Assembly (NCBI GenBank): GCA_964187785.1
Contig: OZ076409.1
Location: 25,732,001-25,796,000 of the forward strand
Reading direction: 5' to 3'
Length of the DNA: 64,000 nucleotides
Source: Amphiscolops sp. MND2022
Lineage: Eukaryota
Shown here: positions 1-64,000 of the stretch, in pieces
How positions within the stretch are numbered: position 1 is the stretch's first letter
Layout: every line of letters begins with the position of its first letter
Position numbers and translations under genes: made by a program
The notes under the pieces: generated by a model
What the model was told of the DNA's origin: nothing
Database searches by the model: none
What the model saw: the letters and a program-made list of their open reading frames with translations, nothing else

Positions 1-241
1 CAACACAATGGATGTCAAAAAATCCCAAAGGGTCCCCCTTTTACATTTTTTGGCACTGTGACACTGTTCAAAAATCTCATTTTAAAATTTTTTGGGACAT
101 TTTTTCAAGTCCCCAAAGGGCTCCTCTTCAATTTTTTTCATATTTCGCAACCAGCTGGAGTTTCACAGAGCCCGAAGGGTCTCTCTCTTTACAATTTTGA
201 GCCTTAGATATAGCGTCGACTTCGGCCGTTCTCAGCTTGTT
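1..241 (+). mobile_element. 3' part of a non-autonomous Helentron-like (HINE/DINE-1-type) element, family H1
   Basis: Ends TTTGAGCCTTAGATATAGCGTCGACTTCGGCCGTTCTCAGCTTGTT; the same terminus recurs at 5694-5731, 5933-5980 (minus) and ~53433-53472; internal AAAGGG(T)CCCCCTTT repeats. Confidence 0.6.
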
Positions 242-2674
242 TGTGTTTAGAGTACCATAAAAGTCCCAGAAAGAGCAAAGAGAGCCAAAATTAACAAACT
301 CCAGGATTTTTCCGTTTTGTGCCCGTATGAAGCTCGTTTTTGAAGCATCACGGAAATTGTGATGAAGCGTTTCGCTACTTGGCTAACTTTTGTTGTGAGA
401 AAATAAAAAATATGGAGAAAATGTCTGGAAGAAAGGAAATGAATAAAAATGCAGTAAATTATAATTTGCCAATTTCATGCAGATCCCATGTTGAGCCCTC
501 CCTGCGAGTCTGTACAGATCCTTGCAGATATTCCAGGCTTTATCGAAAATTATAAAGTCGTCAATACTGCTTTGAAAAAGAAATTAGTTGATGAAATGTG
601 CTCTACAAGATAAATACGCCTCCTAATTGAAGTTTTGGAAAACAGTTTCTGTGCGAATATGCACACAACTTTACAGAGTCGCACAGACTCCACAGAAGCA
701 ATTCAGATACTATTACTGCTTTTCTATAAAAATGAACAACCAAGAAAAGCCCCAGCCTAGTCTGAAGAACATGTGTGGAATATAAGCGGGGACACCGCAG
801 TCGCATAAACAGCAGTGATAATCATTAGGCGATAGGAGAACCAACAGTGGCACGATCTTTACAGATCCTCGAGGAAAAAAGGCACACAGATCTGTACAGA
901 TTCTCAAGGAAAGTCCAACATGGTAACTTGAACAATTTTTGGACGTTCCTCCAGCTATTAAAATGCAAGTTTGGAAATCCACCAATGCGAAAAATGGGCG
1001 AATCCAACATTTTTCTTTGTTTTCCTCAATTTTTGAGAGTTTCATTCAAAAATTTCCAATTTCATGTGTTTTGGATGTTTCTGAAGTGTAAGTGATTTAC
1101 CATAAAGTTCAACAACGAAACAGTTTGTCACTTGACACACTCTGATATAGAGAAACATTGTGTCCGTTTTTTGTCATGTTTGTACAATGTTTGGATGTTT
1201 TTGTCGGTATAAGCTCAACTACATCGTTAATTTGTTTCATTGCTCAACCCAGTTTTGTTTTTCTGACATCAGATTTCATTTAATTGAAGAATTCGGCCAC
1301 ATCATAAATGCTGGACATTTCTGCAAGTTTTTGGAAATTTTCATAATTCAAAAAATCTCATTTATGAAAATCTATAGACGTGATGTAATTTCTGTTTGTG
1401 ACAATGGGTTATACCATACTTATTATGAAATTCCAAGATGAACAACAAGATGTGGCACTTACAAAAACGAAGTTTTCTGTTGTCAGTGATGAGAGGCAAA
1501 CATTCCGTAATGAGTCCATTTATAGTTTGTCAAGACTCGTTTTCTTCCGGTTGAGACAGAAATTTGTGGGTCCAGAAGAATATGATAACTGAGAGAAATA
1601 CTAGGAATAGACTACATAAGATGCACGCAGCAGCGTAAGAAAAATTAAAACCCATTTTTAAATTTCTGGGAATCAACAAAGATCTTTGGTAGAAGAATTT
1701 TCTAGCATTCTTTGGTCTACTATTCGCATTCTTCGATGAGGCGAATTTTCAGAGATACATGTAAATTTAAACGGGTTGAGTGATTGCTAATTTACTGCAT
1801 CCAAACCGTGAGAAACTGGTAACTGCGTTATAAAGTGTACTCGTTAGTTAGGAAGGCTGCTCCTAACAACCAGTCAAGGACTTTTGCGCATCATTTCAGA
1901 GGGTACCACGTGAGATCAACGTTTGATGAAGGCGTGGAAAGGTGGGTTTTACCTGAAATTAAGCACATGGGTGGGGTAAAATAGAAACTGAAAAATTGAA
2001 AAAATCCATGTATGGTCAAAAAAGTGTAAAATGATACTAAATTCTTCTTAGAAGATATTATTAGGAACAATTTCTTCTCCAGTTGAATTGTATTTGATGT
2101 TGACCCTTAAAAATGGTTTTCGAAAAACGTTCAAAGGAGTGCTGAAAAATTTCCCATAGGAGCACGAAATTGTGCAAAATGGTAGAAACTTTTAAAATAG
2201 TTATTTACAATGAAATCCTTTGATGATAAAATTTCTTTTCTCTTCATGCTGGAACTGCAGATGAATTAAAAGATGAATATCAAATTTGCTCATCAACATA
2301 TGTTTGGCAAAAAATGCCTTTTTGACAGATGTGAAGAACATGAGTTGGACGCTTAAATTGCCTTTGGAAGCTTGAAAATTGGCCAACAATGATGTTCAAA
2401 CTTGGAGGCTTCAATTGTGAAAGTTTAACATTCAGCTTCATTAAAATTGAGAGGATCTGAAATCTTGAATTATTTCATCACATATATTAGGAATGGCAGT
2501 GGCAGAGTGGTATTTTTTGGATCCCGAGGCAAAAAAAATTTAAAAACGTGAAGCACATTGAAACGACAAAGATTTGACCAGTCAGAAGGAACGCTTGAAT
2601 AGAAACAAGACACCCGCTAAACACCGTCAGAAAATCAGGCGGAGTTGAGATGAGAACCCGCAACTAATTGATAG

Positions 2675-3242
2675 CCCGGGTCGACCCTCCATGGATATCT
2701 TAGTAAGATCTTGGCAAGATCTTGGAAAAATCTTAGCTAAGATCGTGACAAGATATTGCCAAGAATTGCAAGATGCCATGGTAAGATCTTGTCAAGAGAG
2801 CCATGTTTCCAAGAAAAATCTTACTAAGAAGCCCAATATGGCAAGAAAAATCTAACTAAGAAGCCGAATATGGCCAGAAAAAATTGCTACGAACTGCTCG
2901 ATATCGGGAAAAAGTAGAATCAGAAAACCATTAAATTAGGAGTTATGGAAAAATAATCTAGACATCACTCAAAACAAAATTACTGAATGATTTTTACAAC
3001 CATTTCGATATCGTTATTGTCCTTTCAATTGCAAAACTGTCGCCAACAACGGCGTCAGAAAAGCCTTGACCTGAATCATTACCCAAATTAGAGCAATGAC
3101 CGCCGTTTCTAGCAGTAATAAGGCTCCTGAAGTAGGCTCAAAGAAAGCTGGAAATATGATTTTTACAAAAATTTTAGGATTTCAAGGTCTTTCCTTTGTA
3201 ACTTTCCGACAGCCAAGATGCTAGTAAGAGGGTCAACCCGGG
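2675..3242. mobile_element. Non-autonomous TIR element with CCCGGG ends and 2-bp TSD (CMC/EnSpm-like)
   Basis: TIRs CCCGGGTCGACCCTC / GAGGGTCAACCCGGG, flanked by AG on both sides; ~11-bp AAGATCTTGGC subterminal repeats; related inverted copy at 48537-49546. Confidence 0.7.
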
Positions 3243-3275
3243 AGGCGGAGAGTTACATAAACAAGTAACTGAATT

Positions 3276-3371
3276 AGTTAAGTAACTAAAATAGTCAAGT
3301 GAATTGAAAGTGGCTCCCCTTGTCTATCTTGGCTTCACTTCACTTCACTCGACTATTTTATTTACTTGACT
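3276..3371. repeat. Short imperfect inverted repeat (MITE-like)
   Basis: AGTTAAGTAACTAAAATAGTCAAGTGAATTGAA versus the reverse complement of TTCACTTCACTCGACTATTTTATTTACTTGACT, about 29/33 matches. Confidence 0.5.
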
Positions 3372-5443
3372 CCATGGAGATCGTAGAGAATTTGGAAAAA
3401 AAACGCAACACAGATTATAATTTTCCTCACCCATTATATGTGGGCGGAAAATAACAAAAAATTGTTTCAGTATGTAACAGCAGCCTCTAACGTATAGACA
3501 ATGATGCTGAAAAAACTCGGAGCATTTGTGAAAAATTCTAATCCGAGTTTCTAGCGGTGGTCATGAGAGTAAAATCAAGATACTCAAAACAAGACAGCAA
3601 CAAAAAACTAGGACCGTTCGGAGAGCGTCCTGTGAGGCGGGACCTCACCGTCGGGGCGCGACTCCACGGAAGTAAAATGGATCTGTGGTGAATGGGCGCC
3701 AGCCCGGGCGAATTCTCCATTGTTATAGGTTTCTCCACCACCTCTTTGTAACGTAATAAGCGACCAATTACTGCTTGTCGTTAAAGTGAAATGCTTCTAT
3801 TTCCGTAAAATCTGCATTACTAGAGATTAGGTATAAACATGAAACCTCGAATTACCGAAATGACCAAGAAAAAGTTTTTTCGACATACTTCGAAACGTTG
3901 TTTTTGTTCACGACCATCATACAATTTTGTACAAGTTCAAACTGAACAAAAATATTAAACGCTGTCGTGGCCACATTTGCTATTTTCTACGGAAATAGGA
4001 TACCATAGAAAATTGTGTAGTCATTTTTTTCACATTCTCTCAATGAAAAAAGATTTTTGACTGGAGAAAACTCAGTTAGTAGCCTCTCCAGAAAATCAGG
4101 GAAATTCAAGGGCAGCACTTGAGCAACAGTTTGTAAAATGGAGCTATTGAACGAGTAGTGGAACGTTTGTTCTGAAAAACAATTGTCAAAATCTTTGTTT
4201 CAGTCTGGTAGCACCTCATCCATCACATTGAAGGCCGGACTTTTTATTCGCCAATAGAACCCACACATAAAGCAGCGATGAAAACACAAAAGCAGTATTC
4301 TAATGTGCAAACAACCCAATCGTAAGAATCGAAAATCTTTGACCGAAAAAGTCAAGTCGCAGCACCAATCGATATCAATAATGGGTTCTGCGAAATTTTC
4401 AAGAAACGTTCATTTTCTTTGCAGCTATCATCTGTGACACGTGAAGAAAAACGAATTTCAAAGTTTTCCAGGGAAAAATAAGTCCAGAGAATATTTAAAA
4501 AAGCTTCGGTCTGTTTGTCAAAGTAACACCAAAGCATTCTGTTCCAGTTCTTATGAGCCAGCTGAGAAAGCAGTTGAGGAAGAGATTAAAAATCAAAAGT
4601 TTTTGGCAAAAAGCAATTTTTTGTCTTTTAGTGCCCAAAACGATTTAAGACGACGCTTCGAAAGAACAGTCTAAATAACCGGAGATCCTGTTGATTTTGT
4701 CGCTTTCAATATTTTTTTTTCGACTCCGAAACTCTTTACACCAATGTAATTCGTAAGATGAACGTTATTTACAGATATATTAAGTTCCAGTTGAAATTAA
4801 TCTCGAATTTGTGTTGTATCGTAAAAAAAGAATATGTTTCCCGTTCTATAAACGAATTCGGAAAATTATCTTGGTGTGTTGTATTATGCAAAAGGAAACA
4901 AAACTGTTGCTGGAAAAGTAGCAGAACTTGTTTTCGTGTTGCAGATCGTCGAATTTTTACAGCAATTAAAATAGGGGCGGAAACTGACGACAGAGAGATC
5001 TCTCTTACTTAGAGTTCGAACTTCAACGAGTCAACAAATCAAGAAAAACAGTTTTTTGGCACACAGCAAGGTGTAATTTATGAAAATTTGAGTTGAACAT
5101 CCACTTCTTGCGAGGGGAGACAAAAAACAACCGAGATTTCGCTATATCCAATTGTTGACGTTATACCCAAATTTTTTTTACCGATACCTTTCATATTGCT
5201 AGTGAAAACGCAATTTGTTAAATCCACCTGGAGAAAGTATTCTGGCTGTAGACGGCACTTTTCGCCCATATCAAGTTCTCCAACAAAGGTTGAAAAATAT
5301 ATAACTTGGGCTGCACAACATTTAAGACGCGAAAACGAAACATTGCAGGTCGGAAATACTGTCAAATAGAAACAAGATCCACTAAGCTCCAATTTCAACA
5401 TTTGGTTTTGTGCATCAGTAAAACCTGTCAACATTCAGTCTTG

Positions 5444-5731
5444 TTTTTAGTCGGCGCGTTTTCCTTTTAGGGAAAAATGCCCGATTATAGCAGTGACTCT
5501 TTTGTTTTCTTCAGACTACAATCCTCACACTGATCGGTCCACATTTTAGAAACAATCCTGAAACCACCTAAGGCCAAGGCAAGCTTAGTCCAAAGGTCCC
5601 CTTTTTACATTTTTCGGCACTATGAAACATTTTTCGGAAGAAAAAAATTTCAAGAATTTGAAGTTTTTTTCTTAGAAAAATGTTATGTGCATTTTGAGCC
5701 TTAGATATAGCGCCGACATTGGACATTCTCG
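5444..5731 (+). mobile_element. HINE-like element, family H1 (short copy)
   Basis: 5' TTTTAGTCGGCGC and 3' GCGCCGAC subterminal inverted repeats; matches the minus-strand copy at 5933-6422. Confidence 0.6.
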
Positions 5732-5932
5732 AATACTAATACAGACACGAATAACAACTGCGGATAATGTGGACAACAAAACTGGACCTCACAACGCAAC
5801 TGCCCAGCGAAAACAATACAAAGCAAAAAGTAGGTGACAAAAAGTAGGTAGGTCTATTGGCCCTAGTATACCAGTGCAAGCCCTTGTTGAGCACGAGACG
5901 TAGAGAATTTTACCTGGAGGATGCAAACACTA

Positions 5933-6422
5933 AACAAGACGGGAACGTCTAAAGTCGGCGCCATATCTAAGGCTCAAAAAGCGCAAAAGATTTTTTTGGA
6001 AAAAAAATTGAAATTTTTGAAAAATTTTTTTCTTTCAAAAAAAGTCGCATATTGCCGAAAAACGTAAAAGGGGGACCCTTCTGGATTTCTTAACATACAT
6101 TCCGTTGCAAAATATCAAAACACTCGAAGGGGGACCCTTTGGGGACAAAAAAAATTTCGAAAAAAAGTCGCACAGTGCCGAAAAAAAACTTAAAGGGGGG
6201 ACCCTATAGTCTCGTCCTGTTTTGTATCTTACAATAAAAATGGACTTACTGAAAAGGGGGACCCTTTGCACTATCTCAAATGCGCTGCCAGTATTTTAGT
6301 AGTACTGTATTTAGTAGTTGAACGGTAATTTTAACGTTCGTCGCTTCGAGTCTGTCTTAAATAAAAAAAACGAGTGACTGTAATAGTCGGGCTCTTTTCT
6401 TAAGAAAAGCGCCGACTAAAAA
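5933..6422 (-). mobile_element. HINE-like element, family H1
   Basis: Minus strand begins TTTTTAGTCGGCGC and ends GCGCCGACTTTAGACGTTCCCGTCTTGTT; internal GGGGGACCC repeats. Confidence 0.6.
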
Positions 6423-6809
6423 GAATATGAACCAGACAAAATCCGTCACTTAACACACTTTGAAAAATCCAACCAAACAAAAATGACCACTAAACAATCA
6501 AACTAGAAATAAACGCAAAGAAACAAAATGTTAATACCGACACCGATTTCCGGTCACAATCAAGCAAACCAACCCATCACCGAACAAAACAGAAGATATT
6601 TAACTCTAAAAGAGAACCAAATGCGAACACACGCGAATAAACGAAGACGAGTATGGGTAAACACAACAACATAAGAATACTAATGATACCAACACAAAAC
6701 ACAATACCACGCCTTTTTTAGGTGTTAACTGGTTGAAATACCTACCAACCATCATAAACAAAATTTCACTCGACGAAAACAAACACCAATCAGAAAACAT
6801 TCACAGAAC

Positions 6810-7260
6810 ATTACACAAACAATTTGAAACAAACCACGCCATCAAAAATGCCCGGTTAGATGCACGAATAAAACCAAGATCCTACCCTACACAACAGAAA
6901 GTCCTACCAATACTTAACCAAATACAAAGCGAAGTGTGAGTCAAAACTGGACAGAGTAGTTGATTCGGGATACTTGGAACGATTGGAGTCTATATAAAAA
7001 GATTGGTTCGTATTTTACTTAGTATTAACGGTCAAAGAAGACAAAGCAAGTAAAATTGCTTAGGACGCCCAAAATCGAATAAACAGCTGCATAAAGAAGT
7101 GCCCCACATGCCAAATACGCATGAACTGCTAAACCAAAAATACGCTGACGTATTCCAAAGTGAAACCAACGCAATTTGAATATCAGTTATAAATTTCGAC
7201 TCCGTATACTAACAAATGATATTTGCACCGGAAACTAGTAAAGACTGCCTCTTTCAATCA
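6810..7260 (+). pseudogene. Decayed Ty3/Gypsy reverse transcriptase fragment
   Basis: Broken-frame motifs VLTVKEDKASKIA*DA, MPNTHELLNQ and ISVINFDSVY*QM parallel the RT relic at 32006-32350. Confidence 0.55.
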
Positions 7261-9423
7261 GTAACAGCCAGAATCTTAATACACGGACAGAAAATCTTAC
7301 CGACCGTAGAATACAGCATTTTAATCAACCAACCATTCCATCCTTCAGCAATCGTCTGAACTAGTTAAGTTGATGGCAAAAGATTGCTTTCTGAAACGAA
7401 AAGTACTTCTCTATTGATCATAGTGCTCTATAACAAAATTGGGATATTTTCTTTGAATCGCCCTCTCACTAATTCAATTTCCCCAGTTGAGCGTTCAAGT
7501 GAATTTATTGTTTCATTAATAGTAACAAACAATCAGATTTCTGTATCATTAAAATCTAATTGCAACTGAAACTCATCATTCATATTGAGGTAAATCTATA
7601 TTTTCCGCGCTTACTGTGGGGGAATTAACAGACAATATCCTAAAATTGTACCATGTCTGAGTCAGACACAATTTTTATGAATAATTGACAAAAAATTTGG
7701 AAATTAGGTATCAATTTGTGAAAATTGAGTGAGTATCGGATTGTGCCAGATATCATTACTCTTCCTTCTTTTACAATTGTTAAAAAGATGACTTTGATGC
7801 AAAAGCGAAATGGCATTTTGTCCATATTCTCTTTGTTGATGATGCAGCTATGGTTGACATACTAAGTTCTGAATTTAAGGACATAATTTTGTTACAAACT
7901 TTAATGAAGATGACCGGCATTGGTTGCAGTTATTTGAAAACTGAACTTGTCGTCTTCAGAAAACAATCCCTGAATCATTTGAACTTAGTATTTAGATTTC
8001 ATAAAAATTCCTTTTGTGAGAGCTACAATTATTTGAGGTTGCTTTTTGAGATAAAAACTCAAAAGTTTGAGATACACATCATACATGGTCACTGAAGGAA
8101 CTTGAAGCTCATCCTAGCACCAATGTTAATTAGCGCCAAAAAATGCAGTTATCAATGAAAAAACTCCAACCTTCTAATAGTCCTTAGTCCTTGGCATAGC
8201 CTTTATACCAAAACGACTGTCAAAAGTGCATGATCAGATTACGATGAAGTATTATCTTTGATTTGTCAAACTTTCTTGAAATATTTCCTCAAAGATTTTC
8301 ACATGTTTATTGCTTGCTGCTTGGTGACAGAAAGCCGTATGGTTGAAAATTGGAAAATCATTAAAATGTGATATCAATATTCCTGTGGTAATTTCAACAT
8401 ACGATATGTCTGTCTATACATTTTGTAAAATCAGTAGTGTTTAATCAATCAATCTCCAGGAATAGCCAAAATCATATGGGTGGAATGTGAACAAGATTTC
8501 AATGGCAATCCCAGCCAACAAAATCTAAATCCAGGCATTACTAACTGATTGAAATGGATTGGCGTTATTGAAATAAAAGGGCAGTAGGAGGACAGTAAAT
8601 ATGAATGGTGGATAAATTTAGTAATCAAGGAAGAATGCAACGTGAAATCATCAAAAACTGATTCCGAAAAATACTTTTTACTGCTGTATTTTGAATTTTG
8701 TCCAAAAATTTTAGTATCTTTTTGTAGCTTCTTTGAAAACAAATTCGAATTTGACGTGAAGAAAACACCAAAACTATATCTTTACTATGATAACAGTGGT
8801 GACTGAACGATTCTGCGAGGAAGCTTTTGAAATAAGAAATAAGAAAAAAGCTAAATTAGGTATGATTCATAAAAGACATAAAAATGGTAACTAATGTGCT
8901 TCAAACTCATCCAAAAACAGATGGCTCTCGTTGCACAAAGAAGTCCGCACTTGAATGGTGAAAAATAGAACAGAATTCTCAGAACACCATCTGCAAAACT
9001 ATCCGGTCATTGTACTATTAAGAGTGATGAAAAATGTTCTTAAAACCGAAAATATCTAATTATGAAAGAGAAGACTAATCAGTTTGAGAAAACAAATTTA
9101 ACGTTCTCATTCAACTGATTATCGTTTCGTCAGAAAAAATTGACAGACTTTTTGGTTTATCCCTTCATTTTCTACTAAATGGTTTCGATGTATACTACAG
9201 CATATATGCCACAACAGTGTCAAACTTCACTGGGAAACATAAGAAAAGACTCTAAATTTGCTAGGAAGCCAGCCTAGTCGGCCATGGGAAATATTGTGTA
9301 CTAGTAGATTGTGAGCTATTGTGAGCTCAGACACTTTGATGCGCCGAACAAAAATGACAAAACTGTGACGTAATTGCAGTATCAGCTTCCATGATATTCA
9401 GAAAGAAGTATTCTGGATCATAC

Positions 9424-11347
9424 TGTAGAAAATTTAGAATTCGAGGGCGGAGAGATTTTCCCAAGAATCTAACTCTATCAGAAAAAGGATTTTTGGTGAG
9501 TAAGTTCGGTTATTTCTATCGCGTTCTCACTTATCCAAAGTCTCTCCAGTGCTCAAGTTTTTCGGCCCAAGTCAATCTATCACGAAAAGAGATGTTCAAT
9601 AATCCAATTAACTTCTAATAACGATAATCAAATCGTCTCGTCAAGAATATCAAATCAAGTTAACAAATTGGCTAAAGCTTAGGTCCACGATTCAGTCAAC
9701 TAATTCGATGCGCAAAACACAAGTCCCGGACTTGTTCAAGTTCAATCGCTAGAGCTAACGACAAACCAGTTCTTTTAGCGAAGCCAAGTTTCTTGCCCCC
9801 GTCTCGAGGCTCGACTTGCTTGTAGCTCTCTAACTCGGTTGTGTCTTCAAGTATATTCCAAATCCGCCTCAATTATATTTGTTCATCGCCCGCATTTTAG
9901 TTGTACCGATGTCGCTCTTTTATTTGCATGCTTTTAACTTCATGTTGTTTCATTCCTTTTATGGCATGGCAGCGCCCTAGTTATACTTCGACTAAACATT
10001 CTTCGCCGCCAACGACAAATACTTCAACAAAGGTTGTACAAAGTTCACATTTCAATAATAATTCAAGTCACCCAAGATATTTCTAATATCGAGCCAATCG
10101 TTCAATGACCTTCAATTACATGGTTTACATGCTCTATACGCGTAAGGGGTACTTTTCCGTCCTTTCGGGCGCAATGCATCGCGAATCGTTCTGCCTGGCT
10201 GAATTGCATAACTTATCACTTAACGACGCTGATTTACATGTTTTATCATAAGTTTCTCTATATGTTCATGGGTTGCATCCAGAATGACCTTGAGGTCCAT
10301 CGGTGACCTTGAAGTTAGTCGTCCTCATCCAATGTTGCTACATGCCAGGTTATATCATCCTAGGGTCAATGGTCTTCGAGTTCCATGATATGTGTATCGT
10401 TTGTTTACTTAAGGAGGTTACCCCCGCATGGGTTACAAATACGTTTCCATTCTTGTTAGTAATCGACTACATTCATCGTTCCGGTTCGTTTGAGGTATTA
10501 CGAGCCAAGGTCAAATGTCTTTTATCGGTCGGGCCCGCGCGTCCGGTCCCGCGTGCCTTAAACAAACATTATTCCGCGCGTGGTGGACCGATCAATGTAT
10601 CTTTCATGTATATTACTTAGGGTTACTAGGTGAACATCTTGGGTAAGTTTCATGATCTTCGGGTCATCCGGTGGCTATTTACATAACATTCGAGGTTTAT
10701 TTACTGAGGGTCCGTACTCCTCCTACACGCGTCATTGGGTTCCAAAAATATGCGCAAACAACCTCTTATCCTATGGGCTATTGATTCCATGTATTACATG
10801 ACTTATTCCGTGCTTGGCCGATGAGTTCGTGGGGGGGGTCGACCTAGGTCACTTCCGGTGCTAATAGCCCGGGGCTGGGGGGCTTCGTCTCGGTTCTGTT
10901 TTTATGGACGAGTAGCACAACACCTCAGGTATACGTGTGCCAAATTTCAGGTCTCTACGATTAATAGTCTTTGAGAGAAACCGTTTGGGGGGGGAGTTTA
11001 AAGATTTGCAATGTGACGATTTCCAGTGTTGTATCTTAGGATAATTTCGCTCAAAAGTGGGACTTAGTGAAATTCGCTCTCAGAGATCAACTCTGACTTA
11101 GACAATTCGATCAATTACATCGACGACGTCACTCACTAGCTCGTTAATTTTGCCTGAGAAGTTTCGTTTACGAAGTAAACCTAGTTTGCCAATTAAGTCC
11201 TATCAAAGCATGCTTTTGTCAGTCTGTTCAGCAGTTTTCACTATTCCGGCGGTCCAAAAATGTAATTAACATAGTTCTGCCTATCGTATGTACTTCGTAC
11301 AAAAGCCATGAGAATTTTTGTGCACGCCAAAAACTAAAATTTCCACA
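9424..11347 (-). repeat. 3' LTR of element A (1924 bp)
   Basis: Direct repeat of 24118-26035 with roughly 25 differences by eye (~1.3%). Confidence 0.95.
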
Positions 11348-11359
11348 CTCTTCCCTTCT
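11348..11359 (-). promoter_or_regulatory. Polypurine tract of element A
   Basis: Minus strand AGAAGGGAAGAG directly abuts the TG of the 3' LTR. Confidence 0.85.
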
Positions 11360-11703
11360 GGACTTTTATTCTCCCGAATAAACTTAACGGTATTATCGTT
11401 GGCTGAATCGTGTGATCTAGGTTAAACATACACGTTTTGATAAGTGGTTGGGGCATGGGTCAGGACATTCCGAAATGAAGTCGATAGCACCGACCATGAA
11501 TAGTATATACATTGAACGAAAGCAAAAATAACAACACTAGAATGAAACGATAGAAGAAATCATTTAGTTTACCTATGTCACTCTAAAAACCTACAATGGA
11601 CTATGCGACTATGCAAGAGGGTGGGAGATATACACTAATGAACTTAAGTTCAATTTTTGATTGAATAAAGAGCATGAGTATTAAAAAAACTTTTGGGAGT
11701 GAG

Positions 11704-11997
11704 TTAATCTCGCGCTTTTCTGGAATTAGCCATGAACATGATTAATTCGCCAACTTGCAACCGATGATCAGGGTGGAGGTTTCCCGCGAAGGAGAAGATT
11801 TCTCTTAGGGTTGCAAGCAGGCTTGTCCACATCCGCGTTCCCGGTTGGACTTCTACGTTCCTTCTCCGGGGCCTGTCGGAGCAATGGATCCTAGTGATCA
11901 TGGGCGCATCCCCGAAGTCAAAAAAAATCCTCTCTAACAATACCACCTCTTGGAAATCCTGGCAGTCCCAATTCCAATACAATCCAAAATAAGCCAT
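11704..11997 (-). CDS. Orphan accessory ORF (97 aa), sense to element A
   Basis: ATG in gtcATGG context; more GC-rich than its flanks; globular-looking composition; no recognised homology. Confidence 0.45.
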   Translation of the reverse strand: MAYFGLYWNWDCQDFQEVVLLERIFFDFGDAPMITRIHCSDRPRRRNVEVQPGTRMWTSLLATLREIFSFAGNLHPDHRLQVGELIMFMANSRKARD

Positions 11998-12416
11998 GAC
12001 CGTAAGAAAAAATCAGTCTGTAATAGTAATGACCAAACTCACACTTTACTTTCTACCGCAACAAGAAAGATTCTTAAATTCAAATTTTTCGTACTGCGAT
12101 GTTTCATTTGGAGGGCTGCTTCGAGAGCTGTTTAGAGATCAAACAATTGTTTCCTGTAATCTTATTACTTTCAGCAACATTCGGTTACGGGCTTTTATGA
12201 TTCCATACTTGCCTGTTATGTTATTCACGTCTTAAAGTTCGTCAAGAATCAAAGATTACATGAGGTGGATTTCTCGCTGTCGAATGTTTTGTTTAGTTAG
12301 CAAATTTACTCTTCACCAACAGCTTTCGCCAACTCGACGTTTCGGAACTACAAAATTCTACTTTACATCTTTCAAAGTTTTACGTCTCTTACAAAATTTC
12401 GTGATAATTGAGAACC

Positions 12417-12713
12417 ATGGTGCACGAGAATATCCTAATACGACTGCGATGGGCGTCGCTCTACTATCGAAGGGCTTTCTCTACTCAGAGCCTGAGTGTG
12501 GACGGTGGTTACGATGTCAAAATGGTATTGGAGGATGGCGAGCAGTTTTTACTAGAATATCTGTCGCCTGGTTGGGTCGAATTTGCCCTGTTCCTGCTGA
12601 ATATCCCGATCCCAGGGGAAAACGTCGAGGGTCAGACATTTCGGCTCCGATTGGCCCGACGAACGTTGCACAGAATTTTTAAGAAAACGACCCTTCCAGA
12701 CTTCTTATCTTGA
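12417..12713 (+). CDS. Orphan accessory ORF (98 aa), antisense to element A
   Basis: ATG in accATGG context; more GC-rich than its flanks; no recognised homology. Confidence 0.45.
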   Translation: MVHENILIRLRWASLYYRRAFSTQSLSVDGGYDVKMVLEDGEQFLLEYLSPGWVEFALFLLNIPIPGENVEGQTFRLRLARRTLHRIFKKTTLPDFLS

Positions 12714-13233
12714 ATTCATTTGTACAAAAACTATCATTTTCACTCTAATTTCATCTTTCATCGCTTCATCCCTATTAACCTACTAAAATAATTTATTGCA
12801 TCTTTTCTTTTTGGCAATGCGTAAAGGACGAGTTCTACCGATCCTAATTTACTTGTTCGAGGATAAGTTTGGATTGGTTGGGGTTATTTGTTGCACCTAA
12901 CAAAACAACAAGGAGTGTAGCACTAGGGTAGGGGTTGCGAGATAGGGGTGTGGGTATGTTCATAGGCGCTTTCATAAATGTAATCTGTTAGGGTCAGGGT
13001 TGGGTCGGAAAATTTAAAGAAAAAGAAACTAAAAACAAGAAACGGGTTTTTCGAAGTTCGGCCTCGAGTCCAAGCAAGGTTACTCTTGAAAACATTGAAG
13101 CAGTCTCATCATCTTGCATAACTTAGCTTCGGCGAACTTCAATCTGCCCGACAGCAAGAAATATACTGATTTAACAAATAAATTTAAAAGGAAAATGTTA
13201 GTGTTTCCTAATCAGTTTTGTCAAATTTAATAC

Positions 13234-14535
13234 TCAAGTGTTCGGTGGATGGAGTTTCACGTACATCGCCGCGTCGTCTGGTGGGCACGCTTTGCCGTCA
13301 GCTCGCTTTCCGCTTTTCCACTTCACTCTCTTCCACTGACTGCGCCAGCGACGTGCCCCATCTGATCTCAGTTGCAGCTGCGGCGGTTGTCCCATCTGTT
13401 GGACAGCATTCCATCTGCCATGCTTTCGGTGGGTCGGCCAACTCCGTCGTTGCAATCCCATTTGCTGACCTTCCGTTCTGCGCCTACAATGCTTCCTGTG
13501 GGGTACCCAGAATCGCCTTCTTTGGGTGAGAGCTGGGCGTTGGGGGATAGTTTCATCAAGGGTGTGGCAGCAATGTCGCTCCAGACTGCCTTTCGCTTCA
13601 GTACTTGGGAAGAAGCACTTCTCTTCTGCTTCGATGTCCGTCTCTGATCTGCCGGTTGCCTTGGTGACATCACAGACACTTTCAGTCAACATCTTGTGAA
13701 CACCATTGCCATGTACAAGGACTCCTTCCCATTCAAGAAGCTCAGACTATCCACCTCTATCTTGGTCTGCGTTTTCCACATCCAATTCTTCTAATAGAGC
13801 GTCGATGATTGTTTCGTCTTCGTCGGACAGTTTATGGGATTCATCAAGCTCTTCCATTTCTTTCAAAATCTCATCGAGCATTGCATGGTCAACGTCTTTC
13901 ACAGCGGAAGTTGCTGGATTCCAACGCTCCTCCATCAGTCTCTGGTGTTGATGTTCGACGACCAACACTTCTGTCAACTGCCCCTGTTCCCAGTTTATAT
14001 TTTCAACAACGGTCTCTCGACTCCGAACAAGCACTTCAAAGTCGTTCGTCAATGGAGAACACGTCATCACGGCTGTGTGAGGCGCACGCTTCCCTTCTGC
14101 ATCGAATCCCACAGCTGAGTCCTTGGGTTTTGCCAAAACTCGATCATCACTTGCATTTGCAGAAGTCGCCGCCTCGCAAAAGCAATTGTCCGGGAGCAAT
14201 ACAGCTTCCAATTCACGCTCGAAATCATGACTTCGTGTCGTCGTTATCGCCTCTCGCACCGTGCAGAATTGATCCACCTGCGACGCAAGTGTACCAGGTT
14301 GTCGAGCTAAGCCGTTTCTCGGACACAGTTTTTCACGGGCCACTCCTAATCTTTCCACGTGCATCTGTTCGTCTCGATACTGGTCACTGGCACCTCCGTG
14401 GCGTACTGCTTTTACAGCTAATCTCCCTGCTGCAGCTTTCACAATTGCCTTTGCCTGTTGTTGCGATAGGGTTTCTGTTGGTGCGGCCGGGAGAATTAAC
14501 TCCTGCGGTGGTCCCCCGGCCCTCACTAGTTTAAA
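13234..14535 (-). pseudogene. -1 frame ORF2 of element A (non-pol, ~430 codons, one internal TAG at 13747-13749)
   Basis: ORFs 13747..14595 and 13234..13692 are in the same frame, separated by one TAG; acidic helical middle, Arg/Trp-rich C-terminus; no D[ST]G, YxDD or integrase motif. Confidence 0.6.
14485..14535 (-). promoter_or_regulatory. -1 programmed ribosomal frameshift signal
   Basis: Minus strand U UUA AAC (14535-14529) in gag frame just before TAG, a 7-nt spacer, then stem GGCCGGGGGA / TCTCCCGGCC with a 17-nt loop. Confidence 0.75.
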
Positions 14536-15387
14536 TGACTGCGTCTTCGTGGGCATTTCCCTGCAATGTGTCCATCTACCCCTCACACATAACATCGAAC
14601 TGGCTTTTTCGATTGGGAGGCACCAATAAACTGCACTGGGGTCACCGTTTTGACAAATTGGGTCATCATATCTCTCAGACTGTTCATTTCATCAGTCAAT
14701 CTTTTCAGTTGCTGTTTCATCTTGTTCATCTCCGAGATGCTGTTCATTGTACCCGCCTCTTGAGTCATCCTGATTGCATCTACGCGCTTGTTGGGTCGGC
14801 TGTGTAGAGATTCGGCAATATTTTTTAAGGCAACCGCTCTATCAACTGTCTCCCTGAAGGTCCTGTTGTCTTCTCTTAGTAATACTTCGAGCAGCTCCGG
14901 ATTAGACAAACCTTCAACGAAACGCTCACGAAACAGTTCATCTCGTTGTTCAGCATCCACGTTGGCGTACACTAACATGGCGGTATTCCGCACTCTGCGC
15001 GCAAAGTCCCTGAGGCTCTCATTCCCTTTCTGCGCCACTGCTTCAAACTCACTTCTCCCCCTTCGGTCGTTTCGCAGCACACCCAAGGCTCTGTCCAAAT
15101 TTTCAAAGAGTGCCTGCAACGTGGGGACTGGTTCTCCGTTGACATGCTGTTTCAGCTCGGCCGGTGCAGCATGAAACTCATCTAGCGCATTCCCACTGAT
15201 ACAAACTGGAAGTGCATTAATAAATTGTATTTGGGTCCACCGGTTAGTCTCTGCCACTGCAACGAAGTGTAGTTTCCATTGGACCCAGTTTGGAAAGGCT
15301 TCAGAGGGGAATCGATCTGGTTTGAGGGCTCCATTGCTGAACATACGGTTCTGCTGATCGTTCAGCACCCTTCCAACGGCCTGCATG
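14526..15387 (-). pseudogene. gag: Gag of element A (main part), Ty3/Gypsy-type capsid plus CCHC knuckle
   Basis: QKGNESLRDFARRV...RERFVEGL retrotransposon-gag motif; knuckle C-Y-V-*-G-V-D-G-H-I-A-G-K-C with the second Cys as TGA (14583-14585); N-terminus at 23994-24031. Confidence 0.85.
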
Positions 15388-15392
15388 GCCAC

Positions 15393-16345
15393 TGTAGGCG
15401 CCAGTCAATTGCGAGATCAGAAACTCAAATTCGAACGTGACTGATGAAACTTACAACTCAAAACACTTAGAAACTTTGTCAAGATTTTAGTTGGAAATTT
15501 TACAAGTTTCACCAGAAATATGGCGTCACCAAAAAGGGCCACCCCCCCGTCCCGATAAACCACTCATTCAATCACCTTCAAACTTGGCACACGTATAGTA
15601 GTGGTGCTATCCTAACTTTTCACTAGAAACAACCAACCCCGTATCCCCCCTGGGTTCCGAGCTATTAACACCCAAAGTGACCTAGGTCGGACCCCATGAA
15701 TTACCCAATTTTGATATATTAATTATTATGTGATTTTCCTATATGACCTTGAAGGAAATTCATCTCTGTTGAAATTACTGATATTTACATTGTGTAAACA
15801 TACTTTCTAACCCACCTGACCAACATGCCAAAACCACCACATAGTTTGTTTACTTAGCCAATAACTTCATTTTATGCTTTAAATGTCATTTTATTTATAC
15901 CACATATTTCAACTGATATTTGCTTATATTTACTGTAGAACTGTAAACCATATGTATACCATTGTTAGATAGAGATTTTTTCCACTGAATAGCTATAGTC
16001 AAGTTGGGTCTTAGGACCAAGAGACTAATTAATCAACTTCTCAATCTTCACAACTTTTCGCTAGAGTCAGAGCGACTAAGTAGCTACTCTCATAGTTGGA
16101 GAGCCGGAGCGCGTGAAGATACCGTGAGGGAAGTGTGTTACGGATCACATCGGATCCAAATCAGTGCAAAGAGGAATCGCAGGAGATTCCACGGGTCACA
16201 TCGGACCCACCAGTCTAAAGATACAGTCCTTTAAAACAAGAAAACCAGGATTTGTTTAGTGACGGTCCACAGCACTAAGCAACGGATCAGGGCGGCGTAA
16301 AGCTTGTCAAGCCTCAGCGCAGGATAAAGGCAAGCAGCCGTTACA
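15393..16345 (+). repeat. 5' LTR of element B
   Basis: Direct repeat of 23041-23993, about 11 substitutions by eye. Confidence 0.95.
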
Positions 16346-16347
16346 TT

Positions 16348-16364
16348 TGGTCCGCCGACCCGGA
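16348..16364 (+). promoter_or_regulatory. Primer binding site of element B (tRNA-Tyr-like)
   Basis: TGGTCCGCCGACCCGGA, 2 nt after the LTR; resembles the TGGTCCTTCGAGCCGGA tRNA-Tyr PBS common in BEL/Pao. The tRNA identity is inferred. Confidence 0.75.
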
Positions 16365-16463
16365 CAACTCTTTGGTGGACGACCCGGACTAGAAGAAGAC
16401 GACTCGTTGGTGGACAACTGAGAAGATTGCCCAAGAAGAACAAGTGTCTGGATCTTGGAGTCT

Positions 16464-16663
16464 CTACTGTGTCTCTGGGAGATTGGGCTACTGTGTCTCT
16501 GGGAGATTGGGCTATTGTGTCTCTGGGAGATTGGGCTATTGTGTCTCTGGGAGCTTGGGCTATTGTGTCTCTGGGAGATTGGGCTATTGTGTCTCTGGGA
16601 GATTGGGCTTTTGTGTCTCTTGGATATTGGGCTATTGTGTCTCTGGGAGATTGGGCTATTGTG
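16464..16663 (+). repeat. 24-bp minisatellite, ~8 copies, in the leader of element B
   Basis: Unit CTATTGTGTCTCTGGGAGATTGGG. Confidence 0.95.
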
Positions 16664-16697
16664 ACTTTGGAACTAAACTCAATCGACAAGAGAAGAG

Positions 16698-19600
16698 ATG
16701 GCAGAACCAAAACGGTTCGATATCAACAAAATCGAAAACTTTCTGAAGAACTCTGCTGACAAAGCCCAAACGTTGAGTTATTGGAATGCAGCTGTCGAAC
16801 ACGGTAAGACTGTTAAAGAAATTGATGAGAACCTAACTAGCAATGTTGACGACAAGAAGATAGCAGATTTACTGCTAAGACGAACAGATTCCATGAACAG
16901 GAGGGATCGGCTCATTAAGGCAGTCGAAAATGCGATCAAAGTCAAGTATCAACCGCAGATACCCGAAATCTTCTCAACAGTGAACAAAGAAATGCAGAGC
17001 CGATTGGCTGAGTTGCAGCAGCAAAGCTCTAGCATTGGAAGGGTACAAATGCTGATGTCAGCATTGCAAGACGAAAATCAGATACTAAATTACTTGGATC
17101 TTGACGAAAAGAAACGTGCTATTGATAGACTAATGGATAGCAACAAAAAGTTGCGGGAAGATTCAATCGCAAATGGCAAAGTTGTCGACGAAGAAGATTA
17201 TGCTGCAGCATGTCAAGAATTGCTGCAGAAACGGTCTGACATTAAAACGAAGATTGAAGATCTGCTGAAGACAGGAGAAGGAGGAGCCATTTTGCGAAGT
17301 CTTGAAGACGCTGAACAAAGACTAGCAGACGCTCGGGTAAACTCAGCAGCAGACAAATCCAGTAAAAATGGTACCTCACCACAAAAGGAACCACAATCAG
17401 ACAATGAGCAAAAAAGACATGATGATGGCCATAACGCAGATGACAGACAAGAGCCAAGAAATGGAGCTAGTTCATTGCCAATAGACGAATTGAGCATACA
17501 TTCGCGAAGTAAAAGAACCAAAAGCAACAAAACGTCTGTGATTTCAAAAACATCTAGTGCACGACGATTTCTCGATTTGGAGCTGAAATCTTTGAAAGAG
17601 CAAGAAGAACTTCAAACCCGCCTAGAGAAACTGAGACGTGAAGCAAACGAAGTTAAGATAGCTAGCTTGCAAGATGAGATGGTTAGCTTGCAAGAGGAGA
17701 TGGCCCGCAAAGCCAAAATTGCTGAAAAGGAACTACAAATGGCGCAAGTGTCGAGTGGTGATGGGTCTAGCTTCCGAAGTATCTCACCAGTCGGGACTCC
17801 AGATGACAATCTGACGAAAGTCTCAGGATGGATGGACAAGACAGAAGAAGCTGAAAACGTGGCATCGCAGATTAACGTGCTATCTGTATACCAGCAAACG
17901 TCCATCTCAGCACCAGTGATTTCAGTACGATCAAGTCATGGAGGACAAGGCTCCGCGCAAGTGAGGGATTTGAAGTCCTCATTGAAACCAGTCATGTCCA
18001 CAGAGACCGCTGTGCGAGATATTGGAAAGGACAGAACAAAGACTGTCATAGATGTTGGCAGTCAAAGAGCAACAGAACAACCAGAAGTGAAATTCGCCTC
18101 ATCGAAGCCGTCGATGACTCTCGGTGCAGACCTGAATCGGTTACCGCCTACGTTTGGAGGCATTCCGAGTAGTGCATTTCAAGTACCACAGCTTGAGAAC
18201 ACACAGAAGCAGTATATGCCAAGTCAAGGGCCAAACATAGTGTCAAATGCGAGAGATGACTACTACATCAGATCTAGCTTGCCAAAACTGAAGCTGGCAG
18301 AGTTTTCCGGTGACCCATTGGAGTGGCCAGAGTGGTCACAACTCTTTCAAGCAACCGTCCACGCAGCCAATATGGATGACAGTGTAAAGATGAATCACCT
18401 GAAAACCATGGTCACAGGCAAAGCCAAGGAGGCGATTGCTGGCCTTGGGTACACTGCTGAGATGTACAATGTGGCGTGGAACGTTCTAGTTCGAAACTTT
18501 GGAAAACCCCAAATGGTTGTGAACGCCCAGTTGAAGCGAATCTATTCCTTTCCCCCTATGAAACCTTATGATGGAGCTGCATTGATTAAGTTTGCGAGTA
18601 TAGTGTCGAGTTGTGTGAACGTTCTGACACAATTCAACTACGTGGGAGACCTAAACTCAGAAGGAGTTTTAGGCAGTGCCACAAGGAAGTTAACATTGGA
18701 CATGAAAACGAAGTGGCTCACTTATGTGAAGCAAATGAACCTGTATCAACCCGGACTCTCCGTGTTCAGTGAATGGCTCAATGATATAGCAGATGTTCAA
18801 GACGAATTGCTCTTGTCTTCAAACCCGAATGCTGATCGCGCGAAGTCGAACTACAAGGAAAAGACCAAAGGCTCCACGTTTGCCACATCAACAACAAACA
18901 CAGCCAGTGACAACTCGAAATACCAGCGACAGTGTGCGCTGAAAGATGGCAAACATCCCATATGGAAATGTGAGAAGTTCAAGAAGATGAACGTCGAAGA
19001 AAGAGGACAAAAGGCGAAAGAGTTGAAATTGTGCTTCAAATGTTTGTCAGACGCGCATCAGATGAGAAATTGCTCTGGTAGACTCTGCGACGTAAGTGGT
19101 TGCGGAAAACCTCATCACAGATTGCTTGACAGACCATACAAGAACGTGGAACAAAAGCAAAATGTTGAAAATGTCGAAGAGGTCTCCAATTTGTCATCAA
19201 TGAAAAGCAGTGGAGTGCTTCCAGTAATTCCAGTAACGATAGGGAGTGAGAGCAAAGCTCTGAAAACGTTCGCTTTGTGCGACTCTGGAGCAAGCCTGTC
19301 CTTTGTGGACGAGAGCCTTATGAAAACGCTAAATCTGACGGGACAGCCAGTGGATTTGAATGTTGCAGGGATTCATGGAACGTCAGATATTAGTAGCAAA
19401 CGACTTCGAGTCAGGATTGGAGATCAGGACGGAAAAGTCAAAGAAGATATCATGGCATATAGTCATCCCAACGTGAATGCAGGAAATCGAACTTACAACC
19501 TCAAGAAATTAAAAGAGACATATCCTCACCTGTCAGTATTGAGGGAGTCTACCATCAACTTGGGAGAAGTGAATGTCATCTTGGGCCAAGATTGCTACCA

Positions 19601-21605
19601 CTTGCATAGAGCAATCGACTATAGAAAGTGTGGAAACGCAAAGCCCTGGGCAGTGCGAACGAAGCTGGGATGGATGCTCAGTGGACCCTTGCCTCAGCAA
19701 GAGACTGCGAAGCTTGCTACTGAAAGCTTAGTCGCTGCAGAAGTGGACCCATTAGCGGATCAAGTGAAAACTTGGTGGAGCATGGAATCGTATGCTTCCA
19801 ACTGCAGCGCATCCGGAAGGTCCAAAGAGGATGACAAAGCCCTCGAAATGCTCAAGGCAACCACAAAGTTCGATGGAGAGAGGTATGAGGTCGGGCTACT
19901 TTGGAAAAATGCAAAGCCGTATTTGCCGAACAACTACAGTTCAGCAGTAAGTCAATTGAAGTCTCTCGAGCGCCGACTGGAAAAGGATGAGAGCTTGAAA
20001 CAACGCTACAAAGAGACAATTGACGTGGATGTACAAAAGGGGTTTGTGAGAGTTCTGGACGAAGCAGAGCTTGAAAACACTAATTCAGACCTTCAGTGGT
20101 ATGTTCCGCATCTCCCTGTGCTGAACCCGAACAAGCCGGATAAAGTGAGACGAGTGTGCAACGCTGCCTCAAAGTTCGGAGGTGTGTCGCTGAATGATAA
20201 CTTGATGGCCGGTCCAGACCTCCTACAATCGCTGATAGGAATTATCTTCAGATTCAGGGAAAAGGAAATCGCCCTGACAGCAGACGTCGAAGCAATGTTT
20301 CTCCAAGTGAAAGTACCCCCTACTGATTGCAGAGTACTGAGATTTTTGTGGAGAGAAAACCACACTGACCCTATCTCTGTGTATGAATATGGAAGACACA
20401 TTTTTGGAGCTAAGAGTTCGCCAACATGTGTCAACTACGTTTTGCAACAAGTCGGACGAGACAGCAGAGATGACAATGGGATGGTTGCAAAGTTGATCAA
20501 CAGAAACTTCTATATGGACGATTTTGTGAAGTCAGTAGCTTCGAGGGAAGAAGCTGTGGAAGTGTATAATGGCTTGCGAAAATCCTTAGCGGATCGTGGC
20601 TTTCAACTAACGAAATGGATCTGCAACTCAGAGAAAGTAATGGAAGAAATTCCTTCTGAAGATAGATCAGACACGCTAAGTAAAACATTCGAAGCTGAAC
20701 CCTTGGCACCCTCTATCTTGGGACTCCAGTGGAATGTGGAGTCAGACAGTCTTGAGATTTGCCGCGGTACGGGAAAAGAGGTGCCTGTCAAGATCACTCA
20801 GAGAATTGTTCTATCTCACGTATCCCCTGTGTTTGACCCGTTGGGATTGTTTTCCCCCTTCACAGTGAGAATGAGATTGTTGCTCAAAGGAATATGGAAG
20901 AAGCATGGGCAATCGTGGGACGAACAAGTTTCTCCAGAAGACGAGATTGCTTTCAAGGATTGGGCATCGGAGTTGAGTCAAATGAATGAAATGGCTATCA
21001 AAAGAAAATATCTATCGAAAAATGCTGAAGTAGTGGACTTGCATATTTTTGCCGATGCATCCCTGGAAGCCATGTGCATAGTTGATAACTTTCGAGATCA
21101 ACAAACTGGAGAGCTTGCCTATGTGGTAGGGAAATGCCGAGTAGCGCCAATGAAGCAACAATCAATTCCCCGACTAGAGCTACAAGCAGCTATGTATGGA
21201 ACCCGATTAAAACAACTGATCGTAGACGAACACGACATTCAAGTTGAACGAACTTTCTTTTGGACGGATTTGACAACCGTTTTGCAATGGTTGCATGGAG
21301 CTGACAAGAAACAACCGGTGTTTGTAGCGAATAGAGTCGCTGAAATCCTTGACAGTTCAACTATTGATCAGTGGAGACATGTCGAAGGAACCTTAAACCC
21401 TGCCGACATTGGAACAAGAGGAAAATCCGTCCACGAATTAGAAAAGAGCGAGTGGTTCACAGGGCCGGCATGGCTTCAAGAAAAGGAAGATGCTTGGCCA
21501 CAAACTTCACCACAGTTGTTTCAGCGGAAAACAGAGGACATAGAGCAAGTCTTTGAAGTTGTGTCAGAAGAAAAGAACATTGATTCGGTTCGTTCAGACA
21601 AATGA
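16698..21605 (+). CDS. BEL/Pao Gag-Pol polyprotein (gag, Cys/His knuckles, aspartic protease, RT, RNase H)
   Basis: 1635 aa; FSGDPLEWPEW gag region, CFKCLSDAHQMRNC and CGKPHHRLL knuckles, ALCDSGAS protease, NFYMDDF RT, LHIFADAS...IPRLELQAA...NPADIGTRG RNase H. Confidence 0.95.
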   Translation: MAEPKRFDINKIENFLKNSADKAQTLSYWNAAVEHGKTVKEIDENLTSNVDDKKIADLLLRRTDSMNRRDRLIKAVENAIKVKYQPQIPEIFSTVNKEMQSRLAELQQQSSSIGRVQMLMSALQDENQILNYLDLDEKKRAIDRLMDSNKKLREDSIANGKVVDEEDYAAACQELLQKRSDIKTKIEDLLKTGEGGAILRSLEDAEQRLADARVNSAADKSSKNGTSPQKEPQSDNEQKRHDDGHNADDRQEPRNGASSLPIDELSIHSRSKRTKSNKTSVISKTSSARRFLDLELKSLKEQEELQTRLEKLRREANEVKIASLQDEMVSLQEEMARKAKIAEKELQMAQVSSGDGSSFRSISPVGTPDDNLTKVSGWMDKTEEAENVASQINVLSVYQQTSISAPVISVRSSHGGQGSAQVRDLKSSLKPVMSTETAVRDIGKDRTKTVIDVGSQRATEQPEVKFASSKPSMTLGADLNRLPPTFGGIPSSAFQVPQLENTQKQYMPSQGPNIVSNARDDYYIRSSLPKLKLAEFSGDPLEWPEWSQLFQATVHAANMDDSVKMNHLKTMVTGKAKEAIAGLGYTAEMYNVAWNVLVRNFGKPQMVVNAQLKRIYSFPPMKPYDGAALIKFASIVSSCVNVLTQFNYVGDLNSEGVLGSATRKLTLDMKTKWLTYVKQMNLYQPGLSVFSEWLNDIADVQDELLLSSNPNADRAKSNYKEKTKGSTFATSTTNTASDNSKYQRQCALKDGKHPIWKCEKFKKMNVEERGQKAKELKLCFKCLSDAHQMRNCSGRLCDVSGCGKPHHRLLDRPYKNVEQKQNVENVEEVSNLSSMKSSGVLPVIPVTIGSESKALKTFALCDSGASLSFVDESLMKTLNLTGQPVDLNVAGIHGTSDISSKRLRVRIGDQDGKVKEDIMAYSHPNVNAGNRTYNLKKLKETYPHLSVLRESTINLGEVNVILGQDCYHLHRAIDYRKCGNAKPWAVRTKLGWMLSGPLPQQETAKLATESLVAAEVDPLADQVKTWWSMESYASNCSASGRSKEDDKALEMLKATTKFDGERYEVGLLWKNAKPYLPNNYSSAVSQLKSLERRLEKDESLKQRYKETIDVDVQKGFVRVLDEAELENTNSDLQWYVPHLPVLNPNKPDKVRRVCNAASKFGGVSLNDNLMAGPDLLQSLIGIIFRFREKEIALTADVEAMFLQVKVPPTDCRVLRFLWRENHTDPISVYEYGRHIFGAKSSPTCVNYVLQQVGRDSRDDNGMVAKLINRNFYMDDFVKSVASREEAVEVYNGLRKSLADRGFQLTKWICNSEKVMEEIPSEDRSDTLSKTFEAEPLAPSILGLQWNVESDSLEICRGTGKEVPVKITQRIVLSHVSPVFDPLGLFSPFTVRMRLLLKGIWKKHGQSWDEQVSPEDEIAFKDWASELSQMNEMAIKRKYLSKNAEVVDLHIFADASLEAMCIVDNFRDQQTGELAYVVGKCRVAPMKQQSIPRLELQAAMYGTRLKQLIVDEHDIQVERTFFWTDLTTVLQWLHGADKKQPVFVANRVAEILDSSTIDQWRHVEGTLNPADIGTRGKSVHELEKSEWFTGPAWLQEKEDAWPQTSPQLFQRKTEDIEQVFEVVSEEKNIDSVRSDK

Positions 21606-23092
21606 CGCAAATCTTCGCCTATTGCCTTCGGTTCAAATCAAAAATCAAAGGAAAGGTGGTGATAACAGAAGAATTGCAACAAGTGATCCGACTGTTACTG
21701 AGGAAGAGCCAGATTGAAAGTTTTGGTCCAACTTATCAAGTATTGGCAGCAGGTAAACCCATGGCTGCATCTGATCACTTGAACAAACTGTCACCATTTA
21801 TGGACAATCAGCTAATGCGATTAAAAGGACGACTGCGTCATGCTGATGCGAGTTATGAAATGAAACATCCTATTTTGCTATATGCGAAGCATCCAATAGT
21901 GAGGAAATTGATTGAAGATGCGCATGAAAATAACTATCACGAAGGAACAGAGTATGTTCGCAGCATTTTGCAGCAAAATTATTGGATAATTGGACTCCGA
22001 AACGCGCTTAGAAATGTGAAGCTGAAGTGTGTTAAGTGTAGAAAGCAACAAGTCGGAGGAGTTCAACCTTTCATGGCAGACCTACCTAAAGAAAGATTGG
22101 AAGAAAGAGTTTTCCCATTTGCCAACACTGGAGTAGATTATTTTGGACCATTCGAAGTGAGATTCATGAGGAAATCAATGAAACGATGGTGTTGTCTATT
22201 CACATGTTTGACAACAAGAGCTGTGCATGTTGAAGTTGTGCCCAGCCTGGAAGCCAACGCATGTCTTGCTGCAATTACGAGATTCATCGCAAGAAGAGGA
22301 AAACCGAATATCATTCTAAGTGATAATGGAACAAATTTTGTGGGTGCAGCGAGAGAAATGCGAGAATGGATAGAAGCTTGGAATCAATCAGACATTGAGC
22401 AGTCTTTGGCTCAAAAGCAAATAAAATGGAAGTTCAACCCCCCAGGAGCTCCTCATTTTGGAGGTGTTTGGGAGCGAATGGTCAGAAGCTGCAAGAAAAC
22501 TATGATGACAATTGTAGGAAACAGAACACTGACAGATGATGTATTATCCACAACAATGTGTCTAGTCGAGCAAATATTGAATTCGAGACCTCTGACTAGT
22601 GTCAGTGATGATCCTGAAGATTTGGAAGCCTTGACCCCAAATCACTTCCTGCTAGGACGTGCAAGTCCAGCAACCCCATTTATTCCTGACGCTCAGCGAT
22701 ATACCGATCTGAGAGAAGTATTCAGAGTATCACAAGCATACACAGACATGATTTGGAGCAGATGGAATAGAGAATATTTACCACAATGGAATGAGAGATC
22801 TAAATGGAATAAAGAAGAAGTTAGACAACTGGAAGTCAATGATTTGGTTTGGATAGTGGATGAGAATCTAAAAAGAGCACACTACAAGATGGGTAGAGTG
22901 TTGGAAGTCTACCATGGAAGCGATGGGCGAGTGAGATCAGCGCTGGTGAAAACAGAAGATGGAAAACTCAAAAGACCAGTAGTGAAACTGGCACCCATGT
23001 TCTACGAAAGTGTTTTTCGGGAGAAAAACAGGGCTGGCAATGTAGGCGCCAGTCAATTGCGAGATCAGAAACTCAAATTCGAACGTGACTGA
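21584..23092 (+). CDS. BEL/Pao integrase, out of frame with the upstream pol
   Basis: H..H..CVKC zinc domain, GVDYFGP, SDNGTNF, GGVWERMV; frame opens FGSFRQMTQIFAYCLRF; ends 52 nt inside the 3' LTR. Confidence 0.9.
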   Translation, partial: FGSFRQMTQIFAYCLRFKSKIKGKVVITEELQQVIRLLLRKSQIESFGPTYQVLAAGKPMAASDHLNKLSPFMDNQLMRLKGRLRHADASYEMKHPILLYAKHPIVRKLIEDAHENNYHEGTEYVRSILQQNYWIIGLRNALRNVKLKCVKCRKQQVGGVQPFMADLPKERLEERVFPFANTGVDYFGPFEVRFMRKSMKRWCCLFTCLTTRAVHVEVVPSLEANACLAAITRFIARRGKPNIILSDNGTNFVGAAREMREWIEAWNQSDIEQSLAQKQIKWKFNPPGAPHFGGVWERMVRSCKKTMMTIVGNRTLTDDVLSTTMCLVEQILNSRPLTSVSDDPEDLEALTPNHFLLGRASPATPFIPDAQRYTDLREVFRVSQAYTDMIWSRWNREYLPQWNERSKWNKEEVRQLEVNDLVWIVDENLKRAHYKMGRVLEVYHGSDGRVRSALVKTEDGKLKRPVVKLAPMFYESVFREKNRAGNVGASQLRDQKLKFERD

Positions 23093-23993
23093 TGAAACTT
23101 ACAACTCAAAACACTTAGAAACTTTGTCAAGATTTTAGTTGGAAAATTTACAAGTTTCACCAGAAATATTGCGTCACCAAAAAGGGCCACCCCCCCGTCT
23201 CGATAAACCACTCATTCAATCACTTTCAAACTTGGCACACGTATAGTAGTGGTGCTATCCTAACTTTTCACTGGAAACAACGAACCCCGTATCTCCCCTG
23301 GGTTCCGAGCTATTAACACCCAAAGTGACCTAGGTCGGACCCCATGAATTACCCAATTTTGATGTATCAATTATTATGTGATTTTCCAATATGACCTTGA
23401 AGGAAATTCATCTCTGTTGAAATTACTGATATTTACATTGTGTAAACATACTTTCTAACCCACCTGACCAACATGCCAAAACCACCACATAGTTTGTTTA
23501 CTTAGCCAATAACTTCATTTTATGCTTTAAATGTCATTTTATTTATACCACATATTTCAACTGATATTTGCTTATATTTACTGTAGAACTGTAAACCATA
23601 TGTATACCATTGTTAGATAGAAATTTTTTCCACTGAATAGCTATAGTCAAGTTGGGTCTTAGGACCAAGAGACTAATTAATCAACTTCTCAATCTTCACA
23701 ACTTTTCGCTAGAGTCAGAGCGACTAAGTAGCTACTCTCATAGTTGGAGAGCCGGAGCGCGTGAAGATACCGTGAGGGAAGTGTGTTACGGATCACATCG
23801 GATCCAAATCAGTGCAAAGAGGAATCGCAGGAGATTCCACGGGTCACATCGGACCCACCAGTCTAAAGATACAGTCCTTTAAAACAAGAAAACCAGGATT
23901 TGTTTAGTGACGGTCCACAGCACTAAGCAACGGATCAGGGCGGCGTAAAGCTTGTCAAGCCTCAGCGCAGGATAAAGGCAAGCAGCCGTTACA
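23041..23993 (+). repeat. 3' LTR of element B
   Basis: TGTAGGCGCC...GCCGTTACA, 953 bp. Confidence 0.95.
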
Positions 23994-24031
23994 GCCAATT
24001 CCAGCAAATCTCGTTTCTCGTTTGGATTCAT
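23994..24031 (-). pseudogene. gag: Displaced N-terminus of element A gag (MNPNEKRDLLEL-A)
   Basis: Joins in frame to 15387 after removing element B and one TSD copy. Confidence 0.8.
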
Positions 24032-24099
24032 CTCCCAAACAGCCAGTAAAAGCAAAATCAAAGTAACAAGTTGTAACACGATAGCAAATTAACGAAATG

Positions 24100-24116
24100 C
24101 CCAACCAGGAGCGCCA
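24100..24116 (-). promoter_or_regulatory. Primer binding site of element A
   Basis: Minus strand TGGCGCTCCTGGTTGGG, 1 nt after the 5' LTR; complementary to a tRNA 3' end ...GGAGCG-CCA (tRNA-Asn-like, inferred). Confidence 0.75.
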
Positions 24117-24117
24117 C

Positions 24118-26035
24118 TGTAGAAAATTTAGAATTCGAGGGCGGAGAGATTTTCCCAAGACTCTAACTCTATCAGAAAAAGGATTTTTGGTGAGTAAGTT
24201 CGGTTATTTCTGTCGCGTTCTCACTTATCCAAGGTCTCTTCAGTGCTCAAGTTTTTCGGCTCAAGTCAATCTATCACGAAAAGAGATGTTCAATAATCCA
24301 ATTAACTTCTAATAACGATAATCAAATCGTCTCGTCAAGAAAATCAAATCAAGTTAACAAATTGGCTAAGGCTTAGGTCCACGATTCAGTCAACTAATTC
24401 GATGCGCAAAACACAAGTCCCGGACTTGTTCAAGTTCAATCGTTAGAGCTAACGACAAACCAGTTCTTTTAGCGAAGCCAAGTTTCTTGCCCCCGTCTCG
24501 AGGCTCGACTTGCTTGTAGCTCTCTAACTCGGTTGTGTCTTCAAGTATATTCCAAATCCGCCTCAATTATATTTGTTCATCGCTCGCATTTTAGTTGTAC
24601 CGATGTCGCTCTTTTATTTGCATGCTTTTAACTTCATGTAGTTTCATTCCTTTTATGGCATGGCAGCGCCCTAGTTATACTTCGACTAAACATTCTTCGC
24701 CGCCAACGACAAATACTTCAACAAAGGTTGTACAAAGTTCACATTTCAATAATAATTCAAGTCACCCAAGATATTTCTAATATCGAGCCAATCGTTCAAT
24801 GACCTTCAATTACATGGTTTACATGCTCTATACGCGTAAGGGGTACTTTTCCGTCCTTTCGGGCGCAATGCATCGCGAATCGTTCTGCCTGGCTGAATTG
24901 CATAACTTATCACTTAACGACGCTGATTTACATGTTTTATCATAAGTTTCTCTATATGTTCATGGGTTGCATCCAGAATGACCTTGAGGTCCATCGGTGA
25001 CCTTGAAGTTAGTCGTCCTCATCCAATGTTGCTACATGCCAGGTTATATCATCCTAGGGTCAATGGTCTTCGAGTTCCAATATATGCGTATCGTTTGTTT
25101 ACTTAAGGAGGTTACCCCCGCATGGGTTACAAATACGTTTCCATTCTTGTTAGTAATCGACTACATTCATCGTTCCGGTTCGTTTGAGGCATTACGAGCC
25201 AAGGTCAAATGTCTTTTATCGGTCAGGCCCGCGCGTCCGGTCCCGCGTGCCTTAAACAAACATTATTCCGCGCGTGGTGGACCGATCAATGTATCTTTCA
25301 TGTATATTACTTAGGGTTACTAGGTGAACATCTTGGGTAAGTTTCATGATCTTCGGGTCATCCGGTGGCTATTTACATAACATTCGAGGTTTATTTACTG
25401 AGGATCCGTACTCCTCCTACACGCGTCATAGGGTTCCAAAAATATGCGCAAACGGCCTCTAATCCTATGGGCTATTGATTCCATGTATTACATGACTTAT
25501 TCCGTGCTTGGCCGATGAGTTCGTGGGGGGGTCGACCTAGGTCACTTCCGGTGCTAATAGCCCGGGGCTGGGGGGCTTCGGCTCGGTTCTGTTTTTATGG
25601 ACGAGTAGCACAACACCTCAGGTATACGTGTGCCAAATTTCAGGTCTCTACGATTAATAGTCTTTGAGAGAAACCGTTTGGGGTGGTTTAAAGATTTGCA
25701 ATGTGACGATTTCCAGTGTTGTATCTTAGGATAATTTCGCTCAAAAGTGGGACTTAGTGAAATTCGCTCTCAGAGATCAACTCTGACTTAGACAATTCGA
25801 TCAATTACATCGACGACGTTACTCACTAGCTCGTTAATTTTGCCTGAGAAGTTTCGTTTACGAAGTAAACCTAGTTTGCCAATTAAGTCCTATCAAAGCA
25901 TGCTTTTGTCAGTCTGTTCAGCAGTTTTCACTATTCCGGCGGTCCAAAAAGTAATTAACTAGTTCTGCCTATCGTATGTACTTCGTACAAAAGCCATGAG
26001 AATTTTTGTGCACGCCAAAAACTAAAATTTCCACA
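24118..26035 (-). repeat. 5' LTR of element A (1918 bp)
   Basis: Direct repeat of 9424-11347. Confidence 0.95.
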
Positions 26036-29000
26036 TGCTGTATGATTACAATTGCAAAAAAATGAAGCTGCTTCGCATTTTTTGTTCAATTTAAAGTTTG
26101 TTTGCTCAGCATTCAATTCGAATTCTATCATACATTGAAATTATGTAGTTCTTATTTAGTGAAGTTTTTAGCATTAAATATTGAAGCTGAAGAATTTTTG
26201 AAAGAAACAATTTCGAATCCACAAACCTGATTGGTCAACTAAAAAATGACAAGCCACTTCTGCAGAGAAAAATTGCAATAATATGTAACTTAAAAAAACA
26301 GCGTCTGACAACTTGAGTATCTTGCCAAGATCTCACAAGATGGTATCCAAATGGAATCTTAAATGTTAGAAAGTGATCCAAAGTCGGTAACCAAGTTTTT
26401 AAAAGCTACTAAACCTCTGAGATCTCGGCATTTTGGCAAACCATGTTTGTTTTATCCCTCAAAAGCGGCCGCGGGGAAATAGGAAGCAAAGTTCACAAAT
26501 TAATTAAATAATTGATGTCGAAATACCCTATCTTTTACATTGATTAACAGTTAAACTCTCCCCAGTTAATGTGTTATTTAAAACTTACGTTGAAATAGGG
26601 GTCTTTTCATACAATTTTAACTTGTTCCAGGCGTGAATTTTTGCTATTTTGGACAATAATATGGAAAAATTAGTGTCAAAACAGTTGCAGAGACAATCAT
26701 CTAAGTATTCACAACCATAAAACATTCTCTTATAAGTAAAATATTTTTCCTCAAAAATAAAATGCGCTTTTGTATTGGAGGGGATACCTGGGAAGTGTAC
26801 CTGGGGATAAAAGAAACATGGTCCTTTTTCCCATGACATGTATCAATGTTTCAATGACCGGTATACATTGTAAACTACCTGGATGATGATGAAAAAATAG
26901 AATATGAAAGAAGAAACGGCACAATGTTATCACCCAAGTGTTCATCATGATTTTCACGCACACGCGAGTGAGAAAGAAAACGGAAATTGAATTGAAGATG
27001 GATTATCAGCTATTTAAAGGTTTATTTGTTCTTGATAACTTCGGCTAAGCTACAAAAAATCAATATTTACAAAAGCAGAGAGCCAAAAAAAATGAGAAAT
27101 ACCTTTGCGGTGGCTGAGTAAAAATAATTTTAGATTTTGGGTGACTAGAACTTCTATTCGATGGAATTTAAGAACTTGGGATTTTCATAGCTATGTGCTC
27201 TGCGGAAACAAAATCGAGCATCTTGAATAACATCCAATGAAAAACAGCAATGAACCGATGAATATAGTTAGAACGGAATTTGTTATCTGGGTAAGAAATG
27301 ATTTTCCTATTTTCCTTTTTTTTTCGTTTCTCTTTTGGTTCTATGCGAAAACTGCCGTTGAAGAAAATCTATAATTCAACACAAAAACATGGCATGGATT
27401 GTACCAATTATCTGCTTCAAATTCGATTGAAGCGGGAAGAAGTATGTAGCGGAAAATAAATATGATTCGTGACGGTATATTCACCCTCAATTGGAACAAG
27501 AATTTTATCCAATTTGTGTTCAATCGTTCGGACGCACAATAATTCACGTCACCCCAATGATGAAAAACATTTTCCATGTGAACAAATAGTGACGTTTTTA
27601 TTAGTCGAATACTTTTCATAAGTATTCTTTTTTCCTTATAACCGGAAAATGCTAATAGAATGTTTAAAAAACACAAGGAGGAATTTTTACAATTATCCTC
27701 TTTTAAACGCTTCTGTTTTTGACAGGCAATAACTTATATCAAGAAATTTTCTCCTGTTGATGTGAAAAAAAATTAACCAAATGTTTTGGAAACTATATTT
27801 TTTGAAATAACGTTGTTGAAAGGCTTTTAAAAATTTAAATCTTCTCTTGAAAACGTGTCAATTGACAAGAACGCTAAAATTAGGAGGTACTCGGGAAATA
27901 CGTTTCAACAGATTGATGATAAATTTTTAATTTGTCTTTTTCTCTACAATCCTTTCCACTAAAATCTTTTACACTTATATATACCTTCATTGGGTCGCAG
28001 CACAAAAATTAATTTTTTGAAAAAATTTGACAGCAGCCATTTGCAAGAGTTTATAAGCATATGCATAACCAATTACTGTCGAAGGTATAGAAGGTGTATA
28101 TAGCAGGTAAAAAGCAGTAGATCTACTTGTACTGTGGAATTAATATAAAGAATAATAGAAGTAATAAAGTAAAAGTAAAAAGTATGTTTTATGTTAATTG
28201 ATAACTTGTAAGTTATCAGAAAATTGTAAACCTCTACAGCTGTGATTTAAATATACAGATCAAAGGAATTTGAGTACAATTGCTGGCTGGTATTATAACA
28301 TGACCCATCGAAAATTCATAATGTTTGTTTATGCAAAATGATTAACTCCCTTAGCCAGATTCTGCTTGCCAAGAATCTGTAGATCTACTTCAATGAATGC
28401 GTTTTCATTTAGCACTGAAATCTTACTGGTTGTTTAGAAGCTTCAAAGATCCGAAACACATGGCATGAAACTTTCCGTTGAATTGAATTTCGTCATTAGA
28501 AACGCTTTCATGTTTCGGAAAATTGTTTCACTTCAGAGCGACTTCTTTTGATTTATTTACCAAGAGCTGAATGTTTTGTCATTTCATAGATATTGAGGCA
28601 AGTTAGAAACAAAAAGGCTCCGGGATATTTGATACTAGGGACTAAAAAAGAATTTACTAAGAGAAATTTCTTTAGACGACCGTTTCATAAAACGGTTAAA
28701 CACAAATACGTAACATACAACATTGGCATAATATAACAGGGTTTGTCAATAAGAATCTAGTACGTCTGCAGTTTTATCTTCCGAAGCTCGGTAGCGTTCA
28801 TATTGCATCAGCATCCCCCTCTCTCCGGAATCTTCTACTTTCTTTTAAACTGCAAAGAATAGTCCGTACAATAGGTTCGATTTGGGTTGATAGGTTTTTA
28901 TCGTATTAATCTCGCGCAGCCGCCCCCTTACCGTATTTATACTGAGAAAACCGGTAAATTTCAGTTTGCTGCGTTCTACATGTTGTATTGTCTACCCAGT

Positions 29001-29359
29001 GTATAATATCTTGAAACTCTTGCCAAGATCTTGGATATTCCCGCATATTCCCGTTACCTCTCGAAACCCTTGATAAGATCTTGAATTATTCTTGGACCGT
29101 TAAAAAATCTTGAAATTCTTGACGAAATTCAAGAGGTGAAAAATTCGAATTCATCGTTCGGGCGTGAAATTTGCGTGTCACGTTTGACTACGTTAGAGCT
29201 GTAAAGAATATATTTCTCAGCAACTATAGTTGGTCTAGCCACCGAGCTAATCTGGCGCTGTATCCACTCACACATGTTTTTTGCGTAAAGGGAAAATCTG
29301 AGTTTCCTTACTGTCCACACTACCACTAATATTCCTACTCCGATCGAATAATTGTTTTC

Positions 29360-30330
29360 AGTGCTGTTCAGAAATATGCTTCTGGATGCAATCGGGTTAA
29401 TGGTACCGTCATCGTGTTTTTGACTGACTGTGATTTGAGTATGAATCTGAGTGAGTCCGGTTTTTTGTCATCATTAAAAACCTTGTTGTCTTTGTATGGG
29501 TAATGTGTGTGACATAGATTTATGGTTTTATTTTGTTGAAATCTTCTTATCGATCGTCTCCATAGATCCATTCCATGGTTCATCCTTTCTCAACAATTTT
29601 CCGAGTCTACGGTATCGGCAAGGCCGTTTTCATCTAATCTATGGTTTCGAGGAAAAGCGTTGATTCTTTGCTTTGTGTTTCCCGTGGTTCCACCTTTATT
29701 ACTGTTTCCACTTTTTTTCGATCGGTTTTATTTAGTTTTCATCTATTCCCTGTCCCAGCCAATTTGTCTGCTTCATAAAAAAATGACCTGTTTTTGCTCG
29801 CGCGATATCTGGCTTTTTCTAATTGGAATGGCGGTTACTAATTGACGGCTGTTACTCCTGTTATATAGTCAGGCCGGTGCGCAATATTTTATGTGTTCGT
29901 CATGTTTTAAAATAAGGTGAGGGAAGACTGTGTAGTCGTTAAAACTTTTTGTTGAATCTAATAAAAACACTGAGCTAACTTCCCCAATACCTCCGACTTA
30001 CTGCTTTTTAAACTGAATGCTATCAGGCATTTAAAACAGTCTTCATTCACGTTGTTGTTCCAAGAAATCTGGTTTTAATTGGTTTTTCTAATTATTTTCA
30101 AGAATCGTTCCGCTGGCGCAGTGGTATCGTTCTTGCTTTTCGTTTTACAGGGTAATGTCCCTGTTCGAGTTCTACATTCTGTTCGGTACTTTGGTTTTTT
30201 GTGTGACAATGCCTTGATCGAAAACGAGTTCTTGGAAAAGTTTTTTTTCTTCATTTTCAAAAACTGGTTTTGTGTTTTAGTTATCAAATTGTTGTCCTTT
30301 GGTCTCAAAAACTTGTATACTTCCATCCTT
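29360..30330 (-). pseudogene. Highly decayed Gypsy pol relic
   Basis: Minus strand ~29710-29826 reads QLEKARYRASKNRS/FFMKQTNWLGQGIDEN*IKP, like the end of a Gypsy RT; the boundaries are uncertain. Confidence 0.45.
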
Positions 30331-30362
30331 TTTCAAACTATTACTTTTTTATCTGTGAAAAC

Positions 30363-33300
30363 TGTCACACAGTTCATCCGATCAATATGACTTTTACCAA
30401 AATTCGGTCGCAGACTACCTGCTTCTGTTTGTCAACCAAAACTATAGATATAAAACTGTTACATCATTTCGAGCTCTATAATATTTAGATTATAGATAAA
30501 AAGCTTAATGGAAAGTTCTAGAACCTATCTTATCGTGAGAATACAACATGGCGCAGTCAGCCAATTTCTAATAACCAAAGATACACCACACTCTACTCCA
30601 ACACAAAAAAAACATAGTACCGAGCCTAGAAGCGAAAGCAACGAATGGAATTTCGGTATTCACACCAAAACAATTGTTAGAACGATTTCGGAAGTTTTGC
30701 AAAAGAGAACATAAAGTCAACATTACACCATTGCTGAAAGGAGAAGATGTTACGGAGAAAAAATGGTCCGTAAAAGAACACGCTATACAAGAAGATTTTA
30801 TATGGGGAGTGGGGTCCGAAGACCTATACCAAATAACCAGATCCGAATACAACACGGAACCATATAGCATGAAAGTAAAAGATTAAAAGATTTGATACGG
30901 TTGTTTACCGAGTACTACTTACCGAAACGCAATACTTACTGGGGAGATTTCTTTTGGGCTAAACAAGCCGAAGATGAGACACTGGAAAATATTTGGAGAC
31001 GACTAATCGAAATCGAAAAAGACTTATCGAAATTGAAGAAGAAGGAGTGCATTTTCAAAACAACCTCAGCCGAAGAACTACTGATATCAAAATATATGAC
31101 AGCAATCACCAACAAGCAATTACGGAACAAAACAATGAAAAAAACCTTGGAAAAAAAAGAAAACTATTGAAATTATTAGGCAAAACACATATGAAAAGAA
31201 AAACAAAAAGGACACAATACCGGGTGCACTAAATACAACGAAGGAACGTTAGACAATAAAAGAAGAACCGATACAAAGAACGGAAATATTTGGGGCGAGA
31301 CCGAAGTGCAGACAAACTGTAAACAACAAAAACACCAGAAACCGACCATGTAAATACTGTAATGCATCAAAATGGAGACCAATGCCCAAATGCCCCGCAC
31401 AGGAGTCAAACTGTAACAAATGCGGTAAGAAAAGACACTATGCAAGGGCATGCAGACAAAAAATTGACAACGAACAGTGAAAAAGCTAACCGCGAATAAA
31501 GAAAAAGCGAATGAACCGAGAGACTCAATGAGTGAGTCGGATGAGAGAATAACCAACTTGAAAGAGATAAAGACAATCGAAAACAAACGAAGACAATATA
31601 CAGTAGTGGAATAATATAAACGGAATGAAGAAAGAATTCGTAATAGACAACGAATCAACAAAAACGATAATGCCATCAGACGAGCGAATAATAGGAATAC
31701 CGAAATTCAACAAATAATGAACCGATATCATGTGAACAGGAATGAATTAAATTTCCGTGGGAAAATACAGGTAAATATGGAATATACAAAGAATGAACAG
31801 AAAATGGAAATAGTGATACTCGAACGAACGGATATAACATCACTACTCGACATGGGATATATGATAAAATTCAAACTGACAATTGCAAGAGTGCAACTGG
31901 TTGAAAACAACCAATCAGAAAACGAGAATTTCCGGATTTGTTTGAGATTAACCGAACTATAAAAGACGCAAAATAAACATACAACCTGAACCGGGGCAAT
32001 ATCCTTTGAAACAAAAAGCTAGACCAATACCACGACATCTAAAAGAGGAACTGGGAAAAGAACTACAAAAATTATTTAGGGCCGATCACCTAGAAAAAAC
32101 AACGTATGAAGAACAACGTGAAGACTGCTGTATATCACTTTTTGTGGTTACAAAAAAGAACCATAAATCAGTAAAAGTTGCACTACACTTCCGGAAATTT
32201 AATAATAGCTGTATGGAAAGGAGACACCACATGTCAAATATGGAAGAATTATTGAACCAGATATTGGCAAAAATCACGAAAGACTGAACGGTACAATTAT
32301 TCAAATCAAAAATCCACCTAGACTACGTATACGGACAAATGAAGCTATCCGAAGAAACGATTCGACGTTACGTATTAAAAAAGGGTTATACAAAGACGAC
32401 TATTGGACGTGTTACATTTCGGTCATTCCGGAGTAACAACAATGACCGCAGAGGCAAAAAGCTTTTGGTGGCCGGAACACCAGAAACACATTGAACAGAA
32501 AGTCAAAGACTGTACAGCATGCCTTGCAACGCGTAAGAATCCTAAATCCCGAAGACCAAAATAACCACAGAAACCTAAAAAGACTTACCTTTACCGAACC
32601 GGGACAAGAAGTACAAATAGATTTTACCGGGAAATTACACAACAAAGATCTGAAGGGGACGTACAAATTTTAATTTCAATAGATCGTTTCAGCAGATGGC
32701 CGACAACAAAATTATGCAAAACGTCCGAAGCGAAAGAAGTTATAAACTTTCTAACAAGTAACTTCAATTTATAAAGAATACCCGAGAAATTAAAGTCAGA
32801 AAAAGGGAGGCATTTTTATCGAAAGAATACAAACACTTTTGTAGAACTCGAAATATCGAATATGAATATTGCCTTCCTCGAATGCATACCGGAAACGGGG
32901 TAGTTGATGGTGCAATACATACAATGAAGAACTTAATTACCGCAAACTTAGAAAGCGGCGAAAATTCAACTAAAAGTACCAATAAGACGCTTAGAGTAAT
33001 GAGATTTACAATACATACTGGTCTAAATAGGACACGATTCGAATTACATCACGGAAACAAAACGAGAATCGAGTTTACAAATTTAGTAAAGGACGGTATA
33101 TCATACCTGTCAGACTGGTCAGAACTATCTGTTTTAGAACCAAACAGACCGAAAATGCCAGTTTTTGTCGGCCGGGATGCGGATGGCGAAACATTATTGA
33201 ACCACATGATTATGCCGAGAACAAAATCCGAAAAATAAACAATTGGCTTCGGAGGCCAAATCACCCTAGAAGAAAGTCCCATTCAATGTAAGATATCGGT

Positions 33301-34217
33301 AAGATATCCATTCAGTTTTGTTGAAAGGAATCATAACTGAAAATCCGTAGAAGGTAGTTTTCAAACAAAAATACAAATCGCAATTAGCGGACCCGATAAT
33401 AACGTAAAAACAGACACGGGAAATACTTCACCGAAAATTCATTTTGGGTCCATTATTTCAGTCTGACAGAAAAGACCGGAATACGACGGCACCCACAGTT
33501 TCAGCCGAAGTTACAACGAAAAAACGTCAGTGTCTCCGCGGTCTCTACGGAAAGTATTGCAACCGGGACGAGATCCTCCAATGGTAACTTGAGAATAGTC
33601 CAAAGCAAGAAAGCCGAGATGGATACAGATGATGAAGACGATGGTATTGACGAAGACGATGAAGAAATGCCGGACGAGATCGGAAAGAGCTATGAAGCTG
33701 TGACACGTCCGAGAGAGACGGAAGATACACACCCATCCGAACTGATCCGGAAAAGGACGCCATCCAAATTCACACCGGATGGCGCAACCCCACAGCGTCA
33801 GAAAATTTCTGATAAAATCAGACGGTCAGACCGAAACACTAATAAACCGAATAGATACGGTTGCGTACCTATACAAAAAACTTTTAGATAAGACTAATTA
33901 ATTAAGACTGTTACAGGTCCAATGTGGAACAGGACGAAAGGCACCCCCAGCAGGAAAAGATTCAGAAGCCCGCGGATTTCATGCTAGGAGACATGACACC
34001 ACCTCGGAACCTCCAACATGTAGAAAGCTCGCGAAAGAGAGAGGAGGAAATGTCATACGGTTCATCCGATCAATATGACCTCTACCCAAATGCGGTGGCA
34101 GAATACCTGCTCGTGTTTGTCAACAAAACCTATAGATATACAACTGTTATATCATGTGGAGTTCTATTACAATGAGATTTTATATACCAAGCCTAATCGT
34201 ATCGTGAGATTACAACA
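30363..34217 (+). mobile_element. Decayed Ty3/Gypsy LTR retrotransposon (element C)
   Basis: Diverged short LTRs 30363-30548 and 34051-34217; PBS TGGCGCAGTCAG (30549, tRNA-Ser-like); PPT 34033-34050; TSD AAAAC on both sides; fragmented gag (CNKCGKKRHYARAC), RT (KQKARPIP) and integrase (QIDFTG). Confidence 0.85.
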
Positions 34218-37200
34218 AAAACAATGTTTAATCGAAAACTGGACACCTTTTTGTCTTTTTGCATGTTTTGGCACTAATTCAATAGAAAAAGTCTTTTAGT
34301 CCCGCTAGCTTATTCAACAGTTCTGCTGAAAACTCTGTTCTTCCTATTATACACGATTTTCCATTGTGGCGACTGTGAAGCGATTTTGTTTATACAAAAG
34401 ATAACAACTACCTTATATGAAGGTGTTCATCTTGAAACATTGAGCTAAAATTGTAGCTAAAAACCGTTCCTGTGAGTTTTTCATGGCTTTCTAAGACTGA
34501 AAGAAAATAATGTCCCACGACAATAGCACGTGTCATTGTTAACTCCCCTTCAATTGTATTTTTTTAAAAAAAAACAACAAATCCAACTCAAATCCCTGAG
34601 AATAAACGAAAGTTTTTGGTAGTAAAGCCCCATAGAAGTTGGAGAAATTTTCGTCTTCGGAAATAATTGTTCAAAGTTGACCAAACCTGTGGGCACTGTT
34701 TGAAAAGGAAGTAATCAAAGAAAAGTTACCTTATGCCTGTCCTTTATAATTTGAAGCGACCCAGGAAGCAGAAAATTAGGCGAGAGATCGAGAAAATTAT
34801 AAAGTTGAAAATTGTTTGGGTAATTTTCCAACTGGGGTAATTAGGTCTTTTTGCAAGATCGCTGCAAAGCCAATACGATTTCCCTTGAGGCTGGGAATTA
34901 ACTTTTGCGAGGAAGTTTAATCCTGTTTATTGCAGTGGCATTTTGTTCAAATAATCAACGTTCAACATGGTTGTGAAAGTTGTCAGCAGAAGAACACACT
35001 CTATTGCTTCAAGTTCAAAATTGTAAACAAAGCCAAGTAGACGATACAAATGCAAATGTTTTGACTGGGAGATAAAATTTGGATTATCTTAACTGGTATC
35101 TCATTCATTCTCCAGTCTTTTATATGTCATTTGGTTGTAAAATGGGGCCAAGAAGAAAACTAAGTTGGGTAATCGGTCACTACAAACATGTTTGGATTAT
35201 TTGGAAGCCGATTTCTCCTGAATTTTAAGATTTTGCCACTCATAAAACCGTATCAACTTACGCAAAATGTCAACAATGTTTCTCTACCCTAGTCGAATCT
35301 ACCGGGAAGTTTTCCATGCTGCATTCATGCATGCAGGCTAAATTTTTTAATGAAAAATTCAGGGACCCTGCATGGAAATTTTTGTAAAACTTCCAAGCAG
35401 TTTCTAAAATGCTCTGAGCATATCCATGCACTTTGAAAAAATTTCCAAGCAGTTCACAAAATTTTTTTTAAGAAAGGAAGCAGGATAACGAGGGCACCAA
35501 CCGATCTTAAAACTCCACAGAACATCGAAATCTTTTTCAAACGCATCCTCCTCATCTCAAAACCTACTGTACTTCAACAGAAACAATTTCAACGAAAAAA
35601 AATCAATTGAACGAAAACAAATTCAGACAAATAGACACAAAAAAGAAATTCGACAAGTCACAGAGTATCATGGGAATGGATTTAGATGAGCGCCTGGATG
35701 TAGCGGTGACAATATTTTGTCAATTCATTCAAGGTTCTTTAGGCCAAACTAATTTTCCGATCGTAGCTATAACTGCGGTCACTTCTGAAGCACTGAAAAA
35801 GTGGTTTTAGACGTTATTCTACGAGATTATAGGTATTTTAGTCGTTATTCCAGAGAAATACAGTGTTTTTAGATCCTTCTGGACCCAAAGATATTTATTT
35901 TAGACGTTATTCTACAAATATAGTGATTTTAGACGTTAATCCCCAAAAAAGCTATATTAGAGGTTATTCCGCAAAAACAGTGATTTTAGACGTTATGCTA
36001 CCAGAATATGCGTATTTTAGTCGTTATTCCAGAGAAATACAGTGTTTTTAGATCTTATCCGAGCCAAATATAATAATTTCAGACTTTATTCCACAATTAT
36101 TGTGATATAAATGACAATATTTGTGGAATAACGTCTAAACGTAAAGTAGTCAATAAAAATCGTATAGAACTTCTATACGAAAAAGATTTTGTTTTTCCTA
36201 AACACGAAAAGTGATCAATATTTTTCACCAAACAAAATTCTAGTAATACGAATTTGTTTGCAACACTGGCAATTTGTTTACGTCTCTTGTAGCGTCTGTG
36301 CCTACAAAATTAGACGCTTTGCCCAGAAAAACCTACAAAATTTTGCGGACTATTTGGTTTTGATCTTCTTGATGCTGCTCTGAAAACCCGCCAAACTGTA
36401 GAGAAATCTTGATAAATACCTGAAAAATTAGTGACGCAGCATGAAAATATTAAGCATGAAAATTTCTCTAAGCAGCTCCCAAAAACCTAATAAATTTGCC
36501 TTGCAACCTATAAAAGCATGTAAAACGTTTGAGCACTTTCAACTAGGGTAATGTCAAATTTACCTGATTGAAATGCGAACAAGAGCAATAACGTCAATTG
36601 CGATAGGGCATTTCCGATTTGACGTTATAGCTGCCCAAATGAAAGAATTTTCAAGCCTAAATTTTAGTCTGGAACGTAGCACATTCAAATCATAAGAACT
36701 CAAATTTACCGCCATCCAAAACAATCTATGTTGAAAGTCTGTATAATCAATACCTAATAAAATGTTCAGGGTTTCGTTGATAGGTTTTTTAACAAAACGT
36801 GGTAGAACAAGAAAGTTACTTTAATAGAAGTCTATACAAAATTCAACAGTCTGAACAAATTGTTAGAGCCATGGCAACTACCATTCAATACCAAAGCAAG
36901 AAAGCCGAGATGGATACAGATGATGAAGACGATGGTATTGACGAAGACGATGAAGAAATGCCGGACGCGATCGGAAAGAGCTATGAAGCTATGACACGTC
37001 CGAGAGAGACGGAAGATACACACCCATCCGAACTGATCCGGAAAAGGACGCCATCCAAATTCACACCGGATGGCGCAACCCCACAGCGTCAGAAAATTTC
37101 TGATAAAATCAGACGGTCAGACCGAAACACTAATAAACCGAATAGATACGGTTGCGTACCTATACAAAAAACTTTTAGATAAGACTAATTAATTAAGACT

Positions 37201-40200
37201 GTTACAGGTCCAATGTGGAACAGGACGAAAGGCACCCCCAGCAGGAAAAGATTCAGAAGCCCGCGGATTTCATGCTAGGAGACATGACACCACCTCGGAA
37301 CCTCCAACATGTAGAAAGCTCGCGAAAGAGAGAGGAGGAAATGTCATACGGTTCATCCGATCAATATGACCTCTACCCAAATGCGGTCGCAGAATACCTG
37401 CTCGTGTTTGTCAACAAAACCTATAGATATACAACTGTTATATCATGTGGAGTTCTATTACAATGAGATTTTATATACCAAGCCTAATCGTATCGTGAGA
37501 TTACAACAAAAACAATGTTTAATCGAAAACTGGACACTTTTTTGTCTTTTTGCATGTTTTGGCACTAATTCAATAGAAAAAGTCTTTTAGTCCCGCTAGC
37601 TTATTCAACAGTTCTGCTGAAAACTCTGTTCTTCCTATTATACACGATTTTCCATTGTGGCGACTGTGAAGCGATTTTGTTTATACAAAAGATAACAACT
37701 ACCTTATATGAAGGTGTTCATCTTGAAACATTGAGCTAAAATTGTAGCTAAAAACCGTTCCTGTGAGTTTTTCATGGCTTTCTAAGACTGAAAGAAAATA
37801 ATGTCCCACGACAATAGCACGTGTCATTGTTAACTCCCCTTCAATTGTATTTTTTTTAAAAAAAAAACAACAAATCCAACTCAAATCCCTGAGAATAAAC
37901 GAAAGTTTTTGGTAGTAAAGCCCCATAGAAGTTGGAGAAATTTTCGTCTTCGGAAATAATTGTTCAAAGTTGACCAAACCTGTGGGCACTGTTTGAAAAG
38001 GAAGTAATCAAAGAAAAGTTACCTTATGCCTGTCCTTTATAATTTGAAGCGACCCAGGAAGCAGAAAATTAGGCGAGAGATCGAGAAAATTATAAAGTTG
38101 AAAATTGTTTGGGTAATTTTCCAACTGGGGTAATTAGGTCTTTTTGCAAGATCGCTGCAAAGCCAATACGATTTCCCTTGAGGCTGGGAATTAACTTTTG
38201 CGAGGAAGTTTAATCCTGTTTATTGCAGTGGCATTTTGTTCAAATAATCAACGTTCAACATGGTTGTGAAAGTTGTCAGCAGAAGAACACACTCTATTGC
38301 TTCAAGTTCAAAATTGTAAACAAAGCCAAGTAGACGATACAAATGCAAATGTTTTGACTGGGAGATAAAATTTGGATTATCTTAACTGGTATCTCATTCA
38401 TTCTCCACTCTTTTATATGTCATTTGGTTGTAAAATGGGGCCAAGAAGAAAACTAAGTTGGGTAATCGGTCACTACAAACATGTTTGGATTATTTGGAAG
38501 CCGATTTCTCCTGAATTTTAAGATTTTGCCACTCATAAAACCGTATCAACTTACGCAAAATGTCAACAATGTTTCTCTACCCTAGTCGAATCTACCGGGA
38601 AGTTTTCCATGCTGCATTCATGCATGCAGGCTAAATTTTTTAATGAAAAATTCAGGGACCCTGCATGGAAATTTTTGTAAAACTTCCAAGCAGTTTCTAA
38701 AATGCTCTGAGCATATCCATGCACTTTGAAGAAATTTCCAAGCAGTTCACAAAATTTTTTTTAAGAAAGGAAGCAGGATAACGAGGGCACCAACCGATCT
38801 TAAAACTCCACAGAACATCGAAATCTTTTTCAAACGCATCCTCCTCATCTCAAAACCTACTGTACTTCAACAGAAACAATTTCAACGAAAAAAAATCAAT
38901 TGAACGAAAACAAATTCGAACAAATAGACACAAAAAAGAAATTCGACAAGTCACAGAGTATCATGGGAATGGATTTAGATGAGCATCTGGATGTAGCGGT
39001 GACAATATTTTGTCAATTCATTCAAGGTTCTTTAGGCCAAACTAATTTTCCGATCGTAGCTATAACTGCGGTCACTTCTGAAGCACTGAAAAAGTGGTTT
39101 TAGACGTTATTCTACGAGATTATAGGTCTTTTAGTCGTTATTCCAGAGAAATACAGTGTTATTAGATCCTTCTGGACCCAAAGATATTTATTTTAGACGT
39201 TATTCTACAAATATAGTGATTTTAGACGTTAATCCCCAAAAAAACTATATTAGAGGTTATTCCGCAAAAACAGTGATTTTAGACGTTATGCTACCAGAAT
39301 ATGCGTATTTTAGTCGTTATTCCAGAGAAATACAGTGTTTTTAGATCTTATCCGAGCCAAATATAATAATTTCAGACTTTATTCCACAATTATTGTGATA
39401 TAAATGACAATATTTGTGGAATAACGTCTAAACGTAAAGTAGTCAATAAAAATCGTATAGAACTTCTATACGAAAAAGATTTTGTTTTTCCTAAACACGA
39501 AAAGTGATCAATATTTTTCACCAAACAAAATTCTAGTAATACGAATTTGTTTGCAACACTGGCAATTTGTTTACGTCTCTTGTAGCGTCTGTGCCTACAA
39601 AATTAGACGCTTTGCCCAGAAAAACCTACAAAATTTTGCGGACTATTTGGTTTTGATCTTCTTGATGCTGCTCTGAAAACCCGCCAAACTGTAGAGAAAT
39701 CTTGATAAATACCTGAAAAATTAGTGACGCAGCATGAAAATATTAAGCATGAAAATTTCTCTAAGCAGCTCCCAAAAACCTAATAAATTAGCCTTGCAAC
39801 CTATAAAAGCATGTAAAACGTTTGAGCACTTTCAACTAGGGTAATGTCAAATTTACCTGATTGAAATGCGAACAAGAGCAATAACGTCAATTGCGATAGG
39901 GCATTTCCGATTTGACGTTATAGCTGCCCAAATGAAAGAATTTTCAAGCCTAAATTTTAGTCTGGAACGTAGCACATTCAAATCATAAGAACTCAAATTT
40001 ACCGCCATCCAAAACAATCTATGTTGAAAGTCTGTATAATCAATACCTAATAAAATGTTCAGGGTTTCGTTGATAGGTTTTTTAACAAAACGTGGTAGAA
40101 CAAGAAAGTTACTTTAATAGAAGTCTATACAAAATTCAACAGTCTGAACAAATTGTTAGAGCCATGGCAACTACCATTCAATACCAAAGCAAGAAAGCCG

Positions 40201-43200
40201 AGATGGATACAGATGATGAAGACGATGGTATTGACGAAGACGATGAAGAAATGCCGGACGAGATCGGAAAGAGCTATGAAGCTATGACACGTCCGAGAGA
40301 GACGGAAGATACACACCCATCCGAACTGATCCGGAAAAGGACGCCATCCAAATTCACACCGGATGGCGCAACCCCACAGCGTCAGAAAATTTCTGATAAA
40401 ATCAGACGGTCAGACCGAAACACTAATAAACCGAATAGATACGGTTGCGTACCTATACAAAAAACTTTTAGATAAGACTAATTAATTAAGACTGTTACAG
40501 GTCCAATGTGGAACAGGACGAAAGGCACCCCCAGCAGGAAAAGATTCAGAAGCCCGCGGATTTCATGCTAGGAGACATGACACCACCTCGGAACCTCCAA
40601 CATGTAGAAAGCTCGCGAAAGAGAGAGGAGGAAATGTCATACGGTTCATCCGATCAATATGACCTCTACCCAAATGCGGTCGCAGAATACCTGCTCGTGT
40701 TTGTCAACAAAACCTATAGATATACAACTGTTATATCATGTGGAGTTCTATTACAATGAGATTTTATATACCAAGCCTAATCGTATCGTGAGATTACAAC
40801 AAAAACAATGTTTAATCGAAAACTGGACACCTTTTTGTCTTTTTGCATGTTTTGGCACTAATTCAATAGAAAAAGTCTTTTAGTCCCGCTAGCTTATTCA
40901 ACAGTTCTGCTGAAAACTCTGTTCTTCCTATTATACACGATTTTCCATTGTGGCGACTGTGAAGCGATTTTGTTTATACAAAAGATAACAACTACCTTAT
41001 ATGAAGGTGTTCATCTTGAAACATTGAGCTAAAATTGTAGCTAAAAACCGTTCCTGTGAGTTTTTCATGGCTTTCTAAGACTGAAAGAAAATAATGTCCC
41101 ACGACAATAGCACGTGTCATTGTTAACTCCCCTTCAATTGTATTTTTTTTAAAAAAAAAAACAACAAATCCAACTCAAATCCCTGAGAAAAAACGAAAGT
41201 TTTTGGTAGTAAAGCCCCATAGAAGTTGGAGAAATTTTCGTCTTCGGAAATAATTGTTCAAAGTTGACCAAACCTGTGGGCACTGTTTGAAAAGGAAGTA
41301 ATCAAAGAAAAGTTACCTTATGCCTGTCCTTTATAATTTGAAGCGACCCAGGAAGCAGAAAATTAGGCGAGAGATCGAGAAAATTATAAAGTTGAAAATT
41401 GTTTGGGTAATTTTCCAACTGGGGTAATTAGGTCTTTTTGCAAGATCGCTGCAAAGCCAATACGATTTCCCTTGAGGCTGGGAATTAACTTTTGCGAGGA
41501 AGTTTAATCCTGTTTATTGCAGTGGCATTTTGTTCAAATAATCAACGTTCAACATGGTTGTGAAAGTTGTCAGCAGAAGAACACACTCTATTGCTTCAAG
41601 TTCAAAATTGTAAACAAAGCCAAGTAGACGATACAAATGCAAATGTTTTGACTGGGAGATAAAATTTGGATTATCTTAACTGGTATCTCATTCATTCTCC
41701 ACTCTTTTATATGTCATTTGGTTGTAAAATGGGGCCAAGAAGAAAACTAAGTTGGGTAATCGGTCACTACAAACATGTTTGGATTATTTGGAAGCCGATT
41801 TCTCCTGAATTTTAAGATTTTGCCACTCATAAAACCGTATCAACTTACGCAAAATGTCAACAATGTTTCTCTACCCTAGTCGAATCTACCGGGAAGTTTT
41901 CCATGCTGCATTCATGCATGCAGGCTAAATTTTTTAATGAAAAATTCAGGGACCCTGCATGGAAATTTTTGTAAAACTTCCAAGCAGTTTCTAAAATGCT
42001 CTGAGCATATCCATGCACTTTGAAAAAATTTCCAAGCAGTTCACAAAATTTTTTTTAAGAAAGGAAACAGGATAACGAGGGCACCAACCGATCTTAAAAC
42101 TCCACAGAACATCGAAATCTTTTTCAAACGCATCCTCCTCATCTCAAAACCTACTGTACTTCAACAGAAACAATTTCAACGAAAAAAAATCAATTGAACG
42201 AAAACAAATTCAGACAAATAGACACAAAAAAGAAATTCGACAAGTCACAGAGTATCATGGGAATGGATTTAGATGAGCGCCTGGATGTAGCGGTGACAAT
42301 ATTTTGTCAATTCATTCAAGGTTCTTTAGGCCAAACTAATTTTCCGATCGTAGCTATAACTGCGGTCACTTCTGAAGCACTGAAAAAGTGGTTTTAGACG
42401 TTATTCTACGAGATTATAGGTATTTTAGTCGTTATTCCAGAGAAATACAGTGTTTTTAGATCCTTCTGGACCCAAAGATATTTATTTTAGACGTTATTCT
42501 ACAAATATAGTGATTTTAGACGTTAATCCCCAAAAAAGCTATTTTAGAGGTTATTCCGCAAAAACAGTGATTTTAGACGTTATGCTACCAGAATATGCGT
42601 ATTTTAGTCGTTATTCCAGAGAAATACAGTGTTTTTAGATCTTATCCGAGCCAAATATAATAATTTCAGACTTTATTCCACAATTATTGTGATATAAATG
42701 ACAATATTTGTGGAATAACGTCTAAACGTAAAGTAGTCAATAAAAATCGTATAGAACTTCTATACGAAAAAGATTTTGTTTTTCCTAAACACGAAAAGTG
42801 ATCAATATTTTTCACCAAACAAAATTCTAGTAATACGAATTTGTTTGCAACACTGGCAATTTGTTTACGTCTCTTGTAGCGTCTGTGCCTACAAAATTAG
42901 ACGCTTTGCCCAGAAAAACCTACAAAATTTTGCGGACTATTTGGTTTTGATCTTCTTGATGCTGCTCTGAAAACCCGCCAAACTGTAGAGAAATCTTGAT
43001 AAATACCTGAAAAATTAGTGACGCAGCATGAAAATATTAAGCATGAAAATTTCTCTAAGCAGCTCCCAAAAACCTAATAAATTAGCCTTGCAACCTATAA
43101 AAGCATGTAAAACGTTTGAGCACTTTCAACTAGGGTAATGTCAAATTTACCTGATTGAAATGCGAACAAGAGCAATAACGTCAATTGCGATAGGGCATTT

Positions 43201-43487
43201 CCGATTTGACGTTATAGCTGCCCAAATGAAAGAATTTTCAAGCCTAAATTTTAGTCTGGAACGTAGCACATTCAAATCATAAGAACTCAAATTTACCGCC
43301 ATCCAAAACAATCTATGTTGAAAGTCTGTATAATCAATACCTAATAAAATGTTCAGGGTTTCGTTGATAGGTTTTTTAACAAAACGTGGTAGAACAAGAA
43401 AGTTACTTTAATAGAAGTCTATACAAAATTCAACAGTCTGAACAAATTGTTAGAGCCATGGCAACTACCATTCAATACCAAAGCAAG
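33600..43487 (+). repeat. Tandem triplication of a ~3.29-kb unit
   Basis: Near-identical units start at 33600, 36891 and 40184; CCAAAGCAAG marks all four boundaries (last at 43478-43487); extra copies of C's 3' LTR at 37342-37508 and 40635-40801. Confidence 0.95.
35805..36140 (+). repeat. Degenerate ~30-bp minisatellite (TTTTAGACGTTATTC core), copied in each triplicated unit
   Basis: About ten TTTTAG[AT]CGTTAT-like cores and a terminal inverted copy (GAATAACGTCTAAA). Confidence 0.7.
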
Positions 43488-45107
43488 GTGGTTTGGAAGC
43501 AAGCCACAAAACATAAAAAACCTGAACACGGAAAATTCAACATTTGTTCTTTGAAATTTCATACAGTTTATGATTTTGTTTTCCGCAAACAATGTGGAAT
43601 TCGAGACAAGTGTAACGGCAAGCAGTGATTGGTTGTGTAGCACATTACCAGAGGTGGAGGAACCTGCGGAATGGGTTAATCGTTCAGGACAGGCACCCAT
43701 CGCCACAAGTCCATTTTGCCTCCAAGGTTAAATATGTCGAGTAGGGCCGTAGGGGAAGGTTCTGCGCCAGCTAAATACTTACCGACCGGTCAGTGTCTGT
43801 GAATGCTGAGTAACGGGAATGTTTCTGACATTCTAAGGACCATCGTTCAAATAGTTTTTAAAAACTGGGCCAAGAATAATGTAAATTTCCTTAAGATAAA
43901 AACGATATTATTGTTTAAATTGAAAAAAAATGCAATTGTTCGACAGTGGTCAGGAGCAACCCACACACACTTGGCAAAAATCGAAAAACAGAACAGATTT
44001 CACGTCAAAAATTTGAATCGCGCGGATTTCAATTATTGTATACGTTATACCAGAAAAACGGTAGTATAATTACTCGAAAATTCAACACAAATCAAATTCG
44101 AACCCCACACTCTTCCTGTTAATACCTATGAAAACTCGGTTACAAAAACAGAAAACATTCCAGGGTAACGTCAGCAGATCATCGCAATAAACGTTTCGTT
44201 TGTTCACAAAACGGTATTATTATAGTTCAATTTGGAAAGACAGGAAAGAGGTTCGACACTAGTTGAATGGGTCCTCCCATCAAAAATGTTTCTCCTATTT
44301 CAAATCTTCATCCCTTGCTTAGTAGTAAGAGCAACGGTGAGCAATCAGGCCTTTGTGACTATGAGCAAGTCACTTTGACATCACAGCTTCAAGCCGACCA
44401 TTGCTTGACCATTTGGCTGCAAATATGGTAACAGAGCTTGCTATGGGGGAATAGTATCCGAAAAAGGCGTCGATTTAGAAAAACGGAACTACTTATTCGG
44501 CGTCCGCCCCGCGGATTTGAGAAATTAACTTTCTTTTTCCTTCAACATGACTAATATTTCGCCGGGAATTTTGAAGTTTTAAAATACTTTCAGAAGTTTT
44601 ATTGATCATTCCTTCGAGATAATCGATAGAAAATGAGGTTGTATGTGAGGTTGGTTACTCAACTCCTCTTTTCCCCCTTTTTTCCGAGTTTTACACTTTT
44701 TGGTATTGAAATAAAATTCATGGGGGTCCTGTATTACAAACATTACAACAATCGATGACAATTTGAGAGGTGTCTTGCATTGGGCGGATGCGTCATGATA
44801 TGAGTAACACGTAATACGGTATTTCAATTTCAACAAAAAAAGCATTTTTTTCAAACAATCTCATCGCTTTGGATTTTACAAGTTTTCAATTTAGATGACA
44901 ATTCTTTTATTTCAATTAGTTCAAAGCAAGCTTGGAGTTGAAATGTTTCGTTTCAAGCTGTCTTAAAATTTAAAAAAAATCACTTCGAGCGATACCCTGT
45001 GAGTCACAAGCGTAAACAGACAGAAGTGTGAGTGATTACATCACTGCTTGCAACTCTTCACAGGAAACGGAAACGCTTACCATTTTTGGGCAAAATCACT
45101 GAAAACA

Positions 45108-45502
45108 GGTGTCAGGACATTTCATCCTATGTAATTTCAACCTATGCAATTTCAACCGTTTGCAATTTCGACCTAAACTAATTTTGGCTATTTAGTCTTA
45201 ATTCGGTTGAGCTAGTCTTCCGGTGTAATAATTACTAATGAATCAAACAGCCTTAATTATTTGTAATAATTCATGAAGAAGCCAAAACGTACCGAAACTG
45301 GCGTAGAAATTAGCACATTTGAATTTAGAAATGTATGAAAGTTAAAACCACCAAAATAATTATGAAACTAATTAGGATCCATTAGCTAAAATTAGTTTAG
45401 GTCGAAATTGCGAACGGTTGAAAATGCAATAGGTTGAAATTGTGAGCGGTTGAAATGGCAACGGTTGAAAGTACACAGGTTGAAAGTGTATAGGACGAAA
45501 TG
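45108..45502. mobile_element. Mutator-family MITE, copy 1
   Basis: Long TIRs built from GCAATTTCAACC repeats; preceded by CTGAAAACA; duplicated at 47586-47980. Confidence 0.75.
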
Positions 45503-47552
45503 GGTTACATGTCATTTCGTCCTATGCAATTTCAACCTATGCAATTTCAACCGCTGTCATTTCAACCTATTACACTTTCAACCGCTTGCAATTTCAACCG
45601 CATGCAATTTCAACCGCTTGCAATTTCAACCGCTTGCAATTTCAACCTAATTTAATTAGTTCAAGGTCGTTGCGTTCTTTGCGAACGTCCTAAAACTAAT
45701 TGAACATAATCGAAGCGCGGCAAAATAAAAGCAAACAAACTGTCAAGACGCATAATATTGTACGCATTGAAAACTTTCGTTGCACTAAAATTGGCAATGT
45801 ACGAAAAAGACAGAATGATGTAATCGTATGACACAATTTGAAAAAGCATTCAACAACATGCTATTCGCGATCAAAAACTTATCATCGATGACGTCCATTT
45901 GAAAGTGTGAAAATGAAGTGACTGAACATTTGTGATAAGAAAGTTTTAGGTTAAATGCTATTAAAAGTCCTCATTTTTTAAAAACATTCAGTTACAATTA
46001 ACAACTTAGACAAGTGCTACTCCTTTAAAAGGTTGGTCTGATTCCTCTGTCACGCTCTTGTGGTTTCACGGGCATGGTTCTAATGTGGCTACATCAAAGA
46101 GCAGTTACGGGGAGTAGTGCGCCAACCTTCGGTACCCGTGGGAGGACGCAACCGGGTGCCAGTTAATTGTAACTGATAAAAAATTATTCCCATTGTAAAA
46201 ATTGAATTGAGCAAAACGCGATTTTCAAATACACACTCACAAAAATGAATCACATCATAAAAAGAAGCAACAAATCAATGCAGCAGAATAGTTCATTATT
46301 TTCATCTAAAGCTGGCGACTGCTCTCAAATGAGGCAAGACGTTTTCGAAATTGTAGCCACTTTGAATGACTTGCATCTGTTTTTTGATTTTTTCATAACG
46401 GGGGCGCTTGGAACAAACAACTCCAGTCGTCTCTTGAAGGTATTTAAATTTCTGCATTTTCGAATCTTTCTCCAAATTCCGTAGAAGCAACCATACGTTT
46501 GGTTGGGAGCCAGTGAAATACGCTTGAAGTCCATAATGCCAGCCTTCTACGCTGTTAGTTGTTCTTGCCACTCCTTCGCCAGCGGCCTCGAACTGGTTCC
46601 ATAATTCTATTGGGAACAGTGCCTTTTTCGTGACTGTGGGGCCCTCTATATAAGTGTTTTTAAAATAGAGTGCAAGTTCGTCCACTTTTTCGCTGATGCT
46701 GTCATCAAACGTCTCCTTATCAATGACTTCAGCAATTTCTTCTACTACCATTTCAAAAGATGCTTTTACATGACAGGGCGGGACATGGGCAAGCGCGGGA
46801 AGCATTCTAAGTGCCAAATTGAAATCCGGGCAGTTTTCGTAAAAAACTTTCAGACCAATTCAGGAAAGCTGGACTGCATAATCGTCGGAGATAACCGATA
46901 TTTCACTTGCGATGGCCACCGTTGGTGTCAATGACTCGGACTTTTGTTTAATTTGGTTAACAACTTCTTTCGCTTTACACTCGGAAGGGTCGCTTTCATG
47001 AGTGTGACTGTCTTTCAAACTAATGACCACGTTCTGGTTTGTCTTCAAAACGGCAGGGCATTTAATTGAATAGTATTTCGTGCATCTCCAATGAATGCAA
47101 CTTGAAGTGACTTGTTTTTGATTGTAACAGTAACCGTTGTGTACTACAATATTGCCCCCTCTATTTGATTTTATGATTTGAATTAACATTTTGAGTTTTA
47201 AGATTCCAAATTATTGAGCTTGTTGTGTGGACTGGCTACAATACAGCTGACTTCGCTATTTATACTAGTAAAACGTTGCAAGTAATTATCACATTTCATA
47301 GTGTGAAAGATTATTGTTAGTTGCTGGACTCTTATAATAGCTTTACTAATTACCATATAAGCTTTCATAATTAGCACGGCTTGAGAGCAATTAGGCGGAA
47401 ATGTGATAGGTTGAAATTGCCGTAGGTTGAAATTGCAAAAGGTTGAAAGTGTGAACGGTTGAAATTGCAAGCGGTTGAAATTGTGAACGGTTGAATTGGC
47501 AGCGGTTGAAATTGCATAGGTTGAAATTGCATAGGACGAAATGTCCTGACAC
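45503..47552 (-). mobile_element. Internally deleted FLYWCH-MULE (Mutator-like) DNA transposon
   Basis: TIRs CATTTCGTCCTATGCAATTTCAACC with tandem subterminal repeats; transposase relic inside. Confidence 0.85.
46302..47189 (-). pseudogene. MULE transposase remnant: FLYWCH N-terminus plus C-terminal part, central core deleted
   Basis: HNGYCY...WRC...CPA...HTH (FLYWCH); in-frame TGA at 46860-46862; then GLKVFY...LPALAHVP...YFKNTYI...FPIELWN...RTTNSVEGWH. Confidence 0.85.
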
Positions 47553-47585
47553 GCTTACCATTTTTGGGCAAAATCACTGAAAACA

Positions 47586-47985
47586 GGTGTCAGGACATTT
47601 CATCCTATGTAATTTCAACCTATGCAATTTCAACCGTTTGCAATTTCGACCTAAACTAATTTTGGCTATTTAGTCTTAATTCGGTTGAGCTAGTCTTCCG
47701 GTGTAATAATTACTAATGAATCAAACAGCCTTAATTATTTGTAATAATTCATGAAGAAGCCAAAACGTACCGAAACTGGCGTAGAAATTAGCACATTTGA
47801 ATTTAGAAATGTATGAAAGTTAAAACCACCAAAATAATTATGAAACTAATTAGGATCCATTAGCTAAAATTAGTTTAGGTCGAAATTGCGAACGGTTGAA
47901 AATGCAATAGGTTGAAATTGTGAGCGGTTGAAATGGCAACGGTTGAAAGTACACAGGTTGAAAGTGTATAGGACGAAATGAAACC
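47586..47985. mobile_element. Mutator-family MITE, copy 2, with 9-bp TSD
   Basis: CTGAAAACA at 47577-47585 and 47986-47994. Confidence 0.8.
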
Positions 47986-48536
47986 CTGAAAACAAATACA
48001 TTTGTCAGATTTCATTTTTATTTACAATACTGATAAAAGTTGTTGCAAACGCTTGCTGTATACAAAATTGTTGCCATTCTTGAATTAAACAACTTTAGCA
48101 TCCGTATTGAAAAGTTCATCCCGAAGTGTAAGAACCATTTTCAAATCCACGGTTTAATTCGATTTGGTGGTAAACACACTGGAAAATCATGGGAAAAGAG
48201 ACGCTGGTTAAAATCATTTGTTCCTGACAAATGTTAAATGATAATCCATGTTTCCTGGTAACGGTTCTACGTCAAAAATGCCGACATTGACTCGGTTTCG
48301 ATCATGTTTTTGTATCTACGAGTGTTCTCTCAATTTTCCAGCAAATTTTTCAAGTTGCCTTCATGCACACAGAGTTCATTTTAGACTAAACATGTAAAAA
48401 CCCGGGATATTGTATTTAACCATTCTTCCGGATTGTACTACTGCTTCGACGATTGCAACAACAATTATCACTTCGTTATTGACCTAATAAATTGGTTTTC
48501 TCATCTTTGCTTCTCGTCTACTCAGCTGTAGACATA

Positions 48537-49546
48537 CCCGGGTTGACCCTTTTACTAGCCTCTTGGCTGTCTTGGCAAGATATTGCCAAATTCTTACTAC
48601 ATCTTGGCAACCATGGATCCCATGGCAAGATACTTATTAGGATCTTAATAAGATAATACATTATTCCAAGATCATGTCTTATCACGATGGACGAAATTAT
48701 AAGAGAACAAGATTATAAAGAACACTATACCTTCGGTACAAGCAGCCGAGACACCGTGTGACAATCTAAAGGCTTATTTCACCCAACAACGACAATTTCT
48801 ACTCGGTTTCATAATCAAAATGGTTAAACACGCTGAAATAAATGCGCATGCAAAAATGTTCGAAAAAGTACGATCAGGTATTCTGGCTTCCGAAATTCTG
48901 ACGAGAATCCTATTAACTCCTCACTTGTTTAAGACTGAGGAATGCGAATGTACCAAACGAAAGCTCATTTCAAGGGCTTTTGAAAACTTGTAACTTTTCA
49001 CTCCTGTCCATTCCAGACACGGAGAAAAATGCCCTGAAACGCCCACAGGCACTGTCGGAAAGTTACACAGGGAACAATTAGAAATCCGGATTTTTGTGAA
49101 CTCATATCTCCAGCTTTCTTTGAGCCTGTTTCAGCAGCCTTATTACTGCTGGAAACAGCTGTCATTGCCCGGTTTGGGTAATGATTCAGCACGAGGCTTT
49201 TCTGACGGCGTTGTTGGCGACGGTTTTGCAATTCATAGACCGATTTAATCAGTGCCTCCCTAACGCCATATGGCTCTTCAATCAAATTTTATACCTTCCT
49301 CACAGAAAATTGTCATGTCTAACTATGTATATCTGCATAGATGTTGATTTTTGTTCACGTCCTTCCAGAATTTTTCTAGCCAAATACGATTTACAAGAAA
49401 AACATGTTTTTCTTGGGAAAATGGCTCTCTTGAGATCTTACCAAGGCAAAACGAATATCATGACAAGATCTTGACAAGATCTTAGCCAAGATTGTTCCAA
49501 GATCTCGCCAAGGTTCTACTAAGATATCTATGGAGGTCAACCCGGG
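48537..49546. mobile_element. Non-autonomous CCCGGG-ended TIR element (CMC/EnSpm-like), same family as 2675-3242, inverted
   Basis: CCCGGGTTGACC...GGTCAACCCGGG with TA on both sides; shared internal sequence and AAGATCTT repeats. Confidence 0.7.
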
Positions 49547-51914
49547 TAGTTTCTCGAACAAGCCGCTGTTTTTGATGGCAACTCGCAGTTTATGAACTGC
49601 CCGGAACATGAACCAGTGGGGAAGACTTCCAAAATGGTGTTTACTCTTAGCAAGCTACAGCGATGTGGAGACAAAATACCATCTGTGGTTGAAAAGCAAA
49701 CTTATGACCTTTTAGAAATTTCTTACGGAAAACTTTCAAAGCATTAAGATTTTGCTGTTTCCATGGAGCTGCCTAAAAATGCATCATAATGTGGGCGGCA
49801 CTTCAGAGCCACGAAGTTTTGCAGGTTTCTCTGAAAACCATTTCTCTTTTTGAATGCAGCTGAGACTTATTCCTTTTACCGCCATTTACATGCATATCAA
49901 CTTCAGGTAAATTATAAATCTCAAAGTTGCGTTGTATTCAACGTGCAATTTGACTAACGGTGATTGTATAATTTGATTACTTGAAAAACTACAGAAAGTG
50001 TGAAAACAAGGTGATTGAAATCGTAACGAAGTTAAAATATTTTTAGTTTCGATTGAAATAGTGAACGCTGCAATGAATTTTCCAGACAAGCTTCCGGAAT
50101 TTTCCATGTTTTGCCACGGTGAAGAGTTAGCATTGCATGTATGAAAGGAGCATGAAAAATCCCCTGCAGTAAAAAATGCTTCATTATTGACTTTTATCAT
50201 TTTTTAGTTCAATCACGCCGATAAGGTAGTTCCTCGAATCAACACTTAGGTGGTATTTTGTCACTATAGTAATTTGACTCTATAGTGTTGTGTTCTCTGG
50301 TATTTTGTCTTGTAATCGCTACAATGTAGGCCAAGTTGAAGTAGGGAAAGGGAACAAGTTTGGAGAAAGTAGTAAGTAGTTTGCCATTAATCAAGTCTTT
50401 AACACTGGGCTGCCTCTGGAAACCTACCCCAACACATTTGACTTATTCATAGCTTTGCTACATGCTCTGAAGACAATCAATGACCCATCAAATTAAAGTT
50501 GGTGGTCTGCTCATTTCGACGTCGGTTTGAATGCGGTGGTTCATCGACGGCTATTTATTCCAACACGGCGATTTTTTTCGACAAAAGTTTCTTTAATTGG
50601 CAAAAATGTTTTTCAAGACTTACCAGCTTTTTGGAGAAAATATAAGAAAGAAGTTGCAATTAGGCAGCAATGTTTATTTTGAATTCCACAGTATTCCAAT
50701 TTATATTCCGAAGTGAAGTAAGCAAATTTGTACATTTCAGATGCAAACAAAACAAAAATTTGATGAGGTTTTATAAACTTCTTTTTATCTGAAATTTTTA
50801 TGCAACAAACATTCCTTTGCCTTTTGATTATTTCTGCTAGGCACGCGGTTTATGGTTAAGTTTAATTGGAAACGTCAAAATATTCTTCTATCACTTTCTT
50901 TGTGTTAAATGATCCCCCTAAATCGTAGTTCTGAAACACAAATAACACACAAGAATGAAATGATAGTATTATAACTATGGTGCGAAATTTTTAATTTGCA
51001 TTACCTGGGGGCAATCATATGATTTATATGGATAATTTCCCAACCATGCAAGGCCAAACGCAACAATTTATTCGGTTCCTCAGCGGAAATATTGATGATA
51101 AAATAAAAAAGAACTCCTCCTTAATGCATTAAACAAAAAAATGAGAAAACCTTCTACTTTTTAGTAGTTAGAGAGTTAGAGTATCATATAAACGGAGAAA
51201 ATTGAAGTTTATTTGAATGTTTCTACAGTAATCAATGATGATAGGTAATACTTATTCCTTGATTTTTTGTATATGTTCTGAAGAATCTTTTGATTCTTCG
51301 AAACTAAAAAGCAACTAAAAAGTAACTAGTTTCCTCGAAACTAAAAAGTAACTGGAAAAAAGTGAAAATTGTTTTTTCTCAATAACTGAGAAACTGTTTG
51401 CTAAGCTACTGCCCACTCTAATAACACAGTAGGCCACCATTGAAGAGGCATATAAAAATTTTTCGATTAAGTTTCAGCTATGAGTTCCATCGGCATTTGA
51501 GTTCGACTTCCTTGAAGGAAACTCAATCTTTTCATTTTGAATTTAGCGTAAGGCAAAACTTGTCAATAAAGTTGACGGCAAAGATTTAAATTCAAGTTTT
51601 TCATTATTGAAAACATGAGGACATTAACATTTTTGATCAATATTACGTAGTACCGGTTTTTCGCCTAACGATTCATAGCTTCTTCTTTTCAAAATTCTTG
51701 TTTTCCTCGCAATTCCTTTTTCCTCTCCAAGGCCATTTCAAATCTACTGTGATTTTAATTTTTCGCAGAACAATTTTGGTTAAAAAATTTGAAACAACCT
51801 GTGATTCTTAAATAAAAGAAAATAATTTACGGTCTTTGGTTTCCTTGGATTTTTTACAGTGACATCAAGATCTCAAGAATTTTTAAAGATTGGTTATTGC
51901 GACTTGAAATGATG

Positions 51915-52096
51915 CTATAGGGAAGTTGTTCTCACAGTAAAGTCACTCTTGTTTCGCGTGCCCTCTTGACCGTCGTCCTCTTCCACGTGGTTCAGTTCAC
52001 GATAAAGGGTCATGACCTCGTCCCAGTCGATCACATTCTCCACTCTGACCTTCCTGACCTCTCTCTTCCCACTCGCCTTGCGCCTCACACTCGCTG
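51915..52096 (-). CDS. nompC: TRPN/NompC, last coding exon
   Basis: tttgtag acceptor, phase 1; VRVENVIDWDEVMTLY resembles the NompC C-terminal RIENVxDW motif; TAG stop. Confidence 0.8.
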
Positions 52097-52408
52097 CTAC
52101 AAAAAAAGCAACAACAGAAGTGGTCAAATCTAATGCCTATTGAAAGTGGTCCCAGAAAAAAAACGTATATGCACGCTTATTTTCGAAACATTTTTGAAAT
52201 TATCAAAAAAGCTGAATCATAAAAATATTTCAAAAGTTTCACAAAAATCAGGAAGAAACTGGAATGGCCACTTTCTAATTAATCGAATGAATTTTGCATA
52301 TATAAGAAAAATGATGCATTTGAAGGTATGGACTTCCAGAGTGATCTGTATGCAAAATAATATGAAACAGCGCCCAATTGAAACGGGCTAAAAAGCGGTT
52401 TTCCGTAC

Positions 52409-52525
52409 CGGTCACTGACGAATAAACGGATCTTTCACCATCGTCGTCTCCCTTTGGTCCAAAATCGTAGTCATCTACACTGACTGTGTCGTCTTGTCTC
52501 AACACTCGTGTGACGAAAGTGATCC
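52409..52525 (-). CDS. nompC: TRPN/NompC, penultimate coding exon
   Basis: ttacag acceptor and gtacgg donor; phases 1/1 fit both neighbouring exons. Confidence 0.75.
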
Positions 52526-52808
52526 CTGTAAACGAAAAAAGAACGAAAAATTAACTTTAGAGGAAATTGCCAAGAAGTTCTGAAGAGTTCTTCGAAGATA
52601 AACTTCATTTTTCAAAAAGATCATTCACAAATTGTTCCTCAAACTTCAATCTAACCAGTTCGTGTTTCAGAAATGTCCCGTCGAGATGCTTCTCATTAAG
52701 ATCATGGTGAAATATCAAGTAGTTCCTTAAATAACACTTCTAAAGTAGTTGAAATAAAGTGTCAGAATCAATCGCAACTCTGATGAGGAGAATTTCAAGG
52801 ACGAAAGG

Positions 52809-52915
52809 GAACTTTTGTGTGATACGTAACAACAGCGTAATACAGCAGCAGCAAGAGGATCCGATCCTCTTGCTGCTGCTGTATTACGCTGTTGTTACGT
52901 ATCACACAAAAGTTC
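52809..52915. repeat. Perfect 107-bp palindrome (53-bp arms, 1-nt spacer)
   Basis: 52809-52861 is the exact reverse complement of 52863-52915. Confidence 0.95.
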
Positions 52916-53000
52916 ACTTTTGTGGAGTCCAGGGCCTGGAGTCCAGGCCGTTCCAAGAAGCTCGAAGAAAATGGGGAATAAGCAAAATTAGCAAAAAAAA

Positions 53001-53054
53001 GAAGGAAGAAGAAGAAGAAGAAGAAGAAGAAAGAAAGAAAGAAAGAAATAAGGA

Positions 53055-53094
<40 letters not shown>

Positions 53095-53095
53095 A
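53001..53095 (+). repeat. (GAA)n(GAAA)n microsatellite
   Basis: Direct reading of the sequence. Confidence 0.95.
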
Positions 53096-53860
53096 CGATA
53101 GAAGGAGGAAAAGTTAATTGTCCATTTACAGCGGGTTGACGCAGAAAAAGCAGGTTTGCTTTTCCAAGTCATAGCCCTTTTTCGAATATCATCTCCCCAT
53201 TCTCGCAGCCAAGCGGTCAACCAATGATCAGCTTGAATCTGTGGTTGCAAAGTTCGTTGCTCCAGGTCACAAAGGTCTGAGTGCCTCCGTTGCTGTTTTT
53301 CCTGTTTTTTTTTCAAGTTAGGTAAAAGCAGTGCTTGAGTCTTAAGCATATCCCTTCTGGTATTTTCCGGCTCTACTATAAATTTGATAAACTTTTGACC
53401 CTTGCATATTTAAGAAACTTTACTCCTTTGAACCTTGAGCAGAGCGCCGACTTGGGCTGTTCCCGACGTGTTGTCCTGGCCATACCACTAGGCTAGGAAG
53501 GAATGACTTGATTTAGGTTTGACAATGACGAGTTGAAACAGCCTCGAGCCTGATATCGCCCAAGTACAAGTCGATTGTTCTGCTGAAAGTGCTACAAAAC
53601 ACTCCACCTTATGGGCAGGTATTGTTAAGTACAACCGTATTAATCCAACATTAGGTGAATTTGAGTACCTGAGTTGCGGGAAAAGTTTTTTAACCTTTCT
53701 TTTGTAAACAATATATCAAATTTAAATTTATATCAGATTTATCACAGAAAGAACATTTTCAATGCAAGTTGCACGAAGACATTTAAAAGATTTAGATTTT
53801 AAAAGACTTTTAAAAGACGTTAATTAGTTTTTTAACATTTCTGTATAAACCGATACTGAC

Positions 53861-54122
53861 CTTTGCGTTTATAGAGCCCATAGAAGAATGCGACTATGAC
53901 CACAATGAGGTTAACGGGGGGAGCGGCTGGGGTCTTGAGGTTCATTGACCTAATAAGGAGAGCCCTCCCAAACTTCCACTCCACGTCCGATTGCTGCTGG
54001 ATGCGTTGATAAGTGTCACTCATCATGGCAATCAGCAGGTTGATGAGCACAATCAAGGCTATGACCAGGTACAGCCCGTAGATGAAGTAAGTAAAAATTT
54101 CCGCCCAGATTGGAATGCAGAC
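53861..54122 (-). CDS. nompC: TRPN/NompC exon: S6 and TRP box
   Basis: LIVLINLLIAMMSDTYQRIQQQSDVEWKFGRALLIRSMN, the TRPN S6/TRP-domain signature; ttcccag acceptor and gtcagt donor. Confidence 0.95.
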
Positions 54123-54871
54123 CTGGGAAAACAGAAATGAAACTTGATCAGTTCACACTTTTTCTAATCGTTTCTCATTAAACCAGCCAAAAAGAAAATT
54201 GCAATGGGCCGTGAGCCTTGAAATATTTTCATGTCAGATTACTGTTTTTATTTCAACTGTATGGATATTTGTATAGAGTGTTTTTATCGACTGCACATGG
54301 CGGATAGGTCTGAAAAAATATATATAAGCCTGATATCACGAAATCAGAAAAAAAGTGATAAAGTTTTTGGGAGTATCTTTCTAAAGATTTGAAAGATACT
54401 GGTTGAAAGGTATCGCGGTTGCATCTCGCTAATTTTCACAAGATATTTATTGTTACGCGTTCAGTTATAACACCTATTGACACTTTTTTGACGCTGTCAG
54501 ACTCGAAAAGTTTTTTTTTTAATTCAGGAAATATTCAGGAGTAATTTTCGAGTGTTATGGTCAACTATCAACAAATTTTCTAGAGATGCTGAGCCTCGTT
54601 GACCAATCTACTCCACTTCTAATAATTTTCAACACTTTGAGATAAAAGCTATAATTTTTACTGAAACTGTTTCCGAAATTTCAGTTGAAATTTCTCATTT
54701 TAGTTTTTCTTCAACTCTCCATGGTGTTAGTTGTGCCTTTTAAGTTAACCTGAAGTTTGGTTTTTAATTGCTTAGGTTTTATCTTTTAGCAGAAAGTGTT
54801 TTTTAGCTAGCTCTTTTTTGTTATCGAAATGTTTCCCATCGAACAACGCAATATTTCAATAGTATTAAAAC

Positions 54872-55628
54872 CATCATTGAAGAAAAACATGTAGTACGTG
54901 ATCTCGGAATAACTATGAGCCACGATGCCACCTTCACGGCACACATTGAAACTATTGTCTCAAAAGCCCAATCAACAATTTCATCAATATGCCAATGCTT
55001 CAAAACCCGAACACCTGAAGTAATGATACAACTTTGTAATCTCTTGTAATCCCACATTTAGACTACTTTTGTCAACTGTGGAATCCCAAGAGGAAAGGTG
55101 AGATCAACAAGCTGGAGATCCTTCAAAAGAATTTTACCCGCCGCATCGCTGGAGCAAATAAACTTGATTACTGGGAGCGACTACAGAAATTCCGGTTACA
55201 TTCCCTGGAAAGAAAACGGGAAAAATACATAATTGTGTATGTCTGGAAAATCTTGGAGAAGTTGGTGCCAAATATCACTACAGAATGGCTGGAGCCCGAG
55301 TGAAAACCCTTAAATCATCAAAGTTCGTCATCAATGGTCCGAAACTGTTCAATTGCTTACCATCGCATCTAAGAAACTTCACGAACTGTCTAGAGTTATT
55401 TAAATCAGAATTAGATCGATTTCTTGAACTGCTTCCAGATGAGCCCTTGGTACCCGGATACACCAGCAGGAGAAATCATGCAACTAACAGCTTGATAGAC
55501 GTTATCCTGTCCCAGACAGCTCACCCCTATATTGGAGAGATCAAATCACTGGGCAGAGGCTCAAATGGCGGTCTTTGACAAAGGATCACCAGTCAGCTTG
55601 TGCTGAGAAAGCCCTCCAACAACAACAA
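54872..55628 (+). mobile_element. 5'-truncated CR1/L2-group LINE relic (RT C-terminus) in a nompC intron
   Basis: VRDLGI, PHLDY.CQLWNP, LEILQKNFTRRI, DYWERL, GPKLFNCLP, FKSELDRFL motifs with frameshifts; (CAA)n tail. Confidence 0.8.
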
Positions 55629-55913
55629 GTGTTTTTCATGAAAACTTTGTCGAAAACCAAATTTGAAAAGCAAAAACTTTTTATCATTGAAACGAGCTTC
55701 TAAGTTCTTTTAAGAGGTATGGACGGTCTGGTCTATCTCCAAGGACCATTTTAAATCTCCTGATTTTGAAGAAGGTTGTTTGCCATTTTCTTCGGGAAAC
55801 AATACTAAAATTGCTAGTTCTAGCATATTTCATACTTTTGGCCGTTTATCTGAAATATGCGTTCTATTATAAATCTTAAAACATTCAAGTATTTAAAAAA
55901 AATGTTTCCGTTG

Positions 55914-58900
55914 TTATTTTCCGCCCATATTTCTTATATGGGAAAGGAAAATATTTAAATCAAACGGGTTTTTTTACAAAATTTGCCAAGAATTTATTTA
56001 TGTTTAACTTTAAGGGTGTTACCCATAGAATTCAACTCACATAAATTTAGCTTCGTCCGATATGTATTTGTTGCGATTTTTGGAGTTTTTTTAAAATGAC
56101 GAAAATGACCCCTTAATGACGAAATGACCACGAAAATGACAATAATTCCCAAATTTCACAATTTTTTAACGTTTTTTTTGCAATTTTTGTCCTTTTTTGA
56201 GAGACACCGCGAAATAGAATGTTGAAAACGTTAAACAGGGCACGAATTCATTCTCCAATAGTCTTCTATGAAGAGATAAATGCGATTTTGTACCAGAAAA
56301 TTGACCCCAAAAATGACAAAAATTCCAAAATTTTCTGATTTTCAACAATTTTGAGCAATTTTTGTCAAATTTTCGACATAATTCGTTAATTAAAATGTTG
56401 AGAACGCTCAAATTGGCACGCATTTGCTGTCCGGTAGGCTTTTCAGGAAAGATAATTGCTTTTTTCCAAATGAAAAAGGTCTCAAATTGATACCGAAAAA
56501 AAAACAAAAAAACCCAAAACTTTCCATTTTTCAAATTTTTAAATGCATTTTTGTCAAATTTTCGACAGACTTCGTAGATTAGAATGTTGAGAAGCGTCAG
56601 CAAGGAAAAAGTATTAGTCCATTGGGCTTTTCTAAAGAACTTATTGCAGTTTTCCTCATGAAAAATATCTCTAATTGGCCCCGAAAAAAAAAACAAAAAC
56701 TCCAAAATTTCTCAATTTTTACCGTTTTCATGCGTTTTTTGTCAATTTTTTGATAAACATCGCAAATTAGAATGTTGCAAACGTTCAACAAGGCACGATG
56801 TTGTTGTCCAATAGTTTTCTAGGAAGAGATTAATGCGGTTTTGTCAGAGAAAATTGACCCAATAAATGACCAAAATTCCAAAAATTTCCCGATTTTTAAC
56901 GGTTCTTTTCAATTTTTGTCAAATTTTAGTAGGACTTCGTTGATTAGAATGTTAAAAACAGTCAAAGTGACCCGTATTAGCTGTCCAGTAGGCTTTTCTG
57001 AAAAGATTTTTTCTGTTTTCCAATTGAAAAAGGTCTCAAATTGAAACCGAAAGTGACAAAAAACACAAAACTTTCTATTTTTCAAATTTTTAATGCAATT
57101 TTTGTCACATTTTCGACAGACGTCGTAGATCAGAATGCTGCGAAGCGTAAGCAAGGAACAATATTGGTCCAAAAAGATTTTCCGAAGAATTTAATGCAGT
57201 TTTCTAGATGAAGAAAATCTCAAGTTGGCACCAAAAATGACAAAAAACCAAAAATTCTCCTATTTTCAATGTTTTTATGCAATTTCTGTCACAATTTCGA
57301 CAAACTCCGTAGATTGGAATAATAAAAACGTTCACCAAGATAGCACTTTGTTGTCCGGTAGTCATTAAGGATGAGATAGTTTCAGTTTTTCGAAGGAAAA
57401 AGTCTCAACTTGACACCGAAATTGACGCAAATCCCAAAATTTTTCAATTATCAAAGTTTTATGCTGTTTTTCTTAAAAGTTTTCAACAAACTCCGGAGAT
57501 TGGAATATTAGAAAGGGTCAACAAGGAACAAATGTTGTCCCGTATGCTTAGTGGAACGATAAATGCAGCTTTTGAAACTTTGTGAACTGTTAAAACCCCT
57601 AAACAATGAGAAAGTTGTTGTCTCGGTAAGCTTTCGACAACAGATAAGAACAATTTCTAATTCAAAAGTGCTTGAAATTGACCTTGAAGTAGTCGAAAAA
57701 TTCGACGATTTTGTCGTTTTTGATGCAATTCCCGTACAATTCCCGAAAGTCTTCGTTATGAGTTCCATAACGCTCAACAACGAAAGAACGAGCTATGCAA
57801 TACATTTTTTGAAGAGAAAGTTCCAGCGTTTTGCTTCAAAAACACCAACATTTTTTTGCGTTCAACATCATCGTTTTTAAGCAACCCATGTCTACATTTT
57901 GAAGAGTTTTGGATTCAGAACGATGGCAAAGGTTCAACAAGGATTGAACGCTTATTTCAGTCGGCCTTTAGAGAAATATTTGCAGACTTCGGTTCAAAAA
58001 TGGCTCAAACCTGACCGCAAAAAGTCGAAAAAGTCAGAGTTTTGCTGATTTCTGACAGTTTCAGTGAATTTTGTTGAGATTGGAAAACTGTAAGATGAAA
58101 GCTCCGAATAGCTCTAGATGATTAAATTAGATCCACAGCACGTTTTTGAGGAGAAATTTACATCTTTTGTGCCAGAGAGTTTCCTCAGAAAGACCCAAAT
58201 AATGCAAAAAGAAAATTTTCATATTGTTTTTACATTTTAGGCAGTTTCTGTACAATTATTGAGTGGCATAAAAAATTTTAAGGATTCAACAATGTTAACA
58301 AGGAATAATCCTGGTTTCCAGTAGGCTATTTTGAAGATATATTTGCAATTGTTGGTGGGAATTGGTCTCAAATCCATTCACTGGCACCCCAAAATCCATT
58401 CAACAACAAAAACGCACGTTGTTTGACAAATTATTCCTAATTTTTGTCCAACCAAGAACATTTTTGTAGGATAGAACTTCCATTGACCAGAGCGTTGAAA
58501 CAAAAGGGTATTCACAACGCAATTTGGGGGAAACGTAGGAAGAAGTTAGTCGATTTTAGAACAAAGTTGTCAAAAGTTCCGATTTTCCTCAATTTTCGAC
58601 AACATAGTCCCAATTCTGGACCATTTCCGAAATCTTACATCAATCAGAAAACCCATGGACTCAGGATTGAAACGTTTAGCTACCGGTAGTGTTTCAAAAA
58701 GATCTCAGACAAGTGTTTTTGCTCAACTTTGAAAAACTTTACTTGAAAACGAACACTTCGACCTTAATTGTCAAGTATTGAATTTTCAATAAGCTTCAAG
58801 CAAAAACAATAGCTATGGAGAACACCTTCCAAAGGAAAATGTTTCAAGCTATATCGTGGGTTAGAATGGTGTAAGCAATAAACAACAACTAAACTCGGTG

Positions 58901-59717
58901 TCCAGTAGGCCTATTTTTGAAAAGACATCTGTAGATTCATGTTAGAAAAGTTCCTCAAATTGATCCCAAAGTTGTCAGAAAAATTTCCAATTTTTGACAC
59001 CTTTGATGGAACTATGTGCAAAAATATACCAACCAGTGACCGCTCAAATTCCTTAAACTTGCAAATGACCTAGTTTCAAGCCTAAACCATTTTCTCAGTG
59101 CCAAAAATAATCCCAATAAATACTCCTGAGATTGGAAACCACTTTTTTCCCAACAAGATTTTCAGAACGCCATATTTTTGATTTTTTTCGGTAAAATCCT
59201 ATGAAGGCGGAACAAGTTTCAGCTCACAAACTACCTTTTTGATGCCGAAATCAGCTATGAAATCAAGGGGGTACGCTTTGACCAAATGAAAATTTCGGGA
59301 AGAGGAACGGAGCCGAAAAAAACTGAAATTTTCTTTAAACTGATGTATTTTTAACAGTCAATAAGAGACTTCATCAGTTCCACATGTTTAAAAGTAACGG
59401 AAAGGTCACCCGTAATACTCGGGAAACTTATTTCTTTCACAGAAAACCTTAAAAACTAAAAAATTGTTTCCGAAAAAAAATGAAAAATTTCACTCGGTAA
59501 GTCGCATAGTGTCGAAATTACGAAAACTGGCCAGCTATCGCAGAAATACTAAAATAAAGGTGTTTCCTTCACAACTGGGCAAAGATAAATCGAAGCTGTC
59601 TTTTCTTCGAACTTCTTAGCGTTTTTATAGTGCATTAGTTATCCTTGAGCCTCAAATTTATGTAGTTGTAGAACAGTTCGGGCCGAAAATATCTCGCTGC
59701 TCAGCGGGCGTCTTGTT
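55914..59717 (+). mobile_element. HINE-like element, family H2, with internal ~185-bp tandem array (copy 1)
   Basis: 5' TTATTTTCCG hairpin head; 3' CCGAAAATAT, GCTG/CAGC hairpin and CTTGTT; both ends shared with 60938-63609. Confidence 0.65.
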
Positions 59718-60137
59718 TTCATTTTCCTAGAAAATTTGCCGGAAGCTTTTTCAGGCAAAATTTTGAACCCAATAACGCAACAAATTGTAGAAAAAAGCAG
59801 ATAAAAGGCTACTTCCCATTGCAGAGATCAAATGTAATTGAAATATTTTCCAGCTTTTTGGAGACATTTAATTTATCAAGATTTTTTTTACTATATAGAG
59901 TTACTATTTTCAAAACGGTGTCTTAGTTTTTCTTGGAAGCTTCGTTTACGATTATTCAAAAATTGTCGCAATACCACTGAGCATATTATTAGTTTTCCAC
60001 AGTAAAAAATTGTTCCTGGGCATGTTAAAAACAATTATTAAACCATAAAAATTTTCCTTCTAGTGCTTCTTGGAAATTAGTTCTTGGAAACACTCCCGGG
60101 AGGCAATAAAGGGTTTTAAAATGAAGAAAAAACTTAC

Positions 60138-60375
60138 AGCTTCATCGGCCATCGCCTCATAATCAACCAGCCCAAATAAGGAGAAAGCCATTTTGGTGAA
60201 TTGCTCCGAAACCACCCTACCTCCATCTATGTACGTATTATTCTTGCCCGTTTCAGGGCTCTTGAGAGGGTATCTTCCTATGGCTGTGCAGAATTCTTCA
60301 GGGTATGCGGGCTGGTTTATAGTCGCGAACTCCAACGTGAACCCAACTATGAATATACCAATTAGAACGGCAAAC
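60138..60375 (-). CDS. nompC: TRPN/NompC exon: S5, turret and pore helix
   Basis: (R)FAVLIGIFIVGFTL...FSLFGLVD; gcttag acceptor and gtaagt donor; phases 2/0 fit the neighbouring exons. Confidence 0.9.
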
Positions 60376-60937
60376 CTAAGCAAAAGCACAACTAAAATGA
60401 ATGGGCAAATGTAGTAGATCTGAATCTAAACCTTTTGCTGGAAGGAAGGAGCTTTCAAGCTAGAAACTACCGAAAGAAAACAACGAAAGTAAACGTTTTT
60501 CTAGTTTCCAACTTTTTCTAGGATCTTAGCTTATTTTTTCATCATAGTTCGTTGACAAGCAGATTATTGAAGTACTTGGTCAAATTCCATTACTTGAAAA
60601 TGCTCAAACATTTTATTTGCTTTTATATGTTGCATGACAAATTTATTAGTTTTTGAGGACTGCTTAATGAAGTTTTCATGCTCAAAACGTTCGCACTGCT
60701 TCACTAATTTTTCAGGTTTTATTCGAATTTCCAAAAAAAGTATACATGTAATACATGCACAATTTGATAGGTTCTCAAAGCAATATCAAGGAAATTGAAG
60801 ACAGAACCACCACAAAAGTTTACAGTTTTTGGCGGGCAAACCTCACTTTTTGATTGAAGTGCGGAAATGATTCACACGTGAGCCAGTGAGGAAAAAATTC
60901 CTAAAGAAAGTATTAGCCTAGGCTATAACAGTTGTTA

Positions 60938-63609
60938 TTATTTTCCGTCCATAATTCATATGGAAAAGGAAAATATTTAAATCAAACGGTTTTTTTTACA
61001 AAATTTGCCAAGAATTTATTTATATCAAAGCTGAAGGGTTTCACCCATAATATTCAGCTGATGTAAAATTAGCATCATGCGGTATGTATTTGTGGAGATT
61101 TTTGGACTTTTTTGGTTGACCCCGAAGACCCCAGAATGACCCAAAAATGACCCGAAAATATTGAAAACTGCAAAATTTTCCGATTTTTACTGTTTTTATG
61201 CCATTTTTGTCAAATTTTTGATACACTTGCTAGCTTAGAAAGTTAAAAACATTCAACAAGGAAACATTTTGTTGTCCAAGAGGCGTCGACGAAATTATAA
61301 ATGCAATTTGATTAGTAAAAATGCCTCAAATCCAGACCGAAAAGGACAAAAATCCCAGAAACTTTAGATTTTTTGAAATTTCATGCAATTTTTGTCTATT
61401 TTTCGAAAGACTTGGTGGCTTAGAATGTCAAAGACGTTCAAAAGGAAAAAATTCGTTGCCCGAGAGGCTTCTTTGAAGATATAAAAGCAATTTCTGCTAG
61501 AAAAAATGCATCAAATTCAGACCGAAAATGACAAAAACACTTGGAAATTCAGATTTTTGAAAATTTTATGCAAATTTTGTCTTTTTTTCGAAAGACTTGG
61601 TAGCCTAGAATGTCAAAGACGTTCAACAAGGAGAACATCGTTGTCCGGGAGTCTGGGAGTCTTCTTTGGAGAGGTAAAAGCAATTTGTGCTGGAAAAATG
61701 CATCAAATTGACACCAAAATTGACAGAAAAAAACTAAAAAGTTCAAATTTTTGAAAATTTCATTCAATTTTTGTGTGTTTTTCTAAAAACTCTGTGGCTT
61801 AAAATCCCACAGACGTTCAACAAGGAAGGAAACAATTCGTTGTCCGGGGGGCTTTTTTGAAGAAATAAAAGCAATTTGTTCTGGAAAAATGCATCAAATT
61901 CAGACCGATATTGACAAAAAAACCAAAAAATTCAGGTTTTTCAGAATTTCATGCAGTTTTTGTGTACTTTTCGAAAAACTTGGTGGCTTAGAATATTAAA
62001 GACGTTCAACAAGGAACAAATTCGTTGTCAGAGAGGTTTTTGTGAAGAAGTAGACAAAGTTTTCTACTGAAAAAAAACGCACAATTTGCGACCAAAAATG
62101 ACGAAAAATTCAAAATGTACCAATTTTTCACCTTTTTCTGCAACTTTTGTAAAATTTCTAGAGATTTCGTGGATCAAAACGTTGAATACGATCAACAGCG
62201 AATGATTTTTTTGTCCAATAGGGTCGTTTGCGGAGATAAATGCATTTTTGTAAAAAAAATTGCAACAAGGACCACGAAACAGTCAACACATCCTACTTTT
62301 TTACATTTTTGTATTCTCCAACGCAACTTTTGTAAAAACTTCAACCTTTTCATGGATCAAAACTCTGAAACGGTTCAAAAACAACTGAAGGTGTTCTCCT
62401 GTAGGCTTTTTGATGGGATATGTGCCAGTTTCTGATAAAAAATTAAGCTTCAATTTGACACAAAAATTGTCGAAAAGACCTAAAAAGTCCAGTTTATGTA
62501 CGTTGTTCATGTTATTTGAGTATCATTTTTGAGAATATTGGTAAGTTAGATGATTCAAAACATTCCGAGGTGATCGAATTAGGTTTGTAGTTTCCTTTCT
62601 GATGAGAAAATTACAGTGTTTTACATCAGAAATTTTTTAAGTTTGTCGTTTTTCCTGCAGTTTGTGCTCAATTTTTGAAAGTTTCTGTGATCAAGAAAGT
62701 TCAAAACACTCAAAAACAATGAAACTAGCTACGCAGTATGCTATTTTGAAGAGAGTTGCAGTATTTAGCTTCGAAAGTACTTCAAGAGTGGCCCTGATTA
62801 GTCCGATATAAAAAGTCTGAATTCAACGTTTCTTATACAAAGTTCCGAATTTTTTTGAAAAGTTACCATGTTGGAAGAAGAAAAATCCTCAAAAGCGAAT
62901 GAATGCGTTGTTCAGTAGGTTTTTTGCAAGTGAATTGCAGTTTCACGTTAGAAAGGAGCCTCAAAATGACCCCAAAACAGTCGAAAAAAGTTTTGCCAGT
63001 TGTTTGACAAATTAGTGAATTTCTATTGAAAGTTACCAAACTTTCGTAATATTCTAAAAATCTAATTTCTTTGAGTAGGCATGCAGAATGTCCAAAAAAG
63101 AAATCTACAATTGTGTATGCAAAAAGTTCGTCACAATGACTTGAACTTTAGCGAAAATCCGTTTTTTTGTTTTTGAAATGTTGATATACTTTTATGTAAA
63201 CGTTTCGAGCAATTTTGTAATTCAAGAATGGTGGACCCGTTATCCAAAACGCGTTTTTGAAAAGACATCTACAGTTTCTTATAAAAGTTCCTCAAATGAC
63301 CGCAAAGTTGTCGAAAAGCAAATTTCCACAATTTTTGACATTTTTGGCAACTTCACGCAAATTTAAAGAAAATTTGATTGGTTAGGTTACACACAATCTG
63401 ACGAAAAAACAAATAGGTGTTTGGTGTCTTAAAGTGTTTCCTTCTGAAATGGCATAACATTATTCAAAAAGTGTCAAACCTTTTTCCATCAAACCTCTAA
63501 GCGTTTTCATAGTGTAATGGCTACTCTTGAGTCTCGAAAATATGAGTCTCAAAAACCTACACAAACAGTTTGCACGGAAAATATCCTGCTGGTCAGCGGG
63601 CGTCTTGTT
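60938..63609 (+). mobile_element. HINE-like element, family H2, with internal ~185-bp tandem array (copy 2)
   Basis: TATTTTCCG ... CGGAAAATA subterminal inverted repeats, terminal hairpin CCTGCTG/CAGCGGG, then CTTGTT. Confidence 0.65.
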
Positions 63610-63858
63610 ATACACTAGAAAGCTTTACATATCTCGCATTTGTAATTCTTTTACGCTATTTGTATATTTTATAAAGGATTTTCCCAAAGTTTCATACTTT
63701 TTTAAATGTGAAAACACTAATTAGAACTAGATCTCCAGATGGAAAATTTTTTTGTACAATTGTTTTTTGTTTACTTATTTTTATCTTCCATTTGTGAAAT
63801 CCTTTTGTAGAATTCATGAACCCTAGATAAATCAGGTTACTTGCAGATGATAATTAAC

Positions 63859-64000
63859 CTGAAGAGGTCTTTCATGAGGTCACTGATGATTATCCCCCAA
63901 GGGCCAAACATGTGGTGGAAGGTCAAGAACTCGAGTATTTGCACGAAGCAGCACAAGAGTACACATCCCAGGATCTGGTTGCGGATGTAGATCATGTTGT
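63859..64000 (-). CDS. nompC: TRPN/NompC exon (partial, runs off the window): S4 and S4-S5 linker
   Basis: IYIRNQILGCVLLCCFVQILEFLTFHHMFGPWGIIISDLMKDLF matches the NompC FHHLFGPWAIII motif; gttaat donor, phase 2. Not in the supplied ORF track. Confidence 0.9.

Follow-up and report, generated by a model that had tools for sequence, protein, structure and literature searches.

What can an LTR retrotransposon encode in the place of pol, and how would such an element be propagated? The question is raised by element A, a pol-less Ty3/Gypsy element on the minus strand (26035-9424) of the window, i.e., the whole stretch of 64,000 nucleotides that was analyzed. In good agreement with a first-pass annotation of this DNA, which had reported two LTRs of ~1.92 kb differing by ~1.3%, the 5' LTR (24118..26035) and the 3' LTR (9424..11347), both on the minus strand and bounded by TG...CA, measure 1918 and 1924 bp, respectively, and differ by 23 substitutions (1.2% of the 1918 columns aligned) and five small indels. 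The PBS, PPT, nested element B, slippery site with stem, ORF2 of ~430 codons and two small ORFs listed in that annotation were likewise located. The PBS (24099..24116, minus strand) would pair with the 3' terminus of tRNA-Asn(GTT). The gag start codon lies at 24031 and the gene is interrupted by element B ~12 codons downstream, leaving a 5' piece (23994..24031) and a 3' piece (14526..15392), both on the minus strand. The assignment as gag holds (Retrotrans_gag, E 5.8e-4 in Pfam, under the curated cut-off), while the complete CCHC motif that had been claimed does not, because a premature stop at 14585-14583 cuts the zinc knuckle of this copy.

Programmed -1 frameshifting involves a heptamer of the type X XXY YYZ, a spacer of 5-9 nt, a stable stem and a second ORF in the -1 frame. 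In the window, the slippery heptamer U UUA AAC (14535-14529, minus strand) is followed after 7 nt by a predicted stimulator stem (GGCCGGG...CCCGGCC, 14485..14521, minus strand), and the 55 nt past the heptamer fold at -23.8 kcal/mol. ORF2 (13234..14535, minus strand, 433 codons) lies in the -1 frame, is broken by a stop at codon 263 (13749-13747) and gave no match in Pfam. Its acidic helix-loop-helix (13774..13890) and basic Trp/Arg/His tail bearing the HRKHGRW motif (13237..13521), both on the minus strand, correspond to the acidic helical stretch and basic Trp/Arg-rich tail described earlier. Both small ORFs are intact and lie head to head on opposite strands, sORF3 (12417..12713, plus strand, 98 aa) being antisense to element A and sORF4 (11704..11997, minus strand, 97 aa) being sense and divergent from sORF3; the PPT occupies 11348..11359 on the minus strand. 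The 5-bp flanks of the element differ (CATAC vs. TGCTG), and its left flank, which is single-copy, gives no explanation for the absence of a target site duplication (TSD). With gag interrupted, stops in gag and ORF2 and no TSD, the window copy of element A is dead. Element B (15393..23993, plus strand) is a BEL/Pao LTR retrotransposon outside the pol-less family, with the Pfam domains Peptidase_A17, DUF1759, RVT_1, rve and DUF5641, LTRs 1.2% apart and a 5-bp TSD with one mismatch. Neither a tRNA nor any Rfam family was detected in the window.

A pol-less family and its candidate helper

Among 100 gag-related loci taken from the genome, 80 carry ORF2 only and 18 a full pol only, while two contain neither and none contains both. 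The pol-less elements are ~8 kb long and have four ORFs, i.e., gag, ORF2 and the two small ORFs; an exact 5-bp TSD is present in 41 of the 52 scorable sisters, and some copies are young, with LTRs up to 100% identical. The proposal of a pol-less lineage is supported by these 80 sisters with their common ORF2-no-pol structure. Sister copies with a full pol after ORF2, which had been envisaged as counter-evidence, were not encountered: pol was found within none of the 80 ORF2-bearing sisters, the one weak pol match (L074) being located outside the LTRs of its element. The statement that ORF2 stands in the pol position devoid of protease, RT, RNase H or integrase motifs also proved correct, as far as D[ST]G and PR/RT/IN motifs are concerned, in all 35 open sister ORF2s.

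An autonomous family with matching LTR ends and PBS had been predicted and was found in the pol-bearing loci, whose Pol domains follow the Gypsy order PR-RT-RH-IN. The LTR termini TGTGGAA...TACA are common to both families, the U3-side LTR segment exhibits 80-85% identity to the helper LTR over ~1.4 kb (~85% in sister L032), and the 18-nt PBS is identical across 11 compared copies drawn from the helper and from types I, II and III, the window copy having one mismatch. In addition, three sisters match a helper copy exactly over the final 35 internal bases, at the PPT end, and the gag 3' piece in the window shares 65-66% identity with helper Gag. When the internal DNA past the gag region was compared with the helper by blastn, nothing beyond these last 35 bases was matched. 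The heptamer occurs in 76 of the 80 pol-less sisters, in 63 of them together with the stem, and heptamer plus stem are present in 18/18 helpers. Given the shared LTR ends, tRNA-Asn PBS, PPT and UUUAAAC-plus-stem signal, the pol-bearing family is likely the helper of the pol-less one, and the young pol-less copies with near-identical LTRs suggest that the latter is likely mobilized in trans by it. As judged from sequence, -1 frameshifting likely yields a minor Gag-ORF2 fusion. The family illustrates the retention of a gag-pol recoding signal for a protein other than Pol.

In env-bearing, errantivirus-like Gypsy elements, the third ORF is related to the F protein of baculoviruses. Some helper copies feature an env-like ORF of 745-753 codons, with an N-terminus that looks hydrophobic on inspection and a match to Baculo_F (E 1.4e-4, 21 bits) under the cut-off of 24.1; the two helper copies in which the internal region was read from end to end lack this ORF. 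For gag, omega amounts to 0.30, and the gag tree neither demonstrates nor rejects that pol-less elements arose only once (p-AU 0.08). A complete knuckle is missing in 12 of 49 open-gag copies, some of them with LTRs 99.6-100% identical, which would fit the presence of a second RNA-binding part, and reciprocal in-frame mosaics and crossovers between satellite subfamilies fit co-packaging.

Small ORFs and sister satellite types

Both small ORFs are under strong purifying selection and are more conserved than ORF2, with omega values of 0.31 for sORF3 (150/150 scored genome matches) and 0.245 for sORF4 (149 genome matches). Neither this difference nor the broken state of the window copy nor the env-like gene of the helper had been noticed in the first-pass annotation. 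The model of sORF3 reached a pLDDT of 43; a search of the Atlas gave no usable match for it, and no relative was confirmed in metagenome contigs. Treating sORF3 and sORF4 as paralogues was rejected at an hhalign probability of 0.5%.

The cassette of two small ORFs is common to two further pol-less types of the same LTR clan. Type II comprises Gag, protease and Macro, the Macro-like domain being recognized with an E value of 0.013, while type III consists of a diverged Gag with a long tail that carries the HRKHGRWK motif of ORF2. The motif in this otherwise unrelated tail is matched with an hhalign probability of 89%, and four of its eight codons differ silently between ORF2 and type III in a comparison that started from peptide matches and in which replacements are not detectable. 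The reading of HRKHGRW as a DNA-level signal in common with the helper was discarded, since even the best match to a probe of 38 nt deviated at 13-18 positions in helper and type II copies.

Selection on ORF2 and its possible role

Copies were binned by LTR identity, and their ORF2 was scored as open if it ran for at least 369 codons; this holds for 33/37 copies at ≥99% LTR identity, for 5/12 at 97-99% and for 5/25 below 97%. The frame is open at insertion and decays thereafter. It is also open in three subfamilies with an ORF2 dS of 0.5-1.0 between them, whereas under neutrality 14-16 nonsense hits would be expected for every 0.25 substitutions per site. Gaps with lengths that are multiples of three account for 134 of 226 in ORF2 vs. 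35 of 209 in the adjacent non-coding spacer, the pairs not being independent. Neutral evolution of ORF2, the second point raised as potential counter-evidence, disagrees with these openness counts and with the omega of 0.73 for the whole ORF (2dL 24-26 against omega 1), a value to be read, like all ORF2 omegas given here, in light of the fact that copies were picked for open frames and that recombination violates the tree model. Constraint on ORF2 as a whole thus stands but it does not extend to the middle third, which is close to neutral (omega 0.95); linker and tail each have an omega of 0.77, and none of these three values is significantly below 1. The ORF2 sequence is only weakly constrained, with a near-neutral middle and a constrained N-helix (0.54) and acidic hairpin (0.51, and 0.18-0.23 between subfamilies).

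An AF2 model of ORF2 from one sister (L045) predicts helices 219-234 and 244-260 in the acidic hairpin with pLDDT values of 85-93, at an overall mean of 49. Foldseek found no match for the model in PDB or BFVD, sequence searches of the PDB gave nothing significant, the Atlas contained no usable match for an ORF2 homologue, and no homologues were found outside a set of ENA records; distant relatives may exist. The net charge of the tail is +18 to +26 in three sisters. Derivation of ORF2 from env was dismissed after tblastn against the helper loci remained without a match.

At about even odds (~0.5), we read element A as a dead member of a pol-less Ty3/Gypsy satellite family that would make its own Gag and, by -1 frameshifting, minor amounts of Gag-ORF2, and that would depend on the Pol of a co-resident helper for copying and integration. 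Gag-ORF2 would be produced at the Gag-Pol ratio, and its Gag moiety would bring it into the particle, where a largely disordered spacer may display the acidic helical hairpin and the basic HRKHGRWK tail, of which the tail would bind RNA and the hairpin a basic helper protein, and together they could help the satellite's own RNA to compete for helper Pol. In a family devoid of enzymes, selection would keep ORF2 open only if the encoding RNA or its close kin benefits. A further-reaching version, which we put forward tentatively, regards the family as the satellite of an env-bearing, retrovirus-like element; the satellite would have swapped Pol for a dedicated adaptor, produced at Pol stoichiometry by way of the retained frameshift and capturing helper enzymes for the satellite's own RNA. 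It would be one of at least three protein-coding satellite types sharing the two-gene cassette and may ride in enveloped particles of the helper.

Ribosomes reading through a would-be 3' UTR may shield an RNA from nonsense-mediated decay (NMD). Under the same satellite-helper relation, ORF2 could accordingly be open mainly so that ribosomes traverse 1.3 kb of otherwise 3' UTR, providing NMD protection or coupling translation to packaging, with a largely inert peptide. The frame is indeed strongly kept while most of the sequence, above all the middle third, drifts, and ORF2 ends early or has its tail in another frame in L032, L072 and L122. On the other hand, N-helix and hairpin are constrained, the motif is silently shared with type III, and in long variants the ORF2 stop is still followed by ~1.8 kb of internal DNA and by U3; we consider this explanation unlikely.

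ORF2 has the position and frame of pol and may alternatively represent an eroded version of it, i.e., a transframe helix, a dead protease and the first RT helices, kept as a structural spacer or as a decoy for Pol dimerization, instead of a gene acquired anew. Codons 18-45 resemble the helper transframe helix in one subfamily (L041, z 4.0, 3/500 shuffles) but other subfamilies reach only z 0.3-1.8 against the same helper, and in a related pol the hairpin best matches the helix at the RT N-terminus (z 1.7, 11/200; one ORF2 tested). A likeness to a degenerate protease or RT N-terminus seen by eye was not upheld: hhalign of ORF2 vs. the pol profile returned a probability of 0.2%, the scores of ORF2 with protease, RT-N and transframe HMMs do not exceed those of block-shuffled controls, and the open sister ORF2s lack D[ST]G. 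Likeness to Pol at the sequence level appears weak and limited to the first ~45 codons, and erosion from pol is unlikely.

ORF2 could also act, like the small ORFs, on host or helper as an anti-silencing or dominant-negative factor, the frameshift only setting a low dose. Other accessory domains, e.g., the Macro-like one, are located at the same place in sister types, the helpers bear variable 3' ORFs of their own, and antisense 3' ORFs have been proposed as regulators in Retand in the part of that work available. A purely trans-acting product is, however, open to cheating and should decay, yet ORF2 is open in most young copies (33/37), and fusion to Gag would put the product into the particle; we regard such a role as rather improbable. 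The idea that element A arose from an autonomous element simply by deletion, its frames being open by chance, would fit the broken window copy without TSD but is refuted by the structure common to 80 sisters, by post-gag internal DNA without blastn match to the helper except for the last 35 bases, and by the selection detected on gag, on ORF2 and on the two small ORFs.

Relation to known non-autonomous LTR elements

Plant precedents make pol-less protein-coding satellites a known kind, of which the present family is a variant. The RLG_Quinta/RLG_Cereba system of einkorn wheat features non-autonomous Gypsy elements encoding Gag together with a domain whose function is unknown, DUF1, for which the available text proposes no function (PMC11302176). 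As in that system, the elements have the PBS, the LTR termini and a portion of the LTR in common with their autonomous partner, and subfamilies recombine; among the features by which partners are recognized there, an identical PBS, identical LTR termini and a conserved LTR segment were found here (PMC11302176, as far as available). Quinta has one ORF (GAG-DUF1) and the word "frameshift" does not occur in the accessible text, whereas the family described here has its extra protein behind a retained -1 signal, two further conserved small ORFs, a helper with an env-like gene and probably an animal host (PMC11302176). In the Wilma, Sabrina and WHAM elements of wheat, one autonomous family coexists with several semi- or non-autonomous types, including Gag-protease elements and unique short ORFs, a diversity that parallels types I, II and III; a frameshift fusion is not mentioned in the available portion of that paper, while here a single two-gene cassette is common to the satellite types, and type II has a Macro-like domain in addition (PMC9744471).

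According to the part of the source at hand, pol-less Athila families have ORFs under purifying selection, trans mobilization and frequent recombination, but they keep gag and an env-like ORF, while the satellite described here is without env and has an unrelated ORF in the pol slot (PMC2410132). Plant TR-GAG elements, active LTR elements coding for Gag without enzymes, are described in the accessible text as shorter than 4 kb with a single ORF, in contrast to ~8 kb and four ORFs here, so that the present elements fall outside that class (PMC4350172). Non-autonomous LTR elements of animals comprise MaLR with ERVL, ETn/MusD, IAP I-delta-1, RecKoRV and the bovine ERVK D-type, several of which swap the central segment and keep the gag side, as observed here (PMC10735291, PMC10924933). 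These are retroviral and not Gypsy elements, MaLR has one gag-like ORF, and the available sections describe no maintained non-Pol ORF behind a gag-pol recoding signal and state the basis of the bovine D-type preference as unknown (PMC10735291, PMC10924933).

The system bears on how non-autonomous LTR elements gain access to helper Pol and offers defined candidates, namely an acidic hairpin of 40 residues, a basic motif of eight residues common to two satellite types and two genes of 100 residues under strong selection, as well as many young copies usable for population tests. Annotation of transposable elements based on pol would miss most of the clan, for which 242 exact PPT-LTR junctions compare with 22 full-length close matches to the N-terminal part of helper pol.

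Structure of element A and its family in the genome

Element A, the pol-less Ty3/Gypsy LTR element on the minus strand of the window, is bounded by a 5' LTR at 26035-24118 and a 3' LTR at 11347-9424 that differ by 1.2% plus five indels, in agreement with the near identity reported in the first-pass annotation. The PBS (24116-24099, minus strand) matches the 3' end of tRNA-Asn(GTT). The gag gene starts at 24031, is cut about 12 codons in by the nested BEL/Pao element B (15393-23993), resumes from 15392 and ends just past the heptamer UUUAAAC (14535-14529), a slippery site followed 7 nt later by a predicted stem. ORF2, the frame occupying the slot of pol, comprises 433 codons in the -1 frame and extends to 13234; sORF3 (12417-12713, plus strand), sORF4 (11997-11704, minus strand), the PPT and the 3' LTR follow. 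The order of parts described earlier is thereby recovered and the length of about 430 codons proposed for ORF2 is correct, but the CCHC knuckle of gag contains a stop (14585-14583) and the ORF2 frame is broken by another at codon 263. Element A lacks a TSD, and the window copy is dead. The LTRs of element B are as diverged as those of element A (1.2%); element B also contains a tandem array of 24-bp units at about 16440-16700, and its two long ORFs are separated by a frame break.

A search of the organism's own genome (1.07 Gb) yielded at least 143 Gag and at least 133 ORF2 matches, and of the other 142 Gag matches, 100 were picked across identity bands and analyzed within 10 kb of surrounding sequence. 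ORF2 without pol was present in 80 of these loci, pol without ORF2 in 18 and neither in two; the single weak pol match in an ORF2 locus lies outside the LTRs of that locus. Sister copies with a full pol beside ORF2, which would have marked element A as a simple deletion, did not occur (0/100 loci with both inside one element). Among the 52 pol-less copies with both ends callable, 41 have exact TSDs of 5 bp, and many LTR pairs are >99% identical, so the family has been recently mobile without enzymes of its own. Identity to the window Gag falls into bands of about 90, 74 and 56% for pol-less copies and is about 65% for the pol-bearing family; in the Gag tree (37 rows) these groups form a polytomy, and the hypothesis that the pol-less type arose only once is neither demonstrated nor rejected (p-AU 0.08). 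Across the genome, we counted 242 exact PPT-LTR junctions for the whole clan, 125 matches to the heptamer-stem pattern that characterizes type I, i.e., the gag plus ORF2 family of element A, and 22 places with full-length matches to the N-terminal part of the pol-bearing family's pol at 84% or more. A short variant (L033-L039, L051 and others) has an internal region of about 3.0 kb and keeps gag and ORF2 while both small ORFs are gone. In the young copies L046, L052, L055, L058, L061, L063, L064, L066 and L069 (LTRs 99.5-100% identical) Gag is without a complete zinc knuckle, and in L114, L117 and L123 the element forms tandem arrays with common LTRs and a period of about 6.1 kb.

Constraint on ORF2 and its origin

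Open frames were counted in 74 of the 80 copies, leaving out L040, L057 and L121 (no LTR pair) as well as L075, L103 and L111 (heptamer absent). The expectation of a stop-free ORF2 held for young copies, with at least 369 open codons in 33/37 copies at LTR identities of 99% or more, but failed for most older ones (5/12 at 97-99%, 5/25 below 97%). ORF2 is open in each of three subfamilies that lie 0.5-1.0 dS apart in this frame; 14-16 nonsense hits would be expected under neutrality per 0.25 substitutions per site. A codon model for 33 open copies (two of 35 were dropped because their tails are shifted) gave omega values of 0.73 for ORF2 (2dL 24-26) and 0.30 for gag (2dL about 190), both below 1; the weight of these estimates is limited by the choice of copies with open frames and by frequent recombination, as seen from reciprocal mosaics. 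By region, omega amounts to 0.54 in the N-helix, 0.95 in the middle, 0.51 in the acidic hairpin, 0.77 in the linker and 0.77 in the tail, and is clearly below 1 for the N-helix and the acidic hairpin only. AlphaFold predicts three confident helices, the rest of the chain being of low confidence. The open frame in young copies, the weak overall constraint and the constrained helices mean that ORF2 behaves like a spacer that needs to stay open and contains a few constrained motifs.

All 60 database homologues of ORF2 are unnamed ENA records, and nothing significant was found in Pfam, PDB, BFVD and Atlas. The first ~45 codons resemble the start of pol, in part because the RNA signal sits there; the idea that the rest of ORF2 is an eroded protease and RT start was not borne out by profile tests. 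The sole link found for its origin is the motif HRKHGRWK, common to the tails of ORF2 and of the type III elements described below, with silent differences at four of eight codons (exact peptide matches, 86 and 11). At 14485-14528 and in sister copies, the spacer behind the heptamer can pair with the stem loop in some subfamilies, a possible pseudoknot or alternative fold; matching changes were seen by eye in L045, L050 and L041, and the pairing does not occur in every copy.

The helper family and the proposed mobilization

An autonomous family with the same LTR termini and PBS, which the first-pass annotation had suggested looking for, is present and encodes protease, RT, RNase H and integrase in Gypsy order. 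This helper also has the heptamer-stem (18/18 copies); its LTR is 80-85% identical to that of the satellite across about 1.4 kb, and the 35 bases upstream of the 3' LTR are identical. From the gag region to these last 35 internal bases, blastn found no common sequence. The closest named relatives of helper Pol stem from nematodes, spiders and fish, which makes an animal host probable. In several helper copies, an ORF roughly 750 codons long matches Baculo_F weakly (E 1.4e-4, under the cut-off), so that the family looks errantivirus-like. Env-like ORFs and variable 3' accessory genes, namely a sense ORF of 163-175 aa and an antisense ORF of 285 aa with a faint integrase zinc-finger match (E 0.077), were noted in L079, L081, L083, L085, L087, L092 and L151-L160, with env or accessory ORFs missing from some copies. 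The chimera L163, in which helper 5' LTR, gag and pol start are followed by LTR end, PBS and a type III element, may stem from template switching between the RNAs of helper and satellite. A pattern derived from the PBS of sister copies had 326 exact genome matches vs. none for the control, with tRNA-Asn genes at three of four checked loci. The dense cluster at G000:C7:47639204-47699759, holding most of the 100 listed of the 326 tRNA-Asn 3'-end matches, is a tandem array of tRNAs and a source of this type of primer.

In the reading that we favor, with a probability of roughly 0.9, the satellite family is mobilized by helper Pol, which would copy and integrate the satellite RNA. Ribosomes probably shift by -1 at the heptamer-stem and would thus produce Gag-ORF2; internal initiation is a minor alternative, as the frame of ORF2 contains an ATG 19 codons upstream. 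Chances are about even that Gag-ORF2 acts as a protein in the particle, where its basic tail would hold RNA and its acidic hairpin would engage a helper protein. According to the main rival reading, it is the RNA itself that benefits from the open frame.

Non-autonomous partners that code for Gag are known and include Quinta with GAG plus DUF1 (PMC11302176), Sabrina/WHAM/Wilma (PMC9744471), pol-less Athila (PMC2410132), TR-GAG (PMC4350172), MaLR (PMC10735291) and centre-swapped ERVs (PMC10924933). Antisense 3' ORFs are present in Retand (PMC11963269). The finding made here is real, and in the open-licence literature we found no report of a pol-less Gypsy element in which an unrelated and maintained ORF stands behind a retained gag-pol frameshift.

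Small ORFs, further pol-less types and other repeats

Constraint on sORF3 (omega 0.31) and sORF4 (0.245), calculated for 33 non-redundant intact copies each with other types included, is stronger than on ORF2. Both occur in 55 and neither in 23 of the 80 type I loci; they were not found in the helper stretches examined. Neither matched Pfam, and the 57 homologues of sORF3 are all unnamed ENA records. When the small ORFs were traced through 20 additional loci, another two pol-less types with the LTR clan and PBS of type I came to light. Type II (L145-L148, L150) has one ORF of about 835 aa for Gag, a protease with intact DTG and a domain resembling Macro (PF01661, E 0.013-0.12, short of the cut-off), with no RT or IN in these loci; sORF4 is present and sORF3 was detected in three of five. 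In type III (L131-L134, L136-L138, L140-L144, L149) a very diverged Gag (about 24% identity) forms an in-frame fusion with a long tail that has W..HRKHGRWK at its end; both small ORFs are present, and LTRs are >99% identical in several copies.

Elsewhere in the window, a 3.29-kb unit without any ORF of 200 codons is present in three tandem copies of >99.5% identity (33600-43487), and two satellite-like arrays of diverged ~185-bp units lacking tRNA or Rfam matches span 55910-62370. A 2-kb, MITE-like element with 142-nt inverted ends is located between 433-bp direct repeats at 45070-47980.

Follow-up and report, generated by a model that had tools for sequence, protein, structure and literature searches.

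A short module common to the LTRs of a Gypsy-like and a BEL/Pao retrotransposon, and the kinship of its head with animal repeat units

Long terminal repeats (LTRs) of retrotransposons from different superfamilies usually cannot be aligned. A repeat length of 140-180 bp is often ascribed to nucleosomes without test. In soybean, LTR swapping was reportedly described by Du et al. in 2010 between autonomous elements and non-autonomous partners. In HERVH, blocks are swapped among LTR7 subfamilies (PMC8912925), and gag-only non-autonomous LTR elements are represented by TR-GAG (PMC4350172) and by Bik-1 and Bik-2 of zebrafish (10.1101/2024.03.25.586437). The Cg_HINE central repeats of the Pacific oyster, among them the Cg170/HindIII family, belong to non-autonomous Helentrons; Pearl, DTC84 and MgE are comparable systems (PMC7492417). 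The layout of HINE and DINE-1 places a conserved core after a GTCY microsatellite (PMC7492417, PMC2374699, PMC4067079).

A constrained block shared by LTRs of two superfamilies would, if real, amount to sequence traffic across superfamilies. If such a block is kin to Helentron or satellite repeats, a single unit placed in a promoter would offer a setting in which the function of the repeat could be measured; if it is a passenger only, it represents an ordinary instance of a repeat within a repeat.

Two nested elements and the module in their LTRs

The window, by which we mean the whole stretch of 64,000 nucleotides analysed, contains a Gypsy-like element (A) interrupted in its gag by a BEL/Pao element (B). 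Their features are listed below, the primer-binding sites and the polypurine tract being assigned from sequence.

9424-26035, minus: element A, whole; Gypsy-like, gag-only, with element B inside gag
9424..11347, minus: 3' LTR of A, 1924 bp, TG...CA in sense
24118..26035, minus: 5' LTR of A, 1918 bp
24099..24116, minus: primer-binding site of A, starting TGGCGCTCC
11348..11361, minus: polypurine tract of A
23994..24031, minus: initial codons of A gag, separated from the remainder by the insertion of B; relatives begin alike
14526..15392, minus: bulk of A gag; Retrotrans_gag at E 6e-4, under the cut-off
13234..14525, minus: ORF2 of A, in another frame than gag, with an internal stop near 13747 and no pol domain
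15393-23993, plus: element B, whole; BEL/Pao, inserted in A gag
15393..16345, plus: 5' LTR of B, 953 bp, TG...CA; GCCAC at 15388-15392 just before
23041..23993, plus: 3' LTR of B, 953 bp; GCCAA just after
16348..16364, plus: primer-binding site of B, starting TGGTCCGCC
16677..23092, plus: gag-pol of B in two frames, with a switch near 21584-21605
10835..10947, minus: module in the 3' LTR of A; boxes at 10930-10943, 10857-10868 and 10840-10854
25528..25640, minus: module in the 5' LTR of A; box span 25533-25636
15580..15695, plus: module in the 5' LTR of B; boxes at 15584-15597, 15661-15672 and 15675-15689
23228..23343, plus: module in the 3' LTR of B; box span 23232-23337

Element B displays hallmarks of BEL/Pao: the domain order DUF1759, protease, RT, Peptidase_A17 (the Pao peptidase/RNase H region), integrase and DUF5641, TG...CA LTRs that differ by 11 substitutions, a primer-binding site, and a short target duplication (GCCAC/GCCAA) in which 4 of 5 bases agree. 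Element A, ~8.0 kb long once B is left out, has the TG...CA LTRs, primer-binding site and polypurine tract of Ty3/Gypsy; its LTRs differ in 29 columns, 23 of them substitutions, and no target-site duplication is present in the flanks (CATAC and TGCTG). No pol was found in A by domain search or among its open reading frames. The gag of A carries a stop codon in the zinc knuckle near 14583 and terminates at 14526-14535 in TTTAAACTAG, a slippery-type motif. It sits in its own large family of 58 proteins; among 22 relatives, Retrotrans_gag is found under the cut-off in 5 and zf-CCHC in 9, and its neighbours in the Atlas are PNMA, Retrotrans_gag and Ty3_capsid at 0.92-0.96. A profile search of the PDB with this gag gave nothing under E 0.007, and its fold model (pLDDT 41) was too poor for a structure search. 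ORF2 shares 76% identity with the C-terminal portion of the natural protein P0071 and has no usable Atlas match. For A gag and ORF2 the search for longer relatives, gag-pol proteins included, found none, which is weak evidence. No related locus was confirmed for A gag or B RT. The RT search over representative sequences returned 36,393 matches, without DNA context.

Each LTR holds one unit of the module, in like orientation and at a comparable place (positions 396-508 of 1918 in A and 188-303 of 953 in B); lying within the 5' quarter to third of the LTR, the module would belong to U3. Three perfect boxes follow one another in the same order: box 1, TTGGCACACGTATA, at 10930-10943(-) in A and 15584-15597(+) in B; box 2, GCTATTARCACC, at 10857-10868(-) and 15661-15672(+); and box 3, AAGTGACCTAGGTCG, at 10840-10854(-) and 15675-15689(+). 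From box 1 to box 3 the span is 104 in A and 106 in B, and the same in the second LTRs, which confirms in every box coordinate the colinear module that the first-pass annotation had described in both LTRs of each element.

BLASTN of the window against itself aligns the A and B modules over 118 columns at 73.7% identity (E 2.5e-8). The alignment and shuffling proposed at first pass yield a significant result: the Smith-Waterman score of LTR A against LTR B is 73, reached by 0 of 1000 dinucleotide shuffles (mean 23.8, maximum 36), and local 20-nt shuffles (n=1000) do not exceed 35, with a Gumbel p of 1e-12. Once the module is removed, the best score falls to the chance level of 23 (27 on the other strand). 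Similarity downstream of the seed, with the seed itself excluded, gives z of 11.6-13.5, and the A-B module score of 185 is the highest of 298 between-family pairs (median 46, next 128) and falls inside the spread of the 27 within-family scores (146-550). The likeness of the two modules is true homology, not chance. The module also proves to be a component of the two families, present in both LTRs of each, and is not scattered: no further copy occurs in the 58 kb of repeat-rich window beyond the four LTRs, and a third LTR element of the window, which is decayed, lacks it in its LTR. Rfam returned 0 matches. Self-BLAST of the LTRs reveals only short palindromes.

The Jukes-Cantor distance between the A and B modules is 0.26, against 0.012 within either LTR pair. 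The module is older than the nesting of B in A, since it is ~20x more diverged than each LTR pair; the same distances rule out gene conversion through nesting as its source. The perfect boxes are slightly more clumped than expected under uniform divergence (p 0.024), in a test whose significance is inflated by the ends of the local alignment. No LTR-pair difference falls inside a box, an observation of little power given how few differences there are.

Head, tail and words of the module

The module comprises a head, T[CG]AAA[CT]TTGGCACACGTATA plus ~30 bp upstream, and a tail of ~100 bp.

10929..10981, minus: module head in A, core and ~30 bp upstream; also at 25622-25674
10304..10388, minus: possible decayed extra head in LTR A, at LTR position 988, chosen post hoc

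In metagenome contigs the exact 20-letter core has 24 matches in 12 assemblies, which we sorted from the BLAST table, by our own grouping, into 11 animal-like repeat families. Prokaryote genomes hold 1 match in 596 Gb, with ~4 expected at equal base frequency; 4 matches of the head pattern in viral contigs lack a common context and were regarded as chance. Metazoan-type domains (C2H2, SH2) were found in 2 of the 14 open reading frames tested near core loci. The head lies in tandem monomers of 143-146 bp at 3 of the 24 loci, and a GTCY-rich microsatellite stands directly ahead of it at 4 loci, in two of the 11 families.

With the near-identical loci L017 and L027 removed before profiles and word counts were made, the A head scores 28.5 bits against the profile of all external repeat units. 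Against the profile of units without an exact seed, positions 10931-10964 score 18.4 bits, and the best of 20 shuffled windows 9.3. Ranked over the window with this profile of 23 units, the four modules come on top at 18.5, 18.4, 10.4 and 9.5 bits, against best scores of 4.0-9.3 in shuffled windows. Part of this kinship is built in, because the external loci were collected with a seed from A and B and the non-seed units adjoin seed matches. Upstream of the core, each family was compared with a profile built from the remaining ten: 6 of the 11 match it (no more than 43 of 5000 shuffles as good), and 5 do not. The A and B upstream sequences match the external profile weakly (94 and 131 of 5000), which is not better than one chance control (63 of 5000). 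The possible decayed heads in LTR A, at position 988, at 690 and, inverted, at ~1190-1250, have modest support (z 3.0-3.8). No 148-bp autocorrelation was seen in LTR A, and no microsatellite or tandem array within the LTRs of A or B. Judged by its sequence, the module head is kin to non-LTR animal repeats and is not LTR-specific.

The tail, within the sequences compared, is common to A and B only. Exact-pattern scans for box 2-box 3 and box 1-box 3 gave 0 matches in three collections, alignment to 28 external loci gave the tail no match (z at most 2.1), whole-monomer profiles reach the head only, and no donor repeat carrying the tail was found in the three collections or the window. The earlier concern that the module might be a fragment of a ubiquitous repeat is borne out in part: the head and the short words are common in non-LTR animal repeats.

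These words comprise AGGTCA, a nuclear-receptor half-site, which occurs 5 times in LTR A against 0.66 expected (p 6e-4) and twice in LTR B against 0.33 (p 0.04), and TGACCTTGA with TCAAGGTCA. The first-pass claim that both LTRs contain TGACCTTGA stands as far as presence goes; in own sense, B carries it once and A carries TCAAGGTCA twice, off the module and not colinear. The two words occur 1128 and 1083 times in the oyster array file, where chance would give ~13 each. The external loci contain 13 occurrences in 70 kb, the 58 kb of non-LTR window a single one. Because such words and the head are usual in non-LTR animal repeats, they do not count, on their own, as evidence of an LTR enhancer.

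From C-run to C-run around the module the distance is 150-152 bp. This spacing and the 143-146 bp of kin monomers lend indirect support to the nucleosome positioning once proposed for the module, but a 10-bp periodicity of AA/TT/TA is absent from it, 102 and 395 of 1000 shuffles being equally strong. A common RNA fold or dimerisation hairpin was rejected, the modules being as stable as shuffles (z -1.5 to 0.5) and folding unlike one another.

Proposed origin and retention of the module

On sequence grounds, the module is probably a borrowed repeat unit retained as a control element, a reading suggested because its head recurs in many animal repeat DNAs. In its specific form, the reading that we favour slightly is that the module is a local variant of a ~150-bp animal repeat unit, present in both LTR families and kept as a chromatin or promoter element. 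Its source would be of the kind of the central repeats of non-autonomous Helentrons (HINEs) and of satellites derived from them. The unit would have entered Gypsy-like and BEL/Pao LTRs well before the two present insertions, and each round of reverse transcription would have duplicated it into both LTRs. Both lineages might have taken the monomer from donor repeats in this genome that were related to one another. Each LTR might instead have had its own head, with the 100 bp behind it moving between families through recombination that began at the shared core; this fits the A/B alignment, which begins at the core and leaves 35 bp ahead of it unaligned. We regard capture and LTR-to-LTR exchange as about equally likely. 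Once in place, the unit may act as a chromatin and promoter cassette upstream of the start site that places one nucleosome, and its palindromic TGACCT/AGGTC site may bind a host factor; selection would then preserve the three boxes and their spacing.

A functionless passenger, a fragment of a mobile repeat or satellite that hit the ancestor of each LTR separately, seems unlikely to us. HINEs are reported inside other transposons (PMC7492417), the head motif is common among repeats and has additional decayed candidates in LTR A, and the clumping of identity is modest. Separate hits, however, sit poorly with one unit each in the same orientation and a similar LTR place, with repeat-rich flanks that hold no free copy, with LTRs free of microsatellites and arrays, and, for what little power it has, with boxes free of LTR-pair differences.

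An LTR-born nuclear-receptor enhancer, swapped between the families for joint expression with B helping A, we consider quite improbable. The restriction of the tail to A and B, the half-sites enriched in LTR A and weakly in B, and the lack of pol in A would suit it, as would the HERVH precedent for block exchange (PMC8912925). The words, however, are plentiful in non-LTR repeats. The co-expression and helper role suggested at first pass find no support: the termini and primer-binding sites of A and B are unlike, B disrupts the gag of A, and that gag belongs to its own family. We know of no case of trans-mobilisation between superfamilies.

Convergence, with each LTR independently gaining like host-factor sites at like spacing, is very unlikely: the three short boxes supply much of the module score, and a head in unrelated repeat families could reflect repeated selection, but the spacers align as well (11-13 of 20 per block), 13 of 24 A-B substitutions are transitions, and the A-B score is far above all other between-family pairs.

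The borrowed-unit reading extends to a broader conjecture, to which we attach low confidence: animals may possess a portable cassette of nucleosome length, seen first as Helentron central repeats and satellites, which LTR elements from distinct superfamilies take up into their promoters and pass on by recombination at its conserved core, the A and B families running on one version and responding to one host factor.

Comparison with described systems

Among the papers listed in our literature searches, few of them from subscription journals, none concerns a module that LTRs of Gypsy and BEL have in common or this head motif; the head motif may well have been described already. In unit length, 150-152 bp between C-runs, the module resembles the Cg_HINE monomers of 140-180 bp, and the oyster monomers and the A and B LTRs have TGACCTTGA/TCAAGGTCA words and C/G runs in common; TGACCT-AGGTC palindromes likewise occur in oyster CL6, of 146 bp (PMC7492417). 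Aligned by hand to the printed oyster CL1 monomers, the A head agrees at 35-36 of 65 ungapped positions (PMC7492417); leaving out the anchor, agreement is 27-28 of 56 (p 2-6e-4, uncorrected, with rows and anchor chosen by hand). Exact core words are missing from the oyster array file. Unlike Cg_HINE, the module is a single unit in LTRs of two superfamilies; it shows no array, no microsatellite and no recognised HINE ends, and its tail is unmatched. In layout, two of the 11 head-bearing external families are like DINE-1; the LTR copies of A and B differ from DINE-1 in having no microsatellite.

A resembles TR-GAG and Bik-1/Bik-2 in that it has gag, LTRs, a primer-binding site and a polypurine tract and lacks pol. 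TR-GAG is <4 kb with one ORF (PMC4350172), whereas A measures ~8 kb, its LTRs are 1.9 kb long, and a further ORF follows the slippery-type motif.

In soybean-like fashion, pol-less A has LTR sequence in common with coding B. The common part, however, is just ~118 of 953/1918 bp, and termini, primer-binding sites and superfamilies differ; partners in LTR swapping, with most of the LTR, the termini and the primer-binding site in common, A and B are not. Their mosaic LTRs with common blocks bearing factor sites recall LTR7 of HERVH, where exchange takes place inside one family whose RNAs are co-packaged, whereas the module described here spans Gypsy-like and BEL/Pao elements (PMC8912925).

The module shared by the two LTRs

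The module shared by the LTRs of element A (gag-only, Gypsy-like) and element B (BEL/Pao, inserted in the gag of A) is real. Its three boxes occur in all four LTRs, in the order that the first-pass annotation had claimed, and cover the claimed 104 and 106 bp. The two versions are homologous: they align over 118 columns with 73.7% identity, and the A–B LTR alignment score of 73 was reached by none of 1000 dinucleotide shuffles (maximum 36) and none of 1000 local shuffles (maximum 35). LTRs stripped of the module score 23 and 27, at chance level, and the 58 kb of the window outside the LTRs hold no extra copy. Counted from one C-run to the other, the module is 150-152 bp long. The motif TGACCTTGA, also claimed for both LTRs, is indeed present, but it is not part of the module, and its orientation in A is opposite to that in B.

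The module is old. Its JC distance is 0.26 against 0.012 within each LTR pair, and this roughly 20-fold difference means that it was not produced by the present nesting. Two perfect 14-base runs are a slight excess over uniform divergence (p 0.024, a value inflated by the alignment ends). When the seed is left out, A and B align at z ~12 over the 110 bases that follow the core (box 1 and its surroundings), and the pair ranks first of 298 between-family pairs, within the range of within-family pairs. Over the 35 bases ahead of the core, A shows no alignment with B (z 0.3-0.7); each fits a general profile weakly. As the tail aligns and the pre-core sequence does not, both LTRs carry one local variant from the core onward. 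This tail is private to the pair: it aligns with none of 28 external loci (z <=2.1), and patterns containing its boxes had no matches in the three collections scanned.

The elements and their surroundings

Annotated features of the window
9424-11347, minus: A 3' LTR, TG...CA ends
11348-11361, minus: A purine tract
13234-14525, minus: A ORF2, after the TTTAAACTAG motif, at the usual pol start
15393-23993, plus: B, BEL/Pao by its domains and their order
24116, minus: A primer-binding site
24118-26035, minus: A 5' LTR, TG...CA ends
30363-34237: third, decayed LTR element, ~186-bp LTRs (TGTCA...CAACA), 82% alike
~30549: primer-binding site of the third element, beginning TGGCGCAG
46302-46859, minus: 185-aa ORF, no Pfam match

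The LTRs of A are 98.5% identical. Comparison of both flanks revealed no target duplication; ATCATAC in the left flank (9419-9423) and GTATGAT, which begins 4 bases into the right one (26036-26046), are reverse complements of each other. A is possibly a recombinant of two copies. Its gag matches Retrotrans_gag below the cut-off (E 6e-4) and ends in TTTAAACTAG, with ORF2 next; 58 of 621 candidates are gag relatives. ORF2 contains an acidic stretch and matched no known family in Pfam or the Atlas, and neither ORFs nor domains gave a pol. One natural protein, P0071, joins a gag to the same ORF2 (kept at 76%), so the missing pol is not a quirk of this copy alone. Weak Pfam and Atlas matches tentatively suggest a Gypsy-like affiliation; the fold model was too poor for use.

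The LTRs of B are 953 bp long and differ by 11 substitutions. B sits in the first codons of the A gag in the opposite orientation, with a target duplication matching at four of five bases. Its leader (16464-16670) holds 8.6 copies of a 24-bp unit directly before the gag-pol ORF.

LTR A also bears core-like sites at its positions 394, 690 and 988 (window ~25642, 25346 and 25048), and inverted at ~1190-1250. The spacings of 296 and 298 bp equal twice the nucleosome core length, and upstream flanks align in two of three pairs (z 3.0-3.1). Core-like sites number 6 against 5 expected, and autocorrelation of LTR A has no peak.

The third element retains zinc-knuckle and integrase zinc-finger remnants, and its short LTR lacks the module. 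A 3.29-kb block, taking in its 3' end and 3' LTR plus a 31-bp repeat array, occurs three times at 33600-43500 with 99-100% identity, as either a recent tandem duplication or an assembly artefact. The element at 45070-47981, with inverted 16-bp subterminal repeats and a duplicated end of >300 bp (spacing 2478), resembles the remnant of a DNA transposon. The stretches 56100-57550, 61130-62160 and 5592-6154 hold diverged tandem arrays with units of 176-194 bp and a foldback; here matches to the module or head profile do not exceed chance.

The head of the module in other repeats

The head, box 1 with ~30 bp upstream, is of a general repeat type. The 20-letter core occurs at 24 metagenome loci in 12 assemblies, against a single match in 596 Gb of prokaryote genomes. 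The loci look like animal DNA: C2H2 or SH2 domains were found in 2 of 14 ORFs tested. BLAST sorted the loci into 11 families (our grouping), six of which fit an upstream profile built from the remaining ten, so that the loci have more in common than the seed. The common layout is an ATCTC-like word, ~15 bases, AGCTA or CCGAT, six bases and the core. Tandem monomers of 143-146 bp bear the core in three of the 24 loci, several of them carrying AGGTCA/TGACCT words together with a GGGACCCC run behind the core.

Since the loci were found with the A/B seed, part of this kinship is built in. A profile from 23 units without the exact seed places the four modules at the top of the window, A clearly (18.5 bits) and B marginally (10.4; best shuffled 9.3). 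Upstream sequence alone matches weakly (for A, 94 of 5000 shuffles; for B, 131; for a chance control, 63). Several external units (L011, L014, L022, L027, L012 and L015) carry a CTCF-like word, such as CGCTAGGGGGC or CGCCCCCTGG, at a distance of 28-68 bases downstream of the core; in A and B there is only a C-run, at +69.

Origin of the module and known counterparts

On balance we lean slightly towards a unit that derives from repeats of roughly 150 bp already present in the genome and was retained in the upstream part of both LTRs as a chromatin or promoter element. It may have arrived by two captures from related donors, or by one capture followed by LTR-to-LTR crossover within the shared core. 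The palindrome GACCTAGGTC would be a candidate site for a host factor. Half-sites, presumably of the nuclear-receptor type, are enriched in LTR A relative to the rest of the window (5 observed vs 0.66 expected). Counting against function, they are ordinary words of such repeats, the module has no 10-bp periodicity, and its A and B versions share no RNA fold. That it is a neutral passenger seems unlikely to us. An enhancer exchanged between the families, with B as helper of A, is slightly more doubtful; the helper role is the weakest part of this reading, as the two elements have different termini and primer-binding sites and the A gag is broken by B. Convergence is the least credible account.

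Central repeats of 140-180 bp are already known. Block exchange between LTR subfamilies is described in PMC8912925, and gag-only elements in PMC4350172 and 10.1101/2024.03.25.586437. Our literature search found no report of a block common to Gypsy-like and BEL/Pao LTRs or of the head motif, though figures, bioRxiv supplements or subscription papers may contain one.

At four loci of two families a GTCY-rich microsatellite directly precedes the core, as in HINE and DINE-1 elements, whose microsatellite-then-core layout is described in PMC7492417, PMC2374699 and PMC4067079. We compared the A head by hand with printed supplement rows of Cg_HINE, the non-autonomous Helentrons of the Pacific oyster, independently of the A/B seed. 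Exact core words were not found in the oyster file; TGACCTTGA and TCAAGGTCA each occur >1000 times, against ~13 by chance. The oyster rows agree with the A head at 35-36 of 65 ungapped positions, and at 27-28 of 56 with the anchor left out (p 2-6e-4, uncorrected).

Follow-up and report, generated by a model that had tools for sequence, protein, structure and literature searches.

Non-autonomous LTR elements are usually regarded as passive leftovers. TR-GAG elements among them consist of LTRs, a primer-binding site (PBS), a polypurine tract (PPT) and gag (some with protease) and are without reverse transcriptase (RT) or integrase, and to our knowledge no accessory cassette is known from TR-GAG/LARD elements. 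Such gag-keeping elements have been described from plants (PMC6696364), and plant LTR elements with antisense ORFs near the 3' LTR are on record as well (PMC11963269, PMC7264820). The MDG1/412 group of gypsy elements in Drosophila carries two short accessory ORFs under selection, sORF1 and sORF2, the first of which is about 110 aa long, lies 5' of gag and stains in nuclei (10.1101/2025.03.14.642691). Varied third ORFs are common to different retroelement types in rotifers (PMC5408684), and macrodomain ORFs occur in fish ERVs (PMC4977317). In the accessible portion of a 2019 review, no transposon-encoded factor was known that acts against silencing by piRNAs or KRAB-ZFPs (PMC6719617). No report of a divergent, swappable pair of small genes in pol-less gypsy elements was found in the literature covered, which took in few subscription journals.

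The window analysed here is a 64,000-nt stretch of DNA, and all coordinates are positions in the whole of it. It holds, on the minus strand, a pol-less Ty3/gypsy element with its own gag (element A) and, 3' of that gag, two small divergent genes. In the list of features below, "helper" refers to a related autonomous family, treated further on.

9424..11347, minus strand: 3' LTR of element A, 1.92 kb, with TG...CA ends and 98.5% identity to the other LTR by self-BLAST
11348..11362, minus strand: polypurine tract, identical to that of the autonomous family
11704..11997, minus strand: ORF1, 97 aa, sense to element A
11998..12416, no strand: spacer of 419 bp between the start codons, zone of ORF1/ORF2 module recombination and putative two-way promoter
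12260..12682, plus strand: overlapping ORF of 140 aa, probably a shadow frame of ORF2
12417..12713, plus strand: ORF2, 98 aa, antisense to element A
13234..14595, minus strand: post-gag frame, broken in the window copy, no domain
14583..15392, minus strand: gag of element A (PF03732, E 6e-4, below cut-off; 64% to helper Gag)
15393..23993, plus strand: nested Bel/Pao element B (Peptidase_A17, DUF1759, RVT_1, rve), outside the cassette
24100..24117, minus strand: primer-binding site, matching that of the autonomous family
24118..26035, minus strand: 5' LTR of element A, the LTR pair being 98.5% identical

The family of element A has the features of a non-autonomous gypsy element (two LTRs, PBS, PPT and gag, with no RT or integrase), and in these it is like TR-GAG/LARD elements. 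With Retand-type plant elements it shares a conserved antisense ORF near the 3' LTR; some Retand elements are non-autonomous, and their gene23 has an upstream promoter of its own. However, Retand-type elements belong to a plant lineage and have longer ORFs, and neither a divergent sense partner nor cassette swapping is described in the accessible portions of the sources. A search for TRP28 (PF04195) gave matches in 0/16 ORF1 and 0/15 ORF2 members at E up to 1. In the MDG1 group, sORF1 and sORF2 are both sense, lie 5' of gag in autonomous elements and include a membrane fusogen (sORF2), whereas ORF1 and ORF2 are divergent, lie 3' of gag in pol-less elements and have no membrane segment. CERV of Cer1 in C. 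elegans is likewise a novel accessory protein of an animal gypsy-type element, but comes from a spliced sense mRNA of an autonomous element and is needed for RNA export, with no homology to ORF1 or ORF2 shown (PMC10309623). VANC of the Arabidopsis VANDAL elements counters host silencing, the function that we propose below for the cassette, but it belongs to plant DNA transposons, acts through tandem motifs and is not homologous (PMC6719617).

The sequence-only reading had presented the pair as an accessory cassette of two intact ORFs, and in this it was borne out: ORF1 (11997-11704, minus strand) and ORF2 (12417-12713, plus strand) have the lengths given there, a 419-bp gap and zero internal stops, and in the window copy both have good start contexts, each start showing a -3 purine and a +4 G. 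Among the representatives of the subfamilies, the purine is present in 9/9 ORF2 and 4/11 ORF1, and the +4 G in 9/11 ORF1 and 3/9 ORF2. The interval 11348-13230 contains three ATG ORFs of at least 97 aa, where 500 base shuffles gave 0.08 on average. Selection was estimated as dN/dS (Nei-Gojobori) for pairs 60-93% identical in DNA (29/120 ORF1 pairs and 52/105 ORF2 pairs). Between subfamilies it was 0.08-0.23 for ORF1 (19 estimable pairs) and 0.09-0.61 for ORF2 (34 estimable pairs, the top values coming from the closest pairs), with the remaining pairs saturated at synonymous sites and the pairs not independent of one another. Shifted frames gave values mostly about 1 or above, and the antisense frame gave 0.10-0.80, as expected because it shares third positions; Fisher p was <1e-7 in 7/7 chosen pairs. 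ORF1 and ORF2 are genuine, selected genes: purifying selection acts on both between subfamilies, and random disruption of the ORFs is not what the other copies show. Many copies do have LTRs >92% identical, and ORFs arising by chance or left as relics could seem intact through copy youth, but the subfamilies differ to saturation at synonymous sites and yet agree in length, start, frame and motifs, which makes such an origin extremely improbable. The 140-aa ORF (12260-12682), considered as a third gene, was rejected; it is broken in L006/L007 and carries 3-6 stops in 3/7 diverged types, and its frame is without selection.

Searches of the same genome with single proteins returned ≥149, ≥150, ≥150 and ≥150 matches for the four queries, with scoring limited to the best 150 candidates. 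Twenty relatives, chosen to span match diversity, were read whole, each over a stretch of >10 kb. All 20 have two LTRs (overlap identity 92-100%), spaced 6.0-7.0 kb apart in 19, and 0/20 have an RT match; a Pfam search of the long ORFs of pol-less elements found neither RT nor integrase. Absence of pol is a trait of the family and not peculiar to element A. Some pol-less relatives encode gag alone and others gag-protease, and gag is under selection in the element A family (dN/dS 0.21). The domainless post-gag frame, 400-470 aa, is open in several subfamilies (L061, L062, L076, L078), with weak constraint in relatives (dN/dS 0.48-0.65); its start resembles the start of helper pol. In the window, element B has inserted at the start of element A gag, leaving the first gag codons beyond it. 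Because no matching target-site duplication flanks element A (9419-9423 versus 26036-26040), it may derive from recombination between two insertions.

Helper candidates were sought by a protease search of the same genome, which led to long frames about 30% alike, and 14 of these loci were taken. Twelve of the 14 belong to one autonomous family with gag and a pol in which the order is PR-RT-RH-INT; likeness to element A is 86-89% in the LTR core and 64% in Gag, and PBS and PPT match. In most loci of this family there is a third ORF, about 750 aa long, which opens with a signal-like sequence, has an RDRR site ahead of a hydrophobic run and carries a membrane segment at its C terminus (for example, L089:266-2503, minus strand, 745 aa). 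As the 745-aa ORF has no Pfam or PDB sequence match, we call it env-like on the strength of its layout. It lies between pol and the PPT, so that the "env position" earlier assigned to the small pair is accurate as a position, but element A is without pol too. Neither ORF1 nor ORF2 was found in the 12 helper-family loci, of which only three (L090, L096, L099) have DNA extending to the 3' LTR. One helper-family locus (L100) is adjoined by a pol-less element. The shared signals and young LTR pairs suggest that element A is likely mobilised by the enzymes of this related gag-pol-env-like family.

Both ORFs are open and divergent in 17/20 of the relatives read whole, the other three having ORF1 only, and the gap between start codons is 285-422 bp in aligned elements. 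The layout is thus retained while the proteins diverge as far as 20-35% identity; likeness among ORF1 types is 20-39%, and between the two ORF2 clades 31-37%. The ORF2 type of the window adjoins ORF1 types just 24% alike, one ORF1 type adjoins three ORF2 types, the same ORF1 lies next to ORF2 types about 37% alike, and in L008-L030 similarity switches at about 12120, within the spacer. ORF1, ORF2 and gag types reassort freely. A census covered 117 distinct loci, of which 77 came from best-match lists and 40 were chosen as ORF2 without a listed ORF1 ("broken" here includes partial profile coverage). Among the 77 best-match loci, both genes were intact in 54, ORF1 was intact with ORF2 broken in 5, ORF1 stood alone in 6, ORF2 was intact with ORF1 broken in 6, both were broken in 2, a broken ORF1 stood alone in 1 and neither gene was found in 3. 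The 40 chosen loci comprised 6 with both intact, 22 with ORF2 intact and ORF1 broken or partial, 10 with both broken and 2 below the ORF1 threshold, yet both of the latter hold ORF1 remnants; ORF1 or a remnant was present in 40/40, and no ORF2-only subfamily was seen. Two pol-less elements with neither gene (L105, L106) have LTRs 99% identical, and since these and the ORF1-only elements moved recently, neither gene is essential. Two loci (L128, L129) are tandem cassette arrays, with four ORF2 copies about 2.5 kb apart and ORF1 in the first unit only, or, in a second pattern, the pair present three times at a distance of 1.25 kb, its ORF1 broken.

These counts bear on an earlier suggestion that the genes form a toxin/antidote-like pair, or by extension an obligate heterodimer, favouring element-carrying cells or gametes. 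Such a role would agree with two small back-to-back genes and with the existence of ORF1-only but not ORF2-only subfamilies, but we consider it very improbable. Free reassortment and the ORF1-only subfamilies argue against it: pairing is non-cognate (an ORF2 type with ORF1 types 24% alike, an ORF1 type with three ORF2 types), intact ORF2 stands beside broken or partial ORF1 in 22/40 and 6/77 loci (trans rescue by other copies is possible), and distant families have ORF1-like genes but no ORF2.

ORF1 and ORF2 have no Pfam match and, with three profiles, no significant PDB sequence match. Their database relatives (22 for ORF1 and 56 for ORF2) are all nameless and from ENA assemblies, and the ESM Atlas gave a best value of 0.84 for ORF1 and nothing usable for ORF2. 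The AlphaFold2 model of ORF1 has four strands and two helices (pLDDT 80), and Foldseek matched it to nothing in PDB or BFVD at E 0.001; in a comparison with a PH-like fold the best VIA score, Z 5.2 (rmsd 3.2, 74 aligned), did not rise above background. For ORF2 the model is of low quality (pLDDT 56; best Z 5.0). Blank fold searches of this kind prove neither a new fold nor its absence, and from the missing sequence and fold matches we class ORF1 and ORF2 as two new small protein families. A likeness in layout between the two proteins, claimed at the outset, was not recovered: the family profiles are unalignable (hhalign probability 0.12%, E 0.48), with P-x-T-x-x-W conserved in ORF1, where the G is not kept, and P-G-W-V-E-F in ORF2. 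A prediction of the ORF1+ORF2 complex, run with alignments unused, scored 0.00, a value that counts neither for nor against an interaction. Both proteins are soluble and without a membrane segment, with a best 19-residue hydropathy of 0.84 and 1.23, respectively; the best window is ≤1.11 in 26 ORF1 and ≤1.73 in 33 ORF2 sequences, exceeding 1.6 in only 2. The signal peptide, membrane anchor and several hundred residues of a retroviral env are not found in either, and nor are the single membrane helix and basic tail of sORF2/FAST-like fusogens. Most members have a net charge near zero or acidic.

A deep HMMER search returned 24 matches, of which one, P0094, was distant and full-length (E 1.6e-4); P0081, P0091, P0092 and P0095 were spurious, being long repetitive proteins. 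In a JGI metagenome scan with P0083, none of 321 pattern matches was confirmed. Traced in the genome, P0094 led to a degenerate ORF1-like stretch directly upstream of a different gag, and then to short sense ORFs immediately 5' of gag in three autonomous gypsy families with an RT-RNase H that shows 44% or about 27% likeness to that of the helper. An alignment of 88 columns was obtained between the ORF1 profile and a six-member leader-ORF profile (hhalign 82%, E 1.1e-5), an ATG being absent from one of the six-member groups, and as a control the ORF2 profile gave E 0.16. Although these profiles are small and the alignment probability is moderate, ORF1 is probably homologous to the leader ORFs of the three distant families. 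In the ORF1 family tree, 9/18 inner branches are open and long branches meet, so that no donor can be named. No ORF2 relative was found in the leader-ORF families; the pol-less family is the only one in which ORF2 turned up. One autonomous gypsy family has four short sense ORFs in its 5' leader (L131:343-1803, plus strand, L123 and L124; partly L121, L122 and L125), namely a membrane-type ORF of about 83 aa with PPPRY, two CxxC proteins (122 and 139 aa) and the ORF1-like gene, for none of which a Pfam match was found. The membrane ORF recalls sORF2/FAST proteins by its type.

The ORF1-like leader genes agree with MDG1-group sORF1 in size, sense and place, a combination that element A's ORF1 does not show, and the leader of one of these families, like that of MDG1-group elements, encodes a short membrane ORF too. 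In fold, compared by description, the helix-turn-helix predicted for sORF1 differs from the strands and helices predicted for ORF1. These parallels raise the alternative that the cassette proteins are nuclear regulators like Rev/CERV or sORF1, acting on transcription, export or stability of the element's genomic RNA; CERV of Cer1 is required for gRNA export (PMC10309623), and the size and place of the leader genes match those of sORF1 (10.1101/2025.03.14.642691). We regard this as unlikely, since most members have a charge that is near zero or acidic, ORF type does not covary with any distant LTR block and elements without the genes still moved.

Because ORF2 is antisense, the LTR transcript cannot supply it, and a promoter besides the sense one of the 5' LTR is required. 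A two-way promoter in the spacer (11998-12416), as had been supposed from the head-to-head layout, is plausible, and the divergent arrangement kept in 17/20 whole elements counts toward it. In 11 spacers, RYAAAYA, which we take to be a forkhead-like motif, has 26 occurrences where dinucleotide shuffles gave 7.5 (maximum 17 of 1000), though these spacers share modules; the window's own spacer has 0 strict matches. No DNA match of the spacer to the helper or leader-ORF families was found (8 loci). A conserved poly(A) signal after ORF2 was considered and rejected, AATAAA falling within 450 nt in 6/9 at varying positions.

The explanation that we tentatively place first, with a confidence somewhat short of even, is that element A is a pol-less element moved with borrowed helper enzymes and that both genes, expressed from a two-way promoter, independently counter host silencing or restriction. 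Enzymes of the related gag-pol-env-like family would mobilise the element, the spacer promoter would transcribe both ORF1 and ORF2, and the two proteins would act separately on host factors that silence or restrict it, anti-silencing being the leading guess for the role of the cassette. For ORF1, a host target is likelier than a viral one because the gene is at the service of elements with an RT-RNase H just 27-44% like that of the helper; ORF2, confined to the pol-less family, could act on the helper instead. Deep allelic divergence, cassette swapping and macrodomain cargo fit a host conflict. As to the last, a pol-less sister lineage encodes a Gag-protease-macrodomain fusion of about 830 aa (L065:5158-7653, plus strand; also in L063, L066, L067, L070, L071, L073 and L104-L108), whose macrodomain matches human TARG1/OARD1 with E 2e-28, and the same macrodomain, 44-51% alike, lies in the pol region of autonomous elements (L121, L122, L124, L125). 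The ADP-ribose macrodomain is a domain type deployed by viruses against host defence. No tie to a silencing pathway emerged for either protein from Pfam, PDB or fold matches. A diffusible anti-silencing protein would benefit all copies, so that selection lineage by lineage needs a cis or sequence preference, and none was found; LTR blocks cluster with the adjacent module only (helper LTRs were extracted in part).

The confinement of ORF2 to pol-less elements and the absence of both genes from the helper invite another reading, in which binding of helper Gag, Pol or RNA by one or both proteins biases packaging or the use of enzymes in the satellite's favour. Phage satellites offer the analogy, as their small genes divert helper packaging, and the selected gag that element A's family keeps (dN/dS 0.21) would put it in competition for helper enzymes. 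We think such hijacking improbable, given that autonomous families whose Gag and RT are very different also carry ORF1-like genes and that ORF types are untied to gag types.

Countering host defence, the reading placed first above, can be taken a step further, to a proposal that is doubtful though worth stating: element A would be an animal retrotransposon resembling a phage satellite, which dropped pol and env, kept the capsid gene and gained an interchangeable counter-defence slot (ORF1 or a TARG1-like macrodomain, from other gypsy lineages) along with a satellite-only ORF2, and ORF1 would represent a new family of proteins with which retroelements suppress the silencing of transposons in animals. 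The family of element A has hundreds of matches, copies that are young and two proteins under selection that the helper lacks, which suggests that here a parasite of a parasite bears its own gene cargo. Two small soluble proteins with many natural alleles would be direct candidates for factors against piRNA-based or KRAB-ZFP silencing, and one of them, ORF1, is probably common to distant gypsy lineages.

Some further features of the window were noted. A 92-aa ORF lies antisense within the LTR (10342-10620 and 25036-25314, plus strand) and is open in helper LTRs too. The gypsy LTR of element A (10399-10943) and the LTR of element B (15444-15856) have a common 29-nt motif (90%, E 9e-5) and further exact matches of 14 nt and 13 nt in the same stretches, which are possibly common promoter sites or one captured repeat. 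The leader of element B has a 24-bp tandem repeat at 16440-16700, and in the intervals 33600-43100 and 56142-62100 a 3.29-kb unit is present in three tandem copies and a repeat of about 185 bp forms two arrays.
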